From: Squalus acanthias | Taxonomy: Eukaryota | Length of the DNA stretch: 64,000 nucleotides | Assembly (NCBI GenBank): GCA_030390025.1 | Contig: CM059432.1 | Location: forward strand, 44,828,001-44,892,000 | Direction of reading: 5' to 3' | In this document: piece after piece, positions 1 through 64,000 of the stretch | Layout of the letters: each line of letters starts with the position of its first letter | Numbering within the stretch: position 1 is the stretch's first letter | Notes under the pieces: generated by a model | Told to the model about the DNA's origin: nothing | The model's input: the letters and a program-made list of their open reading frames with translations, nothing else | The model's database searches: none | Position numbers and translations under genes: made by a program

Positions 1-830
1 ATAGTCTGGTTCAGCCTGAGACAGGGCCAGGGAGGAGGATGGGGTCGGTAGCTAGGGAATGGAGTTTGTGCTGTGGGCCGAAGACTATGGCTTCGGATTT
101 CCCAATGTTGAATTGGAGGAGATTTCTGCTCATTCAGAACTGGATGTCGGAAAAACAGCCTGACAACACAGAGGTAGTGGAGAGGCCGAGAGAGATGGTA
201 GTGAGGTAGAGCTGGGTGTCATCAGAATACCTGTGGAATCTAATGTGCTTTCAGATAATATCACTGAGAGACAGCATGTAGATGAGAAATAGGAGTGGCT
301 AAGGAGAGAACCTTGGGGAACTCCAGAGGTAACGATGCAGGAGCAGGAAGAGAAGCTATTGCAGGAGATTCTCTGGGTATGACTGGATTGATAAGAATGG
401 AACCAGGCAAGGGCAGTCCCACTCAGCTGGTTAGGATTAGGGTTGGAGAAGGAGAGTGTGGTCAACCGTGTCAAAGTCTGCACAGGTCGAGAAGGATAAG
501 GAGAGGTAGTGTACCATAGTCACAGTCACATAGGATGTCATTTGTGACTTGATTAGTGCTGTTTCAGTGTTGTGGTAGGGACGGAAACCTGATTGGAGAG
601 GGTCAGACATGGAGTGGGAAATATGGGCATGGATTTTGGAGGTGACACCACATTCAAGGTCTTTGGAGAGAAAAGGGAGGTGGGAGATGGGGTCAAGGGT
701 AGGTTTTTTGAGGAGGGTGATGATGACAGCAAATTTGAAAGGCAGCAGGACAGTTAACAATCTTAGCTAGCATGGGGGCCAGTAAGGGAAGTTTGGTGGT
801 GAACAGTTTAATGGGAATGGTGTTGAGAGA
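1..830 (-). mobile_element. L2-clade LINE remnant (RT fragment, frameshifted)
   Basis: Minus-strand ORFs contain LQSGFRPYHNTETAL, FDTVDH and SGVPQGS motifs typical of L2 RT. Confidence 0.8.
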
Positions 831-879
831 ACAGGAGATATATATTCAAATATAATGTAGTAAGCTATTATATTCGAAA

Positions 880-1512
880 TAACAACAGAAAACGCTGGAA
901 AAACTCAGCAGGTCAGGCAGCATCCGTGGAGAGAGAAACAGAGTTAACGTTTCAGGTCGAAGACCCTTCGTCAGAACTGGAAAAAAGCAGGAAATGAAAT
1001 AGATTTAAAGCAAGTATAATGCTGGGAAAAGGGGGAGGGGAATGAAAGAACAAAAGGGAAGGTCAGTGATAGGATAGAAGGCAGGAGAGATTAAGAGACA
1101 TTGAGAGACATTAAGAGATATTCAAGGCGAGAGGAGGTGTTGATGTGACAGGTTGAGGCTATATGAAGTGTGAAATGCGCTGGCGGAATGAAGGACAGCT
1201 GCCAGCTTCAGGGAGGAAAGAAAAAAAGGGGCCAAACAAAAGGGTGGATGAAAAAATAAAATATATATGTATATGTGATAGGGGCCGTGGTTATGATCTG
1301 AAATTGTTGAACTCTATGTTGAGTCCAGAGGGCTGTAGTGTGCCTAAACGAAAGATGAGGTGCTGTTCCTCGAGCTTACGCTGAGCTTCCGTGGAACAAT
1401 GCAAGAGGCCGAGGACGGTGAGGTCAGAGTGGGAGTGGAGCGGAGAATTAAAGTGACAGGCCACCGGGAGCTCGGGGTCCCCCTTACGGACTGAATGGAG
1501 GTGTTCCGCAAA
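880..1512 (-). mobile_element. Penelope-like element 3' fragment (family A): GIY-YIG C-terminus, 3' UTR and hammerhead
   Basis: ORF 1291-1530 reads FAEHLHSV..PVACHFN..RKLEEQHLIFRLGTLQPSGLN, a PLE endonuclease end, followed by a hammerhead motif. Confidence 0.85.
942..978 (-). ncRNA. Minimal type I hammerhead ribozyme (PLE family A)
   Basis: Reverse complement is AGTT-CTGACGA-AGGGTC ttc GACCT-GAAAC-GTT-AACT: intact core, stem I AGTT/AACT, palindromic ACGT stem III. Confidence 0.8.
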
Positions 1513-1659
1513 TTCCGCTATTATATTCATTAGCTTGTCATTTCACATTCTGTTTGAGTCATGTGTTCATGTGAAATAAGTTTAGTGGTATGAGCCTTTC
1601 TTCATCTGAACTGTGGAAAATAAATAATTATTAGGGCTATGCTAATGAAACAATAGGCT

Positions 1660-1840
1660 ATTTCAACGCTTATTAAATGAGCCAGATTTTTGAACTACAG
1701 GGGAGTCAAGGGTTATGGGGATCAGGCAGATAAGTGAAGTTGAGGCCAAGATCAGATCAGCCATGATCTTATTGAATGGCGGAGCAGGCTCGAGGGGCTG
1801 AATGGTCTACGCCTGCTCCTATTTCTTATGTTCTTATGTT
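1660..1840 (+). mobile_element. CR1 LINE 3' end
   Basis: CR1 3' UTR (GATCAGCCATGATC..GGCGGAGCAGGCTCG) with a TTCTTATG repeat tail. Confidence 0.8.
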
Positions 1841-1938
1841 ATTATGTAGCCCAATGAGTAAGCTGCTCATTACATATGTATGATTATATTCATTACATTG
1901 CAGGACATGTGAGGAGAGGAGAAAGGTTGTGAGGGGTG

Positions 1939-3450
1939 CGGTAGCATTGTGGTTATGTTACTGGACTAATGATCCAGAGACATGAGTTCAAATCCCACCA
2001 TGGCAGCTGAAGAATTTAAATTCAGTTAATTAAATAAATCTGGAATTAAAAACCATCTGGTTCACTAATGTCCTTCAGGGAAGGAAATCTGCCCTCCTTA
2101 CCTGGTCTGGCCTATACATGACTCCAGACCCACAGCAATGTGGCTGACTCTTAACTGCCCTCTGAAATGGCCTAGTAAGCCACTCAGTTGTACCAAACCG
2201 TAACAGAAAACAATAATAAGAATAAAACCGGACGGACACGGCATCAACCTCGGCACCGTCTTCAGACACGACAAAGGCACACCCAGTCCAAACGACCCGG
2301 CAAAGCCCTCCTCACTAACATCTGAGGCCAAAATCGGGAGAGCTGTCCCACACACTAGTCAAGCAACAGCCTGACATAGTCATACTCACAGAATCATACC
2401 TTTCAGCCAATGTCCCAAACTCCTCCATCACCATCCCTGGGTATGTCCTATCCCACTGGCAGGACAGAACCACCAGAGGAGGTGGCACAGTGCTATACAG
2501 TCGGGAGGGAGTGGCCCTTGGAGTTCTTAACATTGACTCCAGACCTCATGAAGTCTCATGGCATCAAGTCAAACATGGGCAAGGAAAGCTCCTGCTGATT
2601 ACAACCAACCGGCACCCTCCCTCAGCTGATGAATCAGTACTCTTCCATGTTGAAGCACTGAGGGTAGCAAGGGCACAGAATGTACACTGGGTGGGGGACT
2701 TCAATGTCCATCACCAAGAGTGGCTCAGTAACACTACTACTGACCGAGCTAGCCGAGTCTTGAAGGACATAGCTGCCAGACTGGGCCTGTGGCAGGTGGT
2801 GAGAGAACCAACATGAGGGAAAAACCTACTTGACCTCGTCCTCACCAATCTTCCTGTCGCAGATGCATCTGTCCATGGGAGCATTGGTAGCAGTACTTGT
2901 GGAGACAAGTTCTGTCATCATACTGAGGACACCCTCCATCATGTCGTGTGGCACTACAACCGTGCTAAATGGGATAGATTCAGAACAGATCTCGCAGCTC
3001 AAAACTGGGCATTCATGAGGCGCTGTGGGTCATCAGCAGCAGCAGAATTGTATACAACCACAATCTTGTAGCCTCATGGCCCAGCATATCTCTCACTCTA
3101 CCATTAGCATCAAGCCAGGGGACCAAGCCTGGTTCACTGAGAGTGTAGAAGAGCATGCCAGGAGCAGCACCAGGCGTACCTAAAAACGAGGTGCCAACCT
3201 GGGGATGCTGCAACACAGGACTACATGCATGCTAAACAGCAGAAGCAGCACGCTATAGACAGAGCAGGTCAGGGGCTGGGTATTCTGCAGCGAGTGTCTC
3301 ACCACCTGACTCCCCAAAGCCTTTCCACATCTACAAGGCACAAGTCTATAACCTGTTGGACGGGGCGAGGGGTAATTCCGCACATCTTACACACCGCCCA
3401 AATCTGCGACCTCTACCACCTAGAAGGACAAGGGCAGAAGGTCCACATCA
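1939..3450 (+). mobile_element. tRNA-headed CR1-group LINE (family B), internally deleted copy
   Basis: A-box TAGCATTGTGG, CTGGA/TCCAG stem-loop and B-box GAGTTCAAATCC are followed by an AP-endonuclease frame (QQPDIVILTESYL, VGDFNVHH). RT is deleted near 3265. Collinear with 42449-45714. Confidence 0.85.
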
Positions 3451-3479
3451 GCTCAGTGGTTACACAAGTACCTCACCTC

Positions 3480-3720
3480 ACCTTCTCAAATATCTCTTTT
3501 CACAGACCTTCCCTTTGTTCTTTCCTCCCCTCCTCCTTTTCACTGCCCTACACTTGCTTAAAAATCTGTTACTTCTCCAACTTTTTCCAGTTCTGACGAA
3601 GGGTCATCAGCCTGAAACGTTAAATCTGTTTCTCTCTCCACGGTGCTGCCTGACACGCTGAGTGTTTCCAGCATTTTCTGTTGTTGTTTCAGATTTCCAG
3701 CATCCGCAGTATTTTGCTAT
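3480..3720 (+). mobile_element. PLE family A 3' UTR fragment with hammerhead (3589-3625)
   Basis: AGTT-CTGACGA-AGGGTCATCAGCCT-GAAACGTT, homologous to the 880-1060 segment. Confidence 0.8.
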
Positions 3721-3871
3721 CGATTTTCGGTTTATGGATTTCTTACAAAATATGACTATTAACAAAAAAACTTGAAGAAATCTTGTATTATCACTGGTCA
3801 TTTCAAATGCAAAGTTCTTATTCCCTTGAAATACAGCTATGTTTCACTTAACAGTTTTTATTTTTTCCCTA

Positions 3872-5820
3872 GAGGTCCAGGATGTTGATCCAGCGACGAT
3901 GCAGGAACGGTGATAGATTTTCAAGTCAGGATGGTATGTGACTTGGAGGGGAACTTGGAGGTGATGGTGTTCCCAGGTGCCTGCTGTCCTTGTCCTTCTA
4001 GGTGGTAGAGGTCACGGGTTTGGGAGGTGCTGCCGAAGACGCCTTGGTGAGTTGCTGCAGTGCATCTTGTAGATGGTACACACTGCAGCCACGGTACGCC
4101 AGTGGTGGAGGGAGTGAAAGTTTAAGGTGGTGGATGGGGTGCCAATAAAGCCGACTGCTTTGTCTTGGATGCTGTCGAGCTTCTTGAGTGTTGTCGGAGC
4201 TGCACTCATTCAGGCAAGTGGAGAGTATTCCATCACACTCCTGACTTGTGCCTTGTAGATGGTGGAAAGGCTTTGGGGAGTCAGGAGGTGAGACACTCAC
4301 TGCAGAATACCTAGCCTCTGACCTGCTCTTGTTGCCACAGTATTTATGTGGCTGGTCCAGTCAAGTTTCTGTCAATGGCGACCCCCCAGGATGTTGATGA
4401 TGGGGAATTTGGCGATGGTAATACCATTAAATGTCAAGGGGCGGTTGTTAGGTTCTCTTTTTTTGGAGATGTTCATTGCCTGGCACTTGTGTGGCGCAAA
4501 TGTTACTTGCCACTTATCAGCCCAAGCCAGAATGTTGTCCAGGTCTTGCTGCATCCGGGCACGGACTGTTTCATTATCTGAAGAGTTGCGAATGCAACTG
4601 AACACTGCAATTATCAGTGAACATCCCCACTTCTGACCTTATGATGGAGGGAAGGCCATTGATGAAGCAGCTGAAGATGGTTGGGCCGAGGACACTGCCC
4701 TGATGAACTCCTGCAGCGATGTCCTGGGACTCCAACAACCATAATCTTGTTCCTTTGTGGTAGGTATCACTCCAGCCAGTGGAGGGTTTTCCCCCTGATT
4801 CCCATTGACTTCAATTTTACTAGGGCTCCTTTATGCCATACTCAGTCAAATGCTGCTTTGATGTCAAGAGCAGTCACTCTCACCTCACCTCTGGAATTCA
4901 GCTCTTTTGTCCATGTTTGGACCAAGGCTTTAGTGAGGTCTGGAGCTAAGTAGTCCTGGCGGAACCCAAACTAAGCATTGGTGAGCAGGTTATTGGTGAG
5001 TAAGTGCCACTTGATAGCACTGCTGATGACACCTTCCATCACTTTGCTGATGATTGAGTGTAGACTGATGGGGCGGTAATTGGCCGGGTTGGATTTGTCC
5101 TGCTTTTTGTGGACAGGACATACCTGGGCAGTTTTCCACATTGTCGGGTAGATGCCAGTGTTGTAGCTGTACTGGAACAGCTTGGGTAGAGGCGCGGCTA
5201 GTTCTGGAGCACAAATCTTCAGCACTACAGCTGGAATGTTGTAGAGGCCCATAATCTTTGCTGTATCCAGTGCGCTCAGCCGTTTCTTGATATCACATGG
5301 AGTGAATCGAATTTGCTTCTGTGGTGGTGGGGACCTCAGAAGGAGGCCGGTATTGATCATCCACTCGACACTTCTGGCTGAAGATGATTGCAAACGCTTC
5401 AGCCTTGTCTTTTGCACTCACGTGCTGGGCTCTGCCATCATTGAGGATGGGGATGTTCATGGAGCCTCCTCCTCCTGTTAGTTGTTTAATTGTCCACCAC
5501 CATTCACGACTGGATGTGGCAGGACTGCAGAGCTTTGATCTGATCCAGTGGTTGTGGGATTGCTTAGCTTTGTCTATAGCATGCTGCTTCTGCTGTTTAG
5601 CATGTATGTTGTCCTGTGCTGTAGCTTCACCAGGTTGGCACCTCATTTTTAGGTATGCCTAGTGCTGCTCCTGGCATGCTCTTCTACACTCCTCATTGAA
5701 CCAGGGTTGATACCCTGGCTTGATGGTAATGGTAAAGTGAGGGATATGTTGAGCAATGAGGTTACAGATTGTGGTGGATTGCAATTCTGTTGCTGCTGAT
5801 GGCCCACAGCGCCTCATGGT
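3872..5820 (-). mobile_element. CR1-group LINE family B, RT-region fragment
   Basis: NYRPISL, ALDIKAAFD and WQVTFAPHKC motifs; near-identical to 42600-44570. Confidence 0.9.
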
Positions 5821-6601
5821 GGATGGTGGAAAGGCTTTCAGGAGCTCAGGGTAGGTTATCAGAAAAATGGTTTAATTTCAAAATGCAAAATAACCCACAG
5901 GACTAAAACAAATTGTTTTTCTTAATTATTGTAAGGCCATATGCTATTCAGGGCTGCTATCTATGCTCCAACTCCATATAGGGTTATGCTCAGCGATTCC
6001 CTTTCAGCCCAGTTACGATAATAGGCCAGAACTTTATAACTGTTGAATAAATGTAGCAACTGCTGTGTATCATTATTCCTCAAGCATGATACAAAATGTG
6101 AATACAAGACTGATGACCAGATCTACAGGTTTGCAGTGACTGAATAGGGCAGACTTGCCTCTTGTAGCATTTGGGCATGAAGGAATCCCTTGGGCGGAAC
6201 GCATGAAGGGAAATCGGACATGGAGACTCGCATGCATGCAATGGATTCTGCCTGATTTTCCATTCATTAATTAAAATGGATATGGGCATGTGAATCTCCC
6301 TGCTTCATTTTACTCTCAGCGCTGCAGCCAATCTTGTTTTTATGATTGCGCACAATTAGATTAATATCTGCCCTGATAAATCAAATTCTATTTTTACTCC
6401 ATGGATTTTTCGTGATATTTTGGTGATTGCATTCCAATTTATTCCAATGTTTTTTGTGAAAACCAAAACCAGTGACCCTATTGATGATCATTTTACCAGG
6501 GCTGGAACCTTTGAGTGGCTTTTCCCAGCTGAGACCATACACTGTTGTTTTAAAACAAAATCTTTGGCCTCGATATTAACTCTCCCATGCCTTGTGGGAA
6601 A

Positions 6602-8650
6602 CCCAATGAGACAATCAATGATCCGGAACAGCAGACAGAGGGAACCGCAGTGCAGCAACCGAAGAAGAAAGAGTCAAATTGGACCCCTCCGGAGGGTCGC
6701 TGCCCTAAGCTTGACATGTATGCTCAAGCTGTCAGGAAATGCATCAACGCCAGAATCATCAGCCGCACTCACAAGACAGTCCAGAATGTCACCCGAGCAC
6801 AACGCAATGCCATCCACGCTCTCAAGACCAACCGCAACATCGTCATCAAACCAGCGGACAAAGGAGGAGCCATCGTCATACAGAACAGAATGGACTATTG
6901 CAAAGAAGCATACCGACAACTGGACAACCAGGAACACTACAGACAGTTACCCGCAGATCCGACCAAAGAACACACCCGCCAACTCAATAGACTGATCAAG
7001 ACCTTCGATCCAGACCTTCAAAGCATCCTACGCGCTCTCATCCCACATATTCCCCGTGTGGGAGACTTCTACTGCCTCCCAAAGATACACAAAGCCAACA
7101 CACCCGGACGTCCTATCGTATCAGGCAACGGAACCCTGTGTGAGAACCTCTCTGGGTACGTCGAGGGCATCCTGAAACCCATCGTACAGGGAACCCCCAG
7201 CTTCTGTCGCAACACTACAGACTTCTTACAGAAACTCAGCACCCATGGACCAGTTGAACCAAGAACACTCCTCGCCACGATGGACGTATCGGCACTCTAC
7301 ACCAGTATCCCCCACGATGACGGCATCGCTGCAACAGCCTCAGTACTCAACACCAACAACAGCCAATCTCCAGACACCATCCTACAACTCATCCGCCTCA
7401 TCCTTGACCACAATGTCTTCACCTTCGACAACCAGTTTTTTACCCAAACACACGTAACAGCCATGGGGACCAAATTCGCACCCCAATACGCCAACATCTT
7501 CATGCACAAGTTCGAGCAAGACTTCTTCGCTGCACAGGACCTCCAACCAACGCTGTACACCAGATACATCGACGACATCTTCTTCCTTTGGACCCACGGC
7601 GAAGGATCACTGAAAGGACTACACGATAACATCAACAGGTTCCATCCCACTATCAAACTCACCATGGACTACTCCTCAGAATCGGTTTCATTCTTGGACA
7701 CACAAATCTCCATCAAAGACGGACACCTCAGCACTTCACTCTACCGCAAGCCCACGGACAACCTCACGATGCTCCACTTCTCCAGCTTCCGCCCTAACCA
7801 CGTTAAAGAAGCCATCCCCTATGGACAAGCCCTGCGAATACACAGGATCTGCTCAGACGAGGAGGAACGCGATGGACACCTACGGACGCTGAAAGACGCC
7901 CTCGTAAGAACGGGATATGACGCTCGACTCGTCGATCGACAGTTCTGACGGGCCACAGCGAAAAATCGCATAGACCTCCTCAGAAGGCGAACACGGGACA
8001 CAACCAACAGAGTACCCTACATCGTCCAGTACTTCCCTGGAGCGGAGAAACTACGCCATGTTCTTCGCAGCCTTCAACATGTCATCGATGATGACGAACA
8101 CCTTGCTAAGGCCATCCCCATGCCTCCACTACTCGCCTTCAAGCAGCCGCCTAACCTCAAAAGTGCCATCGTTCGCAGCAAATTACCCAGCTGTCAGGAG
8201 AACAGCGACCACGACACCACACAACCCTACCACGGCAACCTCTGCAAGACATGCCAGATCATCAACACAGATACCATCATCACACGTGAGGACACTACCC
8301 ACCAGGTACATGGTACACACTCATGTGACTTGGCCAACGTTGTCTACTTCATACGTTGCAGGAAAGAATGCACCGCGGCATGGTACATCGGCGAGACCAT
8401 GCAGACACTGAGACAACGTATGAACGGACACCACGCAACAATCGCCAGGCAGGATTGTTACCTCCCAGCCGGGGAACACTTCAGCAGTCAAGGACATTCA
8501 GCCTCGGATCTGCGGGTTAGCGTTCTCCAAGGCGGCCTTCGAGACACACGACAACGCAAAATCATCGAGCAGAAACTGATAGCCAAGTTCCGCACCCATG
8601 AGGATGGCCTCAACCAGGATCTCCGTTTCATGTCACACTACAGAATGTGA
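6602..8650 (+). pseudogene. PLE reverse transcriptase + GIY-YIG endonuclease ORF with one in-frame stop (7946-7948)
   Basis: Motifs IKPADKGG, LPKIHK..PGRPIVS, MDVSALYTSIP, AMGT, RYIDD, NVVYFIRC..WYIGET. ORFs 6587-7948 and 8120-8650 share a frame with no other stop between them. Confidence 0.93.
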
Positions 8651-8884
8651 CTCGACATCGTTGTCTGGTTCACAGGTGTGATTTCCAGTTTTTTTTAAAA
8701 AAAAGTAAAAAGCTTAACTGCAGACTGCAGCATTTGACGCGTTGGACCCCCTGTGACCCACCTCATTGTCTTAGTTGTACTCTGCTGTGTCTTTGATGTA
8801 ATGCCTCCCTGACGGATTGTATCTCTGCAGACACATTGTTCTCTGTCTATATATACTTTGTAATCGACTTGTATTCCCTCACTG

Positions 8885-8919
8885 TACCTGACGAAGGAGC
8901 AGAGCTCCGAAAGCTCGTA
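8885..8919 (+). ncRNA. Minimal hammerhead ribozyme (PLE family B)
   Basis: TAC-CTGACGA-AGGAGC aga GCTCC-GAAA-GCTC-GTA: stem I TAC/GTA, palindromic AGCT stem III, predicted cleavage after CUC. Confidence 0.85.
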
Positions 8920-11900
8920 ATTTCAAATAAAACTGTTGGACTATAACCTGGTGTTGTGCGACTTCTCATTTTTGTGGGAAAGGGTTGGTGGGAAGCGGCG
9001 GTTAAAAATTTTAAAACGGTGAAGGGGTCCCCAACCCGTTGCGTACGTTCCTGACGCCACTTTTCACGGGTTTCGTGGCGTACGCGTGTCCCGCCGTGGA
9101 GAGGCGGGACAGTTTATTAACATATTAAATCAGGCTCCCACAGTGCAATTTGAATTTAATAGTTGCTGCGTTGGTTTCTCAGGGCTCAGGAAACCTGACG
9201 GTAAAAGGAAAGCGGGAGCTGCCAGCTAAAGAAAATAAGTGCCTTTTACAGCACTCTTTGTGAGGCAGGAGGAGCAGGAGTGCTTCCCCTGGCCCCTCAA
9301 GTAAGCCTTCGGCCTCCCTTCTGCCAATCGTGGCCTCTCTCTCCTGCTTGCCGCGATTGCAGATCTCACCCACCAAGCACCGTGGCCCGCTCCATGCTGT
9401 GATTGCGGACGACCTCCCCAGCCTCCCCACCAGGCCCCAATCTCTGGCCTACCCCATTCCCGATTGTCAGGGACTGTCGCCAAGGGTCTCTGGCTGCGGC
9501 CTCCTGGCGATGGTTTTCAAATAGCCAGCTGCTGGGCGGGAATTGGAAGAAAAAATTTATAATGAGATCCTACCGTTTAATTTGGCAGGACCTCCACGTC
9601 CCTGGTCTCAAAGCGTTCCCCGGCCGTTTTCACTTTCCCCCGCATTCCTGCCTGCCTCCCTGTAAATATCCGAACCTTTGTTTCTTTACTGTTAAATCTA
9701 TGTGCACTGTCCTGGATAAGGATGAGTGGCAAACTATTCTAGATGCTTTCAATGCTAGATGAATTATTAGATAATTAATGCTGCCTGTGACATCTTAGAA
9801 CAATATTTTACTGTATTAAATGAGGTATGGCCAGATAGTGTAATATTTTATTGAAATTACAGTCAATGTAAATGTGCAAACCTAAAAAATTTATAATCAT
9901 GACAAGTCCCCATTAATCAGAATCTGATAGTGTTCATGTATTTTGTCCATGTACTTTGGCCAAAGCATAGCATCAACCTGAAAAATGAGCCTTGGCTATG
10001 TCATTGTTTTAAATGCTGAAGAAAATGTGGAAAATTAGTTCAGTTTAATCTGAATTACAAATGAATTGTTTTGAAATTGTGTGTGTCAATATTGAATTTT
10101 TAATGGCATTCAGAACTGATTCCTGACTGGCACTACAACCATGCCAGTAATGAGCAAACCGACAGACAGGTAAAGCAATAGCCACTCAATAGCTTAAACA
10201 GTGTCAGCATGGATGGATGGACTGGACAAATACTTTCAAAATCTGAGGATGAGCTGTCAACACTTTCCTCTCTGTCCATGGGAAGACACACAAAGAAATA
10301 TCTAAGATCCACTCTTGAGGATTAATCAGAAAAACAGGCGCTCCCAAAGGAGATCTGGAATTCTATCCAAGACAGGCATACCAGAGGGAAATCATGATTG
10401 CTACCAGGACTGCAGCTGTAGCCATGATGATTAATATTTTTGTAAGATACCAAAGGGAAATCAATCTCCTAAAGGAACAAAAATGAAAGAGAACAAATGG
10501 TGAGAGCTTTTTTAAACAGGAGTCAAGCCAACAATACTAGAATCTATCGTGTATATTTACACTTCCTCTTGACCTCCAAAGCAAAAGTACATCCAATTTA
10601 TCAATTCCTTGTACTTGCAGATCTTTTTCAGACTAAAATCATGACTTGCCTTCAGACAAAAGGCATGATGAAAAATTAACCTGCCTTATGAATTTCCAGT
10701 ATTTTCTGTTTTTATTTCAGATTTGCAGCTTTGAATGATTTTTTCTGGCCTGTAGTTTCCAGCGACTACTGCCTGATTTTTGGATGGTTGTCAGGTGGGC
10801 AGAAATCTGAAGTGTCACCTCCCAACCACTTTTGTTCCCTATCAATTTTTGCACCCTCATTTCTGGTTGATGCCAGAAATGCCCATCTTTTTTGGGGCAT
10901 TTAAGTGAGGTGGCAATGACGGAGTTACCAGCTTCTGTCATTTTACCTTAGGAGCAGTTTTCAACTGCCAGGTGCCCATTTCTACCTTTAAAAATGGGCA
11001 GCTAGCAGCTGAAAGTGCAGGGTGGGGTGTCGGGGGGGGGGGGGAGTTGGGGGGTGCTATACCAGGGTCCACCCACCTGTGATCTCTAGTCCTATCCTGC
11101 TGAAGATGGTGGGGTCAGGTGAATCACTTCATTTACATAATGGCGACAGACACTCATGCCATTGGGTGCATCTCGGGCACTTGCCTGCCCCAGGAGGCTG
11201 GGTATGCCGTCAGATGGTGCCAGGTCGGGTACTGATCTTGGATAAATAAAAAGAAAAAAACTTTAAATGCTGGAAATCTGACATGAAGACAAAAATCCCC
11301 TCCCAGAATCATATCAATACTTTGCCCAATGGACCCATGATAAAAGGGCAGAGAAAAAGTCTAAAAATGCCAAATCTACAGTGTTTCAGGCTACATCTCA
11401 GATCTGGGCCCCTAAGGTGATCCCTACATCCGCCATTGGTGGGGCTGGTTCGGCCAGTTTCACTAGGCGTTACTGGTCTGTCAATCTTCTGCCAAGCCAA
11501 GCACATGGGAACTCCCAGCCTCGGAGTCCCCGTCCCCAGTCACACCCCTCCTGTGCTGTAGGACTTGCTTGGGGTGGGTAAAAGCTTTGTCCTACATAAG
11601 GCCCCACAGAAACACCCGGGGAATGTGGGAACCCAGCGTACCTGGGCCCTGGCATTTTTCACAAACTTTTCACTGCACTCCCAAAAAAAACCACTTTCAG
11701 AATATCTGCTGCCCTTTAGAAGTAAGGTGACTCCTTTGTTTGAAAGTCAAGCTAGTTGCAAATTCCATTTTTGTTTTAATATCTTTTGATTGCCTCACTG
11801 ATGATGTTTTATATCATCTAACAGTTTCCTGTTTTTCCATTAAGCAGTTGGAGGTTGTTCAACACATTATCTCCCTCGCTGTGATTAGAGTATCTGATGT

Positions 11901-12489
11901 TTCTTATCCTTTATTCCCAACCCTACTAAGGAGCTGGCTTATTTTCTGGATTTTAGTTCCAGTGAAGGTTATACCTGAAACATTAATCTGTCTTTTCTCT
12001 TTATAGCTGCTGATGGACTTGCATTTTTTGGAGGGATTTCCAGCATTTACAGGTTTTTTTTTTTCTTTTTATTTATCCAAAATCAGCACACTTTTATGGA
12101 AGCAAAATGTTATAAATAATAGAAATCAGAAGACTGGCACAGAAAATGAGTACCTACATATCAATATGTACAGGATTTGTAGCAGCAAATAACTGTTAAA
12201 CCATGTGCATCCAAAATGCTCCATTACATTATCCAGGTCTGAGCTACATTCATGCGTGGTCTATTGACTGTGCACTAATGGAAATCATACTAAAGCATTG
12301 AGGGCCATTAAGAATTTACTTTTCTTTGCAAATATCTGGACCAGGGACTTGTAAATTATAGAGAGCTAACTTCAATAATAATCATTCAGATAAAAGTACA
12401 AAAGAATGTCCAATGAAATGATCAACAACAAAGCATCAAGATGATTTCCAACTCAAATCCATCATCTGTACCATAACAACAGGAATCGA

Positions 12490-12648
12490 TTTACTTATAA
12501 ATCCTATTTCTTGTCAGTAACTTATTTGTTACTGTTCAAAATTGATATGATACTTCACACGACAATTTTTACTTATAAATCCTATTTCTTATCAGTGACT
12601 TATTTGTTACTGTTCAAAATTGATATGATATTTCACACGACAATTTTT
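12490..12648. repeat. Tandem duplication, 78-bp unit x2
   Basis: TTTACTTATAAATCCTATTTC...CACACGACAATTTTT occurs twice with about 3 mismatches. Confidence 0.9.
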
Positions 12649-13069
12649 CGAATTTCATTCAGGATATTGTGTAAACTGCTCTAGTGGATGGCTGCTGCAC
12701 ACTTGACACTCCGTGTTGCCAGGAAAATTTGTGGTAAAGGTAAACTATTGGGGTTAAAAATTCATTTGCCCCGAAAACGGGCGTGGGGATCACGATACCC
12801 GATCAACCCGCACCCGTTCAAAGTAATGCAGGCAGCACGCTAACTTTCTGTTGCCTGCTGATTAACAGAAATATGGCGATCAGCCCAGCACTGAACGCAC
12901 TGCTGAGCGGCTGAACGCTCAGCAGGGGTCCAAGTTCGTGAGAGGCTAGCACCAATTAAAGCTAGCATGCACTTCTTAAAGTCAGTCTGCACCTCTTAAA
13001 GGGGATGTGCATTATGCCTGCAGCATCTCATTCAACTGCCTGGCGAAGAGAGTGAGAAAAGGAAAAAAA

Positions 13070-14866
13070 ATGATGTCACAATAGGGGAGAGAGCATGCTC
13101 CAAGGTTCTCCGATGCAGCACTGGACACCTTGGTGTAGAAGTTGAACATGAGGAGAGAGGTTCTGTTTCCACAGGGGACCAGGAGGTCCTCCAGGCAAAT
13201 GCATAAAATCCAATGGGAGCAGATAGCAATTGTGGTGAATGGCAGCAGTATAGCCCCGAGGACCTGGACCTCCAGGAACAAGTTTAATGACCTCACACGA
13301 GTGGTCAAGGTTAGTGAATTCATCTTCAAATGTCATATCCCACCATCTACACCACTAGCCTCACACACTGCTCAATGCACCATACTCCCATCACTCACCG
13401 ACCAACAATCTCTACCAAACACGGTTCATAATTCACATTCATAGCTTCACCTCACCCTCACACACTTACCACTGCTGCAACCCTCACGCCCACATCTCAT
13501 AGCTTGCACACACTGTCAGCTATTCAACCATGACAGGCATATCATGCAAGCACATTGTACCACACTCACTGACACCCTTCCCTTTCTCTTGCAAGACAGG
13601 ATGGCTTACAACTGGTGCCAACTGGACCTAACCGGAGGGGGACAGACGCACCTGCATAACCTGACCCTGATTCAGGAGACGGTGCTGGCCATTATTGGAA
13701 GGGCCATTGCTAAGCCCTTGGCCAGCGGCGGGGCTGAAAGAATACAAGATTCCGGTATCATCATACGGAATCCTCCTTCTCACATCTCACTTCCTCCTTA
13801 TCCCACAATCTCTTCTGATTTATAAGCTGCACATGGTGTAAGCATGCACCTCTTGCTTTCCCCCTTCCCTCACCACAATCCAGGCACTGGAGGAGGAACA
13901 CAAAATCGAAGAGCACAAAGGCACCGACGACGAAGACATAGCACCATCACTTGATTTCACACTCGCAGCCATCAGCTCAGATACTGACACTCCACGTAGT
14001 TCATAGGTTAGAGGCAGGATCTGCACGTGGTGAGACACTCAGCACGAGTGGCCTGCAGCCAGGGAAGGGGGAAAGGGTAGCGCAGGTGCCAGGTCCCGGA
14101 GGGAGAGGTCGCACACAAGTTCTGCTGCAGAGGACTCAGATGAGGACTTCGATGGGGCGGCCTACAGAAGAACGCTGATGGGTATGCACAACGAAATGCT
14201 TGGTGCATTGGCAGGCCTGCCAGAAAGCCTGAGTGCAATGTCAAGGAACATGGAGGAGGCCAGCACCAACGTGGCACCGGGCTTTGCGCAGATATCTTGA
14301 AGCCCATGATTCCCAGCATGGAAGTGATGGGCAACTCCATCGGTGCACTTGTGGACCCAACCATGACGCAGCGTCTGATGGCGAATGTCTCAGCTTCCAT
14401 TGCAGCTCAAGCAGAAACCACCTAATGTCTGAATGCTACAGTGGAATCTCAGACTCCTGTCATCCAAGCTCAGACTGCTCTCCTGCAGGCTCAGTTTGCT
14501 GTCACGCAAGCTCAGACTGCTGCCATCGTGGCTGCGTTTACCAGTGTTCAAAGGGGCTTGCAGGGTGTCACAGCAGTCCAGCAATCTGTCCTCCAGCAGA
14601 TTACTAGGAATGCTGAGGTGCCGCCCCCGGAGAGTGGCAGTGGCTCCATGGAGCACAAACCTGCTGTCCTCTCTCAGGATGACAGCATTCGTCCTCCCAC
14701 CACTGCCATGCCACCAGTGCCCTTGCTGTTGCCTGTCAGCCAGCCAGCCCAGACTGCTGCCACCCATGCTGAGGTGGTGCAGTCTGCAGCCGAGGCTTCT
14801 AGGCCCAGAGCTGCTCGAGGTTATCCTGCAAGGCCATCTGCAGTGTCCCCCACTGAAAGTCAGTAG
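13070..14866 (+). pseudogene. Harbinger Myb/SANT-like gene, three exons, degraded
   Basis: APRFSDAAL..WEQIA..RTW..KFNDL, then donor AAG|GTTAGT at 13309; Q/A-rich final exon ending at stop 14866. Confidence 0.8.
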
Positions 14867-15157
14867 CCTTCCACCAGCATGCTGCGGCCACTGGGGGAGC
14901 ACTTCGTAGGAGCACTAGGACAGGCAAAGGCACACTGAAGACAGGCACTAAGGGAATGCACAGGGTGATTAGTTGACTTTGTTATGTAATATTGAATGGA
15001 TTGATGCATAATGTTGGGATTGGAATATTTCTTTTGTGGTGGCTTTTATTTTAGTATTGTGACCAAGAGGACACTGTGATGGTCAGTAACAGAGGGAAGG
15101 TAAGGTGTGGGACTATTGTTGAATGGGGAATTGGGGCTGTGTCCACTGGTACCACAC

Positions 15158-16055
15158 TCAGATGAGGTGATCACAGACATTCCGGGCAGAAAGGGGCTGT
15201 CTGGATTGCCTCCACCCTTCTATTTCCTCCTCCTCCACTTCCTCCTCTTCCACCTCCTCCTCCTCAGCCGGTCGGCGTATGCCTGGTGGCAATGGCTGTG
15301 CCCTCATGATGGCGAGGTTGTGGAGCATGCAGCGGACCACCACGAATCCGGAGTACTCTGGTGAGTACTGCAGGGCTCCCCCATAGTGGTCTAGGCAGTG
15401 GAAATGTTGTTTAAGGACACCAATGGTCTGCTATATCAGATTCCATGTGGCAGCATGGCTTTCGTTACATGTATGCTGCACACGTGCGTTGGTTGCACAG
15501 CGGAGTCATGAATCAGGTGGTCAGCGAATAGCCCTTGCCTCCCAGTAGCCACCCTGTCATTTGATGTAGTGGCTCCAAGACTGAGGGAACAGTGGACTGG
15601 CGCACAATAAAAGCATCATGGCTGCTGCCAGGATACGGGCATTCACCATCATGACGTACTGAGCATGGTTGCACACCAACTGTACATTCGTCGAGTGGTA
15701 AGCTTTGCAGTTGTGGTACATCTCAGCATTTAGATGCGGTGCCCGCAAAGCCATGTGCGTGCAGTCGATGGCGTCCTGTACCATGGGGAAGTCCGCTATC
15801 TTGGCAAAGCCACGTGAATGCGCCACGTGAATGCTCCACCTGCTTCTCTCTGGTCAGAGAGAAACCAATGAAGTCCCCTCTCCTGGCATAAAGACCGTCT
15901 GTCACCTCTCTTATGCAGCAGTGGACGGCGAACTGGGAGATGTTATAGATGTCGCCTGCTCCAGCTTGGAAGGATCCCGATGCAAGGAAATTAAGGGCTA
16001 CGGTCACCTTCACAGTCACTGACAGTGCTGTCCTTGTCCTGGTGTGAGGCTGCAG
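15158..16055 (-). pseudogene. Harbinger (HARBI1-like) DDE transposase remnant
   Basis: ALNFLASGSFQ..ISQFAVH, FPMVQDAIDCTH, NVQLVC, and C-terminal CMLHN plus an acidic tract. Confidence 0.9.
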
Positions 16056-18429
16056 GTCTGGTTTTAACTTCCCACCCGTCTGATTTCGCTGGGCAGGTTA
16101 GGGTTAAAATTGCCCCCCAATAATCAAAAGTAATCTTTGCAAATGGCTTTCAAATTATTTGTTTTGAAATGCTTTATCATATAGGCAGAACATGAAACCT
16201 GAGTAATATTGATTTATGCTCTATGTAAATTAATCTATACTAGAAAAGATTTCCCAGCAACATGGGAGTTGGCAGATGGACAGTTAATATTAGTACTGTA
16301 CTGTATTTAAGTTAATGTAAAGGGTTCTTGTAAGAAGATGCACCAAAATAGTCATTTCGGGCCTCTTTTTTTCAGTTATTGGATTTCAGCTTTACAGTGT
16401 ACATCTGATTAGTATATTACCTCTTTTGATTTCCACAGCAATAAGTCTGACCACATGTATATAATACCACAGACAGATAGACACTGATTCCCCTTACATG
16501 AAGAAAGCCTTTCATATTTTTCGATTTCAAGTTGACCAAAAACTTAATTTTAGAAATAGACTAGGGGGTTGTAAAAATTGAAAGCATCTGTGCTACAAGT
16601 CAACACCATTTCCAATTAAACTATTGTTCTTACTGGAGAAATGGAAGTAGTTCTGGAATGGTGTAAACCAGTGAAAGCCTGAAGATATCTGCAGAGAACT
16701 AACTGCAGACTGTTTCTCTCTGGTCAAATGGTTTCCAGCCAGAGCTGTCAAAAACTATCAGTTTCAAACAAGCGTTGCGTATTTCTTAATTTATAGCAAC
16801 AAGTACTGGCAACCAAAGTGAAAAGTGAACCTTTGTACACAGTATGATAAAGTACTAACATAATTTACGACCACACTGAACTTGCTAGATGTGTGTGTAT
16901 GTGTGTTTGGTGGATACAGAGAAAGTATGCAGGTGGTACACCCCAAATTTCTACATGATGAGTTGCACCACTTTTATGCTATTGGTTTATGAGTTGCGCT
17001 CACCAATGGTCTTGTAAAACTCGTGTAAATTGGGAGTGATCTGTTGCTTTTTAACCATACCTGCAATCGGGCCGCTGAGTCCCGATTGACCACATTTACA
17101 TTAAATTATAATGCCAATGGCATCGCAGCTCCCAGTTTCCTGTCTCTATGCTTGCAATGCCATCAGGGAAACTTAGACTGAGAATTATAAGGTGCAGCAG
17201 CTGCCAGGATCAGTCGAGACATGCGGAAGTGAGGAGTTTCTGAGCCTAGAAAATCTGCATAGTTTTACTAGCGATTTGTGCATCTAGAAAAAATATTTTG
17301 CAGCACTTTTTTGATATTTTGGCTATACAGAGATGGACTTGTTTCTCACTGCTTTGTTTATTATATGAAATCTGGAGACTAACAAACTAAAAGGTTCTTT
17401 TGTGAAGATTAGCTCTAAGCAGTTTTACACAGCCACACTTACTTGTATGAAGGTTACCATCAAATTATGATCCTGTGGGACGTGACATTCCCAATGTGTA
17501 CAACATCAAAATTGTTGAAAAGTCATATCTATTGCAGGCTATCTAGGATTCTGGGCATCTTGTTTATCACTGAATTGTTCTATTGCTGCCATTTAGAACT
17601 TATTAGATTGGATAAATAAAGATACTCATACACCAGCTGAAATAAAAATAAAGGTACATCAAAACCCATGCAAACCTATTCAAAGAAGATCCAGTATATA
17701 ATGTGTAAAGTTTTGTCATGAGTACAGAAACCATTGTGCTTATATTGATAATGACACTGGTAAATTGTGTGCTTGGGCAATGGAATTTGTAAAAGGATTT
17801 TGAAAGGATGTGAAATTCTGTTTGTGTAGGTTAAATCTCTTGGGTTAAAAAGCATGTTAAAGCTAATGGAATTCCTCAGTCTGCTGAAGGCATTAACTGC
17901 TACTAATGTGAGTTACTAATAATGCATAGTACATTTTCATACACAGATATACGAAACTAGCCTACATCATTACAAAAACATTATAACTGTGATATCTGAG
18001 TGGGATATAATTGAAACATCTCTCCAGAGGCTGTTATCTGTCAAGGAATCAACCAAGCACTGATTATTCACATAGATGTTGGTACTGAGATATGGCCTTG
18101 GGTTTTAACGCTGGCCCAATTTTCAGTGGGTGAATTTCGGGCTCCAATTTTAACTGGGGGCCCAGTCAGGTGGGAAGCAGTGCAAATTCACACAGCCACT
18201 AAGCAGGTAAGTACATTAGATCGGCTTCCGGAGCCCTCCCATGGAGGTCCCTGCAATCGGAGTGGGGGGGGAGATCATCCTTTTAAGGGCATATTTAAAG
18301 CAGAGGAAGATACAGGGCTATGAGAGAGACCAGGTCAGTGGGATTAGTTTTGGATTACTCTAGCAGGGATCCAGCACAGGTACAATGGGCTAAATGGCAT
18401 CTTTCTGTGCTGTAAACTTCAATGGTTCT

Positions 18430-19145
18430 ATTTTTCTATGGTCTTTAACAATCCCATGGCACTTCCTGAAGAAGAGAAGAGAGTTATCTTGCTGTCCGGG
18501 CCAACATTTTTCCTATAACCAGCGCTGGAAAACAACAGGTTAACTGGTTGTTCATCTTCTTGCTGTCTGTGGGACCTTGTTCTGCATAAAATAGTTGCGG
18601 TGTTCACCTGTATAAAATCCAAGGCTGCAATTAAAAAGTATTTGACTGTATGTGAAGGAGTTTGGAGCATCATAAGTGATGTTTTAAGATCCAAGTTCTT
18701 TCTCTCGGCGGGTTCGGTGTGACCCCGGCCGTACCGGAGATGAGGTAGAAGATCAGCCATGATCTTATTGAATGGTGGAGCAGGCTCGAAGGGCCAAATG
18801 GCCTACTCCAGCTCCTATTTCGTATGTTCTTATGTTCTCTCTTTCATCCAAGTGGACCCTCTTCATGTGTGGATCTAAACTCAGTTTTGGTCCACTATCA
18901 CCCACTAAGAGTATCATAGACAAGCCCAATCCTGTCCTGGTCCAATGCCCACATGCACATTTTCTGATGGGGGCGCCGGGGGTGGTCATTGGATAGAAAT
19001 CAGGAGTAGCAAACCTGATTGATTTCTTCTTCTCTAGCATAGGGACACTGGGGGTATTTGTACCGCACCCAGTGCCACCGAGTTGAAGTCAGCTAACTCA
19101 GCATAGACCGCCAATTGAACCTGAACCTTCCTGATCTTCATGGGT
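18430..19145. mobile_element. Cluster of SINE and CR1 3'-end remnants
   Basis: 18430-18690 resembles the body of the 21425-21855 SINE; 18700-18836 is a CR1 tail; 18850-19145 has a minus-strand B-box-like GGTTCAATT. Confidence 0.55.
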
Positions 19146-19599
19146 CAGATAAAAGGAAGAACTGCAAATGCTGAAAATCTCAGCAACTATGTCGCGTAAT
19201 TCATACAAAAATTGACACAACATTTTTTCCTTCCCCCATTCAACCTCAGCACACTCAAGTAGAGCACACCTGAAAAGTAAACTACCTGACCTGAGCCCAC
19301 TTATATTTTTGGGTATGAGTCATTAACCCACCATTTTTGGGCCCTTCTGGCTGTCCACAAACAGCAGTCAGAAGATCTCCACCTCTTAAATCTAACATGA
19401 TGGCACTGTGAAGGAAAAATAACATACCTTCCAACTAACCACAAGTTTTCAATCAGTCTTTGCTCAAATCAGAAAATCTGGGCAGGCTGGGAACAGAGCC
19501 TAAGGCCCACTATCAGTGGTTGCCATGATGTTTGGATTTCTCCCAAGCAAAGACCCAGAAAAATAAGGCAGAAGGGGTGATGAGGTCAGCCCTGCTTCA

Positions 19600-20950
19600 T
19601 TTTCATATTATTTAGATGACGGCGCGTCATCAGCATGTTTCCTTAAAGGGACCATGTGCAAATTGATTTTGACAGTTGTGCTGTCTGGGTTCTACAGCAT
19701 TGAGGTGCTGCAAACACTGACAATCACTGTACAAAGGTTTACGACTGCACCCAGGCTCTCCCATGACTCCCTCCATATGTTTATGGAGGGATTAACAGCA
19801 CGCAGGGAGAATTCCATGGGCGGAAGAGACCTCCCTATGAGATCAACGCAGCCTGGTTACACATTGCACAGGAGGACACAAGCAGAGATGTCGTTAGGAG
19901 GACCAGGCTACAGTGGCGCAAACCTTTCAATGGTCTCAGTAGATCACGAAACGTTACTGCAAAGCCACACTCAACCTCATCCTGCTGTGCCACTCATCAC
20001 ATCCCCATCACTCTGCCTTCCCTACCTAGCTCCTGCACATCCTTACTCACTCCAACTTACCTTTCACCTCCACCCATCCCTCTCTATCTACATTATCACA
20101 TCCCCATCTCACTAGCCACCCCTCACACTCACCCTTATCCTAGTCCAACCATACCAACTAACAATACACAAGGGTAGGCACTTGGGTGTTTTAGCTAATG
20201 TTCATGTGAAGTTTCTGTTAATGTACTGTCAAACATTGAAACCTTTATTTTCAACACTTTCATTCTTGGACAGATTTGTGTGCACCTTTGGAAGTGGCTT
20301 AGTGAGTTGCAGTGAATGGTGAGACATAACAGTACCCCCCGCAATGGCAATGAGTATGAAAGGAATGGCTTGGGCATTGTAGGGATGCTATATGGTGTTG
20401 GTGTGGGGTGGTGCCAACCTGGCACATCATGTGGCAGTCAGGGTGTACAGCGTCTAGTGAAGTAAATGTGGCTATGGTGAGGCCATCCCTGGCATCCCGT
20501 GCAGCAATGTGGTCGGGTGCTGATGCCCTATGTCCTGTGCACCATCAGTTGAAAAAAGGAGAAGGTTGGTGGTGGTGTTGGTGCTGCTGGTGTGCCTGGT
20601 GCTGCTGGTGTTGGGGCTGATCATGGTGGCATTCTGAGGACCAAGGTGAGATAGTTTCAAGGGCACCGATGCTGATGGAATAGATGGCAGGTGAAGTTGA
20701 GATGACAGCAGCAATCTGTCAATGGTGAGAGAGGTTGTTCCAATTAAGTGCCTGTTAACAAGCTCTTAATAATCTAAATTGTCTGTCCCGCCACTTGGTG
20801 TCGGGTCTGTTCAGCGATGACAGACCCAACATCTGGGAAACTAACGTGGCGGCGGGTTGACATAGGGTTCTCTACCTGGTGTCAAAAAATGTGTTTTCCC
20901 ACAGACCCACCACCAAACACGCCCGCTGACCCCCCGAAAAATTCCCCCCC
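19600..20950 (+). mobile_element. Degraded Harbinger-type element with Myb remnant (boundaries uncertain)
   Basis: TAPRLSHDSLHMFMEGL..RRE resembles the Myb N-terminus and is followed by a C/A-rich intron-like tract. Confidence 0.45.
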
Positions 20951-21424
20951 ATGGACTCTTCCCCCTTTGAAGAATCCCCAGAAGTCCCTGGGTTTCTGCC
21001 CCATTTTCCTGCGCAGAGCACCTAGGGAATAAAAGTTATCCGGTCACACATAGAGGAAAATCTGCCTTAAAATCTTTAATAACAAAATTTACCATTGCTA
21101 AATAGACCAAAACATTCATGTGCTTTCTTATTTTTCTATGATTTAGTAACTACAGGGTTAAGTACCAATAACATGGCGAATTAAATGTAATCATCAGCTA
21201 ATGTTCAAGCATTCTATAATTTGTCACAATTCATCACCGAGTGATTAGGCTGCATAATTTTTGTACAGTTCTTAATTACTTTTTACATGTAATACAGAAT
21301 CTGGCCATGGAAGTTTCCCACTGGTGCAGAATTAGACAACAATGAAACAAGAAAGTGTGCATTTATTGTGGGTTTATCAAACCATTATATATAAAGAAAG
21401 GTATAAACCAAGCTATATAAAGAA

Positions 21425-21855
21425 CGAAAGACTATAGCGCCTTTCACAACCACTGGACATTCCAAAGCACTTTACAACCAATGAAGTACTTTTTGAAGTG
21501 TAGTTGTAATGTAGGAAACACAGCAAACTCCATCGACAGCAATGTGATAATGAGCAAATAATCTGTTTTTTTAAGTGATGTTGATTGAGAGATAAATATT
21601 GGCCAGGACACTGGGGATAATTTCGAGGTTCTTCTTCAAAATAGTGCCATGGGATCTTTTACATCCACCTGAGAGAGCAGACAGGGCCTCGGTTTAACAT
21701 CTCATCCAAAAGACGGTACCTCTGACAGTGCAGCAATCCCTCAGTTCTGCACTGGATTGTCAGCCTAGATTTTTGTGCGTTGGAGTGGGACTTAAACCCA
21801 CAACCTTCTAACTCAGAGGCAAGGGTGCTACCAACTGAGCCACAGCTGACACTCA
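21425..21855 (-). mobile_element. tRNA-derived SINE
   Basis: Reverse complement head TGGCTCAGTTGG (A-box) and GGTTTAAGTCCC (B-box); body shared with 55600-56062. Confidence 0.8.
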
Positions 21856-23148
21856 CAGGGATCAAGAAAAATGGAGATCTCAGGGAAGTCAATGGAAAGG
21901 GAAATCGGGTGGGGTGTATAACGGGCGACCGATTCGTTCCAGGCCAAATTATTGGCCCCACTGAAGCTGAAAGTTCCGTCCATGGATACAGGTTCAGAAT
22001 TCATTCATGGTAGATACTTGTCTTATACGTTTGACTTGGCAGCAACATAGAGGAACAGCAATGTGATCGCTGTTTTATAATTCTCTCTGACAGCGATTAA
22101 CGCACAATAATCTTTCACTTTTACAGCAGCTGCCACATTTCCCAACTGGGATACAGTTCTGCAACTTTTTGCCCCAATTTTTTCCACTTTTTTTCCCCCC
22201 TTTTACCTCCCCTCCTCCCTCACCTGATGGGTTTGAATCCTTGCTGGGACTGAACACTCTCTCATGCCCTGTCCAAATGACAATTAATATATTTGAGCCT
22301 TGTCAGTGAGTGATTGGAGTTGATTGAATACAGAGGTGGCGCATATCACATCCAAAGCTGATTCTGCCATTACCGAACAACCGCTCATGTGCACTTTACC
22401 ACAGGGTTGCTGGATAGTAATCAGGAGTGGGAATCCTCTGGCCCATTTTCCACTCCCTAACCCTGATTGTGGTAATTCCACTGCTGCACAAGCTGAAATA
22501 AGCAAACTCCACACAAACTAAAAATTAACCTAGAATCTTCCTACATTTGTGTGGCTCAGCTACTAACTGTGTAAACCCTCATGGCCAGTAGGGGATCTTG
22601 CATCCACCAATTAACTCTATTTAGCATCTTGGATCCATGAGAATGTGTGCTGGATTGCATTTGCTTAGTTGACCCTTCACTCAATCGTCAGAAAACTTTT
22701 TTCAGTTTTAAAAGCCAATGTTCAATGTGACCTTGAAGATTAAATACCCTGCACAATCTGCACAGGGATTGCGATCAAATCTGCAAGACAAAGGTATGCT
22801 CATCAAAAGTGTTTTACGGCCTAAACTATTGCCTCTTTCTCTATTAGGGAGTAATTCCTTTCGACCCTATTTAGATTTGTACTGGCAAAGTAATAACTTT
22901 CTCCCAGTTGTCCTGGACAAGATAAAATAGATCTTATTCCTGTGACTGAAGTGCTGGCGTTTCAACAAAATTGTTTATTGAACTGTGAAAATACAAGAGC
23001 CAAGACAGCATTAACAAAGCTTGACATTTCAAAGTCCCCAAGAAAGGTTTGTTCTTTTAAGTTAGTTAGTGTGAGGGTGCTGCGAACAATATACAACTAT
23101 CTCTAGTAAGAGGCTGATCCTAAGAATCTCTGGATTTCAATAACACAT

Positions 23149-23430
23149 GGGATAATTTTGACTGTTGACGATAGCGTAAAGCAGGGACAGGGTACTGGAC
23201 TTGGATGATCAGCCATGATCGTATTGAATGGCGGAGCAGGCTCGACGGGCCGAATGGCCTACTCCTGCTCCTAGATTCTATGTTTCTATGTTTCTAAAAC
23301 GGCTGATGTCGGCTTGGCCATCCGTTAAACACCTCTCCCGATTTTTGTTTCCATTTACTTCAATTGAGAGAGATATTTAACGGGAGTCCGAGCCCATTTT
23401 ACACTATCGTCTAAAGTTGAAATTACACCC
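23149..23430. mobile_element. Palindromic MITE with an inserted CR1 3' end (about 23181-23295)
   Basis: Long imperfect TIR (GGGATAATTTTGACT..GACGATAGCGTAAAA vs reverse complement GGGTGTAATTTCAACT..GACGATAGTGTAAAA); CR1 tail (TTCTATGT)n flanked by TAAA. Confidence 0.7.
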
Positions 23431-26400
23431 ATTGAATGGGCAGAAGTGAATTTTTCCTGGGTTTAACACCCAAATAGCACGTGTAAAATGGGTCCTGTGC
23501 ACAGGAAAAATGGTTGTTAATCCTTTTCTCCTGTTCTGCACCTAAATAGCACTGTCTGAATTTTCTAGATGGACCTGGCTGTACCTGAAGAGGCTGCAAT
23601 AATGTAAATTTCATGCAAATGAGTGTCAGAGACATGTGCACTCAAATCTCCTGCATTAGCACTGGGTACAGTTCAGGGGCAATCTGCTCCTAAAACAAAA
23701 GCTGCCATATGTATGCTCTGTCTTAAAGGGACAGACGTCTCTTGTAAAAAAAAAACAATCATTTTCAACCTTTTGAATAAAAAAAATTGTCGCAGAATGC
23801 TGTAACTCTTTTTAGCTCACCAACAGATGCTGTTTGGTACAGTAATTCCCCCCACCTTTTTTGTAAGATGACTATTTTAGAGGCAGATAAGAACCAATAA
23901 CCACAAGCCCCCTTGACAGATGATGAAGATACTCACCAGTCCTGCTCCAGAGTCACCATCACCTGCCAGGAGTCCTCCTTCCACCTCTTCATACAATAAC
24001 TCCATCTGACAATCAATAGAAAGAGAATCCTCCCACTCAACTCCATACTCCCACCCAGTTCCCAATTCCTCAGCATAAACGCCCACACTTATTTTCCCTG
24101 TTCATCAAGAGTAAAAAAGCACAAATACATGACTGACTTATTAAAAATGCTGCTTCCCTTTTACCCATTTTTTTCCATGATGGTGGCGTGGGTGCATGGC
24201 TACCTATCTTAGCGCTCCTTCTAAGTGAACACTGACAGGAGACTTGGAGAGGGGCCAAGCTGTCCTGCTACAGGCTGTGAATTCTCTGCAGATTCATTGA
24301 CAGCCTGGCCCAGCCTGCCTTCTGGCTCTTGGACAGGCATGGGCTGGTGGAGGAGTAGTGTGGAATGTTGCTTTCCTGAAATGAATTATCTTTCAGCACT
24401 TCATCCATCCTGGCACTACTTGCAGTCTCAGTGTCACTGTGCCCTCTGATCTGCAGGTGCGATGATCCGATGGCTTCAATTACCTTAAGGAAGCCCATCC
24501 CTATCTCATCCCTCATTTAGGGAGGCTCATCGATAACCATGCCCAGTAAAGCAGGCTTTCAAATACTTCTTTCAATCTTACCAGGTGTTCTTTAAAATGT
24601 TTAACCACATTAAACAATCGGACCACAGCCCTCATTGCAGTACTAATTTCTTGTTGAATTTATCAGACCAGAAGGCATGAGTTTAAATTGGTGTGAAACC
24701 TCAGCAAATTGTAACTGTGGTGGTTTCACAGTCAGTCAAACAATTACCTGTTTATTTTTGACACTTGACTCAGTTGCCATCGATTCTTGATACTAAACAG
24801 AGTGGCATGAAATCTGATTTAACATCCTGTGATCAATACAAGATCTTGTAGTTCCATCTTTTTATCTTTCAGAAAAATTACAACATTGTCATGTCACAAT
24901 GGGAAATTCACAACACTCTGCACAATAACCTGTTTTGAAAATCAGGCTCTAAACCTCTGCTATGGCACTATGAGCTCCAACACAAGAAAATGGAGGTAAA
25001 TATAGTGGACAAAGTATTGGTAGCAAAATATGCCTTAAATATTTTTTGAACACAACATACTGTAATTATCTTTTCTGTTCTTCATAGATTGAAATTAGAA
25101 TTAATCCTGTTTCTATTGTGTACACATCTGGCACCCTGGAGTCTTTCTAAAGGTCTCCGACATATCATATCCTAAGAGGAGTCTTTACCAGCTGTCTTGA
25201 GAGTATGTTAATATATTTACCAGCTGTCTCCACAATATTAAAAATAGTTTGCACCTTCCAGTTATAAACCCCTGCTTGCTGAATCTAACATAAATTCATT
25301 GTGATTCTCGTGATTATTATTTTGTAAATAGGCTTTAAGCAACATGACATAGAAAGGAAAACACGTGACCATTTGGTTCATTTTAGCTCATCCATCTAGA
25401 AAAAATAGATTTCCTCACAGCACCTAACAGTTTTTTAAAGGTTTTTGCCTCCAATAATGTGCCCAGTAATCCATTCCAGGTGTTGATTACTCTTTGCCGG
25501 TAGAACTTCCTGACATCAGCGCTACATTCGCCTTTCACCAGCTTAAAACTGTATCCCCTTGCCCTGCTGTTAAGATTTACCTTGAGATACTGCTCTGGAT
25601 TTACCTTTTCTGTACTGTTGGTATGTTGTATAATTTGTAAGGCTCCCTCTCTTATTTGCTTTCAAGACAAGGTGGCAAGTTAAAAATCGACCCGAATATA
25701 TTTAGTACATTGAGGGGTGAAATTGGATTGGGCCCGAAAATGGGCGCGAGGATCGTGGTGCACGATCTGCCTGTGCCCACTGAAAGTAGTACAGGCAGCA
25801 TGCAAAATTCATGCTGCCTGCTCATTAGCATGATTGTAGTGCTGAGCCCAGCGTTAAACGCGCTGCTGGTTGGCTCAGCGCTCAACAGGGGGGCCAATAT
25901 TGGGTGCAGTCTGCTGTCCAATTAATGTATATCTGCAGAGTGAAAGGCTCCCTGCACTTCTTAAAGGGGAGGTGCTTTGTTGCAGAAGTACCTCATTGTC
26001 ACTGTAGCTGCAGCAATGGCACAACAGGAGAGAGAAAGAGCACCTCACTTCTCAGATGCAGCACTGGAGGCCTTGGGTATATAGAAGGAGACAGATCCTC
26101 TACCCGCAGGGGGGCAGGAGGCCTTCGAGACACAACATCAGAAGGCAGTGGGAGGAGATAGCCCAAGCCGTCAGTGCCAGCAGTGTTGCTCCCAGGACCT
26201 GTATCCAGTGCCGCAAGAAGTTTAATGACCTCACATGAGTGGTCAAGGTGAGTGAATGCATCTTCAAATGCCATATCCCACCAACTGCATCACAAGCCTC
26301 ACACACTGCTCGAAGCACCACACCCGCACTACTCACCTACCAACAATATCTAGCAATCACGACTCATACCTCAGAATCATAGCTTCACCTCACCCTCACA

Positions 26401-27163
26401 CACTTACCACTGCTGCAAGCCTCATACCCATATCTGACACCTTGCACACAATGTCAGCTATTCAACCATGACAGCCACATCACCTAATCACATTACACCA
26501 CACTCACTGACACACTTCCCATTCTCTTGCAGGCTAAGGTGGCTCACAATTGGCATGAGCAGCAACAGACAGGCGGGGGCAAGCACATCTGCACAACCTT
26601 ACTGTGCTGGAGGAGAATTGCTGCAGATAATTGGAGGGGGCCATCACTCAGCCCGTGGCAAGCGGCGGGGTTGAAAGCATTGATGATGACGGTATGCTCA
26701 TACCGAATCCTCCTCCTTACAACCCACTTCGCCCTCTTCACACAATCTCTTCTCACTTACAAGCTGCTGATGGTGTAAGCATTCACATCTTGCTTTCTCC
26801 ACCTCTCCTCACCACAACTTGACCCTTGTGCCTTTCTCCTTTCAGATACCCAAGAACTGCCAGCAGCCCAGCCTGTACACAAATAACTAGAGGAGGAGAG
26901 TAAAGGTGAAGAAGAGGCACCATCACTCGATCTGACACTCCCAGGCACCAGCTCAGAAAATGGCACTGCACGATCTTTAGAGGGTAGTACAGAGATGGGA
27001 TCTGCATGTGGTGAGTCACCGGGCACGAGTGGGCTGTAGCCAGGCCAAGGGGTAAGGGTAGCTCAGGTGCCAGCTCTCGGGAGGGCAAATTCGCACACGA
27101 GTTCTGCTGTGCAGGACTCCGATGAGGACTTCGATGGGACGGCCTTCAGAAGAAGGCTGATGG

Positions 27164-30100
27164 ACATACAAACATACATAGGAATTAGGAGCAGGAGTAG
27201 GCCACTCGGCCCTTAGAGCCTGCTCCGCCATTCAATAAGATCATGGCTGATCTGATTACTCCACATTCCCGCCTACCCCCGATAACCTTTCACCCCTTTG
27301 CTCACCAAGAATCTATCTACCTCTGCCTTAAAAATATTCAAAGACTCTGCTTCCACTGCCCTCTGAGGAAGAGAGTTCCAAAGACTCATGACCCTCTGTG
27401 AGAAGAAATTTCTCCTCATCTCTGTCTTAAATCGGCAACCCCTTATTTTTAAGCAGTGACCCCTAGTTCTAGATTCTCCCACAAGAGGAAACATCCTCTC
27501 CACATCCACCTTGTCCAGACCCCTCAGGATCTTATATGTTTCAATCAAGTCACCTCTTACTCTTCTAAACTCCAGCGGATACAAGCGTAGCCTGTCCAAC
27601 CTTTCCTCATAAGACAACCCGCCCATTCCAGGTATTAGTCTAATAAACCTTCTCTGAACTGCTTCCAATGCATTTACATCCTTAAATAAGGAGACCAATA
27701 CTGTGCACAGTACTCCAGATGTGGTCTCACCAATGCCCTGTATAACTGAAGCATAACCTCTCTACTTTTGTATTCAATTCCCCTCGCAATAAATGATAAC
27801 ATTTGTAAGGGATTTTGCGTGCGTGTCTCTCAGCCTGTGAGATTCGCGCAGCTCTGTGCAGCCTGTATGTCAGTGCGGGTTTAGGCCTTGTTGCCTGTTC
27901 TGGTCTCCAGCCAGTCTGGGAGCACTAGACACACCTGTGAGTGGTTCGAATCACTCGCCCTTACAGTTCTAGACACTGGACTTAGATGCGAGAGCAGTAA
28001 TGGAGATGAAACTCATGTAGACTCGGTTGAATGGTACGAAATGGAAAATCTTTATTGCATGATATTTAAGATTACGAAATACATGTCATAAGCACAGATT
28101 AATGACAGTACAATCTTACACACAGTTATGTAACTAATTCTAGGGAAACGAGGAACGAACGACACACCGTAAATAGGGGCACACATTACAAGTATCCTTA
28201 ATACTTAAACCCTCCCCTATCAATATCTGTCCTAGCTAGATTCGTAGGATTCGAGACTCATGCTCACCACTCGTGATAACTCGGAGAAATTCCGAATAGC
28301 TGATCGGATGTTTTTACCGCAGCACCCACGTGTTGATCAGGGGGTCTCCTGGTCCCACTTGTTTACTTGCTTCTGCTCCGGCTAGCAGGCTGGAACGTCT
28401 GCTGTGATGAAGATCTGTGTTGGTTGGTTTAACAGGCACTGTCCTGATGGGTTTCACAGACCAGTCAATATCTTCTTGGAGGATCTTCCGAGGTCCGTTC
28501 TTGCAAGTTCAAAGAAGTCTCCCTGGCAAGGAAAAATGGCTATTCGACCTACAGGCGCGGTCGGGGCTTACTGACCGTGGCGATGAGTATGGTCTTCCTC
28601 TCTTCTCATCTCATCTCATCTCATCTCATCTCATCTCGGGCCTTTGGTTCCGATGCCAGTTACCAACATAGGTCTTCGTTACACGACACGAGGTAGATCC
28701 GAACGGATCATAAAGTTCAACAGTCTTTTTCAAAGAGACACCAGGCAAGCAGGAACAAGACTGCGAGTCAAAACACAGGAGCAGCCACGAGGATACGAGT
28801 CGATCGGATAAGAGAAAGATGGACGGTTGGAGCTTGTAATTATAGTACAAAATTCTTCCGTTTCCCGCCCAACCTTAATGTCCTTTCTTTTGTTTGGGTT
28901 TGGCGCTCAAATGTCTTGTATAGGTGATCTCCGTTTTTAATGGGTTTCGGGGCTACTCGTAAATGCCTGAGTACCTGTTAATATTTCTCCCATTGTTAAA
29001 TCGGTCGGTGTTCTCCCTGGAGGGGTTTTGGGGCTTCCAAGTGTTTTGTATAACTACCCGTTAACGGCTCTCTCATCGTAGAGTCGTTGGGATTTTACAT
29101 ATTAATGTCTTTGGATGGGCCCTTGATTACTTGGTACAATAGCTTTCATTCGTACCTGGGAGACCGATTTCAGTATTTATGTGTATACTGCAAACCCATA
29201 ATGTCTCGTGTATTATCTTCAATGTGCTGAATCTTAATCGATCTTGCACAAATGTTTATTGGAACGCCATCTTGTCTGCCTGTCGAAAAGTCTAGAATGT
29301 TCTGCCACGAGGTGCGGCGGCCATTTTACAGGCTGCTTGTGTCCACTTTGAGAAACCTGACAGCATTCTGCTGAAATAAAAGCTGTTTCAACGAAACTCT
29401 GTGTTTTCTCCTTATTAATAAAATCGCGATATATTGCGAATTCTACACATTCTATTAGCTTTCCTAATTACTTGCTGTACCTGCATAGTAACCTTTTGCG
29501 ATTCATGCACTAGGACGCCCAGATCCCTCTGCATCTCCGAGCTCTGCAATCTCTCACCATTTAGATAATATGCTTTTTTATTCTTCCTGCCAAAATGGAA
29601 AATTTCACATTTTCTCTCATTATACTATTTGCCAGATCTTTGCCCACTCACTTAACCTATCTATATCCCTTTGTAGCCTCCTTATGTCCTCTTCACAATT
29701 TACTTTCCTACCTATCTTTGTGTCATCAGCAAATTTAGCAACCATGTCTTCGTTCCCTTCATCCAAGTCATTTATATAAATTGTAAAACGTTGAGGCCCC
29801 AGCACTGATCCCTGTGGCACACCACTCGTTACATCTTGCCAACCAGAAAATGACCCATTTATGCCTACTCTCTGTTTCCTGTTAGCTAGCCAATCTTCTA
29901 TCCATGCCAATATGTTATCCCCTACACCATGAGCTTTTATTTTCCACAATAACCTTTGATGTGGCACCTTATCAAATGCCTTCTGGCAATCTAAGTACAG
30001 TACATCCACCAGTTCCCCTTTATCCACAGCACATGTTACTTCCTCAAAGAACTCCAATAAATTGGTTAAACATGATTTCCCTTTCACAAAACCATGTTGA

Positions 30101-31680
30101 CGCTGCCTGATTACCTTGAACTTTTCTAAGCGCCCTGCTATAACATCTTTAATAATAGCTTCTAACATCTTCTCTATGACAGATGTTAAGCTAACTGGCC
30201 TGTAGTTTCCTGCTTTCTGTCTCCCTCCCTATTTGAATAAAGGAGTTACATTCACTATTTTCCAATCTAATGGAACCTTCCCTGAATCTAGGGAATTTTG
30301 GAAAATTAAAACTGACGTATCAACTATCTCACTAGCCACTTTTAAGACCCCAGGATGAAGTCCATCAGGACCCAGGGACTTGTCAGCCCGCAGCTCCAAC
30401 AATTTGCTCAGTACTACTTCCCTGGTGATTGTAATTTTCTTGAGTTCCTCGCTCCCTTCCATTTCCTGATTTACAGCTATTTCTGGGATGTTACTTGTAT
30501 CCTCTGTAGTGAAGACCGATGCAAAATACCTGTTCAATTCAACTGCCATCTCCTTATTTTCCATTATTAATTCCCCAGACTCACTTTTCATAGGACCAAC
30601 GCTCACTTTGTTAACTCTTTTCTTTTTTAAATATCTGTAGGAACTCTTACTATCTGTTTTTATATTTCTAGCTAGCTTTCTTTCGTACTCTAATTTTTCT
30701 CTCCTTATTAATCTTTTAGTCATTCTTTGCTGTTTTTTATATTCTGTCCAATCTTCTGACCTGCCACCCATCTTTGCACAATTATATGCTTTTTCTTTAA
30801 GTTTGATACTATCTTTAAACTTTTTTAGTTAACCACGGATGGTGGGTCCTCCCCTTGGAATTTTTCTTTCTCGTTGGAATGTATATTTTCTGTGTATTCT
30901 GAAAAATCCCTTAAAATGTCTGCCACTGCAACTCTATTGACCTATCCCTTAACCTAATTTGCCAGTTCACTTTAGCTAGCTCTGCTTTCATGCCCTCATA
31001 ATTGCTGTTATTTAAGTTTAAAATACTAGTCTTGGACCCACTCTTCTCTCCCTCAAACTGAATGTAAAATTCAATCATATTATGATCGCTGCTACCTAGG
31101 GGCGCCTTCACTATGAGGCCATTAATTAATCCTATCTTGTTGCACAATACCAGGTCTAGTATAGCCTGCTCTCTGGTTGGCTCCAGAACGTGCTGTTCTA
31201 AGAAACTATCCCGAAAACATTCTATGAACTCCTCATCTAGGCTACCTTTGCCCATCTGATTTTTCCAGTCTATATGTAGATTAAAATCCCCCATGATTAT
31301 TGCCATACCTTTCTGACAAGCTCCCATTATTTGTTCCTTCATCCTCCATCCTACCATGTGGTTACTGTTAGGGGGCCTGTACACCACTCCCACAAGTGAC
31401 TTCTTGCCTTTATCATTTCTCATCTCTACCCAAACTGCTTCTACATCCTGGTTTCCTGAACTTAGGTCATCCCTCTCTATTGTGCTAATACTATCATTAA
31501 TTAACAGAGCCACCCCTCCACCTTTTCCTAGCTTCCTGTACTTCCTAAATGTCATGTACCCTTCAATATTCAGGTCCCAATCTATGTCATCCTGCAGCCA
31601 TGTTTCTGTAATGGCTATCAGATCATATTTATTTATTTCTATTTGCGCTATCAGTTCATCTGTTTTGTTTCAAATGCTAC
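27164..31680 (-). mobile_element. CR1 LINE ORF2 (EN + RT), 5'-truncated, split by a solo LTR
   Basis: IMGDFN, SDHN, QHGFVKGKSCLTNL, GVPQGSVLGP, KFADD, NFFSQRV..WNSLP; tail at about 27164. Confidence 0.95.
27804..29447 (-). mobile_element. Solo LTR, 1644 bp, 4-bp TSD CATT
   Basis: TGTA...TACA termini; CATT at 27800-27803 and 29448-29451; removing it restores the CR1 sequence; minus-strand AATAAA at 28051-28056. Confidence 0.85.
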
Positions 31681-34064
31681 GTGCACAGAGAAATGCTTAG
31701 TGCAATGGCTGGCCTGCCAGACAGCCTCAGTCACTGTCAAGGAGCATGGAGGAGTCCAGCTCCAACATAACATGGGACTCAGTGCGGAGCTTGGAGCCCA
31801 TGATTTCCAGAATGGAAGTGATGGGCAACTCCATTAGAGCACTTGTTGACCCAACCGTGATGCTGGGTGTAATGGGCGATGTTGCAGCTTCCATTGAAAC
31901 ACGCAGAAGCGACCCAACGTCTGAGTGCTACAGTAGAAGCTCAGACTGCTCTCATGCAGGCTCAGCTTGCTGCCACGCAAGCTCAGACTGCTGTCATCGT
32001 GGCTGGGTTTACAAGTGTGGAAAGGGGCTTGCAGCATGTCACAGCAGTCCAGCAATCTGTCCGGCAACAGATGGCTAAGAATGCTGAGGCACCGCCCTGA
32101 GGGAGTGACATTGGCTCCGTGGAGCAAGAACCTGCTGTCCTCTCTCAGGATGACAGCATTCGTATTCACCAGTGCCCTTGCAGTTTCCTGTCAGGCAGCC
32201 AGCCCAGACTGCTGCCACCCATGCTGAGGTGGTGCAGTCTACCCCCGGGCCTTCTCGGCCCAGAGCTGCTCGGGATTGTCCTGCAAGGCCATCTGCAGTC
32301 TCCACCATCTCCTTGGTGAAGCGGAGCCTCTGAATACACTGCTCGTGGCTTAAGCGCAGATAGCAGAAGTGCTCTCGGAAGACCCTAGGTGGGTAAAGCC
32401 TCCTGTTGAGACCTGCTGCCCTTTCTCCTCCTCTCTCTGTGAGCTACTTGTCCTCTTCTTCTTTGCTGCCTCTGCTCCATCAGCCTGTCATGCTGCAGCG
32501 CAAGGGGGGACTGCAGGTAGAGCCCCCACGACTGGGAGCAAGTGGTCTGAGCAGAACCCTTGAAGTCAGAAGCAAGGCCTTCTCCACTTGCAGCACCACT
32601 CTCTGTCACCTCACCAACTTTAAGTAACTCTAGAAATCTCCAGACAGTTCCACAAACTTACACAGAGCCAGTAGAAATCAAAAAGCAAGTTAACTGAAAG
32701 TTGTTGTTGATCCCTTTAATTGTTCATCTTTAGAAGAGGGCGTTGATTGGAATGGTAATGTCCAAAATGGCAGGTCATGTGTCAAATTGGCGTTGGACGT
32801 TGATTGATGTCACAATCTGCATCATTTGAAGTCTACTGCCACATGCAGGCCACGGCCGCGCTGCTGACCTGCCCAAAATGGCAAAGGCCGGGGCCTGTGC
32901 CGGAAGTGGCTGGAAGTGAGGTTGCTGCCATTTTTTGCCGGCCTTTAATGCTGGCACTAAGGTGCCAAATTTCGCGGCCTGAATGTTGCAGGGAACTCAA
33001 CAAACTCAACAAAACAATTACAATCTCAATTTGATATTTGTGATGCTTAATCACAAGAGAATAAATGACAATTCTTAAGAAAACAAATTAGTGATACAAA
33101 TTATTATTTAGTGTTACGTCAAAAATCATCTGATAATTATCATACATTATAGAGTATAACTAATTCTTGGCTGATGATGAGGGTTCTTCTAATCAGTTAA
33201 TCTGTTTTTGCTGTCAAAACTTACTCCTGTCATGCTGTTACAAGAGGACTACCTCCCTTAATGGAAAAACCTCTAGATTGATTTAAAGGGTTTCAAATGC
33301 AAGTTTTTAAGTAGGTCTAAATGTGTGTGGGTAACTATCTGCAGATTTATCATGAAGATAAAGGCCAATTGATTAGCAGTTAAAACTTCAATCAGCAACA
33401 GGCGTCAATTTGCAAAAGAAAATGCTTTGCCAATAAAAAATAATCAGTCAGCAACACTAAAAGTATTTCAATAAAGGCCATCTTTTGAATGAAGATGGAA
33501 TGGTGTCCCCTAATCCAAGACTGTAGAGATGTTGCTCTAAAGTTTTGCCAGGCTTGAAGAGAATGACTCCATTTCTGGACAATGAGACCGAGAGCGTCTC
33601 AAGTCAATTGGCTTGCTCTGGTGACAAATTAGTGACTTCAATTATAAAGTTGGGATTCAACTGCTTCTTAATCAATATGAAGCATAGACTATCTAAACGT
33701 TATTAAACTGCTGTATAAAAGCCACCTTCATTCTAACCTTACAGGCTAAAAATTCGATAGCCCCCTAAAATGGGTGCGGGGATCGCGATGCACGATTAAC
33801 CCACGCCCGTTCAAAGTAATGCAGGCAGCACACAAACTTTGAGCTGCCTGCTAATTTAAATGATGGTGGTGTGCAGGCCAGCACTAAATGGGCTGCTGAG
33901 TGACTGCACGCTCAGCAGGAGGCCCAAGTTTGTGCTAGCACCAATTAAAGCTAGCCTGCACTTCTTAAAGCCAGTCTGTACCTCTTAATGGGGAGATGCA
34001 GCTTGCCGGGAGCAGGTGCTGGAAATCGTTGTCGAGGACTGTGTGACCTACAGGAAGAGTGAGG

Positions 34065-35860
34065 ATGGTGCAACATGACACAGAGAGGGCTCCCAGATTT
34101 TCTGATGCAGCACTCGAGGCCCTGGTGCAGGAGGTGGGTAGGAGGAGAGGTGTCCTCTCTCCACAGGGGGCGAGGAGGACTTCCAGTCAGACGCTGAGAA
34201 GGGAATGGGAGCAGATAGCCATTGCTGTCAATGCCAGCAGTGTAGCCCCGAGGACCTGGATGCAGTGCAGGAAGAAGTTTAATAACATTACACGAGTGGT
34301 CAAGGCCAGTAATTTCATCTTCAAATGCCATACCCCAAAAACTGCACCACTAGCCTCACACACAGCTCAATTCACCACACCCCCATTACTCACCTACCAA
34401 AAATCTCTATCAATCATGACGCATACCTCACATTCATATGCTCCATCTCACCCTCACACACTTACCATTGCTGCAAGCCTCACACCCACATCTCACAGCT
34501 TGCTCACACTGCCAGCTATTCAACCACGACAGCCACATCAGCCAAACACAGTGAACCACACTCACTGACACACTTCTCTTTCTCTTGCAGGAAAAGGTGG
34601 CGCACAATCATAGGTAGCAGCAGCTAACCGGAGGGGGACAGGCACACCTTCATATCCTGATCCTGCTCGAGGATACAGTGCTTGACATAATTGGAGTGGT
34701 TGTGACTGAAGGTCGCGGCCAGCGCCAGTTCTGAAACCATTGAAGATGACGGTATGCTCATACCTAATTCTCCTTCTCACATCCCACTTCCCCTCATCCC
34801 ACAATCATTTCTGACTTACAAGCCGCAAATGGTGTAAGCATTCAACTCTTGTCTCCGACCCCCCCCCGCACCCCGCACCCACAATCCCCCTCACCACAAC
34901 CCTATTCTTGTGCCTTTCTCATTTCAGAGACCCAAGAAATCCAACCTGGCCAGGCAGTGGTGCAAGAGGAAGAGGGAGAGGAGAGTGATGATGAAGAAGA
35001 AACACCATCACTTGATCTGATAGTCGCAGCCATCAGCTCAGATACTGGCACTAAGCGGAGTTTAGAGGGTAGCTTAGAGTCGTCACCTGTACGTGGTGAG
35101 TCACCGGGCACGAGTGGGCTGCAGCCAGGTCAGGGGGAAAGGATAGCGTGGGTGAGGTTGCACATGAGTTCTGCTGCACACGACTTAGATGAGGACTGCG
35201 ATAGGGGCGCCCTACAGAAGACAATGAAATGCTTGGTGCATTGGCAGGCCTGCCAGAAAGCCTGAAGGCAGTGTCAAGGAGCATGGAGGAGGCCAGCTCC
35301 AACATTGCACAGGGCTGTGATCAGAGGTTGGAGCTCATCCTTTCCAGCGTGGAAGGGGTGGGCAGATCCATTAGCTCACTTGTGGACCCAACCATGATGC
35401 AGCGTCTGATGGCCGATGTCTCAGCTTCCATTACAACACAAGCAGAAGCCACTCAATGTCTGAGTGCTGTAATGGAAGCTCAGACAGAAGTCATGCAGGC
35501 TCAGCTTGCTGCCATGCAAGTACAGACTGCTGCCATCATGGCTGTGTTTACCAGTGTTGAAAGAGGCTTGCAGGGTATCATGGCAGTCCAGCAATCTGTC
35601 CTCCAGCAGATTACTAGAATTGCTGAGATGCTGCCCTGAGGGAGAGGCAGTGGCTCTGTGGAGCACAAACCTGGTGTCCTCTCTCAGGAGGACAGCATTT
35701 GTCCTCCCACCACTGCCATTCAGCCTTGCTGTTGCCTGTCAGCCAGCCTGCCCAGACTGCTGCTGCCCATGTCGAGGTGGTGCAGTCCAAAGCCGGGCCT
35801 ACTGTGCCCAGAGCTGCTCGAGGTTGTCCTGCAAGGCCGTCTGCAGTCAACCCCACTGAA
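34065..35860 (+). pseudogene. Harbinger Myb/SANT-like gene of H3 (three exons)
   Basis: RAPRFSDAALEALVQEV..WEQIA..RTWMQCRKKFNNI; acceptors at 34589 and 34927, donor at 34751. Confidence 0.85.
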
Positions 35861-36021
35861 TGTCACCAGCCATGCTGCAGCCACTGGGGTAGCACTGCGA
35901 AGGAGCACTAGGACAGCCTCTAAGGGAATGTACATGGGTGATTAGTTGACTTTTGAATGAAATATTGTAATGGTTTCATTCATAACATTGGTTTGGAATG
36001 TTTGTATTGTGGTGGCTTTTA

Positions 36022-37775
36022 GAACATAAGGACATAAGAAATAGGAGCATGAGCAGGCCATTCGGCCCCTCGAGCCTGCTCCGCCATTTAATGAGATCAT
36101 GGTGGATCCGATTTTGGCCTCAACTCCACTTTCCTGTCTGTTCCCCATAACCCTGGACTCCCCTGTTGCTCAAAAATCTGCCTATCTCAGCCTTGAATAT
36201 ATTGAATGACTCAGCTTCCACAGCTCTCTGGGGTAAAGAATTCCAAAGATTCACGACCCTCTGAGTGAAGAAATTCCTTCTTATCTCCGTCTTAAATGGG
36301 TGACCCCTTATTCTGAGACTATGCCCCCTCGTTCTAGATTCCCCCACGAGGGGAAACATCCTCTCAGCATCTACCCTGTCCAACCCCCTCAGAATCTTAT
36401 ATGTTTCAATAAGATCACCTCTCATTCTTCTAAACTCCAATGAGTATAGGCCCAACCTGCTCAACCTTTCCTCATAAGACAAGCATTCGATCCCAGTAAT
36501 CAACCTAGTGAACCTTCTCTGAACTGCCTCCAATGCAAGTATATCCCTCCTTAAATAAGGGGACCAAAACTGTACACAGTACTCTAGGTGTGGTCTCACC
36601 AGCGCCCTGTACAGTTGTAGCAAGACTTCCCTACTTTCATACTCTATCCCCCTTGAAATAAAGGCTAACATTCCATTTGCCTTCCTAATTACTTGCTGCA
36701 CCTGCATGTTAACTTTTTGTGTTTCATGTATGAGGACACCCAGATCCCTCTGTACCGCCGCATTCTGTAGTCTTTCTCCATTTAAATAATATTTTTCTTT
36801 TCTATTCTTCCTACCAAAGTGGATAACTTCACATTTTCCTGCATTATACTCCCTCTGCCAAATTTTTGCCCACTCACTTAACCTATCTATATCCCTTTGC
36901 AGACTCTTTATGTCCTCCTCACAACTTGCTTTCCCACCTATCTTTGTATCGTCTGCAAATTTGGCTACAATACACTTTCTTTCTTCATCCAAGTCATTAA
37001 TATAGATTGAAAATAGTTGAGGCCCCAGCACTGATCCCTGTGGCACCCCACTAGTTACAGATTGCCATCCTGAAAATGACCCATTTATCTCTGTTTTCTG
37101 GTAGTTAGCCAATCCTCTATCCAATCTAATATATTACCCCCAACACCATGAGCTCTTATCTTATGCAGTAACCTTTTATGTGGCACTTTGTCGAATACCT
37201 TTTGGAAATCCAAATACACTACATCTACTGGTTCCCCTTTATCCACACTGCTCATTACCACCTCTAATAGATTTGTCAAACACGATTTCCCTTTCATAAA
37301 ACCATGTTGACTCTGTTTGATTGCATTATGATTTTCTAAATGCCCTGCTACTACTTTCTCAATAATGGATTCGAGCCTTTTGCCAATGACAAATGTTAGG
37401 CTACTGGCCTATAGTTTCCTGCTTTCTGTCTCCCTCCTTTTTTGAATAAGGATGTTACATTTGCAGTTTTCCAATCCACTGGGACTTTTCCAGATTCACG
37501 GGAATTTTGGAAGATTACAACCAATGCATCCACTATCTCTGTAGCTACTTTTAAGACCCTAGGATGCAGGCGATCAGGTCATGGGGACTTGTTAGCCTTT
37601 AGACCCATTAGTTCGCCTAGCACTTTTTCTCTAGTGATAGAAATTGTTTTAAGTTCCTCCCTCCTTTTTGCCCCTTGATTTTTTACTATTACTGAGATGT
37701 TTTTAGTGTCCTCTACTGTGAAGACAGATACAAAATATTTGTTCAATGCCTCTGCCATTTCCTTGTTTCCCATTA
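36022..37775 (-). mobile_element. CR1 LINE 3' portion (RT)
   Basis: 334-aa ORF 36120-37124 with GVPQGSVLGP and KFADD; CR1 tail at about 36022. Confidence 0.95.
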
Positions 37776-37929
37776 TTATTGGGGCATCATGGCCAAGAGG
37801 ACACTGTTTGGTCAGTAACAGATGGAAGGTACGGTTTTGCACGGTGGGGAAGCCTGTTATTGTGGGGAAGTCGCGTGTTCCCTCCACCCGCTTCTCGCTG
37901 GCAAGAGAGAAGGAAATATATTCAGCTCT

Positions 37930-40040
37930 CTTTGTCCTTCTAGGTGGTAGAGGTTGCATGTTTCGGAGGTGCTGTTGAAGAAGCCTTGGCGAGATGCTGC
38001 AGTGCATCTTGTAGATGGTACACACTGCGGCCATGGTACGCTGGTGGTGGAGGGAGTGAATGTTTAAGGTCGTGGATGGGGTGCCAATCAAGTAGGCTGC
38101 TTTGTCCTGGATGGTGTCAAGCTTCTTGGGTGTTGTTGGAGCTGCACTCATCCAGGCAAATGGAGAGTATTCCATCACACTCCTGACTTGCACCTTGTAG
38201 ATGGTGGAAGGACTTTGGGGAGTCAGGAGGCGAGGCACTCGCCACAGTTTATGTGGCTGGTCCGGTTAAGTTTCTGGTCAATGGTGACCCCTAGGATGTT
38301 GATGGTGGGGGATTCAGCGATGGTAATGCCATTAAATTTCAAGGGAAGGTGGCCAGATTCTCTTGTCGGAGATGGTGATTACCCTGCACGTTTGTGGTGA
38401 GAATGTTAATTGCCACTTATCAGCCCAAGCCAGGTCTAGCTGCAACAAATACAAAAGCAAAATACTGCGGATGCTGGCAATCTGAAATAAAAACAGAAAA
38501 TGCTGGAAATACTCAGCAGGTCAGGCAGCATCTGTGGAGAGAGAAACAGCATTAACGTTTCAGGTCGATGACCCTTCGTCATAACTGGAAAAAGTTGGAG
38601 ATGTAACAGATTTTTAAGCAAGTGTAGAGGCAGGGAGAGGGGGGAGGGGAGGAAAGAACAAAAGGGAAGGTCTGTGATAGGGCCGAAGGCAGGAGAGATT
38701 AAGATACAAGGGATGATGGTGCAAGACAAAAGGAGATGGTAATGGAACAAGTTAAGAAACAAAAGATGACTCTAGATGAAGTGTAAATGCCAGTGGCAGA
38801 ATGATCGACAGCTGCCATGTGAGAGAGAGAAAAAAAATAATGATGGGGCAGAGGTTATGGTCTGAAATTGTTGAACTCAATGTTGATTCTTGCTGCATGT
38901 GGGCACAAACTGCTTCATTATCTGAGGAGTTGCGAATGGAACTGAACACTGTGCAATCATCACCGAACGTCCCCACTTCTGACCTTATGATGGAGGGAAG
39001 GTCATTGAAGAAGCAGCTGAAGATGGTTGGACATAGGACACTGCCCTTAGGAACTCCTGCAGTGCTGTCCTTGGGGGCTAGATGATTGGCCTCCAACAAC
39101 CACAACCATCTTCCTTTGTGCTAGGTATGACCCCAGCCAGTGGGTAATTTTCCCCCTGATTCCCACTGACTTCAATTTTACTGGGGCTCCTTCATGCCAC
39201 TCTCGGTCAAATGCTGCCTTGATGTCAAGGGCAGTCACTCTCACTTCACCTCTGGAATTCAGATCTTTTGTCCTTGTTTGGACCAAGGCTGTAATGAGGT
39301 CGGGAGCTGAGTGGTCCTGGTGGAACCCAAACTGAGCATTGGTGAGCAGGTTATTTGTGAATAGGTCCCACATAATAGCACTGTCAACGGCACCTTCCAT
39401 CACTTTGCTGATGATTTAGAGTAGACTGATGCGGTGGTAATTGGCCAGATTGGATTTGTCCTGCTTTTTTTGTGGACAGAACATACCTGGGTAATTTTCC
39501 ACTTTGTCAGGTAGATGCCAGTGTTGTAGCTGTACTAGAACAGCTTGGCTAGAGGCGTGGCTAATCCTGGAGCACAAGGATGCAGCAAGACAGCCGGGAT
39601 ACTGTCGGGGCCCATAGCTTTTGCTGTATCCAATGCGCTCAGCCATTTCTTGATATCACTTGGAGTGAATCGAATTGGCTGAAGACTGGCTTCTGTGATG
39701 GTGGGGACGTCAGGAGGAGGCCGAGATGGATCATCCACTTGGCACTTCTGGCTGAAGATGGTTGGAAATGTTTCAGCCTTGTCTTTTGTACTCATGTAGC
39801 TGATCTCTACCATCATTGAGGATGAAGATGTTCATGGAGACTCCTCTTCCCGTTATGTTGTTTATTTGTCCACCACCATTCATGACTGGATGTTGTAGGA
39901 CTGCAGAACTTTGATCTGATGCATTGGTTGTGGGATCGCTTACCTCTGTCTATAGCATGCTGCTTCTGCTGTTTAGTATGCATGTAGTCCTGTGTTGTAG
40001 CTTCACCAGGTTGGCACCTCCTTTTTAGGTACGCCTGGCA
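37930..40040 (-). mobile_element. CR1-group LINE family B fragment interrupted by a PLE
   Basis: Homologous to 42720-44420; ALDIKAAFD, FFNDLP. Confidence 0.9.
38443..38885 (-). mobile_element. PLE family A 3' fragment with mutated hammerhead (ATGACGA core, 38551-38587)
   Basis: Homologous to 880-1320. Confidence 0.8.
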
Positions 40041-42441
40041 CTGAGTGCAGCGAGCACAGAGTGAACAACTGGGAGTTTAGTAAGTGTGGGAGTATTAAGG
40101 GTTAATCTCTTTTAAAATCTAGTGTTAATTGCTAGTAGCTCTTAAGTAAGATCAACTGTTTAATTTAAAATTTAAACTTTAAATTTTTAAGTTTCTTCAG
40201 GCATAAGCAGAGACAAACAAGCAAGCTCTCCTGCTGGAGAGCTGCTGTAGTTAGTTAATTAGCTAACTAGATTAAACTGGTTCCTGAAATAGTAGCAGAG
40301 CAATGCTGACTCATCTGAGTTACAAACGGTATAAACACAGGGGCCTGTGAATGCAGTGAGCACAGAGTGAACAACTGGGAGTTTGGTAAGTGTGGGAGTT
40401 TGGTGAAGTGGGGGAAGGAGGTGCTTGCTTTTCCTAACTTCTCCCGCAGAGCGGCGGCGGACCTGAGCGGGAACAGACCGAGGCCCGAGAGCGGGGATAA
40501 AAGCAGCAACAGACCTGCATCAACAAGAGAAAATGGCAATGTGACATCACAGGTAAGGCAGGTAAGTGATTGGTAGTGACTGTGGGCTAAGTTTTAAGTT
40601 AACATATAACTAAATTTTAAAAACTAAACTTAATTTAATTAATTTAATAAACTAAACAAGGTAAATAATTTGATTAACACTGAACTAATTAATTAAATAA
40701 GTAAAATAATGGGAGAACAGGAGATGTGTTGCTGCTGCAATATGTGGGAGCTTGTGGACAGTTTTGTCCAGGGCGAGTACATCTGCAGTAAGTGTCTGCG
40801 GCTTGAGGAACTTTGGCTTCGCATTGAGAAGCTGGAGTCCGAGCTACAGACATTGCGAGACATCAGGGAGGGAGAAAGTTACCTGACCTTTTGCTCCAGG
40901 AGGCAGCCACACCCCTTAGATTAAATACTTTTGAATTGACACGTGGTCAGGGACAGGAGGGTGTGACTGCGAGTGAGGCAGGTATGGGGATCCAGGAGGT
41001 AGTTTTGCAGGAGCCTCAGTCCCTGCACTTGTCCAATAGATTCAAGATTCTTGCAACCCTTGTGGACAAGTGCGGGGACTGCGGGGAGGATGTGCAAACT
41101 GACCATGGCACCGTGGTACAGGAAGCCGTTCAAGTGGGGGGAGTAAAAAGGAAGGTGGTTGTAGTAGGCAACAGTAAAGTTAGGGGGATAGACACTGTTC
41201 TCTGCAGCCAGGAGCGTGAGTCCCGAAGGCTATGTTGCCTACCAGGGTAAAGGACATCCCCTTCGGGCTGGAGAAGAACTTGGAGTGGGAGGGGGAGGAT
41301 CCAGTTGTCGTGTCCACGTAGGTACCAACGACATAGGTCGGGCAAAGAAAGAGGTTCTACTGAGAGAGTTTGAGAAGCTAGGGACTAAATTAAAAAACAG
41401 AACCACAAAGGTCATAATCTCTGGATTATTACCGGAGCCACGAACAAATTGGCATAGGGTCAATAGGATCAGGGAGATGAATGCGTAGCTCAAAGATTGG
41501 TGTGGGAGAAGTGGGTTTCGATTCGTGGGACACTGGCACCAGTACTGGGGAAAGAGAGAGCTGTTCCGTTGGGACGGACTACACCTGAACCATGCTGGGA
41601 CCATAGTTCTAGCGAATCGAATAACTAGGGAGGTAGATAGGGCTTTAAACTAAATAAGGTGAGGGAACGTCCCGGTGGAGTGAATTCTAGAATGCTAAGA
41701 GAAAAGACAAGGAAGCAGTGCAGGAGAGTGATTGGGGTAAGGATAACCAGATTGTGTCAAGAAGGGACAGAGCGTACAAACAAAGGAGAGCACTAACAAA
41801 TAGGGTCCGGGTAAGAAAAAATGGTAATAAGACAAATAGGGCCATAGGACAAAAAAATGTTAAGATGTCTAAAAATGTTAAAAAGACAAATCTAAAGGCA
41901 CTGTATCTGAATGCACGAAGTATTCGTAATAAGGTAGACGAATTAACCGCAAATAGATGTAAATGGATACGATATAATTGTGATTACGGAGACATGGCTG
42001 CAGGGTGACCAAGGCTGGGAGCTGAATATCCAAGGATATTTGATATTTAGGAAGGACAGGCAAAAAGGAAAAGGAGATGGGATGGCGTTGTTAGTAAAGG
42101 ATGAAATCAGAGCAATAGTGAGAAAGGATATTGGCTCAGAAATTAAAGATGTAGAATCAGTCTGGGTGGAGCTAAGAAGCACCAAGGGGCAGAAAACATT
42201 GGTGGGAGTTGTCTATCGGCCTCCAAAAAGTAGTGGTACTGTAGGGGATGGCATCAAACATGAAATTAGAGATGCATGTAACAAGGGTACTACAATAATC
42301 ATGGGTGACTTTAATCTACACATAGACTGGCCAAACCAAATTAGCAATAATATTGTGGAGGATGAATTGCTGGAGTGTGTACGAGATGGTTTTTTAGACC
42401 AGTACGTTGAGGAGCCAACTAGGGAACAGGCTATTCTTTAT
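40040..42441 (+). mobile_element. CR1 LINE 5' portion: 5' UTR, ORF1 (Zn-finger/leucine zipper + SGNH esterase) and ORF2 endonuclease
   Basis: CCCCNMW..YICSKCLRL; VVVGNS..RG, CCLPG, HVGTND, DGLHLN; then LKALYLNARSIRNK, ITETWL, IMGDFN. Confidence 0.92.
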
Positions 42442-42448
42442 TGAATTT

Positions 42449-45400
42449 AAAAAAAATTCGTTTATGGGATCAGGGTGTCGTTGGCAAGGCCAGCATTTAT
42501 TGCCCATCCCTAGTTGCCCTTGAGAAGGTGGTGGTGAGCCGCCTTCTTGAACCGCTGCAGTCCGTGTGGTGATGGTACTTCCACAGTGCTGTTAGGTAGG
42601 GAGTTCCAGGATTTTGACCCAGCGACGATGAAGGATCGGCGATATACTTCTAAGTCAGGATGGTGTGTGACTTGGAGGGGAACTTGGAGGTGGTGGTGCT
42701 CCCATGCTCCTGCTGCCCTTGTCCTTCAAGGTGGAAGAGGTCGCGGGTTTGGGAGGTGCTGCCGAAGAAGCCTTGGCGAGTTGCTGCAGTGCATCTTGTA
42801 GATGGTACACACTGCAGCCACGGTACACCGGTGGTGGAGGGAGTGAATGTTTAAGGTGTTGGATGGGGTGCCAATCAAATGGGCTGCGTTGTCCTGGATG
42901 GTGTCGAGCTTCTTGAGTGTTGTTGGAGCTGCACTCATCCAGGCAAGTGGAGAGTATTCCATCACACTCCTTACTTGTGCCTTGTAGATGGTGGAAATGC
43001 TTTGGGGAGTCAGGAGGTGAGACACTCGCTGCAGAATACCTAGCCTCTGACCTGCTCTTGTTGCCACAGTATTTATGTGGCTGGTCCAGTTAAGTTTCTG
43101 GTTAATGGTGACCCCCAGGATGTTGATAGTGGGGGATTCGGCGATGGTAATGCCATTGAATGTCAAGGGGAGGTGGTTAGACTCTCGCTTGTTGGAGATA
43201 GTCATTGCCTGGCACTTCTGTGGTGCGAATGTTACCTGCCACTTATCAGCCCAAGCCTGAACGTCATCCAAGTCTTGTTGCATGCAGGCATGGACTGCTT
43301 TATTATCTGTGGAGTTGCGAATGGCGCTGAACACTGTGCAGTCATTAGCGAACATCCCCATTTCTGACCTTATGTTGGAGGGAAGGTCATTGATGAAGCA
43401 GCTGAAGATGGTTGGGCCTAGGACACTGCCCTGAGGAACTCCTACAGCGATGTCCTGGGGCTGTGATGATTGACCTTCAACCACCACAACCATCTTCCTT
43501 TGTGCTAGGTATGACTCCAGCCAGTGGAGTGTTTTCCCCATGATTCCCGTTGACTTCAGTTTTACTAGGGCTCCTTGATGCCAGACTCAGTCAAATGCTG
43601 CCTTGATGTCAAGGGCAGTCACTCTCACCTCACCTCTTGAATTCAGCTCCTTTGTCCATGTTTGGACAAAGGCTGTAATGAGGTCGGGAGCCGAGTGGTC
43701 TTGTCGGAACCCAAACTGGGCATCAGTGAGCAGGTTATTGGTGAGTAAGTGCCGCTTGATAGCACTGTCGATGACACCTTCCATCACTTTGCTGATGATT
43801 GAGAGTAGACTGATGGGGCGGTAATTGGTCGAGTTGGATTTGTCCTGCTTTTTGTGGACAGGACATACCTGGGCAGTTTTCCACATTGTCGGATAGATGC
43901 CAGTTTTGTAGCTGTTTTGGAACAGCTTGGCTAGAGGCGTGGCTAGTTCTGCAGCACAAGTCTTCTGCACGATAGCCGGGATGTTGTCGGGGCCCATAGC
44001 CTTTGCTGTATCCAGTGCGCTCAGCCGTTTCTTGATATCATGTGGAGAAAATCGAATTGGCTGAAGACTGGCTTCTGTGATGGTGGGGACCTCGGGAGTA
44101 GGCCGATATGGATCATCCACTCGGCACTTCTGGCTGAAGTTGGTTGCAAACGCTTCAGCCTTGTCTTTTGCACTCATGTGCTGGGCTCCACCATCATTGA
44201 GGATGGGGATATTCTTCGAGCCTCCTCCTCCCGTTAGTTGTTTAATGGTCCACCACCATTCACGACTGGATGTGGCAGGACTGCAGAGCTTTGATCTGAT
44301 CCGTTGATTGTGGGATCGCTTAGCCCTGTCTATAGCATGCTGCTTTTGCTTTTTAGCATGCATGTAGTCCTGTGTTGCAGCTTCCCCAGGTTGGCACCGC
44401 ATTTTTAGGTACGCCTGGTGCTGCTCCTGGCATGCTCTTCTACACTCGTTGTTGAACAGGGTTGGTCCCCTGTCTTGGTGGTAATGGTAGAGTGAGGGAT
44501 ATGCCGGGCCATGAGGTTACAGATTGTGGTGAAATACAATTCTGCTGCTGCTGATGGCCCACAGCACCTCATGGATGCCCAGTTTGGAGCTGCCAGATCT
44601 GTTCTGAATCTATCCCATTTAGCACGGTGGTAGTGCCACACAACACGATGGAGGGTGTTCTCAGTGTGAAGACGGGACTTCGTCTCCACAATGACTGTGC
44701 AGTGTTCACTGCTGCCAATGCTGTCATGGACAGATGCATCTGCGACAGGTAGATTGGTGAGGACGAGGTCAAGTAGGTTTTTCCCTCGTGTTGGTTCTCA
44801 CCACCTGTAGCAGGCCCAGACTGGCAGTTATGTCCTTCAGGACTCGGCGAGCTCGGTTAGTAGTGATGCTACCGAACCACTCTTGGTGATGGACATTGAA
44901 GTCCCCCACCCAGAGTACATTCTGTGCCAATGCTACCTGCAGTGCTCCTTCCAAGTGATGTTCAACATGGAGGAGTACTGATTCATCAGCTGAGGGAGGG
45001 CAGTTGGTGGTAAACAGCAAGAGGTTTCCTTGCCCATGTTTCACCTTATTCCATGAGACTTCATGGGGTCTGAATTTAATGTTGAAGACTCTCGGCCACT
45101 CCCTCCCAACTGTATGCCACTGTGCTGCCACCTCTGGTGGTTCTGTCCTGCCGGTGGGACAGGACATTCCCAGAGATGGTGATGGAGGAGTTTGGAACAT
45201 TGGCTGAAAGGTATGATTCTGTGAGAATGAGTATGTCAGGCTGTTGCTTGATCAGTCTGTGGGACAGCTCTCCCAATTTTGGCACAAATCCCCAGATGTT
45301 CGTGAGGAGGACTTTGCAGGGTCGACAGGGCTGGGCATGCCTTTGCCATGTCCGAAATTGGTGCCTTGGTCGATGCCGGGTGATCGGTCCAGTTTTATTC

Positions 45401-45714
45401 TTGTTATTTTTCCGAGCGGTTTGAGTTGGATTGCTGGATCATTTCAGAGGCAACCACATTGCTGTTAATCTGGAGTCACATATAGGCCAGACTAGGTAAG
45501 GGCAGCAGATTTCCTTCCCTAAAAGACATTAGTGAACCAAATGGGTTCTTACGACAATCTGATAGTTTCATGGTCACCATTACTGATATTAGCTTTTTAT
45601 TCCAGATTTATTGAATTGAATTTAAGTTTCACAGCTTCCATTTGAAGTCATGTCTCTGGATTGTTAGTTCAGGCCTCTGGATTAGTTGTCCAGCAACATA
45701 ACCACATGCTACCG
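42449..45714 (-). mobile_element. Full-length tRNA-headed CR1-group LINE (family B): single EN-RT frame, no ORF1
   Basis: Head CGGTAGCATGTGG at 45714; EN starts at about 45320 (CKVLLTNIWG, PDILILTESYL, VGDFN); RT motifs ALDIKAAFD, GVPQGSVLGP, FANDC; stop at 42510-42512; AATAAA at 42496-42501; T8 at 42449-42456. Several frameshifts and stops. Confidence 0.9.
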
Positions 45715-46216
45715 TTGAGGTAGGAGAATTGCTCCCTGAACACCCTGGGTGGATATGGCCTCCTGCTGAGAGCCCTTCTGCCCCTTCTCCTCCTGCCTCT
45801 TCTAGCAGCTTGTCCTGCTCTGCGTTGTCTCTGCTCATTCTCCCCATCATGCTGCAGGCCAAGTGGGATATAAACTACTGCAACCATGCAACTGTTCTGA
45901 GCAGACCCCTTGCAAGTCAGTACCAAGTCCTTGAGCATGTGCCATACCACTCCTTGTAGACTTTAGGCAAATTTAAAGAAATCTAGAAAGCACCAACCAC
46001 TTCTACAAACTCAGCAACAGCTAGTAGAAATCAATCAGCAACTAACCTGTAAGTAGGTGATGATTCCCTTTCAATTGCGCTGGTGGGGGGGTCCATCCTG
46101 CTGCTGAACGCATGTTCAGCTGTGCAAGGTTAAGAGAGGGCGTTCGCTCCAGCGCTGAGGTTGAAAATGGCAGCGATGGCGTCAAATCAGTGTCACACTC
46201 TGATTGACGTCACGAT

Positions 46217-46575
46217 AGAATCATAGAAATTTACAGCACAGATGGAGGCCATTTGGCCCATCGTGTCTGTGCTGGCCGAAAAAGAGCTATCCAGCCTAAT
46301 CCCACTTTCCAGCACTTGGTCCGTCGCCCTGTAGGTTACGACACTTCAAGTGCAAATCCAAGTACTTTTTAAATGCAATGAGGATTTCTGTCTCTACCAT
46401 CCTTTCAAGCAGTGAGTTCCAGACCCCCACCACCCTCTGGGTGAAAAAAGTTCACCTCAACTTCCCTCTAATCCTTCTACCAATTACTTTAAATCTATGC
46501 CCCCTGGTTATTGACCTCTCTGCTAAGGGAACTAGGTCCTTCCTATCCACTCTATCTAGGCTCCTCAATTTTATA
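46217..46575 (-). mobile_element. CR1 3' fragment with CACGAT TSD
   Basis: CACGAT at 46211-46216 and 46576-46581; CR1 tail AGAATCATAG. Confidence 0.88.
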
Positions 46576-46763
46576 CACGATCTGCCTACTCTGCATACTT
46601 ACGGCATATGCTCCCAGCACTGACAGTAATGTCCTTACCAAAATGGTGTCCGGAGTGGCCCGCATCAGTAGTGTGCGTGCGCTGCTCAGATGCCATTTCG
46701 AGCCAATTCTGCACCTATAGCGCCCAAACAACGGGCGCTATGTAACCGAATGTTTAACCCTAT

Positions 46764-47660
46764 GGGGGAGAAATTCAGTATCGCCCCATTTGGGGCGCAA
46801 TTATCGACCGGGCGCAAAGATTAACGCCTGGCACTAATTATCGCCACCGACTGCAAACTTGACTTTTATCGCCCCTGGAGGTGATTGGAGCGCTAAATCA
46901 GGCGCTTCACACCTGTCTTAAGGCGCAAAGGCCGAGGAGCGAGGCGCTACCTCAGAGCGCTGGCGAAGCTCATGTAATGTCAGTCAGCAATGGAACACAC
47001 ACACAATGGCGCGGGCCAGTTCTTAAAGGGGATGGTTACTCTCACTTTCCATCCTCATCCTGCTAATTGCAGCCTTGAATCTTGGCCTGGAGAGACCGGC
47101 ACATCAAATCTGCTGGAAAGAACAATGGAGAGTACCAGGCAAAGAGCTCAGAGTGCAGCCCCCACAGTCTCTTCTAAATCGATACAAGGAATGGCAAATC
47201 AAAATGAACCTGCAAAGTGCTGCTCAGTACCCAAAACTCCTTCACACAATGTTGAAACTCTCCAGAAGTCTCTCTCTCTCTCTCTCTCTCAGAATGCGTA
47301 GTTCAAAAATGGCACCAACAATAAAAGGCAGGAAGCGGTCACCTTTAAATAGCGCTCCCCCTTTCCCTTCATGACTGCAGAACACTCCACTCAAACTGTC
47401 GTTGCTAGCGTCAGGCGGTAAGGCAGGGGGCGCCACTCAATATCCGCTCCGGGGCGATACTGGGGCGTTGCGCATTCGACTGATGTCATGATCTGCCGGC
47501 GCAGGAGATCGTGGCGGTAGTGTTTAGCGCCGCCGCAAAATGTCTAGTTAATTTCGCGAGCGGCGCAAACTTCGCCGCGCCTGGGCGCTAGATGCTTTGC
47601 GCCCCATTAGCGCCCTCTTAAGGCGCTAACGGGAGGCGCAACCAACTGAATTTTTCCCCC
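46764..47660. mobile_element. Harbinger-type MITE, 897 bp, TAT TSD
   Basis: TIR GGGGGAGAAATTCAGT vs reverse complement GGGGGAAAAATTCAGT; TAT on both sides; CpG-rich subterminal regions. Confidence 0.88.
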
Positions 47661-48495
47661 TATATCTTTAATCTATAAAACTTCCGTGTTAAAGACTGTC
47701 TCTTTAATTTCACATATAAACCTCTGATAATTCCTTGGATCCCAGTGCACCTGTCAGAGCTTTTAACAATCAAAGAAAATGTACGTTGGTTGACTGAAAG
47801 TCTAGTTCTTCTATTTTCTGCTGACTATAATCTCAAAAATGTCGGTCTGATCTCTTGGCTGCATGTTTTGTGTTTCTCATAATTTAAGGGTTAAACTCAG
47901 GAATGCCACTGTTTAACATCAGAGTATTCTACTGGGGCTGAAAATCTGTGACCCTTCCGACACACTTCTACTGTGACTTTGGCATCAATCAACCATAAGG
48001 GCCAGAAATTCCAGGCTCACAGTGTTCATCTGTACTATAAGCCAATTTACTGCCCACTACAGGCCCATCTCGAACCTCCCGCTCCTCTCCAAAGTTCTTG
48101 TACATATTGTTGCCTCCCAGATCCATGCCATTCTCTCTCGCAACTGCATCTTTGAATCCTTCCGATCAGGTTTCTGCCCTTCCCACAGGATTGAAACGGT
48201 CCTAACTGACATTTCCTGTGACTGTGATTAGGGTCCATTATCCCTCCTCATCATCCACGATTTCCTGCAGGCTTTGACATTTCATCCTCCTCCAGTGCCT
48301 CTCCTCCATTGTCCAGCTCGATGGGACTGCTTGCTTGATTCCAATTTTACCTATCCAATTGTAGCCAGGGTATCTCCAGCAATGGCTTCTCTTAACCCCA
48401 AACTGTCACCTCTGGTGTCCCCCAAGGATTCATTTTCAGGCCCCTTCTCTTCCTCAGCTGCATAGTTCCCCTTGATGACATCATCTGCAAAGATG

Positions 48496-48669
48496 AGTGG
48501 AGATTTTCAACCTGCCGCCTGGGCATAAAATTGCCATTGCAGATCGACCCATCAAGCTCATTATAGAAACCACTCAATTTTCATTTAATGCAAATTGGGC
48601 AGTTTCTATAAAGGTGGCCAATCCGCAATGTCAGTTTTATGCCCAGGCAGCAAGTTGAAAATCTACCCC
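48496..48669. mobile_element. Short palindromic MITE
   Basis: AGATTTTCAACCTGCCGCCTGGGCATAAAA pairs with TTTTATGCCCAGGCAGCAAGTTGAAAATCT. Confidence 0.8.
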
Positions 48670-49065
48670 ATAGGGTCAGCTTCCACATGAATGCTGACGA
48701 TATCTAGCTCTACTTCTTCACCTCAACCCCTTCACTGCGTCTGTGCTGTCATTCAGCTTGTCCTATATTAAATCTTGGATGAGCTGCAATTTCCTTCAAT
48801 TAAACATCGGGAAGACCAAAGCCATCCCATTCAACATTTGCCACAAACTCTGTACCCTTGCCACTGACCTCCCTGGCCATTGTCTTAGGTTGAATCAAAT
48901 TGTTCACAAATTCAGTGCCCTGTACGATCCTGAGCTGAGCTTTCAACCCCTCACAGCAAAAAGACCATCTCCATCTACCTCTGTCACATTGCCTGCCTCC
49001 ACCCTTACTTCAGCTTATCTGCCACCGAAAATCTCATTCATGCATTTCTTACCGCCAGACTTAAT

Positions 49066-49396
49066 GGGCTGGATTTTGATACGGGGCGGGTTGGGGTCGT
49101 GTCATCCGCATTTTGTGTTATCCACCCAACTGCAATTGGATGTGGGAGATTGATGCAATTTTCACCTAATTGGGCAATTGAGTTCCAGCATGTGGGAACC
49201 CATGAACCAATTAGTGGTTTCAGTCTGAAAGTCGCCTCTGATGATGTCATCATTGCTGATGCATTGAAGGTCAGAGACTGCCTGGCCTTTGCTGTGAGAG
49301 GACCAGAGAGAGAGAGATGCAGAGGGAGAGAGAGATGCAGAGGGAGAGAGAGATGCAGAGAGAGAGAGAGAGAAAGAGAGATGCAGAGAGAGAGAG

Positions 49397-49433
<37 letters not shown>

Positions 49434-49876
49434 GAGAGATGCATCCAGGTCCGCTCACAGCAAAGGCCAGGCAGTCTCCGAAGACCTTCAATGCAGCAGC
49501 ATCAGAGGCGACTTTCAGACCTAATACTACTACTACCTTCATCACATCTCCGTTGTAATAGTGGACCTGTAGCTGATAGTCAGCTATGTGCTCCCGCCAG
49601 CTTTCACATTTGTGGTTCAGAACAGGCGTGCTTCACGTAGAACAAGGGTTAAAATCACAAAGGCCTTTCAAAATGGCATTATAGAGCCAATTTAGTGCTT
49701 GTTAAGGGCCTTAACAGCCTATCCCACCTCTTAAAGGCGGGACGGAGTCGGGACCAGCAGACACGATTTAATGAAAATTGCGTGGAGGCGGACTTGTGCC
49801 CGCCCGCCAGTTTTTGCAATTTTAACCCCCCACACGCCTCCAAACCCGCCTCCACGGGTCAATGAAAATCCAGCCC
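49066..49876. mobile_element. Harbinger-type MITE, AAT TSD
   Basis: Perfect 12-bp TIR GGGCTGGATTTT/AAAATCCAGCCC; AAT on both flanks. Confidence 0.88.
49305..49442. repeat. (GA)n / GAGAGAGATGCA microsatellite
   Basis: Directly visible. Confidence 0.95.
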
Positions 49877-51145
49877 AATGAATCCAATGCTGTCCTGGCT
49901 GACTCCCAATCTCCATCCTTTGTAAACATTATCTCATCAAAAGCCGTGCTGCCTGTGTCCTATGCCACACCAGGTCACGCTCACTCCCTATCCTCGCTGA
50001 CCTATTTGGCTCCTGATCTCCCAATGCCTCAAATGTAACATTCTCATCATTCTGTTTAAATCTCTCCATGGCCTCGCCTTTCCCTACCTCTGTAACCTCC
50101 TCTAAAACTCCCGCCCTCCCCACCCACCCGACTCTCTGTTCTTCTGACTCCTGCCTCTTGTGCATCCCCCCTTCCCTTCGCTCCACCATTAGCGGCCTTG
50201 CTTTTAGCTGCCATACTCTAGTAAGATGCAAACATTGACACCACTGACAATTCTCTTTCTATTGTGTCCTGTTTGACAGGTAAAGCAAAAGTGATGGCAA
50301 ATATATAATATAAACTTCAAACAAAAGGAAAGAAAATTTACACATTGTCAGAACAAACTGAAGTCAGCATCATTAACAGTTTTTGAATAATTACAATGAC
50401 CCTAATTTTTAAAAAACATTACAGGAAAACAGACATTATTTTAAGCAGGAGAGAGGTGCCACAAAGCACATTTTCCCATTTACCTTTAATGTACTCTGTG
50501 TGGGTTAATGGCTACATTAAAATAACCAGACAGAAATTATGTATCTAAAGATAGTACATAGGAGAAAATAAATTTACTTGTGTCCTATTTGAGGAGTGTT
50601 GTGCGGTGAATCGGCGCGATCTTGAGATTGGAGTAAGAGGGCGTTCAAATGGAAGATGATTATTACACAACATTTGTAAGGCATTAGAGACACAGACCTT
50701 TGCCATGTGCCTATTTCTTACTCTAACATAAAGAGACAGCCATAATTGTCATAATTTTCGCAAGAGTAACAAGAATTCTCTTTCACTCACTTCCTTTCTA
50801 AGATCTATGTCTAATGGAGAAATACAGATCATCAAAAACCTTTCTCACCCACCTTGAAAAGTTGGCAAACCACAGGTTGGGCAACTGGGATGATATTTGA
50901 AAAATCCCTAATGATTCCCATTGTGCAATGATGTTAATTATGTGCTTACAAACCACTCACTTCCTGACCTATCACTGGCCTGGAAATTGCATACCCTCTT
51001 GCATACTAATACAAATTGGCCCACAGCTCTAAAAAGACTAACTTCAGACACACATGCAAGGAAGTCCAGTGCCAACTTTTGAGTACCGAAGCCCAACATC
51101 TTGCTACAGTAGTTACATGGTGAGAAGAATTTCTCTGCACACTAT

Positions 51146-52291
51146 GGCCCCGATATTAATGCAAAGGCAGGTTCTGAGTGGGGATGGGGGATTGCATGCG
51201 CGAAACTTGGAAGTAAAGTTAACAGGTCGGATTCTCCAATTTCAACTTGATTGAATCATTAAATTTTTCCTTCCAGGTTTCGCGTCTCCAAGCTATGCAA
51301 CGGGCGTGATGCGCACACGCAATGAAGTCCAATATTTAAAGGGACAATGCAGAAATGGAATTTGGAGGAGCCAGGAGGTGTTTAGGATGGATTCACGAAG
51401 AGCAAGGGCAGCACCCAGATTCAATGATGCTTCCCTTGAATTACCACTGGGCGCAGTCAGGAGCAGGAGGGACATACTTTCCCCAGCAATGCGAGGAATA
51501 AACCTGCTGCTGTCACGAAGAATGCATGGTTAGAGGTGGCTGAGGAGGTGAGCAGCAGGAACATTGTGACCCGGTCTTGGATGCAGTGCAGAAGCGGTTT
51601 AATAACCTAACCAGGTCAGGAAATGAGTACATTTGCAGATTCACCTACATCCTGTGGTGTAAATGCCTTCCATCCTCTCACTCAGTCTTGCCAAGCGTGC
51701 TTTGTCACATCACTCCTCACACCCACTTAAGTTTCAGCAGCACCCAGCCATTACTTTCTATGCAATTCCTCACCTCCCCATGTATCCATCCACCGCTGCC
51801 ACTCAACCCAAACCTTATGCAATGTTTGGCTCACCCTCACCGAATGCACTGCATCCATCAGGTGATTACCTGACCTTCAGTCACTCACAGGTCTGTTCTT
51901 TCACTCCTTGTAGGAGAAGAGAGCGCAAAACGCAAGGGAGGGGGAGAGGACTGGAAGTGGCCCGCCGCAACTTGTGCAGCTTACAAATGCAGAGGAGGAG
52001 GTCATGGAGATAAGTGACATATCTACGTCCCTCTCAATCGGAGATGGGGAGACTTGGAACTAGTAAATAGCTGGTGACAGAATTAAAAATATCTCTGACA
52101 CACATGCTAACTTTATTTCATAAAATATTGAACAATGAGAAGACTCCGCGATTAGATTACTCGCATGCAGCTAAATGCGCCTCAGTTAAACCCAGAAGTG
52201 GGCGCGTTGGTGCCGAGTTGCAGTCACGCTTCAATTTTCTACAATTTTTTACTTCCCACCTGACCCCAACCCACCTGTTCTTGGGGGTTAA
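51146..52291 (+). mobile_element. Non-autonomous Harbinger element carrying a Myb remnant
   Basis: TAT flanks; RARAAPRFNDASLE..RSRRDIL and KRFNNL. Confidence 0.7.
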
Positions 52292-53155
52292 AATTCCCCA
52301 CTATGTGTAACTGCATTCAAAAAGAATGTGTTGATGATGTCACTACACATAGCAACCAGAACAAACCTTCCCCCATAGATACTTCCTCTAAGAAATTAAA
52401 AAAAAAAATGCTTGGACAATTACTCATGCTACTCTGCTTGCAGCTAATTGTTTTGAATATTAATTCAACTGAATACACATGACTGACATTATCGTTGTTG
52501 CCATACAATTTATCACACCGTTCCCAAGAAAGAAATCTGAAGGCTGTCAAGTCAAATATTTTCTTTTTCTTAAATGGCTGGTGTTGGCATTCTCTTTGGC
52601 AGCAGTGGATTTATTCTTTTGTATTCTGCTATCTGATAGCATTGACATTCTGAATGAGCTGCTTCTTAATAGGAATGTTCAAAACTCATTAGGCATGTCA
52701 TAATTAATATTTAATCTGAACTGCCAGAAAAGAATTGTTGTCACTAAAGATGTTTTTTAAATATATGAACTGGGTGGAGAGATAAAAAAAGTTGACTAAT
52801 AGCATGATATATTACCTTAAGACGTGAGATTTGAAATGAAATTCCACATATACTAATGAAAAACAGAAAAATATTTCCTATAATGAAGCAATTGCTGAAA
52901 TCTTCTGAGCTTGCAGTAAATGTTCCATGAATACTCATTTCTAATGTCTGAGTTAATATTGGGCTGGAGGATAAAAGCAATTCTGAGGTAGAATGGGCAT
53001 GACTCAACTGTTGAAGTTTGTCTGAGTAATTTGAAAAAGCTGTGTGGGATAATGACTGGCAGCAGGAAAGTAAAAAAAAAACAAGGTAATCTGAATCAGA
53101 GGCTGGTGTCAACAGCAGCACAGAATCAACTGCAGCAGTGAATGCAGCTCACAAC

Positions 53156-54270
53156 AGAATCATAGAATGGTTACAGCACTGAAGGAGGCCATTTGGCCCG
53201 TTTAGCCGGTGCCAGCTCTCTGCAAGAGCACTTCAGCTAGTATCACTCCCCCGCCCGTTCCCCGTAGCCCTGCAAATTTTCTTCCTTCAGGTACTTATCC
53301 AATTCCCTTTTGAAAGCCACGATTGAATCTACCTGCACCACCCTTTCAGGCAGTGCATTCCAGATAATAACCACTCGCTGCGTAAAAAAGATTTTCCTCA
53401 TGTCGCCCTTGGTTCTTCTGCCAATCACCTTAAATCTGTGTCTTCTGGTTCTCGACCCTTCCACCAATGGGAACAGTTTCTCTCTATCTACTCTGGCCAG
53501 ACCTGTCATGATTTTGAACACCTCCTATCAAATCTCCTCTCAAGCTTCTCTGCTCTAAGGAGAACAAACCCAGCTTCTCCAGTCTATCCACGCACCTGAA
53601 GTCCCTCATCGCTGGAATCATTCTCATAAATCTTTTCTGCACCCTCTCTATGGCCTTTACATCCTTCCTAAAGTGCGGTGCCCAGAATTGGACACAATAC
53701 TCCAGTTGAGGCCAAACCAATGTTTTATAAAGGTTCATCATAACTTCCTTGCTTTTGTACTCTATGCCTCTATTTATGAAGCGGAGATGCCGATGTTGGA
53801 CTGGGGTGGACAAAAATGAGAAGTCGCACAACACCAGGTTATAGTCCAACAGTTTTATTTGAAATCACAAGCTCCGAAAGCTTGTGATTTCAAATAAAAC
53901 TGTTGGACTATAACCTGGTGTTGTGCGACTTCTCATTTCTATTTATGAAGCCCAGGATCCCATATGCTTTTTTAACCGCTTTCTCAACCTGCCCTGCCAC
54001 CTTCAACAATTTGTGCACACGTCTCTCTGTTCATGCACCCCCTTAAGTAACGTACCCTTTATTGCCTCTCCTCATTCTTCCTACCAAAATGTATCACTTC
54101 ACACTTTTCTGCGTTAAATTTCATCTGCCACGTGTCCGCCCATTCCACCAGCCTGTTTATGTCCTCTTGAAGTCTATCACTATCCTGTTCACTATACTTC
54201 CAAGTTTTGTGTCATCTGCAAATTTTGAAATTGTGCCCTGTACACCCAAGTCCAAGTCATTAATATATAT
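53156..54270 (-). mobile_element. CR1 3' fragment
   Basis: LEYCVQFWAPH and FFTQRV..WNALP; tail AGAATCATAGAAT. Confidence 0.9.
53783..53937. mobile_element. PLE-derived fold-back insertion 1, 14-bp TSD
   Basis: TSD TCTATTTATGAAGC at 53769-53782 and 53938-53951; arms of about 60 bp match 8910-8970. Confidence 0.9.
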
Positions 54271-55027
54271 CATAAGAACATAAGAAGTAGGAGCAGGAGT
54301 AGACCATTTGGCCCTTCGAGCCTGCTCCGCCATTCAAGAAGATCATGGCTGATCTTCGACCTCAACTCCACTTTCCTGCACTATCGCCATATCCCTTGAT
54401 TCCCTTAATATTCAAAAATCTATCGATCTCTGTCTTGAATATACTCATGATGCGGAGATGCCGGTGTTGGACTGGGGTGGACAAAAATGAGAAGTCGCAC
54501 AACACCAGGTTATAGTCCAACAGTTTTATTTAAAATTACGAGCTTTCGGAGCTGCTGCCCTTCGTCAGGTAGAGGTACAGTGAGGGAATCTAATACACAG
54601 TATATATACACAGAGCAGACAAGTCGCTCTCTGTGTATATATACTGTGTATTAGATTCCCTCACTGTACCTCTACCTGACGAAGGGGCAGCAGCTCCGAA
54701 AGCTCATAATTTTAAATAAAACTGTTGGACTATAACCTGGTGTTGTGCGACTTCTCATTTTTGAATATACTCAACGACTGAGCCTCCACAGCCCTCTGGG
54801 GTAGAGAATTCCAAAGATTCACCACCCTCTGAGTAAAGAAATGTTTCCTCATCTCAGTCCTAAATGGCCGACCCCGTATTCTGAGACTGCGACTCCTGGT
54901 TCTAGACTCCCCAGCCAGGGGAAACATCCTCCCTGCATCTACCCTGTCAAGTCCTGTAAGAATTTTGTATGTTTCAATGAGATCACCTCTCATTCTTCTA
55001 AACTCTAGAGAATATAGGCCTAGTCTA
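54271..55027 (-). mobile_element. CR1 3' fragment
   Basis: LGLYSLEFRRMRGDLIE..WNSLP; tail CATAAGAACATAAGAA. Confidence 0.9.
54448..54760. mobile_element. PLE-derived fold-back insertion 2, 13-bp TSD, hammerhead on each arm
   Basis: TSD TTGAATATACTCA at 54435-54447 and 54761-54773; arms about 133 bp; hammerhead cores at 54537-54571 (-) and 54673-54708 (+). Confidence 0.92.
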
Positions 55028-55599
55028 GGAGCTTCACCATTGGGACTTCTGACTTCCTTCCCTCTCCCCTGCATACATACATTAAAAATAAATCAATCAG
55101 AGAAAATTATATTTAATTTGAACAGCTGTTTCCTGTTGATTTTTTGAATATTTTTAATTGTGAGCCCTCATGACATCACTAGGGTACTCACTTGAAGGGT
55201 TTACTTATTCTGTCAGTGGAAGAAAGCTGGATTAACTTCAGTTGACACCATCATTAACCTATGTGATTCAGTTTTATCTGTGCATGTTAATTCAATTCCC
55301 TTATTCCAACGGCTCATTAATTCATTTAAGCCCTCAGTAGTGCCCTTTCCGTTCAGTGTTTAAACAAAAATAAATTGTCAAAATCATCAAGGATGGCCCT
55401 ATTCACTCACTGTTTGATCATTAAATGGGTTTCTGATGATGTCACCCTTTGAACATTACTTGACCTGTCAGATGGCAAATGTGAATTATTTGCCTTTTGT
55501 GTATCAGTTTTAATAGAGAATGTGATTTACAAACATCTTCCTAAGCACCTTGTTAAACGTGTAAAGTATTGTCCATGTATATACTTAAGGCGCAATAAA

Positions 55600-56062
55600 A
55601 AGAAAAAGAAAGACTTGCATTTATATAGTGACTTTAACGAGCACCGGACATCCCAAAGCACTTTACAGCCAATGAAGTGCTTTTGAAGTGTAGTCACTGT
55701 TGTAATGTAGGAAACGTAGCAGCCAATTTGCGCACAGCAAGCTCCCACAAACAGCAATGTGATAATGACTGGATAATCTGCTTTAGTGATGTTGGTTGAG
55801 GAATATATATTGTCCAGGACACCGAGGATAACTCCCCCTGTTCTTTGAAATAGTGCCATGGGATCTTTTACATCCACCTGAGAGCAGATGGGGCCTCGGT
55901 TTAACGTCTCATCCGAAAGATGGCACCTCTGACAGTGCAGCACTCCCTCGGTACTGCACTGCAGTGTCAGCCTAGATTTTTGTTTTCAAGTCCTGGAGTG
56001 GAACAGTGAACCCACAACCTTCATGACTCAGAGACAAGGGTGCTACTAACTGAGCTACTGGC
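55600..56062 (-). mobile_element. tRNA-derived SINE
   Basis: Reverse complement TAGCTCAGTTAG (A-box) and GGTTCACTGTTCC; homologous to 21425-21855. Confidence 0.8.
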
Positions 56063-56989
56063 TGAAACATATGACAGTGATAAATTAATCTTGACTAAAT
56101 GAGTTACTATTGATTCAGAAAACATGCATTTTGTAACACTTTCAATAAAGTTTCAGCTGTAGTAAACTGAAAACCGTGAAGTATTCATCTCAAACTTATT
56201 TTAAATTAAAACCCAACCATCACAGTTGTGGATCACCAGTAGTGTGATATCAGGACATAATTAATACAAATACACACTGCTTTTCCTCACTGATGCTCAT
56301 AATATGGTTATGGTGTCACTTATAGCCCACCCTTTCTGTACCTGTTATCTTCAGGAAACCTGCTGCTCCATGTGTCTCTGCATCTCCAATCATAGGTCAC
56401 CCAGCACAGATAAGGAGAGAGAAACAGAGGAAATTTTAGGAAAAGGAAAAGGAAAAGTCCAATTGACCCATCAAGGATGTTCCTTTTTGTTTGATCGCAG
56501 GTGTACTTTCTTGCCTTCTCACCATGGGATTTAATTTTCTCTGAGGCCAATGGTTATTGGTTCAAGCAATCATTCCAGGACATGAGCATGTAATCTAGAC
56601 TGGCACTTCAGTGCAGTACTGAAGGAAGTGGAGGTATGTCCTTCTGATGAAGCGTTCAACCTGAGGCCATATTTGTATGTTCCGGTGGTTTTCAACCAAC
56701 AACATCAAAATCAGATTAAACTGTCATTCATCTCATTGCTGTTTTTGAGGTCTTGTGCGCAAAAAGACTGCCACATTTACCAACATAACACCACCAATAA
56801 CAGATTGGGATTAATTTTCATCTCTATTGTGCCCCATAAATGTGAGCATGTGGAAACGTTTCATTTTATTTAAATTTTTATTACCATTCCTGACCCCTCA
56901 CATGCTCACTTGAGTCTCATTCCTACTCTGTCTGATATCAGCCAACTCAACACAATCTGGGGATTGAATCTGGGATCTTCCTGGTCTCT

Positions 56990-58795
56990 ATGTTTTATAA
57001 GTACATTAAGAGCAAGAGGATAACTAAAGAAAGAGTAGGGCCTATTAGAGACCATAAAGGTAATCTGTGTGTGGAGGTGGAAGACATGGGTATGGTTCTT
57101 AATGAATACTTTGCGTCTGTTTTCACAAAAGAGAGGGGCGATGCAGACATTGCAATCAGGGAGGAGGAGTGTGAAATATTAGATGAAATAAACATAGTGA
57201 GAGAGGAAGTATTAAAGGGCTTAGCAGCTTTGAAAGTGGATAAATCCCCAGGCCTGGATGAAATGTATCCCAGGTTGTTAAGAGAAGCAAAAGAGGAAAT
57301 AGCAGAGGATCTGACCATCATTTTCCAATTCTCTCTGGCTACAGGTATGGTACTGGAGGACTGCTAACATTGTACCTTTGTTTAAAAAAGGAGAAAGGGT
57401 TAGACCGAGTAATTACAGGCCAGTCAGCCTAACCTCGGTGGTGGGAAAATTATTGGAAAAAGTTCTGAGGGACAGGATAATTCTTCATTTAGAAAGACAC
57501 GAATTAATCAAGGACAGTCAGCATGGATTTGTTAAGGGAAGATTGTGTCTGACTAACTTGCTTGAATTTTTTGAGGAGGTAACAAGGAGGGTCAATGAGG
57601 GTAGTGCATTTGATGTAGTGTATATGGATTTTAGCAAGGCTTTTGATAAGGTCCCACATGGCAGACTGGTCACGAAAGTGAAAGCCCATGGGATCCAGGG
57701 CAAAGTGGCAAGTTGGATCCAAAATTGGCTCAGAGGCAGGAAGCAAAGGGTAATGGTTGATGGGTGTTTTTGTGACTGGAAGGCTGTTTCCAGTGGGGTT
57801 CCGCAGGGCTCAGTACTAGGTCCCTTGCTTTTTGTGGTATATATCAATGATTTAGACTTGAATGTAGGGGGTATGATTAAGAAGTTTGCAGATGATATTA
57901 AAACCGTCTGTGTGGTTGATAACGAAGAAGAAAGCTGTAGACCGCAAGAAGATATCAATGAACTGGTCAGGTGGGCAGAACAGTGGCAAATGGAATTCAA
58001 TCCAGAGAAATGTGAGGTAATGCATTTGGGGAGGGCTAACAAGGCAAGGGAATACACATTAAATGGTAGGACAGTGAGAAGTGTAGAGGGACAAAGGGAC
58101 CTTGGAGTGCAGGTCCACAGATCCCTGAAGGCAGCAGGCCAAGTAGATAAGATGGTTAAGAATGCATACGGAATACTTGCCTTTATTAGCCGAGGCATAG
58201 AACACAAGAGCAGGGAGGTTATGCTTGAACTGTATAAAACACTAGTTAGGCCACAGCTAGAGTACTGCGTGCAGTTCTGGTCACCACATTACAGGAAAGA
58301 TGTGATTGCACAAGAGAGGGTACAGAGGAGATTCACGAGGATGTTGCCTGGACTGGAGAATTTTAGCTACGAGGAAAGATTGGATAGGCTGGGTTTGTTT
58401 TCTTTGGAACAGAGGAGGCTGAGCGGAGACCTTATTGAGGTGTATAAAATTATGAGGAGCCTAGATAGAGTGGATAGGAAGCAGCTATTTCCCTTAGCAG
58501 AGGGGTCAACAACCAGGGGGCATAGATTTAAAGTAATTGGTAGGAGGTTTAGAGGGGTAATGAGGGGAAATTTCTTCATGGGGATCTGGAGCTCACTGCC
58601 TGAAAGGGTGGTAGAGGCAGAAACCCTCACCACATTTAAAAAGTGCTTGGATGTGCACTTGAAGTGCCGTAACCTACAGGGCTACAGACCAAGAGCTGGG
58701 AAGTGGGATTAGGCTGGATAGCTCTTTGTCGGCCGGCGCGGACACGATGGGCCGAAATGGCCTCCTTCTGTGCTGTAAATTTCTGTGATTCTATG
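56990..58795 (+). mobile_element. CR1 LINE 3' portion with a 444-aa uninterrupted RT/C-terminal frame
   Basis: ORF 57378-58712: NYRPVSL, QHGF, DFSKAFD, GVPQGSVLGP, KFADD; tail TTCTGTGATTCTATG. Confidence 0.95.
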
Positions 58796-59571
58796 GATCA
58801 GCTATGCATTGGATAAGCTCACTGAACCATTTGGGGAGTCTGCAGACTGAAGTTTTAATGGGAAAATTGGAAGAAACTGTTGATGTTAATTAAGTATTAA
58901 AGATGGTGGGGAAAGCTGGGACGATAAGAAACTATTAACAAGCAAAATGTAAGAATAAACAGTCAGAAACCACACCGAAAAGATAGAGAACAAGAGGACA
59001 GATATAATGGATTGGAAAGGGTTGACGAGCAAGATCTGGCAAATGAAACTTGATTGATATAATGCAAGACCTACAAGAAACAAAATGGGAATAGAATAAT
59101 ACAAGTGCTGAAAAAAATCAAAGTAAATTGATGGAAAGTAATGTAAGTAGAATCTTGAAAGAGCAAGTTGAACTTTAAAAATTTGAATGAAAACTAATGA
59201 AATGAATTCTGAGATAAAACAACCACTTTTAGTTACGAATGAGTAATGCTTTACTTAAAGGTGAATGAATTAAGTGTGTTGAATTCAGAAAGAATAACAA
59301 AGTAAAAGAGAGATTTCTGAGTGCTTCGCACAGCACAAAATGTTCACAGTAAAGCATGAAATACTCAGTTAAGTGTTTTGTGCAACCCATTTAAAAGCTT
59401 AGATAAAAAGAACGTGTTAAAAATAGCAAAGAAATAACAAGGAATGTAGAAGCAAAGTTGCCAAAGTGAACTATATTACACCTGTTCCTATAAAATGAGA
59501 CCTACTTTTGGAAAGCAAATCACTCTGGGACTGAAAAAACTGATGGAGGAACTGGATATTACAGAGGGCTG

Positions 59572-61262
59572 TAGAATCATAGACATTTATGGCACAGAAG
59601 GAGACCATTCAGCCCATCATGTCTGTGCTGGCCAAAAAAAAACGATCTAGCCTAATCCCACTTTCCAGCTCCTGGTCCGTAGTTCGTAGGTTACAGCATA
59701 TCAACTGCATATCCAATTACTTTTTAAATGTGATGAGGGTTTCTGCCTCTACCACCCTTTCAGGCAGTAAGTTCCAGACCCCCACCACCCTCTGGGTGAA
59801 AACATTTCACCTCAACTCCCCTCTAATCCTTCTACCAATTACTTTAAATCTATGCTCCCTGGTTATTGTCCTCTCTGCTAAGGGAAATAGGTGCTTCCTA
59901 TCCACTCTATCTAGGCCCCTCATAATTTTATACACCTCAATTAAGTCTCACCTCAGCCTCCTCTGTTCCAAAGAAAACAACCTCAGCCTATCCAATCTTT
60001 CCTCATAGCTAAAATTCTCCAGTCCTGGCAACATCCTCGTAAATCTTCCCTTTGTACCCTCTCTAGTGCAATCACATCTTTCCTGTAATGTGGTGACCAG
60101 AACTGTATGCAGTACTCTAGCTGTGGCCTAACTAGTGTTTTACATAGTTCTAGCATAACCTCCCTGCTCTTATATTCTATGCCTCGGCTAATAAAGGCAA
60201 GTATCCCGTATGCCTTCTTAACCACCTTATCTACCTGTCCTGCTACCTTCATAACCTGTCATACACTCCAAGGTCCCTCTGTTCCTCTACATTTCTCAGT
60301 ATCTGATCATTTATTGTGTATTCCTTTACCTTGTTTGCCCTCCCCAAATGCATTACCTCACACTTCTCCCGATTGAATTCCATTTGCCACTGTTCTGCCC
60401 ACCTGACCAGTCCACTGATAACTTCCTGCAGTCTACAGCTTTCTTCCTCACTATCAACCACATGGCCAATTTTCATATCATCTGCAAACTTCTTAATCAT
60501 GCCACCTACATTGAAGTCTAAACCATTGATATATACCACAAAAAGCAAGGGACCTAGTACTGAGCCCTGCGGAACCCCACTGGAAACAGCCTTCCAGTCA
60601 CAAAAACACCCGTCGACCATTACTGTTTGCTTCTTGCCACTGAGCCAATTTTGGATCCAACTTGCCACTTCCCCTTGTATCCCATGGGCTTTTATTTTTC
60701 TGACCAGTCTGCCATGTGGGATCTTATCAAAAGCCTTGCTAAAATCCATGTAGACGACACCAAACGAGCTACTCTCATTGACCCTCCTTGGTCCCTCCTC
60801 AAAAAATTCAAGCAAGTTAGTCAAACATGACCTTCCTTTAACAAATCCATGCTGACTGTCTTTGATTAATCCGTGTCTTTCTAAATGATGGTTTACTCTG
60901 CCCCTCAGAACTTTTTCCAATAATTTTCTCACCACCAAAGTTAGGCTGACTGGCCTTTAATTACTCGGTCTATCCCTTTCTCCCTTTTTAAACAACGGTA
61001 CAACGTTAGCAGTCCCCCAGTCCTCCGGCACCACACCTGTAGCCAGAGAGGATTGGAAAATGATGGTCAGAGCCTCTGCTATTTCCTCTCTTGCTTCTCT
61101 TAACAGCCTGGGATACATTTCATCCGGGCCTAGTGATATATCTACTTTCAAAGATGCTAAACACCTTAATATTTCCTCTCTCACTATGTTTATCTCATCT
61201 AATATTTCACACTACTCCTCCTTAACTACAATGTCTGCATCATTCCTCTCTTTTATTAAGAC
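59572..61262 (-). mobile_element. CR1 LINE 3' portion (same subfamily as 56990-58795)
   Basis: ORFs 60249-60938 and 59983-60252 are highly similar to the plus-strand copy. Confidence 0.95.
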
Positions 61263-62878
61263 ATTGGCCTTTTCACCTGGGACCTGGGCAGAAACCCAAA
61301 CTAGAATGATAGGATGAAAGTCTACTCTGTCAAATGTGTGTGTGTGCGTTTTTCCCTACACGTACCCTTTATTCAACTCCTTTTTACATACTGTTCATCG
61401 ATAGTATCTTCCAATTCTGATGACGGGTCCATACCTGAAATATATCTGTTCTCTCCACAGATGCTGCCTGGCAAGCTGAGTGTTTCCAGCATTTTCTGTT
61501 CCTGTTTCAGATTTCCAACATCTGCAGCATTTTACTTTTCGTTGAACCTCTTTATAATGATACACAGGAATCTGGTGCAAATGCATTAGCAAGTGCTCAG
61601 ATAGGTGGTATGGGATGTGGAACAATGCCGCACTATTGCAGTAGGTGGTGCTCTTCTAAGATTTGAAATGAAGCACATTGAGATAAAAATAATGCTTCTG
61701 CACTCATGTTGGAACTGCAGATTGCAAAGATACACAACTCCAGCTTGTAATTTTCAGCTCATTAATTATAATGGACTGAAAGTCACAGTCTAGCCACATG
61801 CAATTCCATGTTATGCTCTTTGGAGGGACTGAGAGCACAGAAACAGAAATTTTACTCCTTTATTGGGGCAGAATAGTTTTACTCTGGACTTAACTATGCT
61901 GTACCTGTGATAAACACAACATTCACAAAAAAAAACTTACACGAGGGAAGGTGACAAAAATTTAAATCTCATAAATAGAAACTGAAATGCATCAAAATGA
62001 CCTGAAATCGCAAAACTGTTTTGAAGGACTCATATTGTAAATCCATTGGGAGCCCACTGGAACAGATTGAGTCAGGATCCAGTTAGGTCAGATCCAGGCC
62101 TTAAGTGCGAGATTCCATGATGCCTTTGTGAGGGCGGAGTCTCCCCCCACCCCTAGCCTCTACAAGGCCATCGATGTAAGGGACTCCCTAAGATGCCGTA
62201 TAATCCCCGAAGGTACACCTGTTCTCACCAGGAGTACCTTACTGATTCCATTAGAAGTGGGGCCCACTTTGGAGTCCAGTTTGGGATTGGAGCTTGGACT
62301 CCTGAAAATAGCAAGGCCAAAAAAGAGGGCTCCTTGGACAACCAGCCTTTTCTTCCAAGGGAGACTTGTCCTCCCAGGCCAGCCAGCTACTGCTGGCATT
62401 TCTGGCTTTCTAGATTCTCCATTGGGTGGGCCCCCACGCCACCAAATGTCCACTCCTGCAGGCCCCACCTCCCTAACCCAGCTCCTACAGGAAGAGGAGC
62501 CCACACCTCTGCCAGGTACTGTTTCAGCACAGAATGAACTACCTTTCCTCCAGATCATGTTCCATTAAAAAATAACATGATTTGGAGCCATTTGTGCAGG
62601 TTCAAAATGGATTAATGTCCAAACACAACAGACATCTATGAGTGCCCGGGAGCTGAAGGAGCATTTAAAATGCAAAAAGGACCAATTATAAGTGTGATTT
62701 TACACTTTTTTTCTAATTTTTTAAACCATCTAGTAGGTAAGACTTTGTACCATCGGTTCCACCACTGGTATATTTAGCATCAGTGTCTCTGCTTTGCACC
62801 TGGGGAGTGCTCAGTTCCCAAGGGCAAAGCACAGGAAAAAGAGGCATAGACACATGAGACTCTGCCCTATTTACATTG

Positions 62879-63060
62879 AGAGGTCGCACAACACCAGGTT
62901 ATAGTCCAACAGTTTTATTTTAAATCACAAGTTTTCGGAGTTACGAGTTGTAACTCCGAAAGCTTGTGATTTAAAATAAAACTGTTGGACTATAACCTGG
63001 TGTTGTGCGACCTCTCAATTTTGTCCACCCCAGTCCAACACCGGCATCTCCGCATCATGA
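62879..63060. mobile_element. PLE-derived fold-back insertion 3, 12-bp TSD
   Basis: TSD CTATTTACATTG at 62867-62878 and 63061-63072; arms about 70 bp plus a 40-nt extension ending CCGCATCATGA. Confidence 0.9.
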
Positions 63061-64000
63061 CTATTTACATTGCCCAGGGAATTCCTGGGAATCCCATTAG
63101 TGGTACAGAGAGCTTGCACCTGGAGCAGGCACAATTATGGAGAAGCTCCAAATGGGGCCTCTGCCTAATTTTTCAGCAGGTGCACCAGGCGGGTGCCAAT
63201 CTGGAAGAGCGCTGGAAGAAGCTGGCATTAGGTATTGCACCTGACCCCCTTAGATCAGACAATCTGACAGGGGCGAGAAGCAAGGCCGTGGAGGCTAAAA
63301 AAGTAGGTCCCTTAGATATCTTCAGGCTGAACAGCAGCCTGCAGCAGTGGCTAACTCTCCTCCCCCACTACCAGATCCTAGGCCCTGCCAGGGGTGGGCT
63401 TACACCAGGGAAACATCTGGCCTAGGGTAATGACCAGAACCCAGAAATCCAGGTGGATGTCAGGCACATGCTGCACCTGATCTCTGCTTAGATGGGGCAG
63501 GAGAGATGAGCAAGAAAAATTGGGACTGAGGTTTTCCTATAGAAATCCTGTAATTTTAAAGTTTTCTAAAGGTAAAATAGGAGTAACAGAGGGATGGCAG
63601 TCAGCTGATGTTTCAGCTTATGAAAACTGTGAGCATCCGCTATTACCTTCCCACCCAATAATATTGGGAGAGATGCACTTATTTGGATTTGCATGAGGAA
63701 CTCTGTGTGGGTAGGCTTGCAATTCACCTGAGCGGCAGTGGCAGTAATCTGACTTTCAGCCAAACCACGGCCCCGTCAGTAGCTGTAAAGGTCAATTCAG
63801 TTCTCACTTTTTATACCTCAAGCTTATTTACCTTATGGGGTGGGTATCCTGGAGTACTTTGCAGCCACTTCAAATAGCATAATACCCATTTCATGAGCCA
63901 TATAGAGTGAGGTACTGCTTCATTATTTACCCCCAATTGCATATGGTGCATCCATATTGGTTTCTGCCTGTTATTTTTTCCCCCTCTGGCCCTTTTGACT

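What the first reader, a model, noticed from the sequence alone, without database searches (positions are those of the whole stretch)
42449..45714. Candidate RNA polymerase III-transcribed protein-coding LINE: tRNA-like head fused to an ORF1-less EN-RT frame
Seen: two independent insertions (1939 on +, 45714 on -) start with the same CGGTAGCA(T)TGTGGTTATGTT..CTGGA..TCCAG head. The 1939 copy has a clear A-box and B-box (GAGTTCAAATCC); the B-box is degraded in this copy. Both continue through the same ~350-400-bp leader into an AP-endonuclease frame and a CR1-group RT. The 45714 junction falls inside Harbinger transposase coding sequence (..SYLN|), so the head moved with the element. There is no room for ORF1, and I see no in-frame ATG near the EN start. 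Established: CR1/L2-group LINEs normally use Pol II 5' UTR promoters and carry ORF1, whereas tRNA heads define non-coding SINEs. Inference: this is a SINE-LINE chimera that mobilised as a 3.3-kb unit and may have been autonomous under a Pol III promoter, which would need cap-independent or non-AUG translation. I cannot check whether it is already catalogued.
Basis: partly seen in the sequence, partly recalled or inferred. Interest (0 to 1): 0.9.

Follow-up and report, generated by a model that had tools for sequence, protein, structure and literature searches.

The report
LINE family with a SINE-type tRNA head
A very abundant 3.3-kb jumping gene in this vertebrate genome starts with the tRNA-like promoter normally found only on short non-coding SINEs and avoids that polymerase's stop signal along its whole length, so it may be a protein-coding element copied by RNA polymerase III.

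Summary
Both window copies share a tRNA-like head, a ~330-nt leader and an endonuclease-reverse transcriptase frame.

- **Family size and 5' end:** first-look candidates number 117,872 to 301,591. Of 29 copies chosen by RT similarity, 12 begin at the head. Fifteen are 5'-truncated at scattered points, two were unclassified, and none extends upstream.
- **Frame:** about 962 codons, no ORF1 and no in-frame ATG.
- **Short partner:** a dispersed ~460-nt element equals element nt 1-323 joined to 3123-3256.
- **T runs:** no conserved run of four T lies on the sense strand before the 3' end. Family ORFs carry 0.12 such runs per kb, against 5.26 per kb in other LINE ORFs of the same DNA. This fits RNA polymerase III read-through.
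- **Limits:** codon-preserving shuffles alone do not make the absence significant. No transcript data and no fully open copy were obtained.

Ten literature searches found no such LINE. The scan's notes hold no look-alike. Repbase and Dfam could not be searched. Verdict: a real, probably undescribed LINE variant; Pol III transcription is plausible but unproven.

The parts
45631..45714 (-). tRNA-like head of copy B. Box A remnant at 45702-45711, decayed box B at 40-49 of 456xx (45640-45649).
   Evidence: Mapped from the better copy L063 through the 58-copy alignment. Motifs TAGCGTAGTGG and GAGTTCAAATCC are in L063 and in the 43-copy majority. Rfam tRNA model 14.5 bits, below threshold.
45424..45630 (-). 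Non-coding leader. It is shared with the short SINE-like relatives and ends at an in-frame TAA.
   Evidence: In four laid runs contig depth peaks at 45446-45566.
42510..45423 (-). Single EN-RT reading frame of about 962 codons in good copies. In this copy it is broken by frameshifts and an in-frame TGA. Endonuclease about 44702-45300, reverse transcriptase about 43104-43850.
   Evidence: ORF pieces, Pfam hits, coordinates.
42446..42509 (-). 54-nt 3' UTR and tail. AATAAA lies within 42493-42505, the terminal CCCATAAACGAAT at 42456-42468, then the T run 42449-42456 and AAA 42446-42448.
   Evidence: 43 aligned 3' ends all finish with this motif followed by T(0-10) and a short A run. Coordinates.
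1939..3448 (+). Copy A: head (short form), leader and endonuclease up to element nt ~1386, then two small 3' fragments. It is internally deleted and lacks the tail.
3872..5819 (-). A further 5'-truncated copy of the same family (element nt 1134-3099).
   Evidence: blastn of the L063 element against the window, 89% identity.
37932..40038 (-). Two further fragments of the family (element nt 2443-2981 and 1291-2427).

Best explanation
This is one copy of a very abundant non-LTR retrotransposon (LINE) family of about 3.26 kb. Its RNA begins with a tRNA-derived SINE-type head: GGGAA, box A at about +9 and box B at about +72. A ~330-nt leader follows, then a single ~962-codon endonuclease-reverse transcriptase frame, a 54-nt 3' UTR and a short T/A tail.

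Shown:
- Head, leader, frame and tail are reverse-transcribed as one unit.
- The head is the family's canonical 5' end.
- A dispersed ~460-nt SINE-like family is the same element with the frame deleted.

Inferred:
- The internal box A and box B promoter recruits TFIIIC and RNA polymerase III, as on the short partner.
- Because the sense strand holds no T4 terminator until the 3' end, Pol III can run through the whole element to the terminal T run.
- The resulting uncapped RNA serves as the retrotransposition template.
- Protein, if made from it, must start at a non-AUG codon or by internal entry. Alternatively protein is supplied in trans.
For: Structure:
- 32 of 40 scored matches to head plus leader start at query nt 1-3.
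- All 29 non-self loci pass from leader into the endonuclease. 19 of 29 run unbroken to the end of the DNA held.
- Of 29 RT-selected copies, 12 start at element nt 1-4. Fifteen are truncated between nt 111 and 1177, two were unclassified, and none goes further upstream.
- Truncation points inside the head and leader (nt 15, 28, 43, 111, 140) show one continuous template.

Promoter geometry:
- The boxes are intact in the 43-copy majority and the 5' end lies 8 nt before box A.

Short partner:
- 40 of 40 scored hits, from 1,840 candidates, span the nt 323/3123 junction at 86-100% identity on many contigs.
- 7 of the 40 best head matches belong to such short copies, judged by comparing the coordinates.

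Terminators:
- In 58 copies the only place where at least 30% carry T4 is nt 3244-3247.
- T4 runs occur at 0.14 per kb against 1.28 per kb expected from base frequency alone. A4 runs occur at 5.05 per kb, which equals their expectation.
- 117 family ORFs (102,459 nt) hold 12 T4 runs. Ten ORFs of other LINE families in the same DNA (8,169 nt) hold 43.
- Six other LINE fragments in the window hold 4-12 T4 runs each.
- 38% of 3' ends carry T4 or longer just before the A run.
Against: - No transcript evidence of any kind was obtained.
- With amino acids and the family's own codon usage kept, shuffles expect only 1.5-2.0 T4 runs in the frame, so zero is not significant (P 0.10-0.18). TT and TTT are also depleted, so a general composition or codon bias could explain part of the effect.
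- The control ORFs are few (10), more T-rich (0.246 against 0.196) and older.
- Pol III products of 3 kb, and their export and translation, have little precedent.
- The start of the frame is CpG-rich and could be part of a Pol II promoter.
- An AATAAA lies about 45 nt before the 3' end.
- No fully open frame was found among the 253 copies scored.
- Each search scores only the best 40-128 candidates, so the samples are small and biased towards the query's nearest relatives.
- The RT-selected set is also enriched for copies with a frameshift near nt 1250.
Confidence: 0.5

Rival explanations
1. The LINE captured the 5' part of a SINE by template switching, and that part now serves only as a 5' UTR and internal Pol II promoter. 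The full-length RNA is an ordinary capped Pol II transcript.
For: - LINE internal Pol II promoters also fix the start at nt 1 (established knowledge, recalled).
- A CpG-rich stretch lies at nt ~335-445.
- AATAAA lies near the 3' end and the copies carry short A tails.
- The lack of T4 is not significant against codon-preserving shuffles.
Against: - The T-run depletion is strand-specific and grows with run length. A, C and G runs sit at expectation.
- Other LINE families in the same DNA carry about 40 times more T4 per kb.
- The same head drives a short non-coding family.
Confidence: 0.27
2. The head-bearing 3.3-kb copies are LINE-sized passengers. They are made by Pol III and copied in trans through the shared tail. 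The protein comes from a rarer, conventionally promoted master that was not sampled.
For: - Proteins of L2-type LINEs recognise the 3' tail in trans (PMC4176376, abstract from the search listing only).
- No fully open frame was seen.
- Seven copies, four of them head-bearing, share a frameshifting 13-nt deletion.
Against: - No alternative 5' end was seen in any copy.
- Near-open frames of 819-931 aa occur in this family, and the 819-aa one sits in a full-length head-bearing copy.
- The group sharing the 13-nt deletion is barely more alike than other copies, 95.8% against 94.8%, so the deletion may be recurrent.
Confidence: 0.15
3. The tRNA-like head is an RNA-processing signal (RNase P or RNase Z type) that trims read-through host transcripts to a precise 5' end. 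It would work as the self-cleaving ribozymes do at the 5' ends of some other LINE clades.
For: - Self-cleaving ribozymes at LINE 5' ends are described for six clades (PMC5786205, discussion read).
- The 5' ends here are precise.
Against: - The head does not fold as a cloverleaf. Its minimum-energy fold has z = -0.74, and the tRNA model scores 14.5 bits.
- The element keeps 5 nt (GGGAA) upstream of the tRNA-like part.
- This reading does not explain the T-run depletion.
Confidence: 0.05
4. Chance nesting or site-specific insertion: a separate SINE and a separate LINE merely lie next to each other.
For: Nested repeats are common in this window.
Against: - The same junction occurs in all 29 non-self loci.
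- 5' truncations fall inside the head and leader.
- The SINE-like 'tail' contains the last ~68 nt of the LINE frame.
Confidence: 0.01

Closest known systems
SacSINE1/LmeSINE1 (tRNA-headed DeuSINEs of sharks, chimaera and coelacanth) with their partner LINE, called L2-2_CM (PMC5499810, passages read) or 'CR1-4_DR-like' (PMC3747384, table read)
   Same: - A tRNA-type head with box A and box B, a conserved body, and a 3' tail shared with a LINE of the CR1/L2 group.
- The short ~460-nt relatives found here have this build.
- From memory only, the leader and tail resemble the Deu domain.
   Different: - In those papers only the tail is shared between SINE and LINE. Here the LINE also carries the head and body at its own 5' end.
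- I could not compare sequences. No reference was available, and the supplements of PMC5499810 and PMC3531059 could not be read.
ORF1-less L2-clade LINEs such as zebrafish ZfL2-2 (PMC3880073, passages read)
   Same: A single EN-RT frame with no ORF1. The 3' end is shared with a SINE partner.
   Different: - Nothing in the passages read mentions a tRNA-type head on those elements.
- The family here lacks an in-frame ATG and lacks T4 runs.
Bipartite non-autonomous LINEs as sources of SINE bodies (Kojima 2018, PMC5786205; abstract and discussion read)
   Same: A short element made of the 5' and 3' ends of a LINE. The ~460-nt family here is nt 1-323 plus 3123-3256 of the long element.
   Different: - That paper found such 5' contributions only for the RTE and Vingi clades.
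- It assumes the small-RNA head is added after the deletion, with LINEs made by Pol II and SINEs by Pol III. Here the full-length coding element already has the head.
R2 and other LINEs whose RNA is not an ordinary capped Pol II transcript (5' self-cleaving ribozymes; PMC5786205 discussion; further detail recalled)
   Same: A precedent that a LINE can depend on another polymerase's transcript and start translation without a cap or a clear AUG.
   Different: Those use co-transcription with rRNA and a ribozyme. Here the candidate device is an internal Pol III promoter.

Membership tests
LINE (non-LTR retrotransposon with APE-type endonuclease) | Endonuclease and reverse transcriptase domains in one frame | tested here: met
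   Exo_endo_phos at aa 41-235 and RVT_1 at aa 520-765 of an 819-aa open frame.
LINE (non-LTR retrotransposon with APE-type endonuclease) | Common 3' end with variable 5' truncation | tested here: met
   43 aligned 3' ends share the same terminal motif. 5' ends are scattered, with a pile-up at nt 1.
LINE (non-LTR retrotransposon with APE-type endonuclease) | Target-site duplications | tested here: inconclusive
   No clear duplication in 10 full-length copies; the longest shared strings were 0-8 nt.
tRNA-derived SINE (SINE2) | Box A and box B of a type-2 Pol III promoter at the 5' end | tested here: met
   TAGCGTAGTGG and GAGTTCAAATCC, 52 nt apart.
tRNA-derived SINE (SINE2) | Recognisable tRNA homology | tested here: inconclusive
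   Rfam tRNA model 14.5 bits against a gathering score of 29, E 5.6. ARAGORN found none.
tRNA-derived SINE (SINE2) | Short and non-coding | tested here: not met
   The element is 3.26 kb with a ~962-codon frame. Only the ~460-nt derivative meets this.
RNA polymerase III type-2 transcription unit | No run of four or more T inside the unit; a T run at its end | tested here: met
   No conserved T4 in nt 1-3243. T4 or longer at nt 3244-3247 in 38% of 26 copies.
RNA polymerase III type-2 transcription unit | Actual transcription by Pol III | not testable with these tools
   No RNA holder was on record among the sequencing runs. Needs wet-lab work.
CR1 clade versus L2 clade | Placement of the RT in a reference phylogeny | not tested
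   No reference LINE sequences were available. Other LINE RTs in the window are 25-35% identical.
CR1 clade versus L2 clade | ORF1 upstream of the EN-RT frame | tested here: not met
   Only ~300 nt precede the frame and hold no long ORF. L2 elements may lack ORF1 (PMC3880073).
DeuSINE superfamily | Homology of the body to the Deu domain | not testable with these tools
   No Deu consensus could be obtained. Motif searches in papers and in two supplements found nothing. The resemblance is recalled only.

The most novel reading that the evidence does not exclude
A protein-coding, self-sufficient LINE is transcribed end to end by RNA polymerase III from a tRNA-derived internal promoter. It has been purged of Pol III terminators and is translated from an uncapped RNA at a non-AUG start. 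Its internal-deletion products are the tRNA-headed SINEs of the same genome. In that case a conserved SINE body (possibly the Deu domain) is simply the 5' leader plus 3' tail of such a LINE.
Probability: 0.3. Interest if true: 0.93.

Novelty: new variant of a known kind. Interest (0 to 1): 0.8.

Why it matters
- **Division of labour.** The field divides labour cleanly: coding LINEs are made by Pol II and non-coding SINEs by Pol III. Kojima 2018 writes that SINEs cannot encode a protein and that signals for the two polymerases may conflict. A family with over 100,000 first-look candidates that joins a SINE head to a full EN-RT frame, and has lost Pol III stop signals, challenges that split.
- **Origin of SINEs.** It offers a direct route from LINE to SINE by a single internal deletion. 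It also gives a testable origin for a conserved SINE body.
- **Translation.** It would give a natural case for studying translation of Pol III transcripts.
- **Annotation.** Repeat annotators may split such elements into a 'SINE' and a '5'-truncated LINE'.

Tried and rejected
- **Expression:** no RNA holder was listed. The four runs laid are contigs of about 100-200 nt whose RNA label is a guess. They give no start, strand or level.
- **tRNA detection:** ARAGORN and Rfam at gathering threshold found nothing in the window.
- **RNA folding:** the head (z -0.74) and the 3' tail (z -0.80) fold no better than shuffles.
- **Programmed -1 frameshift:** I considered one from the out-of-frame ATG, whose 46-codon frame overlaps the endonuclease start. 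By eye I saw no slippery heptamer in the majority sequence. I dropped the idea as untested.
- **Site-specific nesting of a LINE in a SINE:** rejected.
- **13-nt deletion group as a clear non-autonomous subfamily:** the signal is weak.
- **Deu-domain identity:** motif searches in full texts and in the supplements of PMC4824008 and PMC5804259 found nothing. The supplements of PMC5499810 and PMC3531059 could not be read.
- **Polyadenylated Pol III SINE transcripts:** the paper I recalled was not held.
- **Protein atlas:** gave only generic EN-RT clusters.
- **Earlier notes of this scan:** no look-alike sequence and nothing on this family.
- **Harbinger claim:** no Pfam support.
Full report
**What is at the coordinates**

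On the minus strand, 45714 to about 42446 is one decayed copy of a 3.26-kb retroelement. A second copy starts at 1939 on the plus strand. The two align from CGGTAGCA onward at 88% mean column identity over 1,514 columns, and their upstream flanks are unrelated.

Copy B's frame is in pieces, with frameshifts and an in-frame TGA. The pieces carry endonuclease and reverse-transcriptase domains. ARAGORN and Rfam at gathering threshold find no RNA gene in the window.

**The family**

The window lies in a 3.7-Gb assembly.

- Head plus leader gave 9,370 first-look candidates. All 40 scored matched, 32 of them from query nt 1-3.
- blastn of the whole of copy B against the 29 non-self loci showed that every one passes from the leader into the endonuclease. 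Nineteen run unbroken to the end of the DNA held. Ten stop earlier or jump to the 3' part.
- An RT query gave 301,591 first-look candidates, of which 128 were scored. An N-terminal frame query gave 117,872, of which 125 were scored.
- Of the 29 RT-selected loci, 12 begin at element nt 1-4. Fifteen are 5'-truncated between nt 111 and 1177, two of them at contig ends. Two gave no long match. None continues upstream.
- This sample is conditioned on reaching nt ~1200. It is also enriched for copies with a frameshift near nt 1250, because the query carries one.
- Upstream flanks differ between copies except for a shared GGGAA. The true 5' end is therefore about 5 nt before CGGTAGC. No target-site duplications stood out.

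**Anatomy, from the better copy L063 and a 43-copy majority of the first 730 nt**

- Head: box A TAGCGTAGTGG at about +9, box B GAGTTCAAATCC at about +72, 52 nt apart. Rfam's tRNA model aligns the head with D, anticodon and T arms and a 22-nt insertion, but at only 14.5 bits. The head does not fold as a cloverleaf.
- Leader: it runs to an in-frame TAA at nt 299-301.
- Frame: it is open from nt 302 to a stop at nt 3188-3190, about 962 codons. The endonuclease lies at aa 41-235 and the RT at aa 520-765.
- Start of the frame: the 37 codons before the endonuclease are arginine-rich and CpG-rich and contain no ATG. The nearest ATG is 83 nt upstream of the KVLLTN motif in 11 of 17 copies and out of frame in 15 of 17.
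- 3' end: the 3' UTR is 54 nt and includes AATAAA. All 43 aligned 3' ends finish with CCCATAAACGAAT or a near variant, followed by 0-10 T and a short A run.
- Open frames: the longest seen were 931, 874, 864, 844 and 819 aa. None was complete. Copies are about 94-96% alike in nt 1290-1900.

**The short partner**

One of three head matches that I could still fetch is head plus leader (nt 1-323) joined directly to the last 135 nt (nt 3123-3256). That makes about 460 nt in all.

A 120-nt query across that junction gave 1,840 candidates, and all 40 scored span it. Ten lie on one region of contig C7 and eight on small contigs, at 94-100% identity. Twenty-two lie on many other contigs at 86-94%. By coordinates, 7 of the 40 best head matches are such short copies.

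Contigs in runs of other organism labels join the leader (nt ~205-259) to the tail (nt ~3172-3192) at other points (table 5). The short 'tail' contains the last ~68 nt of the long element's frame. The short element is therefore a deletion derivative of the long one, or the two share both ends by recombination.

**Terminator census**

Vertebrate Pol III stops at runs of four or more T (established knowledge).

- In 58 aligned copies, the only place where at least 30% carry T4 is nt 3244-3247, the very end.
- T4 runs occur at 0.14 per kb, all in single copies, against 1.28 per kb expected from base frequency alone.
- A4 runs occur at 5.05 per kb at about 15 conserved places. That equals their expectation.
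- Depletion grows with run length. In one 2.46-kb frame there are 63 TT, 5 TTT and 0 TTTT, while A, C and G runs sit near expectation.
- Other LINE fragments of the window, whose RTs are 25-35% identical to this one, hold 4-12 T4 runs each.
- Over all DNA held, 117 family ORFs (102,459 nt; T 0.196) hold 12 T4 runs. Ten ORFs of other LINEs (8,169 nt; T 0.246) hold 43.

Against this, shuffling synonymous codons within the family's own usage predicts only 1.5-2.0 T4 runs per frame. Zero is then unremarkable, with P between 0.10 and 0.18 in five copies. The signal therefore sits in the codon usage itself (TTC far above TTT) and in amino-acid choice. That may be the result of selection against T runs, or an unrelated bias.

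**Reading**

The structure is secure. This is a LINE whose normal 5' end is a SINE-type tRNA head, with a SINE-like deletion partner. The most economical mechanism is Pol III transcription of the whole unit from the internal promoter, ending at the terminal T run. I put this at about one in two.

The chief rival is a captured SINE 5' part acting as a Pol II promoter. A variant keeps Pol III for the template but draws the protein from elsewhere. An RNA-processing role for the head is weakly supported. Nesting is excluded.

**Comparison with what is known**

- ORF1-less L2 LINEs are known (PMC3880073, passages).
- Shark, chimaera and coelacanth SacSINE1/LmeSINE1 have a tRNA head, a Deu body and a tail shared with L2-2_CM. 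Only tail homology is reported (PMC5499810, outline and passages). Their partner is listed as 'CR1-4_DR-like' in PMC3747384 (table).
- The vertebrate Deu domain is given as 330 bp (PMC4824008, passages).
- Kojima 2018 found LINE 5' parts in SINE bodies only for RTE and Vingi, and treats LINEs as Pol II units and SINEs as Pol III units (PMC5786205, abstract and discussion).
- That the leader here is the Deu domain is my recollection and could not be tested.
- Ten full-text searches found no LINE with a tRNA head or Pol III transcription. Repbase and Dfam could not be consulted, and subscription journals are largely outside the library.

**Flanks**

The 5' flank ORF ending in SYLN has no Pfam hit. 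The 3' flank is the endonuclease of a different LINE on the plus strand, cut at 42441-42448. The Harbinger statement is therefore unconfirmed, but copy B did land in older repeats.

Noticed in passing
window 40828-42441 (+): A different LINE with an upstream ORF containing GTNDIGR and an endonuclease start. It is cut off by the insertion of copy B. From memory, GTNDI is the esterase-type ORF1 motif of CR1/L2 elements. Pfam gave no hit for the upstream ORFs.
   Followed up: partly
loci L032, L038, L040, L043, L044, L057, L060 (element nt ~1230-1243): Seven copies share an identical frameshifting 13-nt deletion, and four of them are full-length at the 5' end. This is either a trans-mobilised subfamily or a recurrent deletion between ACCAA repeats. 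The group is only 1% more alike than other copies.
   Followed up: partly
G000 contig C7, about 137.5-147.7 Mb: Ten short head-leader-tail copies at 94-100% identity cluster within about 10 Mb. This suggests segmental duplication or an array, not fresh retrotransposition.
   Followed up: no
window 34047-34565 (+): An ORF with a Myb/SANT-like DNA-binding domain (PF13873, E 1.3e-13).
   Followed up: no
element nt ~335-445 (window about 45280-45390, -): The first 37 codons of the frame are arginine-rich and hold about 14 CpG in 110 nt in the majority sequence. A 46-codon ATG-started frame overlaps them in the -1 frame.
   Followed up: partly
window 45446-45566 (table 2): In contig sets of four differently labelled organisms, depth peaks on this part of the leader (element nt 149-269), far above the neighbouring endonuclease region. 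This is what a widely shared SINE body would give.
   Followed up: no
window 6554-8647 (+), 29623-31669 (-), 36123-37133 (-), 57315-58709 (+), 60252-60956 (-): Fragments of at least four other RT-bearing LINE families. I used them only as controls for T-run content.
   Followed up: partly

What the first reader, a model, noticed from the sequence alone, without database searches (positions are those of the whole stretch)
42449..45714. Pol III terminator avoidance inside family B, with AATAAA + T8 at its 3' end
Seen (by-eye scan): the sense strand of this 3.26-kb copy has only two internal TTTT runs (44048-44051, 45521-45524), and sister copies lack both at the homologous sites (5301 and 39663; about 2072). 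I found none in copies 1939-3450, 3872-5820 or 37930-40040. The ordinary CR1 at 57378-58712 has at least seven in 1.3 kb. The element ends with stop, AATAAA, about 40 nt, then TTTTTTTT. Established: T4 or longer terminates vertebrate Pol III, and AATAAA plus terminator is the layout of polyadenylated T+ SINEs such as rodent B2. Caveat: sense T content is only about 20%, so roughly 4 runs are expected by chance, and only one copy shows the 3' end. This is suggestive, not proof.
Basis: partly seen in the sequence, partly recalled or inferred. Interest (0 to 1): 0.75.

Follow-up and report, generated by a model that had tools for sequence, protein, structure and literature searches.

The report
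Shark LINE avoids Pol III terminators
This is a dead copy of an abundant shark-and-ray jumping gene that encodes its own copying enzyme, starts with a tRNA-type promoter, and lacks the T-runs that stop RNA polymerase III along its whole 3.3 kb, so it is likely a protein-coding element made by a polymerase that normally makes only short non-coding RNAs; the T8 at this copy's end is most likely a worn poly(A) tail, not a family terminator.

Summary
The counts hold. Family B is the elasmobranch CR1-Zenon LINE (3.3 kb, one APE-RT frame; PMC13343379).

T-run avoidance is real, but the T4 count alone does not show it. The 30-copy majority has 0 T4 against 1.6 expected from synonymous-codon shuffles (P=0.15). 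TTT is 5 vs 13 (P=0.001); 5-nt windows with 4+ T are 1 vs 8.9 (P=0.004, post hoc). The depletion is T- and sense-strand-specific. Two CR1 families and a T-poor Penelope lack it, and none of 133 invertebrate relatives is T4-free.

Full-length copies start 8 nt before a tRNA A box, and the frame was under purifying selection (dN/dS 0.26).

The 'AATAAA + T8' terminator is not a family feature. The usual end is AAT + poly(A): 510 exact copies against 135 with T4+ in the young subtype. T and A lengths trade off, as in tail erosion. Young copies carry more T than old ones, a weak B2-like hint.

Best reading: a Pol III-made coding LINE (0.6); no RNA evidence. This scan noted the same family elsewhere in this genome.

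The parts
42446..45716 (-). Near-full-length, decayed copy of the 3.3-kb elasmobranch CR1-Zenon LINE (family B)
   Evidence: 94.2% identical to the family majority over element positions 4-3305; family covers 3.9% of a 600-kb spot sample
45702..45711 (-). tRNA-type A box, damaged in this copy (family TAGCGTAGTGG at +9..+19)
   Evidence: Rfam tRNA match on a better copy, 22.3 bits, E=0.033, below the gathering score
45638..45648 (-). B box, decayed in this copy (family GTTCAAATCC at about +74..+83)
45521..45524 (-). Internal T4 gained after insertion (family CCTTTAG)
   Evidence: 3 of 49 copies from unbiased searches, 14 of 43 where the query carried it; carriers share no clear excess of rare alleles (0.54 vs 0.47 per kb)
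45415..45441 (-). Anticodon-like hairpin (decayed here) and in-frame GCT; predicted non-AUG start region
   Evidence: 4-bp stem with CUAGCAA loop; the GCT-to-AATGAA spacer is a multiple of 3 in 66 of 69 parsed copies (91 examined, 22 not parsed)
42510..45417 (-). Single APE endonuclease + reverse transcriptase frame (973 codons in the family, first in-frame ATG at codon 287); frameshifted here near 45093, 44796 and 44456
   Evidence: dN/dS 0.26 between old and young family majorities, P=1.6e-5
44048..44051 (-). Internal T4 private to this copy (family GATTCACTCC)
42496..42501 (-). AATAAA in the loop of the predicted 3' stem-loop
   Evidence: kept in 96 of 103 3' ends; fold
42446..42456 (-). 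T8 + AAA: family ...GAAT plus a poly(A) tail whose first As are inferred to have turned to T
1935..3265 (+). Sister copy, 5' part with head, 86% identical; no sense T4
3872..5819 (-). Sister copy, element positions 1186-3160, 90% identical; no sense T4
37932..40038 (-). Sister copy in two pieces (37932-38431, 38888-40038) with an unrelated insert between them that holds the T4 runs

Best explanation
Family B is an autonomous single-frame CR1-Zenon LINE with a tRNA-derived A/B-box head and a T-run-free sense strand, and it is likely transcribed end to end by RNA polymerase III, which would explain why source elements kept out T4 and near-T4 runs. Shown: head at a fixed 5' end, intact frame under purifying selection, T-specific sense-strand depletion, modal 3' end AAT + poly(A). 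Inferred: TFIIIC binds the A/B boxes; any T4 in the 3.3 kb would cut the RNA short, so such sources leave no offspring; most sources have no terminator of their own, so Pol III would read through the templated A-tail and stop at the first flanking T-run (as for Alu and ID, the T- SINEs); sources whose tail eroded to T4+ could stop there and be polyadenylated at the AATAAA (as for B2). The uncapped RNA would be translated from a non-AUG start near the in-frame GCT behind an anticodon-like hairpin. The window copy is dead (damaged boxes, frameshifts), and its two T4 runs and T8 are inferred post-insertion changes.
For: Majority of 30 copies: 0 T4, 7 TTT in 3300 nt, against 14 T4+ on the antisense strand. 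Codon shuffles: TT 74 vs 90 (0 of 5000 as low), TTT 5 vs 13.2 (P=0.0008), A/C/G runs normal. Windows with 4+ T of 5: 1 vs 8.9 (P=0.004); 5' UTR 0 vs 5.6 (P=0.027); TTT and 4-of-5 counts below expectation in all four quarters of the frame. Controls: two CR1 families T4 13 vs 12; Penelope with lower T content, 4-of-5 windows 10 vs 10.8; 0 of 133 invertebrate relatives T4-free, lowest 4-of-5 O/E 0.63 against 0.11. 19 of 30 head-matched loci begin GGGAA directly before the head with unrelated flanks; no other shared 5' end among 54 truncated copies. dN/dS 0.26 for lineage changes against 0.72 for rare changes. Copies gain T4 freely after insertion, 0.61 per 3.3 kb. Published Zenon consensuses of five elasmobranch species start with A/B-box heads and show no T4 in the visible first 400 nt, while hagfish and coelacanth Zenons show no such head and have T4+ runs (read by eye).
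Against: No RNA or polymerase data. T4=0 alone is not significant (P=0.15), and TTT is only borderline against a dinucleotide shuffle (P=0.058). The 4-of-5 statistic was chosen after the first tests. The family's T content (18.8%) is below that of all 133 relatives (lowest 20.1%), so the comparison extrapolates. 4 of 133 relatives reach TTT z<=-3 and 3 reach TT z<=-4 without a visible head. The Penelope control also has few T4 (1 vs 1.4), T3+ runs at 5 vs 9 (P=0.047) and a 3/27 TTT/TTC ratio. Head and depletion co-occur in one lineage only. Old and young majorities differ at just 51 sites, too few to test T4 exclusion directly. That shark Pol III stops at T4 is carried over from human (PMC5095917).
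Confidence: 0.6

Rival explanations
1. An ordinary Pol II LINE that once captured a SINE or tRNA head; its T-run poverty comes from composition, reverse-transcriptase bias or avoidance of U-rich RNA signals, not from Pol III.
For: T4=0 is within chance under codon and dinucleotide shuffles. The Penelope family in this genome is also T-poor with few T-runs. Some headless relatives show partial depletion (L367: T4 1 vs 8.5). AATAAA plus a poly(A) tail is a Pol II layout, and poly(A) tails are general for Zenons (PMC13343379).
Against: Codon shuffles keep composition, yet TT, TTT and 4-of-5 windows stay depleted and only for T. T|T codon junctions O/E 0.34 against a minimum of 0.53 in relatives and 0.85 in Penelope. 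A and B boxes persist in five species while the sequence between them changes (by eye). Eight upstream AUGs and no in-frame AUG before codon 287 fit cap-dependent scanning poorly.
Confidence: 0.2
2. Split labour: Pol III makes the uncapped RNA that is copied into new insertions (hence no T-runs), while the protein comes from capped Pol II read-through transcripts of copies in host genes.
For: T-run avoidance needs only the template RNA to be Pol III-made. Kojima states that SINEs cannot encode a protein (PMC5786205, passage). No Rfam IRES family matched the 5' UTR.
Against: Purifying selection on the frame in the same lineage is easier to explain if an RNA's own protein copies it. The frame-keeping spacer after the hairpin and GCT points to a built-in non-AUG start.
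Confidence: 0.12
3. One reading: the element is a T+ SINE-like unit whose sources routinely end at their own T4+ terminator and are polyadenylated through AATAAA.
For: AATAAA kept in 96 of 103 ends. The younger subtype carries more T than the older one, opposite to simple ageing: T3+ in 29 vs 13 of the first 100 listed (P=0.009). T3 ends (111) are at least as common as T2 appear to be. B2 terminators are known to be truncated in daughters and rebuilt by A-to-T change (PMC8466645, section 2.2).
Against: The modal end has a single T: 510 of 925 young-type ends and 38 of 77 parsed ends, whereas about half of B2a copies with long tails keep TCTTT. Background A-tracts have similar T-runs in front (T4+ 11% vs 18%, P=0.09). 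T4+ does not differ significantly between subtypes (14 vs 7 of 100, P=0.17). The signal lies 40 nt from the end, and adding about 25 nt cut B2 polyadenylation 2.6-fold (PMC10572872).
Confidence: 0.15

Closest known systems
Elasmobranch CR1-Zenon LINEs (SquAca_Zenon-1 and the CarCar, RhiTyp, ScyCan, HypSab Zenon-1 consensuses; PMC13343379)
   Same: About 3.3 kb, single APE-RT frame, no ORF1, poly(A) tail; the visible first 400 nt of SquAca_Zenon-1 match the family majority nearly letter for letter (by eye)
   Different: The paper's main text has no hit for tRNA, polymerase III or promoter; the head, the T-run avoidance and the missing AUG did not appear in the passages read
Lepidopteran Zenon and its internally deleted derivative Persaeus (PMC6740152)
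   Same: Single-frame CR1-group LINE with poly(A) tail and short head-plus-tail derivatives
   Different: Persaeus, which keeps the Zenon 5' end, has no tRNA homology and no Pol III promoter (passage)
T+ SINEs B2, Dip, Ves (PMC8466645)
   Same: tRNA head with A/B boxes, AATAAA near the 3' end, A-tail, T-runs at the tail boundary that lengthen by A-to-T change
   Different: Non-coding, 150-300 nt, mammal-only, with a consensus terminator (TCTTT, TATTT or TTTT); family B is coding, 3.3 kb, and its majority end has no terminator
T- SINEs such as Alu and ID (described in PMC8466645, introduction)
   Same: Pol III promoter inside the head, no terminator of their own, templated A-tail, stop at a flanking T-run (inferred here)
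   Different: Non-autonomous, short, and without AATAAA
Dicistrovirus intergenic IRES (PMC4132737, listing and start of abstract only)
   Same: Non-AUG start behind an anticodon-like element, as predicted here
   Different: No Rfam IRES match; pseudoknot and function untested here

Membership tests
CR1-Zenon LINE | Single APE + RT frame, no ORF1 | tested here: met
   973-codon frame after a 329-nt leader; Pfam RVT_1, and Exo_endo_phos_2 just under its cut-off
CR1-Zenon LINE | Poly(A) tail | tested here: met
   A5+ run near the end in 86 of 103 3' ends
CR1-Zenon LINE | Identity to named Zenon consensus, or RT tree placement | tested here: met
   First 400 nt match SquAca_Zenon-1 by eye; no tree was built and the rest of the cell was cut
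T+ SINE | tRNA-derived head with A and B boxes | tested here: met
   (Rfam tRNA E=0.033, below gathering)
T+ SINE | AATAAA near the 3' end | tested here: met
   96 of 103 ends; 40 nt from the tail
T+ SINE | Pol III terminator before the A-tail as the usual state | tested here: not met
   T4+ in 16 of 77 parsed ends; 135 against 510 single-T ends genome-wide
T+ SINE | Short and non-coding | tested here: not met
   3.3 kb with a selected frame
T+ SINE | AAUAAA-dependent polyadenylation of a Pol III transcript; beta and tau signals | not testable with these tools
   needs transfection and 3' RACE
Pol III type-2 transcription unit | No T4+ inside the transcribed sense strand | tested here: met
   0 in old, middle and young majorities; near-terminators depleted
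Pol III type-2 transcription unit | Pol III/TFIIIC occupancy and uncapped RNA starting at +1 | not testable with these tools
   no raw-read RNA run was offered
IGR-IRES-like initiation | Anticodon-like loop pairing with an in-frame codon, non-AUG start | tested here: inconclusive
   Hairpin and in-frame GCT present, spacer keeps frame (4 other species by eye); no Rfam match; two published SquAca consensuses read out of frame there

The most novel reading that the evidence does not exclude
An autonomous, protein-coding vertebrate retrotransposon whose 3.3-kb RNA is made by RNA polymerase III, has been purged of terminators across its whole reading frame, and is translated without a cap from a non-AUG start behind a tRNA-mimicking hairpin; its internal deletions give SINEs directly, and some sources use a B2-like terminator and poly(A) cycle.
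Probability: 0.5. Interest if true: 0.92.

Novelty: new variant of a known kind. Interest (0 to 1): 0.72.

Why it matters
LINEs are held to be Pol II elements, and Pol III retroelements (SINEs) to be non-coding (PMC5786205). A natural 3.3-kb Pol III mRNA for a 970-residue enzyme would break that split. It would show that terminator avoidance can shape a coding sequence, give a vertebrate case of cap-independent non-AUG translation, and offer a direct route from LINE to SINE by internal deletion. The family makes up about 4% of the sampled genome and has close relatives in sharks and rays, so the test is simple: Pol III ChIP, 5'-end chemistry and B-box or T5 mutants in a reporter.

Tried and rejected
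T4 count alone as proof: not significant under codon or dinucleotide shuffles.

T8 as a family terminator: rejected as the usual state.

A source lineage carrying T4 at element position 208: 17 of 92 copies have it, but 14 came from searches whose query carried it, only 3 of 49 otherwise, and carriers share no clear excess of rare alleles. Read as ascertainment plus recurrent mutation.

Low Phe (1.8%) as amino-acid-level avoidance: it fits the trend with T content (2.2% predicted), and 15 of 17 conserved Phe columns are kept. Dropped.

Subfamily divergence as a test of T4 exclusion: only 51 differences, no power.

A 48-codon upstream ORF with a frameshift as the start: its ATG is ATA in 19 of 83 copies and in the old majority. 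Less likely than the GCT start, not excluded.

Target-site duplications: no clear ones in most of 31 head-bearing loci, so they could not mark the tail end.

Expression: no RNA holder listed. Four runs laid were contigs with RNA status only guessed; not used as evidence on transcription.

Viral contigs: no relative. Rfam at gathering score and ARAGORN: nothing in the window. The 5' UTR does not fold better than shuffles (z -1.2).

Literature searches for a tRNA-headed or Pol III autonomous LINE listed none; the library is open-access only. Supplement cells were cut at 400 characters, so the full published consensuses could not be counted for T4.

Full report
OBSERVATION. The element lies on the minus strand. 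Its sense strand has T4+ only at 44048-44051, 45521-45524 and the terminal T8 at 42449-42456. The stop is at 42510-42512 and AATAAA at 42496-42501, 40 nt before the tail; the T8 includes the last T of the family's ...GAAT and is followed by AAA. Sister copies lack both internal runs. 1939-3450 and 3872-5820 have none; the nine runs in 37930-40040 sit in a stretch that does not align to the family. The CR1 at 57378-58712 has seven.

WHAT IT IS. A search of the window's genome gave 31,301 candidates, 40 scored. The family covers 3.9% of sixty 10-kb stretches taken at round coordinates. The majority of the 30 best copies is 3.3 kb with one 973-codon frame; Pfam finds RT, and an endonuclease just under its cut-off. 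The head matches Rfam tRNA weakly (22.3 bits, E=0.033), with an A box at +9 and a B box at about +74. 19 of 30 head-matched loci start with GGGAA right before it, after unrelated flanks. Among 54 5'-truncated copies no other shared 5' end appeared. Old, middle and young copy groups (48, 23, 44 copies; 4.7, 3.2, 2.6% from their own majority) keep the head and the open frame. Old-to-young changes are 23 synonymous and 19 non-synonymous, dN/dS 0.26, P=1.6e-5; rare changes give 0.72. So the headed element is the autonomous lineage. The first 400 nt match SquAca_Zenon-1 in the supplement of PMC13343379 by eye. The great white, whale shark, catshark and stingray Zenons there (species read from the name prefixes) also open with A/B-box heads and show no T4 in that stretch; hagfish and coelacanth Zenons show no such head and have T4+ runs (cells cut at 400 characters). 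The main text has no hit for tRNA, polymerase III or promoter.

IS T-RUN AVOIDANCE REAL? The majority has 0 T4 and 7 TTT, against 14 T4+ on the antisense strand. T4=0 is not significant under synonymous-codon shuffles (1.6 expected, P=0.15) or dinucleotide shuffles (P=0.22), only under mononucleotide shuffles (P=0.02). TT (74 vs 90, 0 of 5000) and TTT (5 vs 13.2, P=0.0008) are depleted under codon shuffles while A, C and G runs are not; against dinucleotide shuffles TTT is borderline (P=0.058). TTT is the rarest of 64 trinucleotides, and T|T codon junctions are at 0.34 of expectation. Windows of five with four or more T, a statistic I added after the first tests to catch TCTTT-type signals, number 1 vs 8.9 (P=0.004). 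The 5' UTR has 0 vs 5.6 (P=0.027); TTT and window counts are below expectation in all four quarters of the frame, though TT is not in the last.

CONTROLS. Two CR1 families of this genome have 13 T4 vs 12 expected. A Penelope family with still lower T has few T4 (1 vs 1.4) and fewer T3+ runs than expected (5 vs 9, P=0.047), but no window depletion (10 vs 10.8). Of 160 related loci from metagenome and genome collections (read as host repeats in symbiont or environmental assemblies, many from the same few assemblies), 133 had frames of 500+ codons; 27 were dropped. None is T4-free, two have one T4; the lowest TTT O/E by composition is 0.51 against 0.26, and the lowest window O/E 0.63 against 0.11. 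Of 77 with 300+ nt upstream, none had an exact A+B pair, one had one mismatch and 21 had two. Against: family B has less T than any of them; 4 of 133 reach TTT z<=-3 and 3 reach TT z<=-4. Copies gain T4 after insertion at 0.61 per 3.3 kb (115 copies), so mutation supplies T4 readily, yet none is fixed. An apparent excess at position 208 came from my queries.

THE 3' END. Of 103 ends, 96 keep AATAAA. Of 77 that parsed, 38 have one T before the tail, 12 two, 11 three and 16 four or more; T and A lengths trade off (rho -0.70, n=54). Genome-wide exact counts for the young type: single T + A4, 510; T3 + A, 111; T4+, 135; any A/T tetramer, 925. Background A5+ tracts with a T in front reach T4+ in 11% against 18% for the family (P=0.09; that family figure leaves out long-T ends with fewer than five A, such as this copy). 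So T8A3 is best read as an eroded tail; B2 tails are reported to change the same way (PMC8466645, section 2.2). Some young sources may have had T-extended ends.

TRANSLATION. The leader has eight AUGs and the frame has none until codon 287, past the endonuclease. The spacer from GCT to AATGAA is a multiple of three in 66 of 69 parsed copies, of 91 examined. By eye it also keeps frame in four other species' consensuses but not in two SquAca ones. This resembles IGR-IRES initiation (PMC4132737, abstract start only); Rfam found no IRES. It is untested.

MECHANISM. Most likely (0.6, inferred): Pol III transcribes the whole element from the internal A/B boxes. A T4 anywhere would end the RNA (A4 on the template suffices in human, PMC5095917), so sources with T-runs leave no full-length offspring. 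Most sources would be read through their A-tail to a flanking T-run; those with eroded tails could stop at the tail and use AATAAA. Rivals: Pol II LINE with a relic head (0.2), split labour (0.12), routine T+ cycle (0.15, overlapping the main model).

KNOWN AND NEW. Member of CR1-Zenon: yes. Member of T+ SINEs: no (coding, no usual terminator), though it may work like a Pol III SINE. Seven literature searches listed no Pol III-driven autonomous LINE. Earlier notes of this scan describe the same family at other places in this genome; they are not independent support. Papers seen: PMC13343379 passages and cut supplement rows; PMC8466645 abstract, first part of the introduction, section 2.2; PMC5786205 first fifth and passages; PMC6740152, PMC11481361, PMC5499810, PMC10572872, PMC5095917 and bioRxiv 10.1101/443036 passages; PMC4132737 listing only. 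TFIIIC binding and RT recognition of 3' stem-loops are general knowledge.

VERDICT. Interest 0.72.

Noticed in passing
L038, L047, L183, L186, L212; joints: Short head-plus-tail derivatives (about the first 140-350 nt joined to the last 50-160 nt) with many different breakpoints: SINE-like elements that look like repeated internal deletions of the LINE.
   Followed up: partly
window 45415-45441 (-); element positions 304-338: Anticodon-like hairpin and in-frame GCT with a frame-keeping spacer; no in-frame AUG before codon 287. Candidate non-AUG, IRES-like start.
   Followed up: partly
element positions 358-504 (family majority): 48-codon upstream ORF overlapping the main frame in +1; its ATG is visible in all five species' consensuses but is ATA in the old subfamily here.
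   Followed up: partly
L367:4000-6035 and L344:3904-5990: Invertebrate relatives with marked T-run depletion (T4 1 vs 8.5 and 4 vs 11.6) and no visible A/B head; L367 is 5'-truncated, so a head cannot be excluded.
   Followed up: partly
window 6554-8650 (+): Young Penelope-like RT element (about 97% identity among copies) that avoids A runs strongly (AAA 41 vs 73 expected under codon shuffles).
   Followed up: partly
L156-L215 (600-kb sample): A5+ tracts are preceded by T4+ about four times more often than followed by it (113 vs 27 of 2458), a genome-wide TnAn bias.
   Followed up: no
L061-L080, L376-L435: Diagnostic sites of old and young subfamilies are mixed in blocks within many copies, suggesting recombination or template switching between source RNAs.
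   Followed up: no
window 57118-58793 and 59572-61263: Two CR1 copies in inverted orientation, 88% identical, about 780 nt apart.
   Followed up: no

Follow-up and report, generated by a model that had tools for sequence, protein, structure and literature searches.

In Penelope-like elements (PLEs), an inverted, truncated copy joined head to head to its partner, with a tail of 30–40 bp on one side only, is typical (PMC8557442, PMC3846280), and insertions of endonuclease-bearing elements have further been described with a target-site duplication (TSD) of about 10 bp, a hammerhead within the pLTR, and a TATA-like motif accompanied by TCACT (Craig et al. 2021, PMC8557442; Arkhipova et al. 2013, PMC3846280). 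The inverted copy and its tail are also described in PMC8969392 and, in general terms only, in PMC12910113. Dual minimal hammerhead ribozymes (min-HHRs), located on opposite strands about 100–700 bp apart and displaying an extra base between positions 9 and 10.1 as well as a palindromic 15.2–16.2, have been ascribed to truncated PLEs (Cervera and De la Pena 2014, PMC4209133); the passage on these dual motifs concerns Schistosoma, and the main text does not contain the word shark. For PAc, a Poseidon-clade element of Anolis carolinensis, the protein cleaves and extends both strands of AT-rich targets, the tail is bounded by two internal sites at which reverse transcription begins, and hammerhead mutants still insert (Frangieh et al. 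2024, PMC11167929). Rearranged Drosophila Penelope copies with long inverted repeats are able to form long dsRNA, and their small RNAs have been measured (PMC3681739, PMC3136932). Finally, non-LTR retrozymes are short, non-coding, PLE-derived units with type I hammerheads (PMC7761336; bioRxiv 10.64898/2026.07.22.740005).

Here we describe a fold-back insertion at positions 54448–54760 of a 64-kb stretch of shark DNA (hereafter the window), which combines many of these features. The locus includes the head-to-head copy, the one-sided tail, the hammerhead, and the TATA-like and TCACT motifs of published PLE insertions. Of each of its two copies only the terminal region remains, and hence no ORF lies between them, unlike in the complex insertions described in those accounts. 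The TSDs of the fold-backs in the window are 12–14 bp long, compared to 8–10 bp in the Adineta examples (PMC3846280), and the host is a shark. The two hammerhead cores start 108 bp apart and share the extra base and the palindrome reported for dual min-HHRs, along with an apparent origin in truncated PLEs. Its potential for long dsRNA is like that of rearranged Drosophila Penelope, for which small RNAs were measured. Retrozymes consist of direct tandem repeats with two same-strand ribozymes from which a circle is released, whereas the shark insert is inverted with one motif per strand; retrozyme identity, which according to the 2026 preprint calls for two or more hammerheads on the same strand of direct tandem units, was thus rejected. 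The inverted copy with tail, the dual opposite-strand min-HHRs, and the siRNAs from Penelope inverted repeats are therefore already in print, and no description of shark PLE fold-backs was found among the papers listed in the literature searches.

Anatomy of the insertion and its source family

The features of the insert and of the longest related copy in the window are listed below, where X4 denotes a DNA sequencing run.

54435–54447, no strand: left copy of the TSD, 13 bp, in the 3' region of a LINE; the final 3 letters are shared with the end of the PLE tail; single copy in the LINE paralogue
54448–54484, minus: one-sided PLE tail, 37 nt; the same tail occurs in the copies at 53783–53937 and 62879–63060; X4 contigs end at 54446/54447
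54485–54615, minus: tailed arm, 131 nt; PLE terminal region, sense on the minus strand
54616–54628, plus: loop, 13 nt; upstream continuation of the tail-less arm; only this polarity gives an alignment to the long copy
54629–54760, plus: tail-less arm, 132 nt; PLE terminal region, sense on the plus strand
54761–54773, no strand: right copy of the TSD; its first 3 letters match the continuation of the PLE family
6602–8971, plus: long 5'-truncated PLE copy of about 2.4 kb, with a reverse transcriptase and GIY-YIG-type endonuclease frame, an in-frame stop at 7946–7948, and a hammerhead motif at 8888–8912; no tail, no inversion; 10-bp TSD (6592, 8972)

The 313-bp insert is flanked by identical 13-mers, at 54435–54447 and 54761–54773, which have only these two occurrences in the 64-kb window. 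It interrupts a LINE whose paralogue at 36130–36280 includes the same site once, unbroken, and empty-site sequence continuing past 54447 was recovered in 239 X4 contigs. The 313-bp insertion with a 13-bp TSD proposed in an initial annotation of this DNA is thus confirmed by the identical flanks and by a LINE site found both occupied and empty. Since three letters at each TSD end also match the PLE, the borders of the insert are uncertain by up to 3 nt. The two arms are oriented head to head around the 13-nt loop, with each core starting 47 nt past it, and differ at two places, a substitution (54706) and an indel of 1 nt within stem II of the hammerhead, while the tail forms an unpaired extension on one side only. 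Arms previously given as about 133 bp were close to the 131 and 132 nt found here, and the extension, given as about 35 nt, measures 37 nt. Overall, this fold-back pattern is far beyond what chance would produce.

The arm sequence occurs three further times in the window. When compared to 8827–8975, i.e., the 3' region of the long copy, the arms display 84.5–86.6% identity, with 1–2 differences in the last 57 nt. The upstream frame of this long copy was identified as a reverse transcriptase (RVT_1, E = 2.4e-09), and its C-terminal piece, which has no Pfam match of its own, is 34% identical over 233 aa (E = 8e-43) to a homologue carrying PF01541 (P0028), with the DKG motif present. Among the matches listed, the closest proteins, annotated from a shark, share 92% identity, and proteins of other sharks come next at 74–85%. 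All 60 homologues that show the endonuclease motif among the 120 matches listed, including the 92%-identical ones, contain a CX2-5CxxC linker, of which only the CxxC half is visible in the long copy of the window. Such a linker characterizes the Neptune and Nematis clades (PMC8557442), and, as judged from these protein sequences, the source family is an endonuclease-bearing PLE with a Neptune/Nematis-type linker. A Penelope/Poseidon clade label, which is defined by the lack of a zinc-finger-like linker, was dropped given the linker present in the homologues of the family. Consistent with a PLE insertion, the locus displays an inverted, 5'-truncated head-to-head copy, a tail within the 30–40-bp range at one end only, and a TSD on the order of 10 bp at an AT-rich site. 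Taken together with the match between the arms and the 3' region of a reverse transcriptase-bearing copy, this upholds the PLE origin and the inverted pseudo-LTR with tail that the initial annotation had recognized.

A scan of metagenomes with a 24-nt motif of the family yielded 0 matches. Within the window, no host-gene family was detected above the cut-off in 132 of the 144 stop-to-stop frames outside self-repeats (the 12 in PLE copies were left out, and short exons would be missed). Remnants of a DDE_Tnp_4 transposase, which we take to be Harbinger-type, are located at 15516–15853 on the minus strand, where one of two matches passes the Pfam cut-off.

Sibling fold-backs and the proposed origin

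Two other copies of the family in the window are fold-backs as well:

53783–53937, no strand: C53, a sibling fold-back; arms of 60 nt, identical to each other; loop of 5 nt flanked by two AGCT; 14-bp TSD (53769, 53938); tail on the left; core cut off
62879–63060, no strand: C62, a sibling fold-back; arms of 70 nt, 1 difference between them; loop of 5 nt falling in the stem II region; 12-bp TSD (62867, 63061); tail on the right; core cut off

The apexes differ in all three fold-backs of the window, each of which consists of one tailed and one tail-less arm. The turning points of C53 and C62 fall inside the hammerhead, so that neither retains a whole core. Across 57 shared positions, the two arms of a locus show 0–1 differences, compared to 3–7 between fold-back loci, and both arms of each locus share the variants of that locus. 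TSD lengths are 13, 14, 12, and 10 bp in the four family copies, the fourth being at a less AT-rich site. Given three loci with three apexes, each with its own TSD and variants, the hairpin looks to have been made de novo at each insertion (n = 3) rather than to be a mobile mini-element. A MITE-like unit is not apparent either, as neither of the two siblings shares the apex of the insert and the ends are asymmetric (three fold-backs, window only). The term “mini-element” used in the initial annotation, if meant as a mobile unit, is therefore not retained.

Loops and junctions further constrain how these copies were formed. The loop at 54616–54628 aligns to the long copy with a local score of 70 when read with the tail-less arm, against 56 otherwise, and the loop has the polarity of the tail-less arm in both informative loci (the 54448–54760 insert and C53), with C62 being uninformative as it turns in stem II. 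At the four tail-less junctions, the TSD starts with 3, 1, 4, and 4 letters that match the continuation of the family; the simulated chance of a sum of at least 12 is 0.0013, or 0.0074 when targets are AT-rich. These short matches differ from the behavior of PAc in vitro, for which no homology between target and start site was seen (PMC11167929). At the tail-end junction, the 54448–54760 insert shares 3 letters with its TSD. At the C53 target site (53769–53782), the TSD matches 7 of 9 of the last letters of the tail, which hints at priming by pairing across a mismatch.

We also used contigs from 4 of 23 sequencing runs, aligned to 54380–54628, to which run X22 contributed 0 records and run X21 19. 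At the tail end, 61 and 66 X4 contigs end at 54446 and 54447, respectively, with flanks unlike one another (agreement of 0.37–0.38), which defines the outer end. Ten of the 14 listed X4 joints link the same LINE site to a tail-less start at 54482–54500, and thus represent other LINE copies with a tail-less end at nearly the same position; this suggests that the nick at this site can take either start. The pile-up of X4 joints at 54444–54447 is partly built in, because the reference flank ends there, and 4 contigs include 1–2 letters in between. One strand-change joint is found among the 14 listed. Other copies of the LINE with PLE ends near 54435–54447 may reflect a preferred cut site, and are in part a reference effect. 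Summed X4 depth, which is not a copy number, is ~8.7 million at 54506–54514, 38,000–89,000 at 54560–54613, 8,400 at 54614–54622, and 0 at 54623–54628, the last bins being at the reference edge where a hole proves nothing. This roughly hundredfold drop between the 3' part and the hammerhead and above is in line with heavy and variable 5' truncation.

We consider it likely that locus 54448–54760 is the dead-on-arrival product of one PLE integration, generated by two-nick, two-start priming with cDNA fold-back, in which the hammerheads are passengers. The PLE protein would nick both target strands 10–14 nt apart, and one nick would prime reverse transcription at the inner start site, which corresponds to the tail-less end. 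The resulting cDNA would stop early, fold back at a short local inverted repeat, and copy itself, the candidate repeats being the AGCT pair in C53, stem II in C62, and an imperfect stem in the 54448–54760 insert. The opposite nick would prime at the outer start site, supply the tail, anneal to the self-copy, and close the insertion. In a variant of this scheme, the tailed cDNA would jump onto the tail-less cDNA and yield the same product. The long copy at 6602–8971 would be the case without fold-back, and the fact that it is tail-less, like one arm of each fold-back, was counted in favor of two starts. This model would account for the shared variants, the short loops, the loop polarity, the one-sided tail, and the TSD. 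The priming steps are modeled on PAc, a Poseidon-clade element, whereas the relatives of the window family carry the CX2-5CxxC linker; we infer by analogy across clades that the same biochemistry would apply to a Neptune/Nematis-type family.

The same product could be obtained without a second priming if the tail-bearing antisense strand folded back and was copied in full, with the tail lost from one end at endonuclease-mediated resolution. Such self-priming on an antisense template was proposed on the basis of palindromes seen at the junctions of inverted copies (Arkhipova et al. 2013, PMC3846280), and predicts head-to-head arms, shared variants, short loops, and loop polarity as observed here. 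We nevertheless regard it as unlikely: by itself it does not account for the target-matching letters at the tail-less junctions of all four copies, nor for a tail-less long copy with its own TSD, and both borders of the tail are start sites for reverse transcription on sense RNA in vitro (PMC11167929). A snap-back by the tailed cDNA alone was rejected, as it would place the loop with the tailed arm. Another scenario would be that the hairpin is itself a non-autonomous mini-element, for which the PLE protein copies a fold-back master in one piece. The clean TSD and near-identical arms would be expected in this case, sequences between pLTRs are movable in trans in Adineta (PMC3846280), and the right-arm variant of stem II, with four Gs, is found in 6 X4 contigs (summed depth of 402), which makes it probable that a small subfamily shares this arm sequence. 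However, the window fold-backs display different apexes and variants in all three cases, and the X4 depth falls as expected from variable truncation (the last bins being the reference edge). In addition, the RNA template of such an element would be double-stranded over both start regions, tail excepted. Overall, we consider copying of the hairpin as a unit quite improbable. Gene conversion at a later time could likewise make arms identical, and short loops can flip after insertion.

Hammerhead motifs and possible read-through RNA

Each arm of the insert includes a hammerhead motif and, further upstream, a pair of promoter-like motifs:

54536–54571, minus: predicted minimal hammerhead motif of the tailed arm; core 54568–54544; all 3 bp of stem I retained; stem II lacks one G; cleavage would fall between 54540 and 54539
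54673–54708, plus: predicted minimal hammerhead motif of the tail-less arm; core 54676–54701; stem I, of three pairs, has its first pair disrupted by A at 54706, beside the inferred cut
54579–54608, minus: TATA-like 54601–54608 and TCACT initiator-like 54583–54579 in the tailed arm; motif match only, resembling motifs of PMC3846280
54636–54665, plus: TATA-like 54636–54643 and TCACT initiator-like 54661–54665 in the tail-less arm; motif match only

A CTGACGA..GAAA core followed by AGCT is thus located on the plus strand at 54676–54701 and on the minus strand at 54568–54544, which agrees with the initial annotation of one such motif per arm and per strand. Both arms and the long copy display the core letters of CUGANGA/GAAA hammerheads, the extra base after A9, stem II, the palindromic 15.2–16.2, and C at H17. 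Importantly, however, both motifs of the insert are lesioned, which had gone unmentioned: in the right arm 2 of the 3 stem I pairs remain, the first being broken (3 of 3 in the left arm and the long copy), and in the left arm stem II is weaker, at −3.9 compared to −6.0 and −6.4 kcal/mol. We infer that these two motifs are passengers of the insertion. Hammerhead models in Rfam expect longer helices. None of them matched anywhere in the window at E values up to 1, so the ribozyme call stands on motif and context. Four other Rfam matches in the window (MIR7696, mir-4703, and uc_338 hairpin look-alikes, and one snoRNA model) are all below the gathering score and were set aside as fitting chance.

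A second repeat family with a hammerhead-like core was observed at 876–1100, 3500–3718, 38456–38708, and 61409–61536, with core matches at 974 (minus) and at 3593 and 61417 (plus). In a self-comparison of the window, a nearby inverted arm was detected for none of its 4 copies, compared to 3 of 4 in the PLE family of the insert. The base following the palindrome is T at 974 and 3593, and T in this position usually makes a poor hammerhead cut site.

If the locus is read through, long dsRNA is indeed predicted, as previously suggested, since both strands fold as one long hairpin (MFE of −250.5 and −246.7 kcal/mol). Such a read-through RNA would form a hairpin of ~130 bp that buries the ribozyme, and may represent a passive ADAR or Dicer substrate rather than a switch. 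ADAR and Dicer act on long dsRNA hairpins of this kind. As for other inverted repeats in the window, a pair of 1.7-kb repeats (57118–58793 and 59572–61263, 87.6% identical, ~0.8 kb apart) represents a far longer potential dsRNA than 54448–54760, and older, imperfect inverted repeats with 77–79% identity were identified at 48501–48664 and 49223–49520, for which no link to the PLE family was found. In a further sequencing run, X15, which is RNA only by guess, 2,483 records were obtained that are not assignable to this locus, and their A>G differences also occur in the DNA run X4.

The initial annotation had gone further and suggested that the transcript could alternate between long dsRNA and an active, possibly dimeric hammerhead, and that the dsRNA could silence the PLE family. 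The core letters are kept in both motifs, Penelope inverted repeats give rise to siRNAs in transgenic Drosophila (PMC3681739), and a PLE hammerhead is protein-assisted in vitro (PMC11167929), so that a protein might remodel the RNA. However, with arms in head-to-head orientation, transcription of either strand reaches the antisense copy before the ribozyme, with the core at nt 242 vs its antisense at 128 in the plus transcript, and at 206 vs 92 in the minus transcript. When transcript prefixes were folded, a complete core was already paired in the shortest of them (mean unpaired probability of 0.041 and 0.050) and stayed so in later ones (0.017 and 0.0003), and freeing the 35–36-nt ribozyme segment, with stem II formed and the antisense refolded, was predicted to cost 63.2 (plus) and 71.8 (minus) kcal/mol. 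Moreover, no cleavage was reported for min-HHR monomers and low cleavage for dimers (PMC4209133), and the siRNAs of Drosophila Penelope are unable to silence the element efficiently (PMC3681739). With the antisense first, the folding cost, a lesion in each arm, and the poor cleavage of min-HHRs, a switch is extremely unlikely, and this part of the initial annotation is not borne out. A transcription start inside an arm is the only escape from burial, and would yield separate RNAs, not a switch. Candidate motifs for outward firing can be recognized: each arm contains the TATA-like TATATATA (54601 and 54636), followed 17 nt downstream by TCACT, although this is a match of motifs only, and the long copy has a TATA-like motif at 8848 and TCACT at 8879, 23 nt apart and upstream of the core as in both arms. 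A similar TATA and TCACT pair occurs in Adineta pLTRs (PMC3846280), and an internal Penelope promoter could drive neighboring sequences (PMC2377424). Divergent firing would thus produce two short RNAs, each with a ribozyme motif free of its antisense. Conversely, the Drosophila Penelope promoter is TATA-less (PMC2377424), the contigs give no readable start sites, and the outward RNAs did not adopt the hammerhead fold when folded unconstrained. We thus ascribe a low probability to such divergent transcription, which in any case would be a possible side effect of the insertion rather than its origin.

Fold-backs as possible records of PLE integration

Considered by itself, a single locus matters little, being one of very many decayed PLE ends. 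The geometry of this locus, however, itself rules out a read-through ribozyme switch, and this applies to every head-to-head PLE fold-back. From the copies in the window we tentatively suggest a rule, which could hold but which we would not yet count on: one arm would always originate from the outer and one from the inner site of reverse transcription, the loop would always belong to the inner, tail-less cDNA, and a few target letters would pair with the template at the priming point, such that fold-backs would represent frozen records of integration. We found no statement of this two-start and loop rule in the literature on Penelope twin priming or self-priming that was covered, which excludes most subscription papers. 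If the rule holds over very many shark copies, the inverted copy and the tail would both be explained by a single mechanism with two nicks and two starts. Shark fold-backs, being short and numerous, lend themselves to testing how PLEs form inverted copies and tails, beyond the four copies examined here, and they may also contribute to the long dsRNA of shark transcripts.
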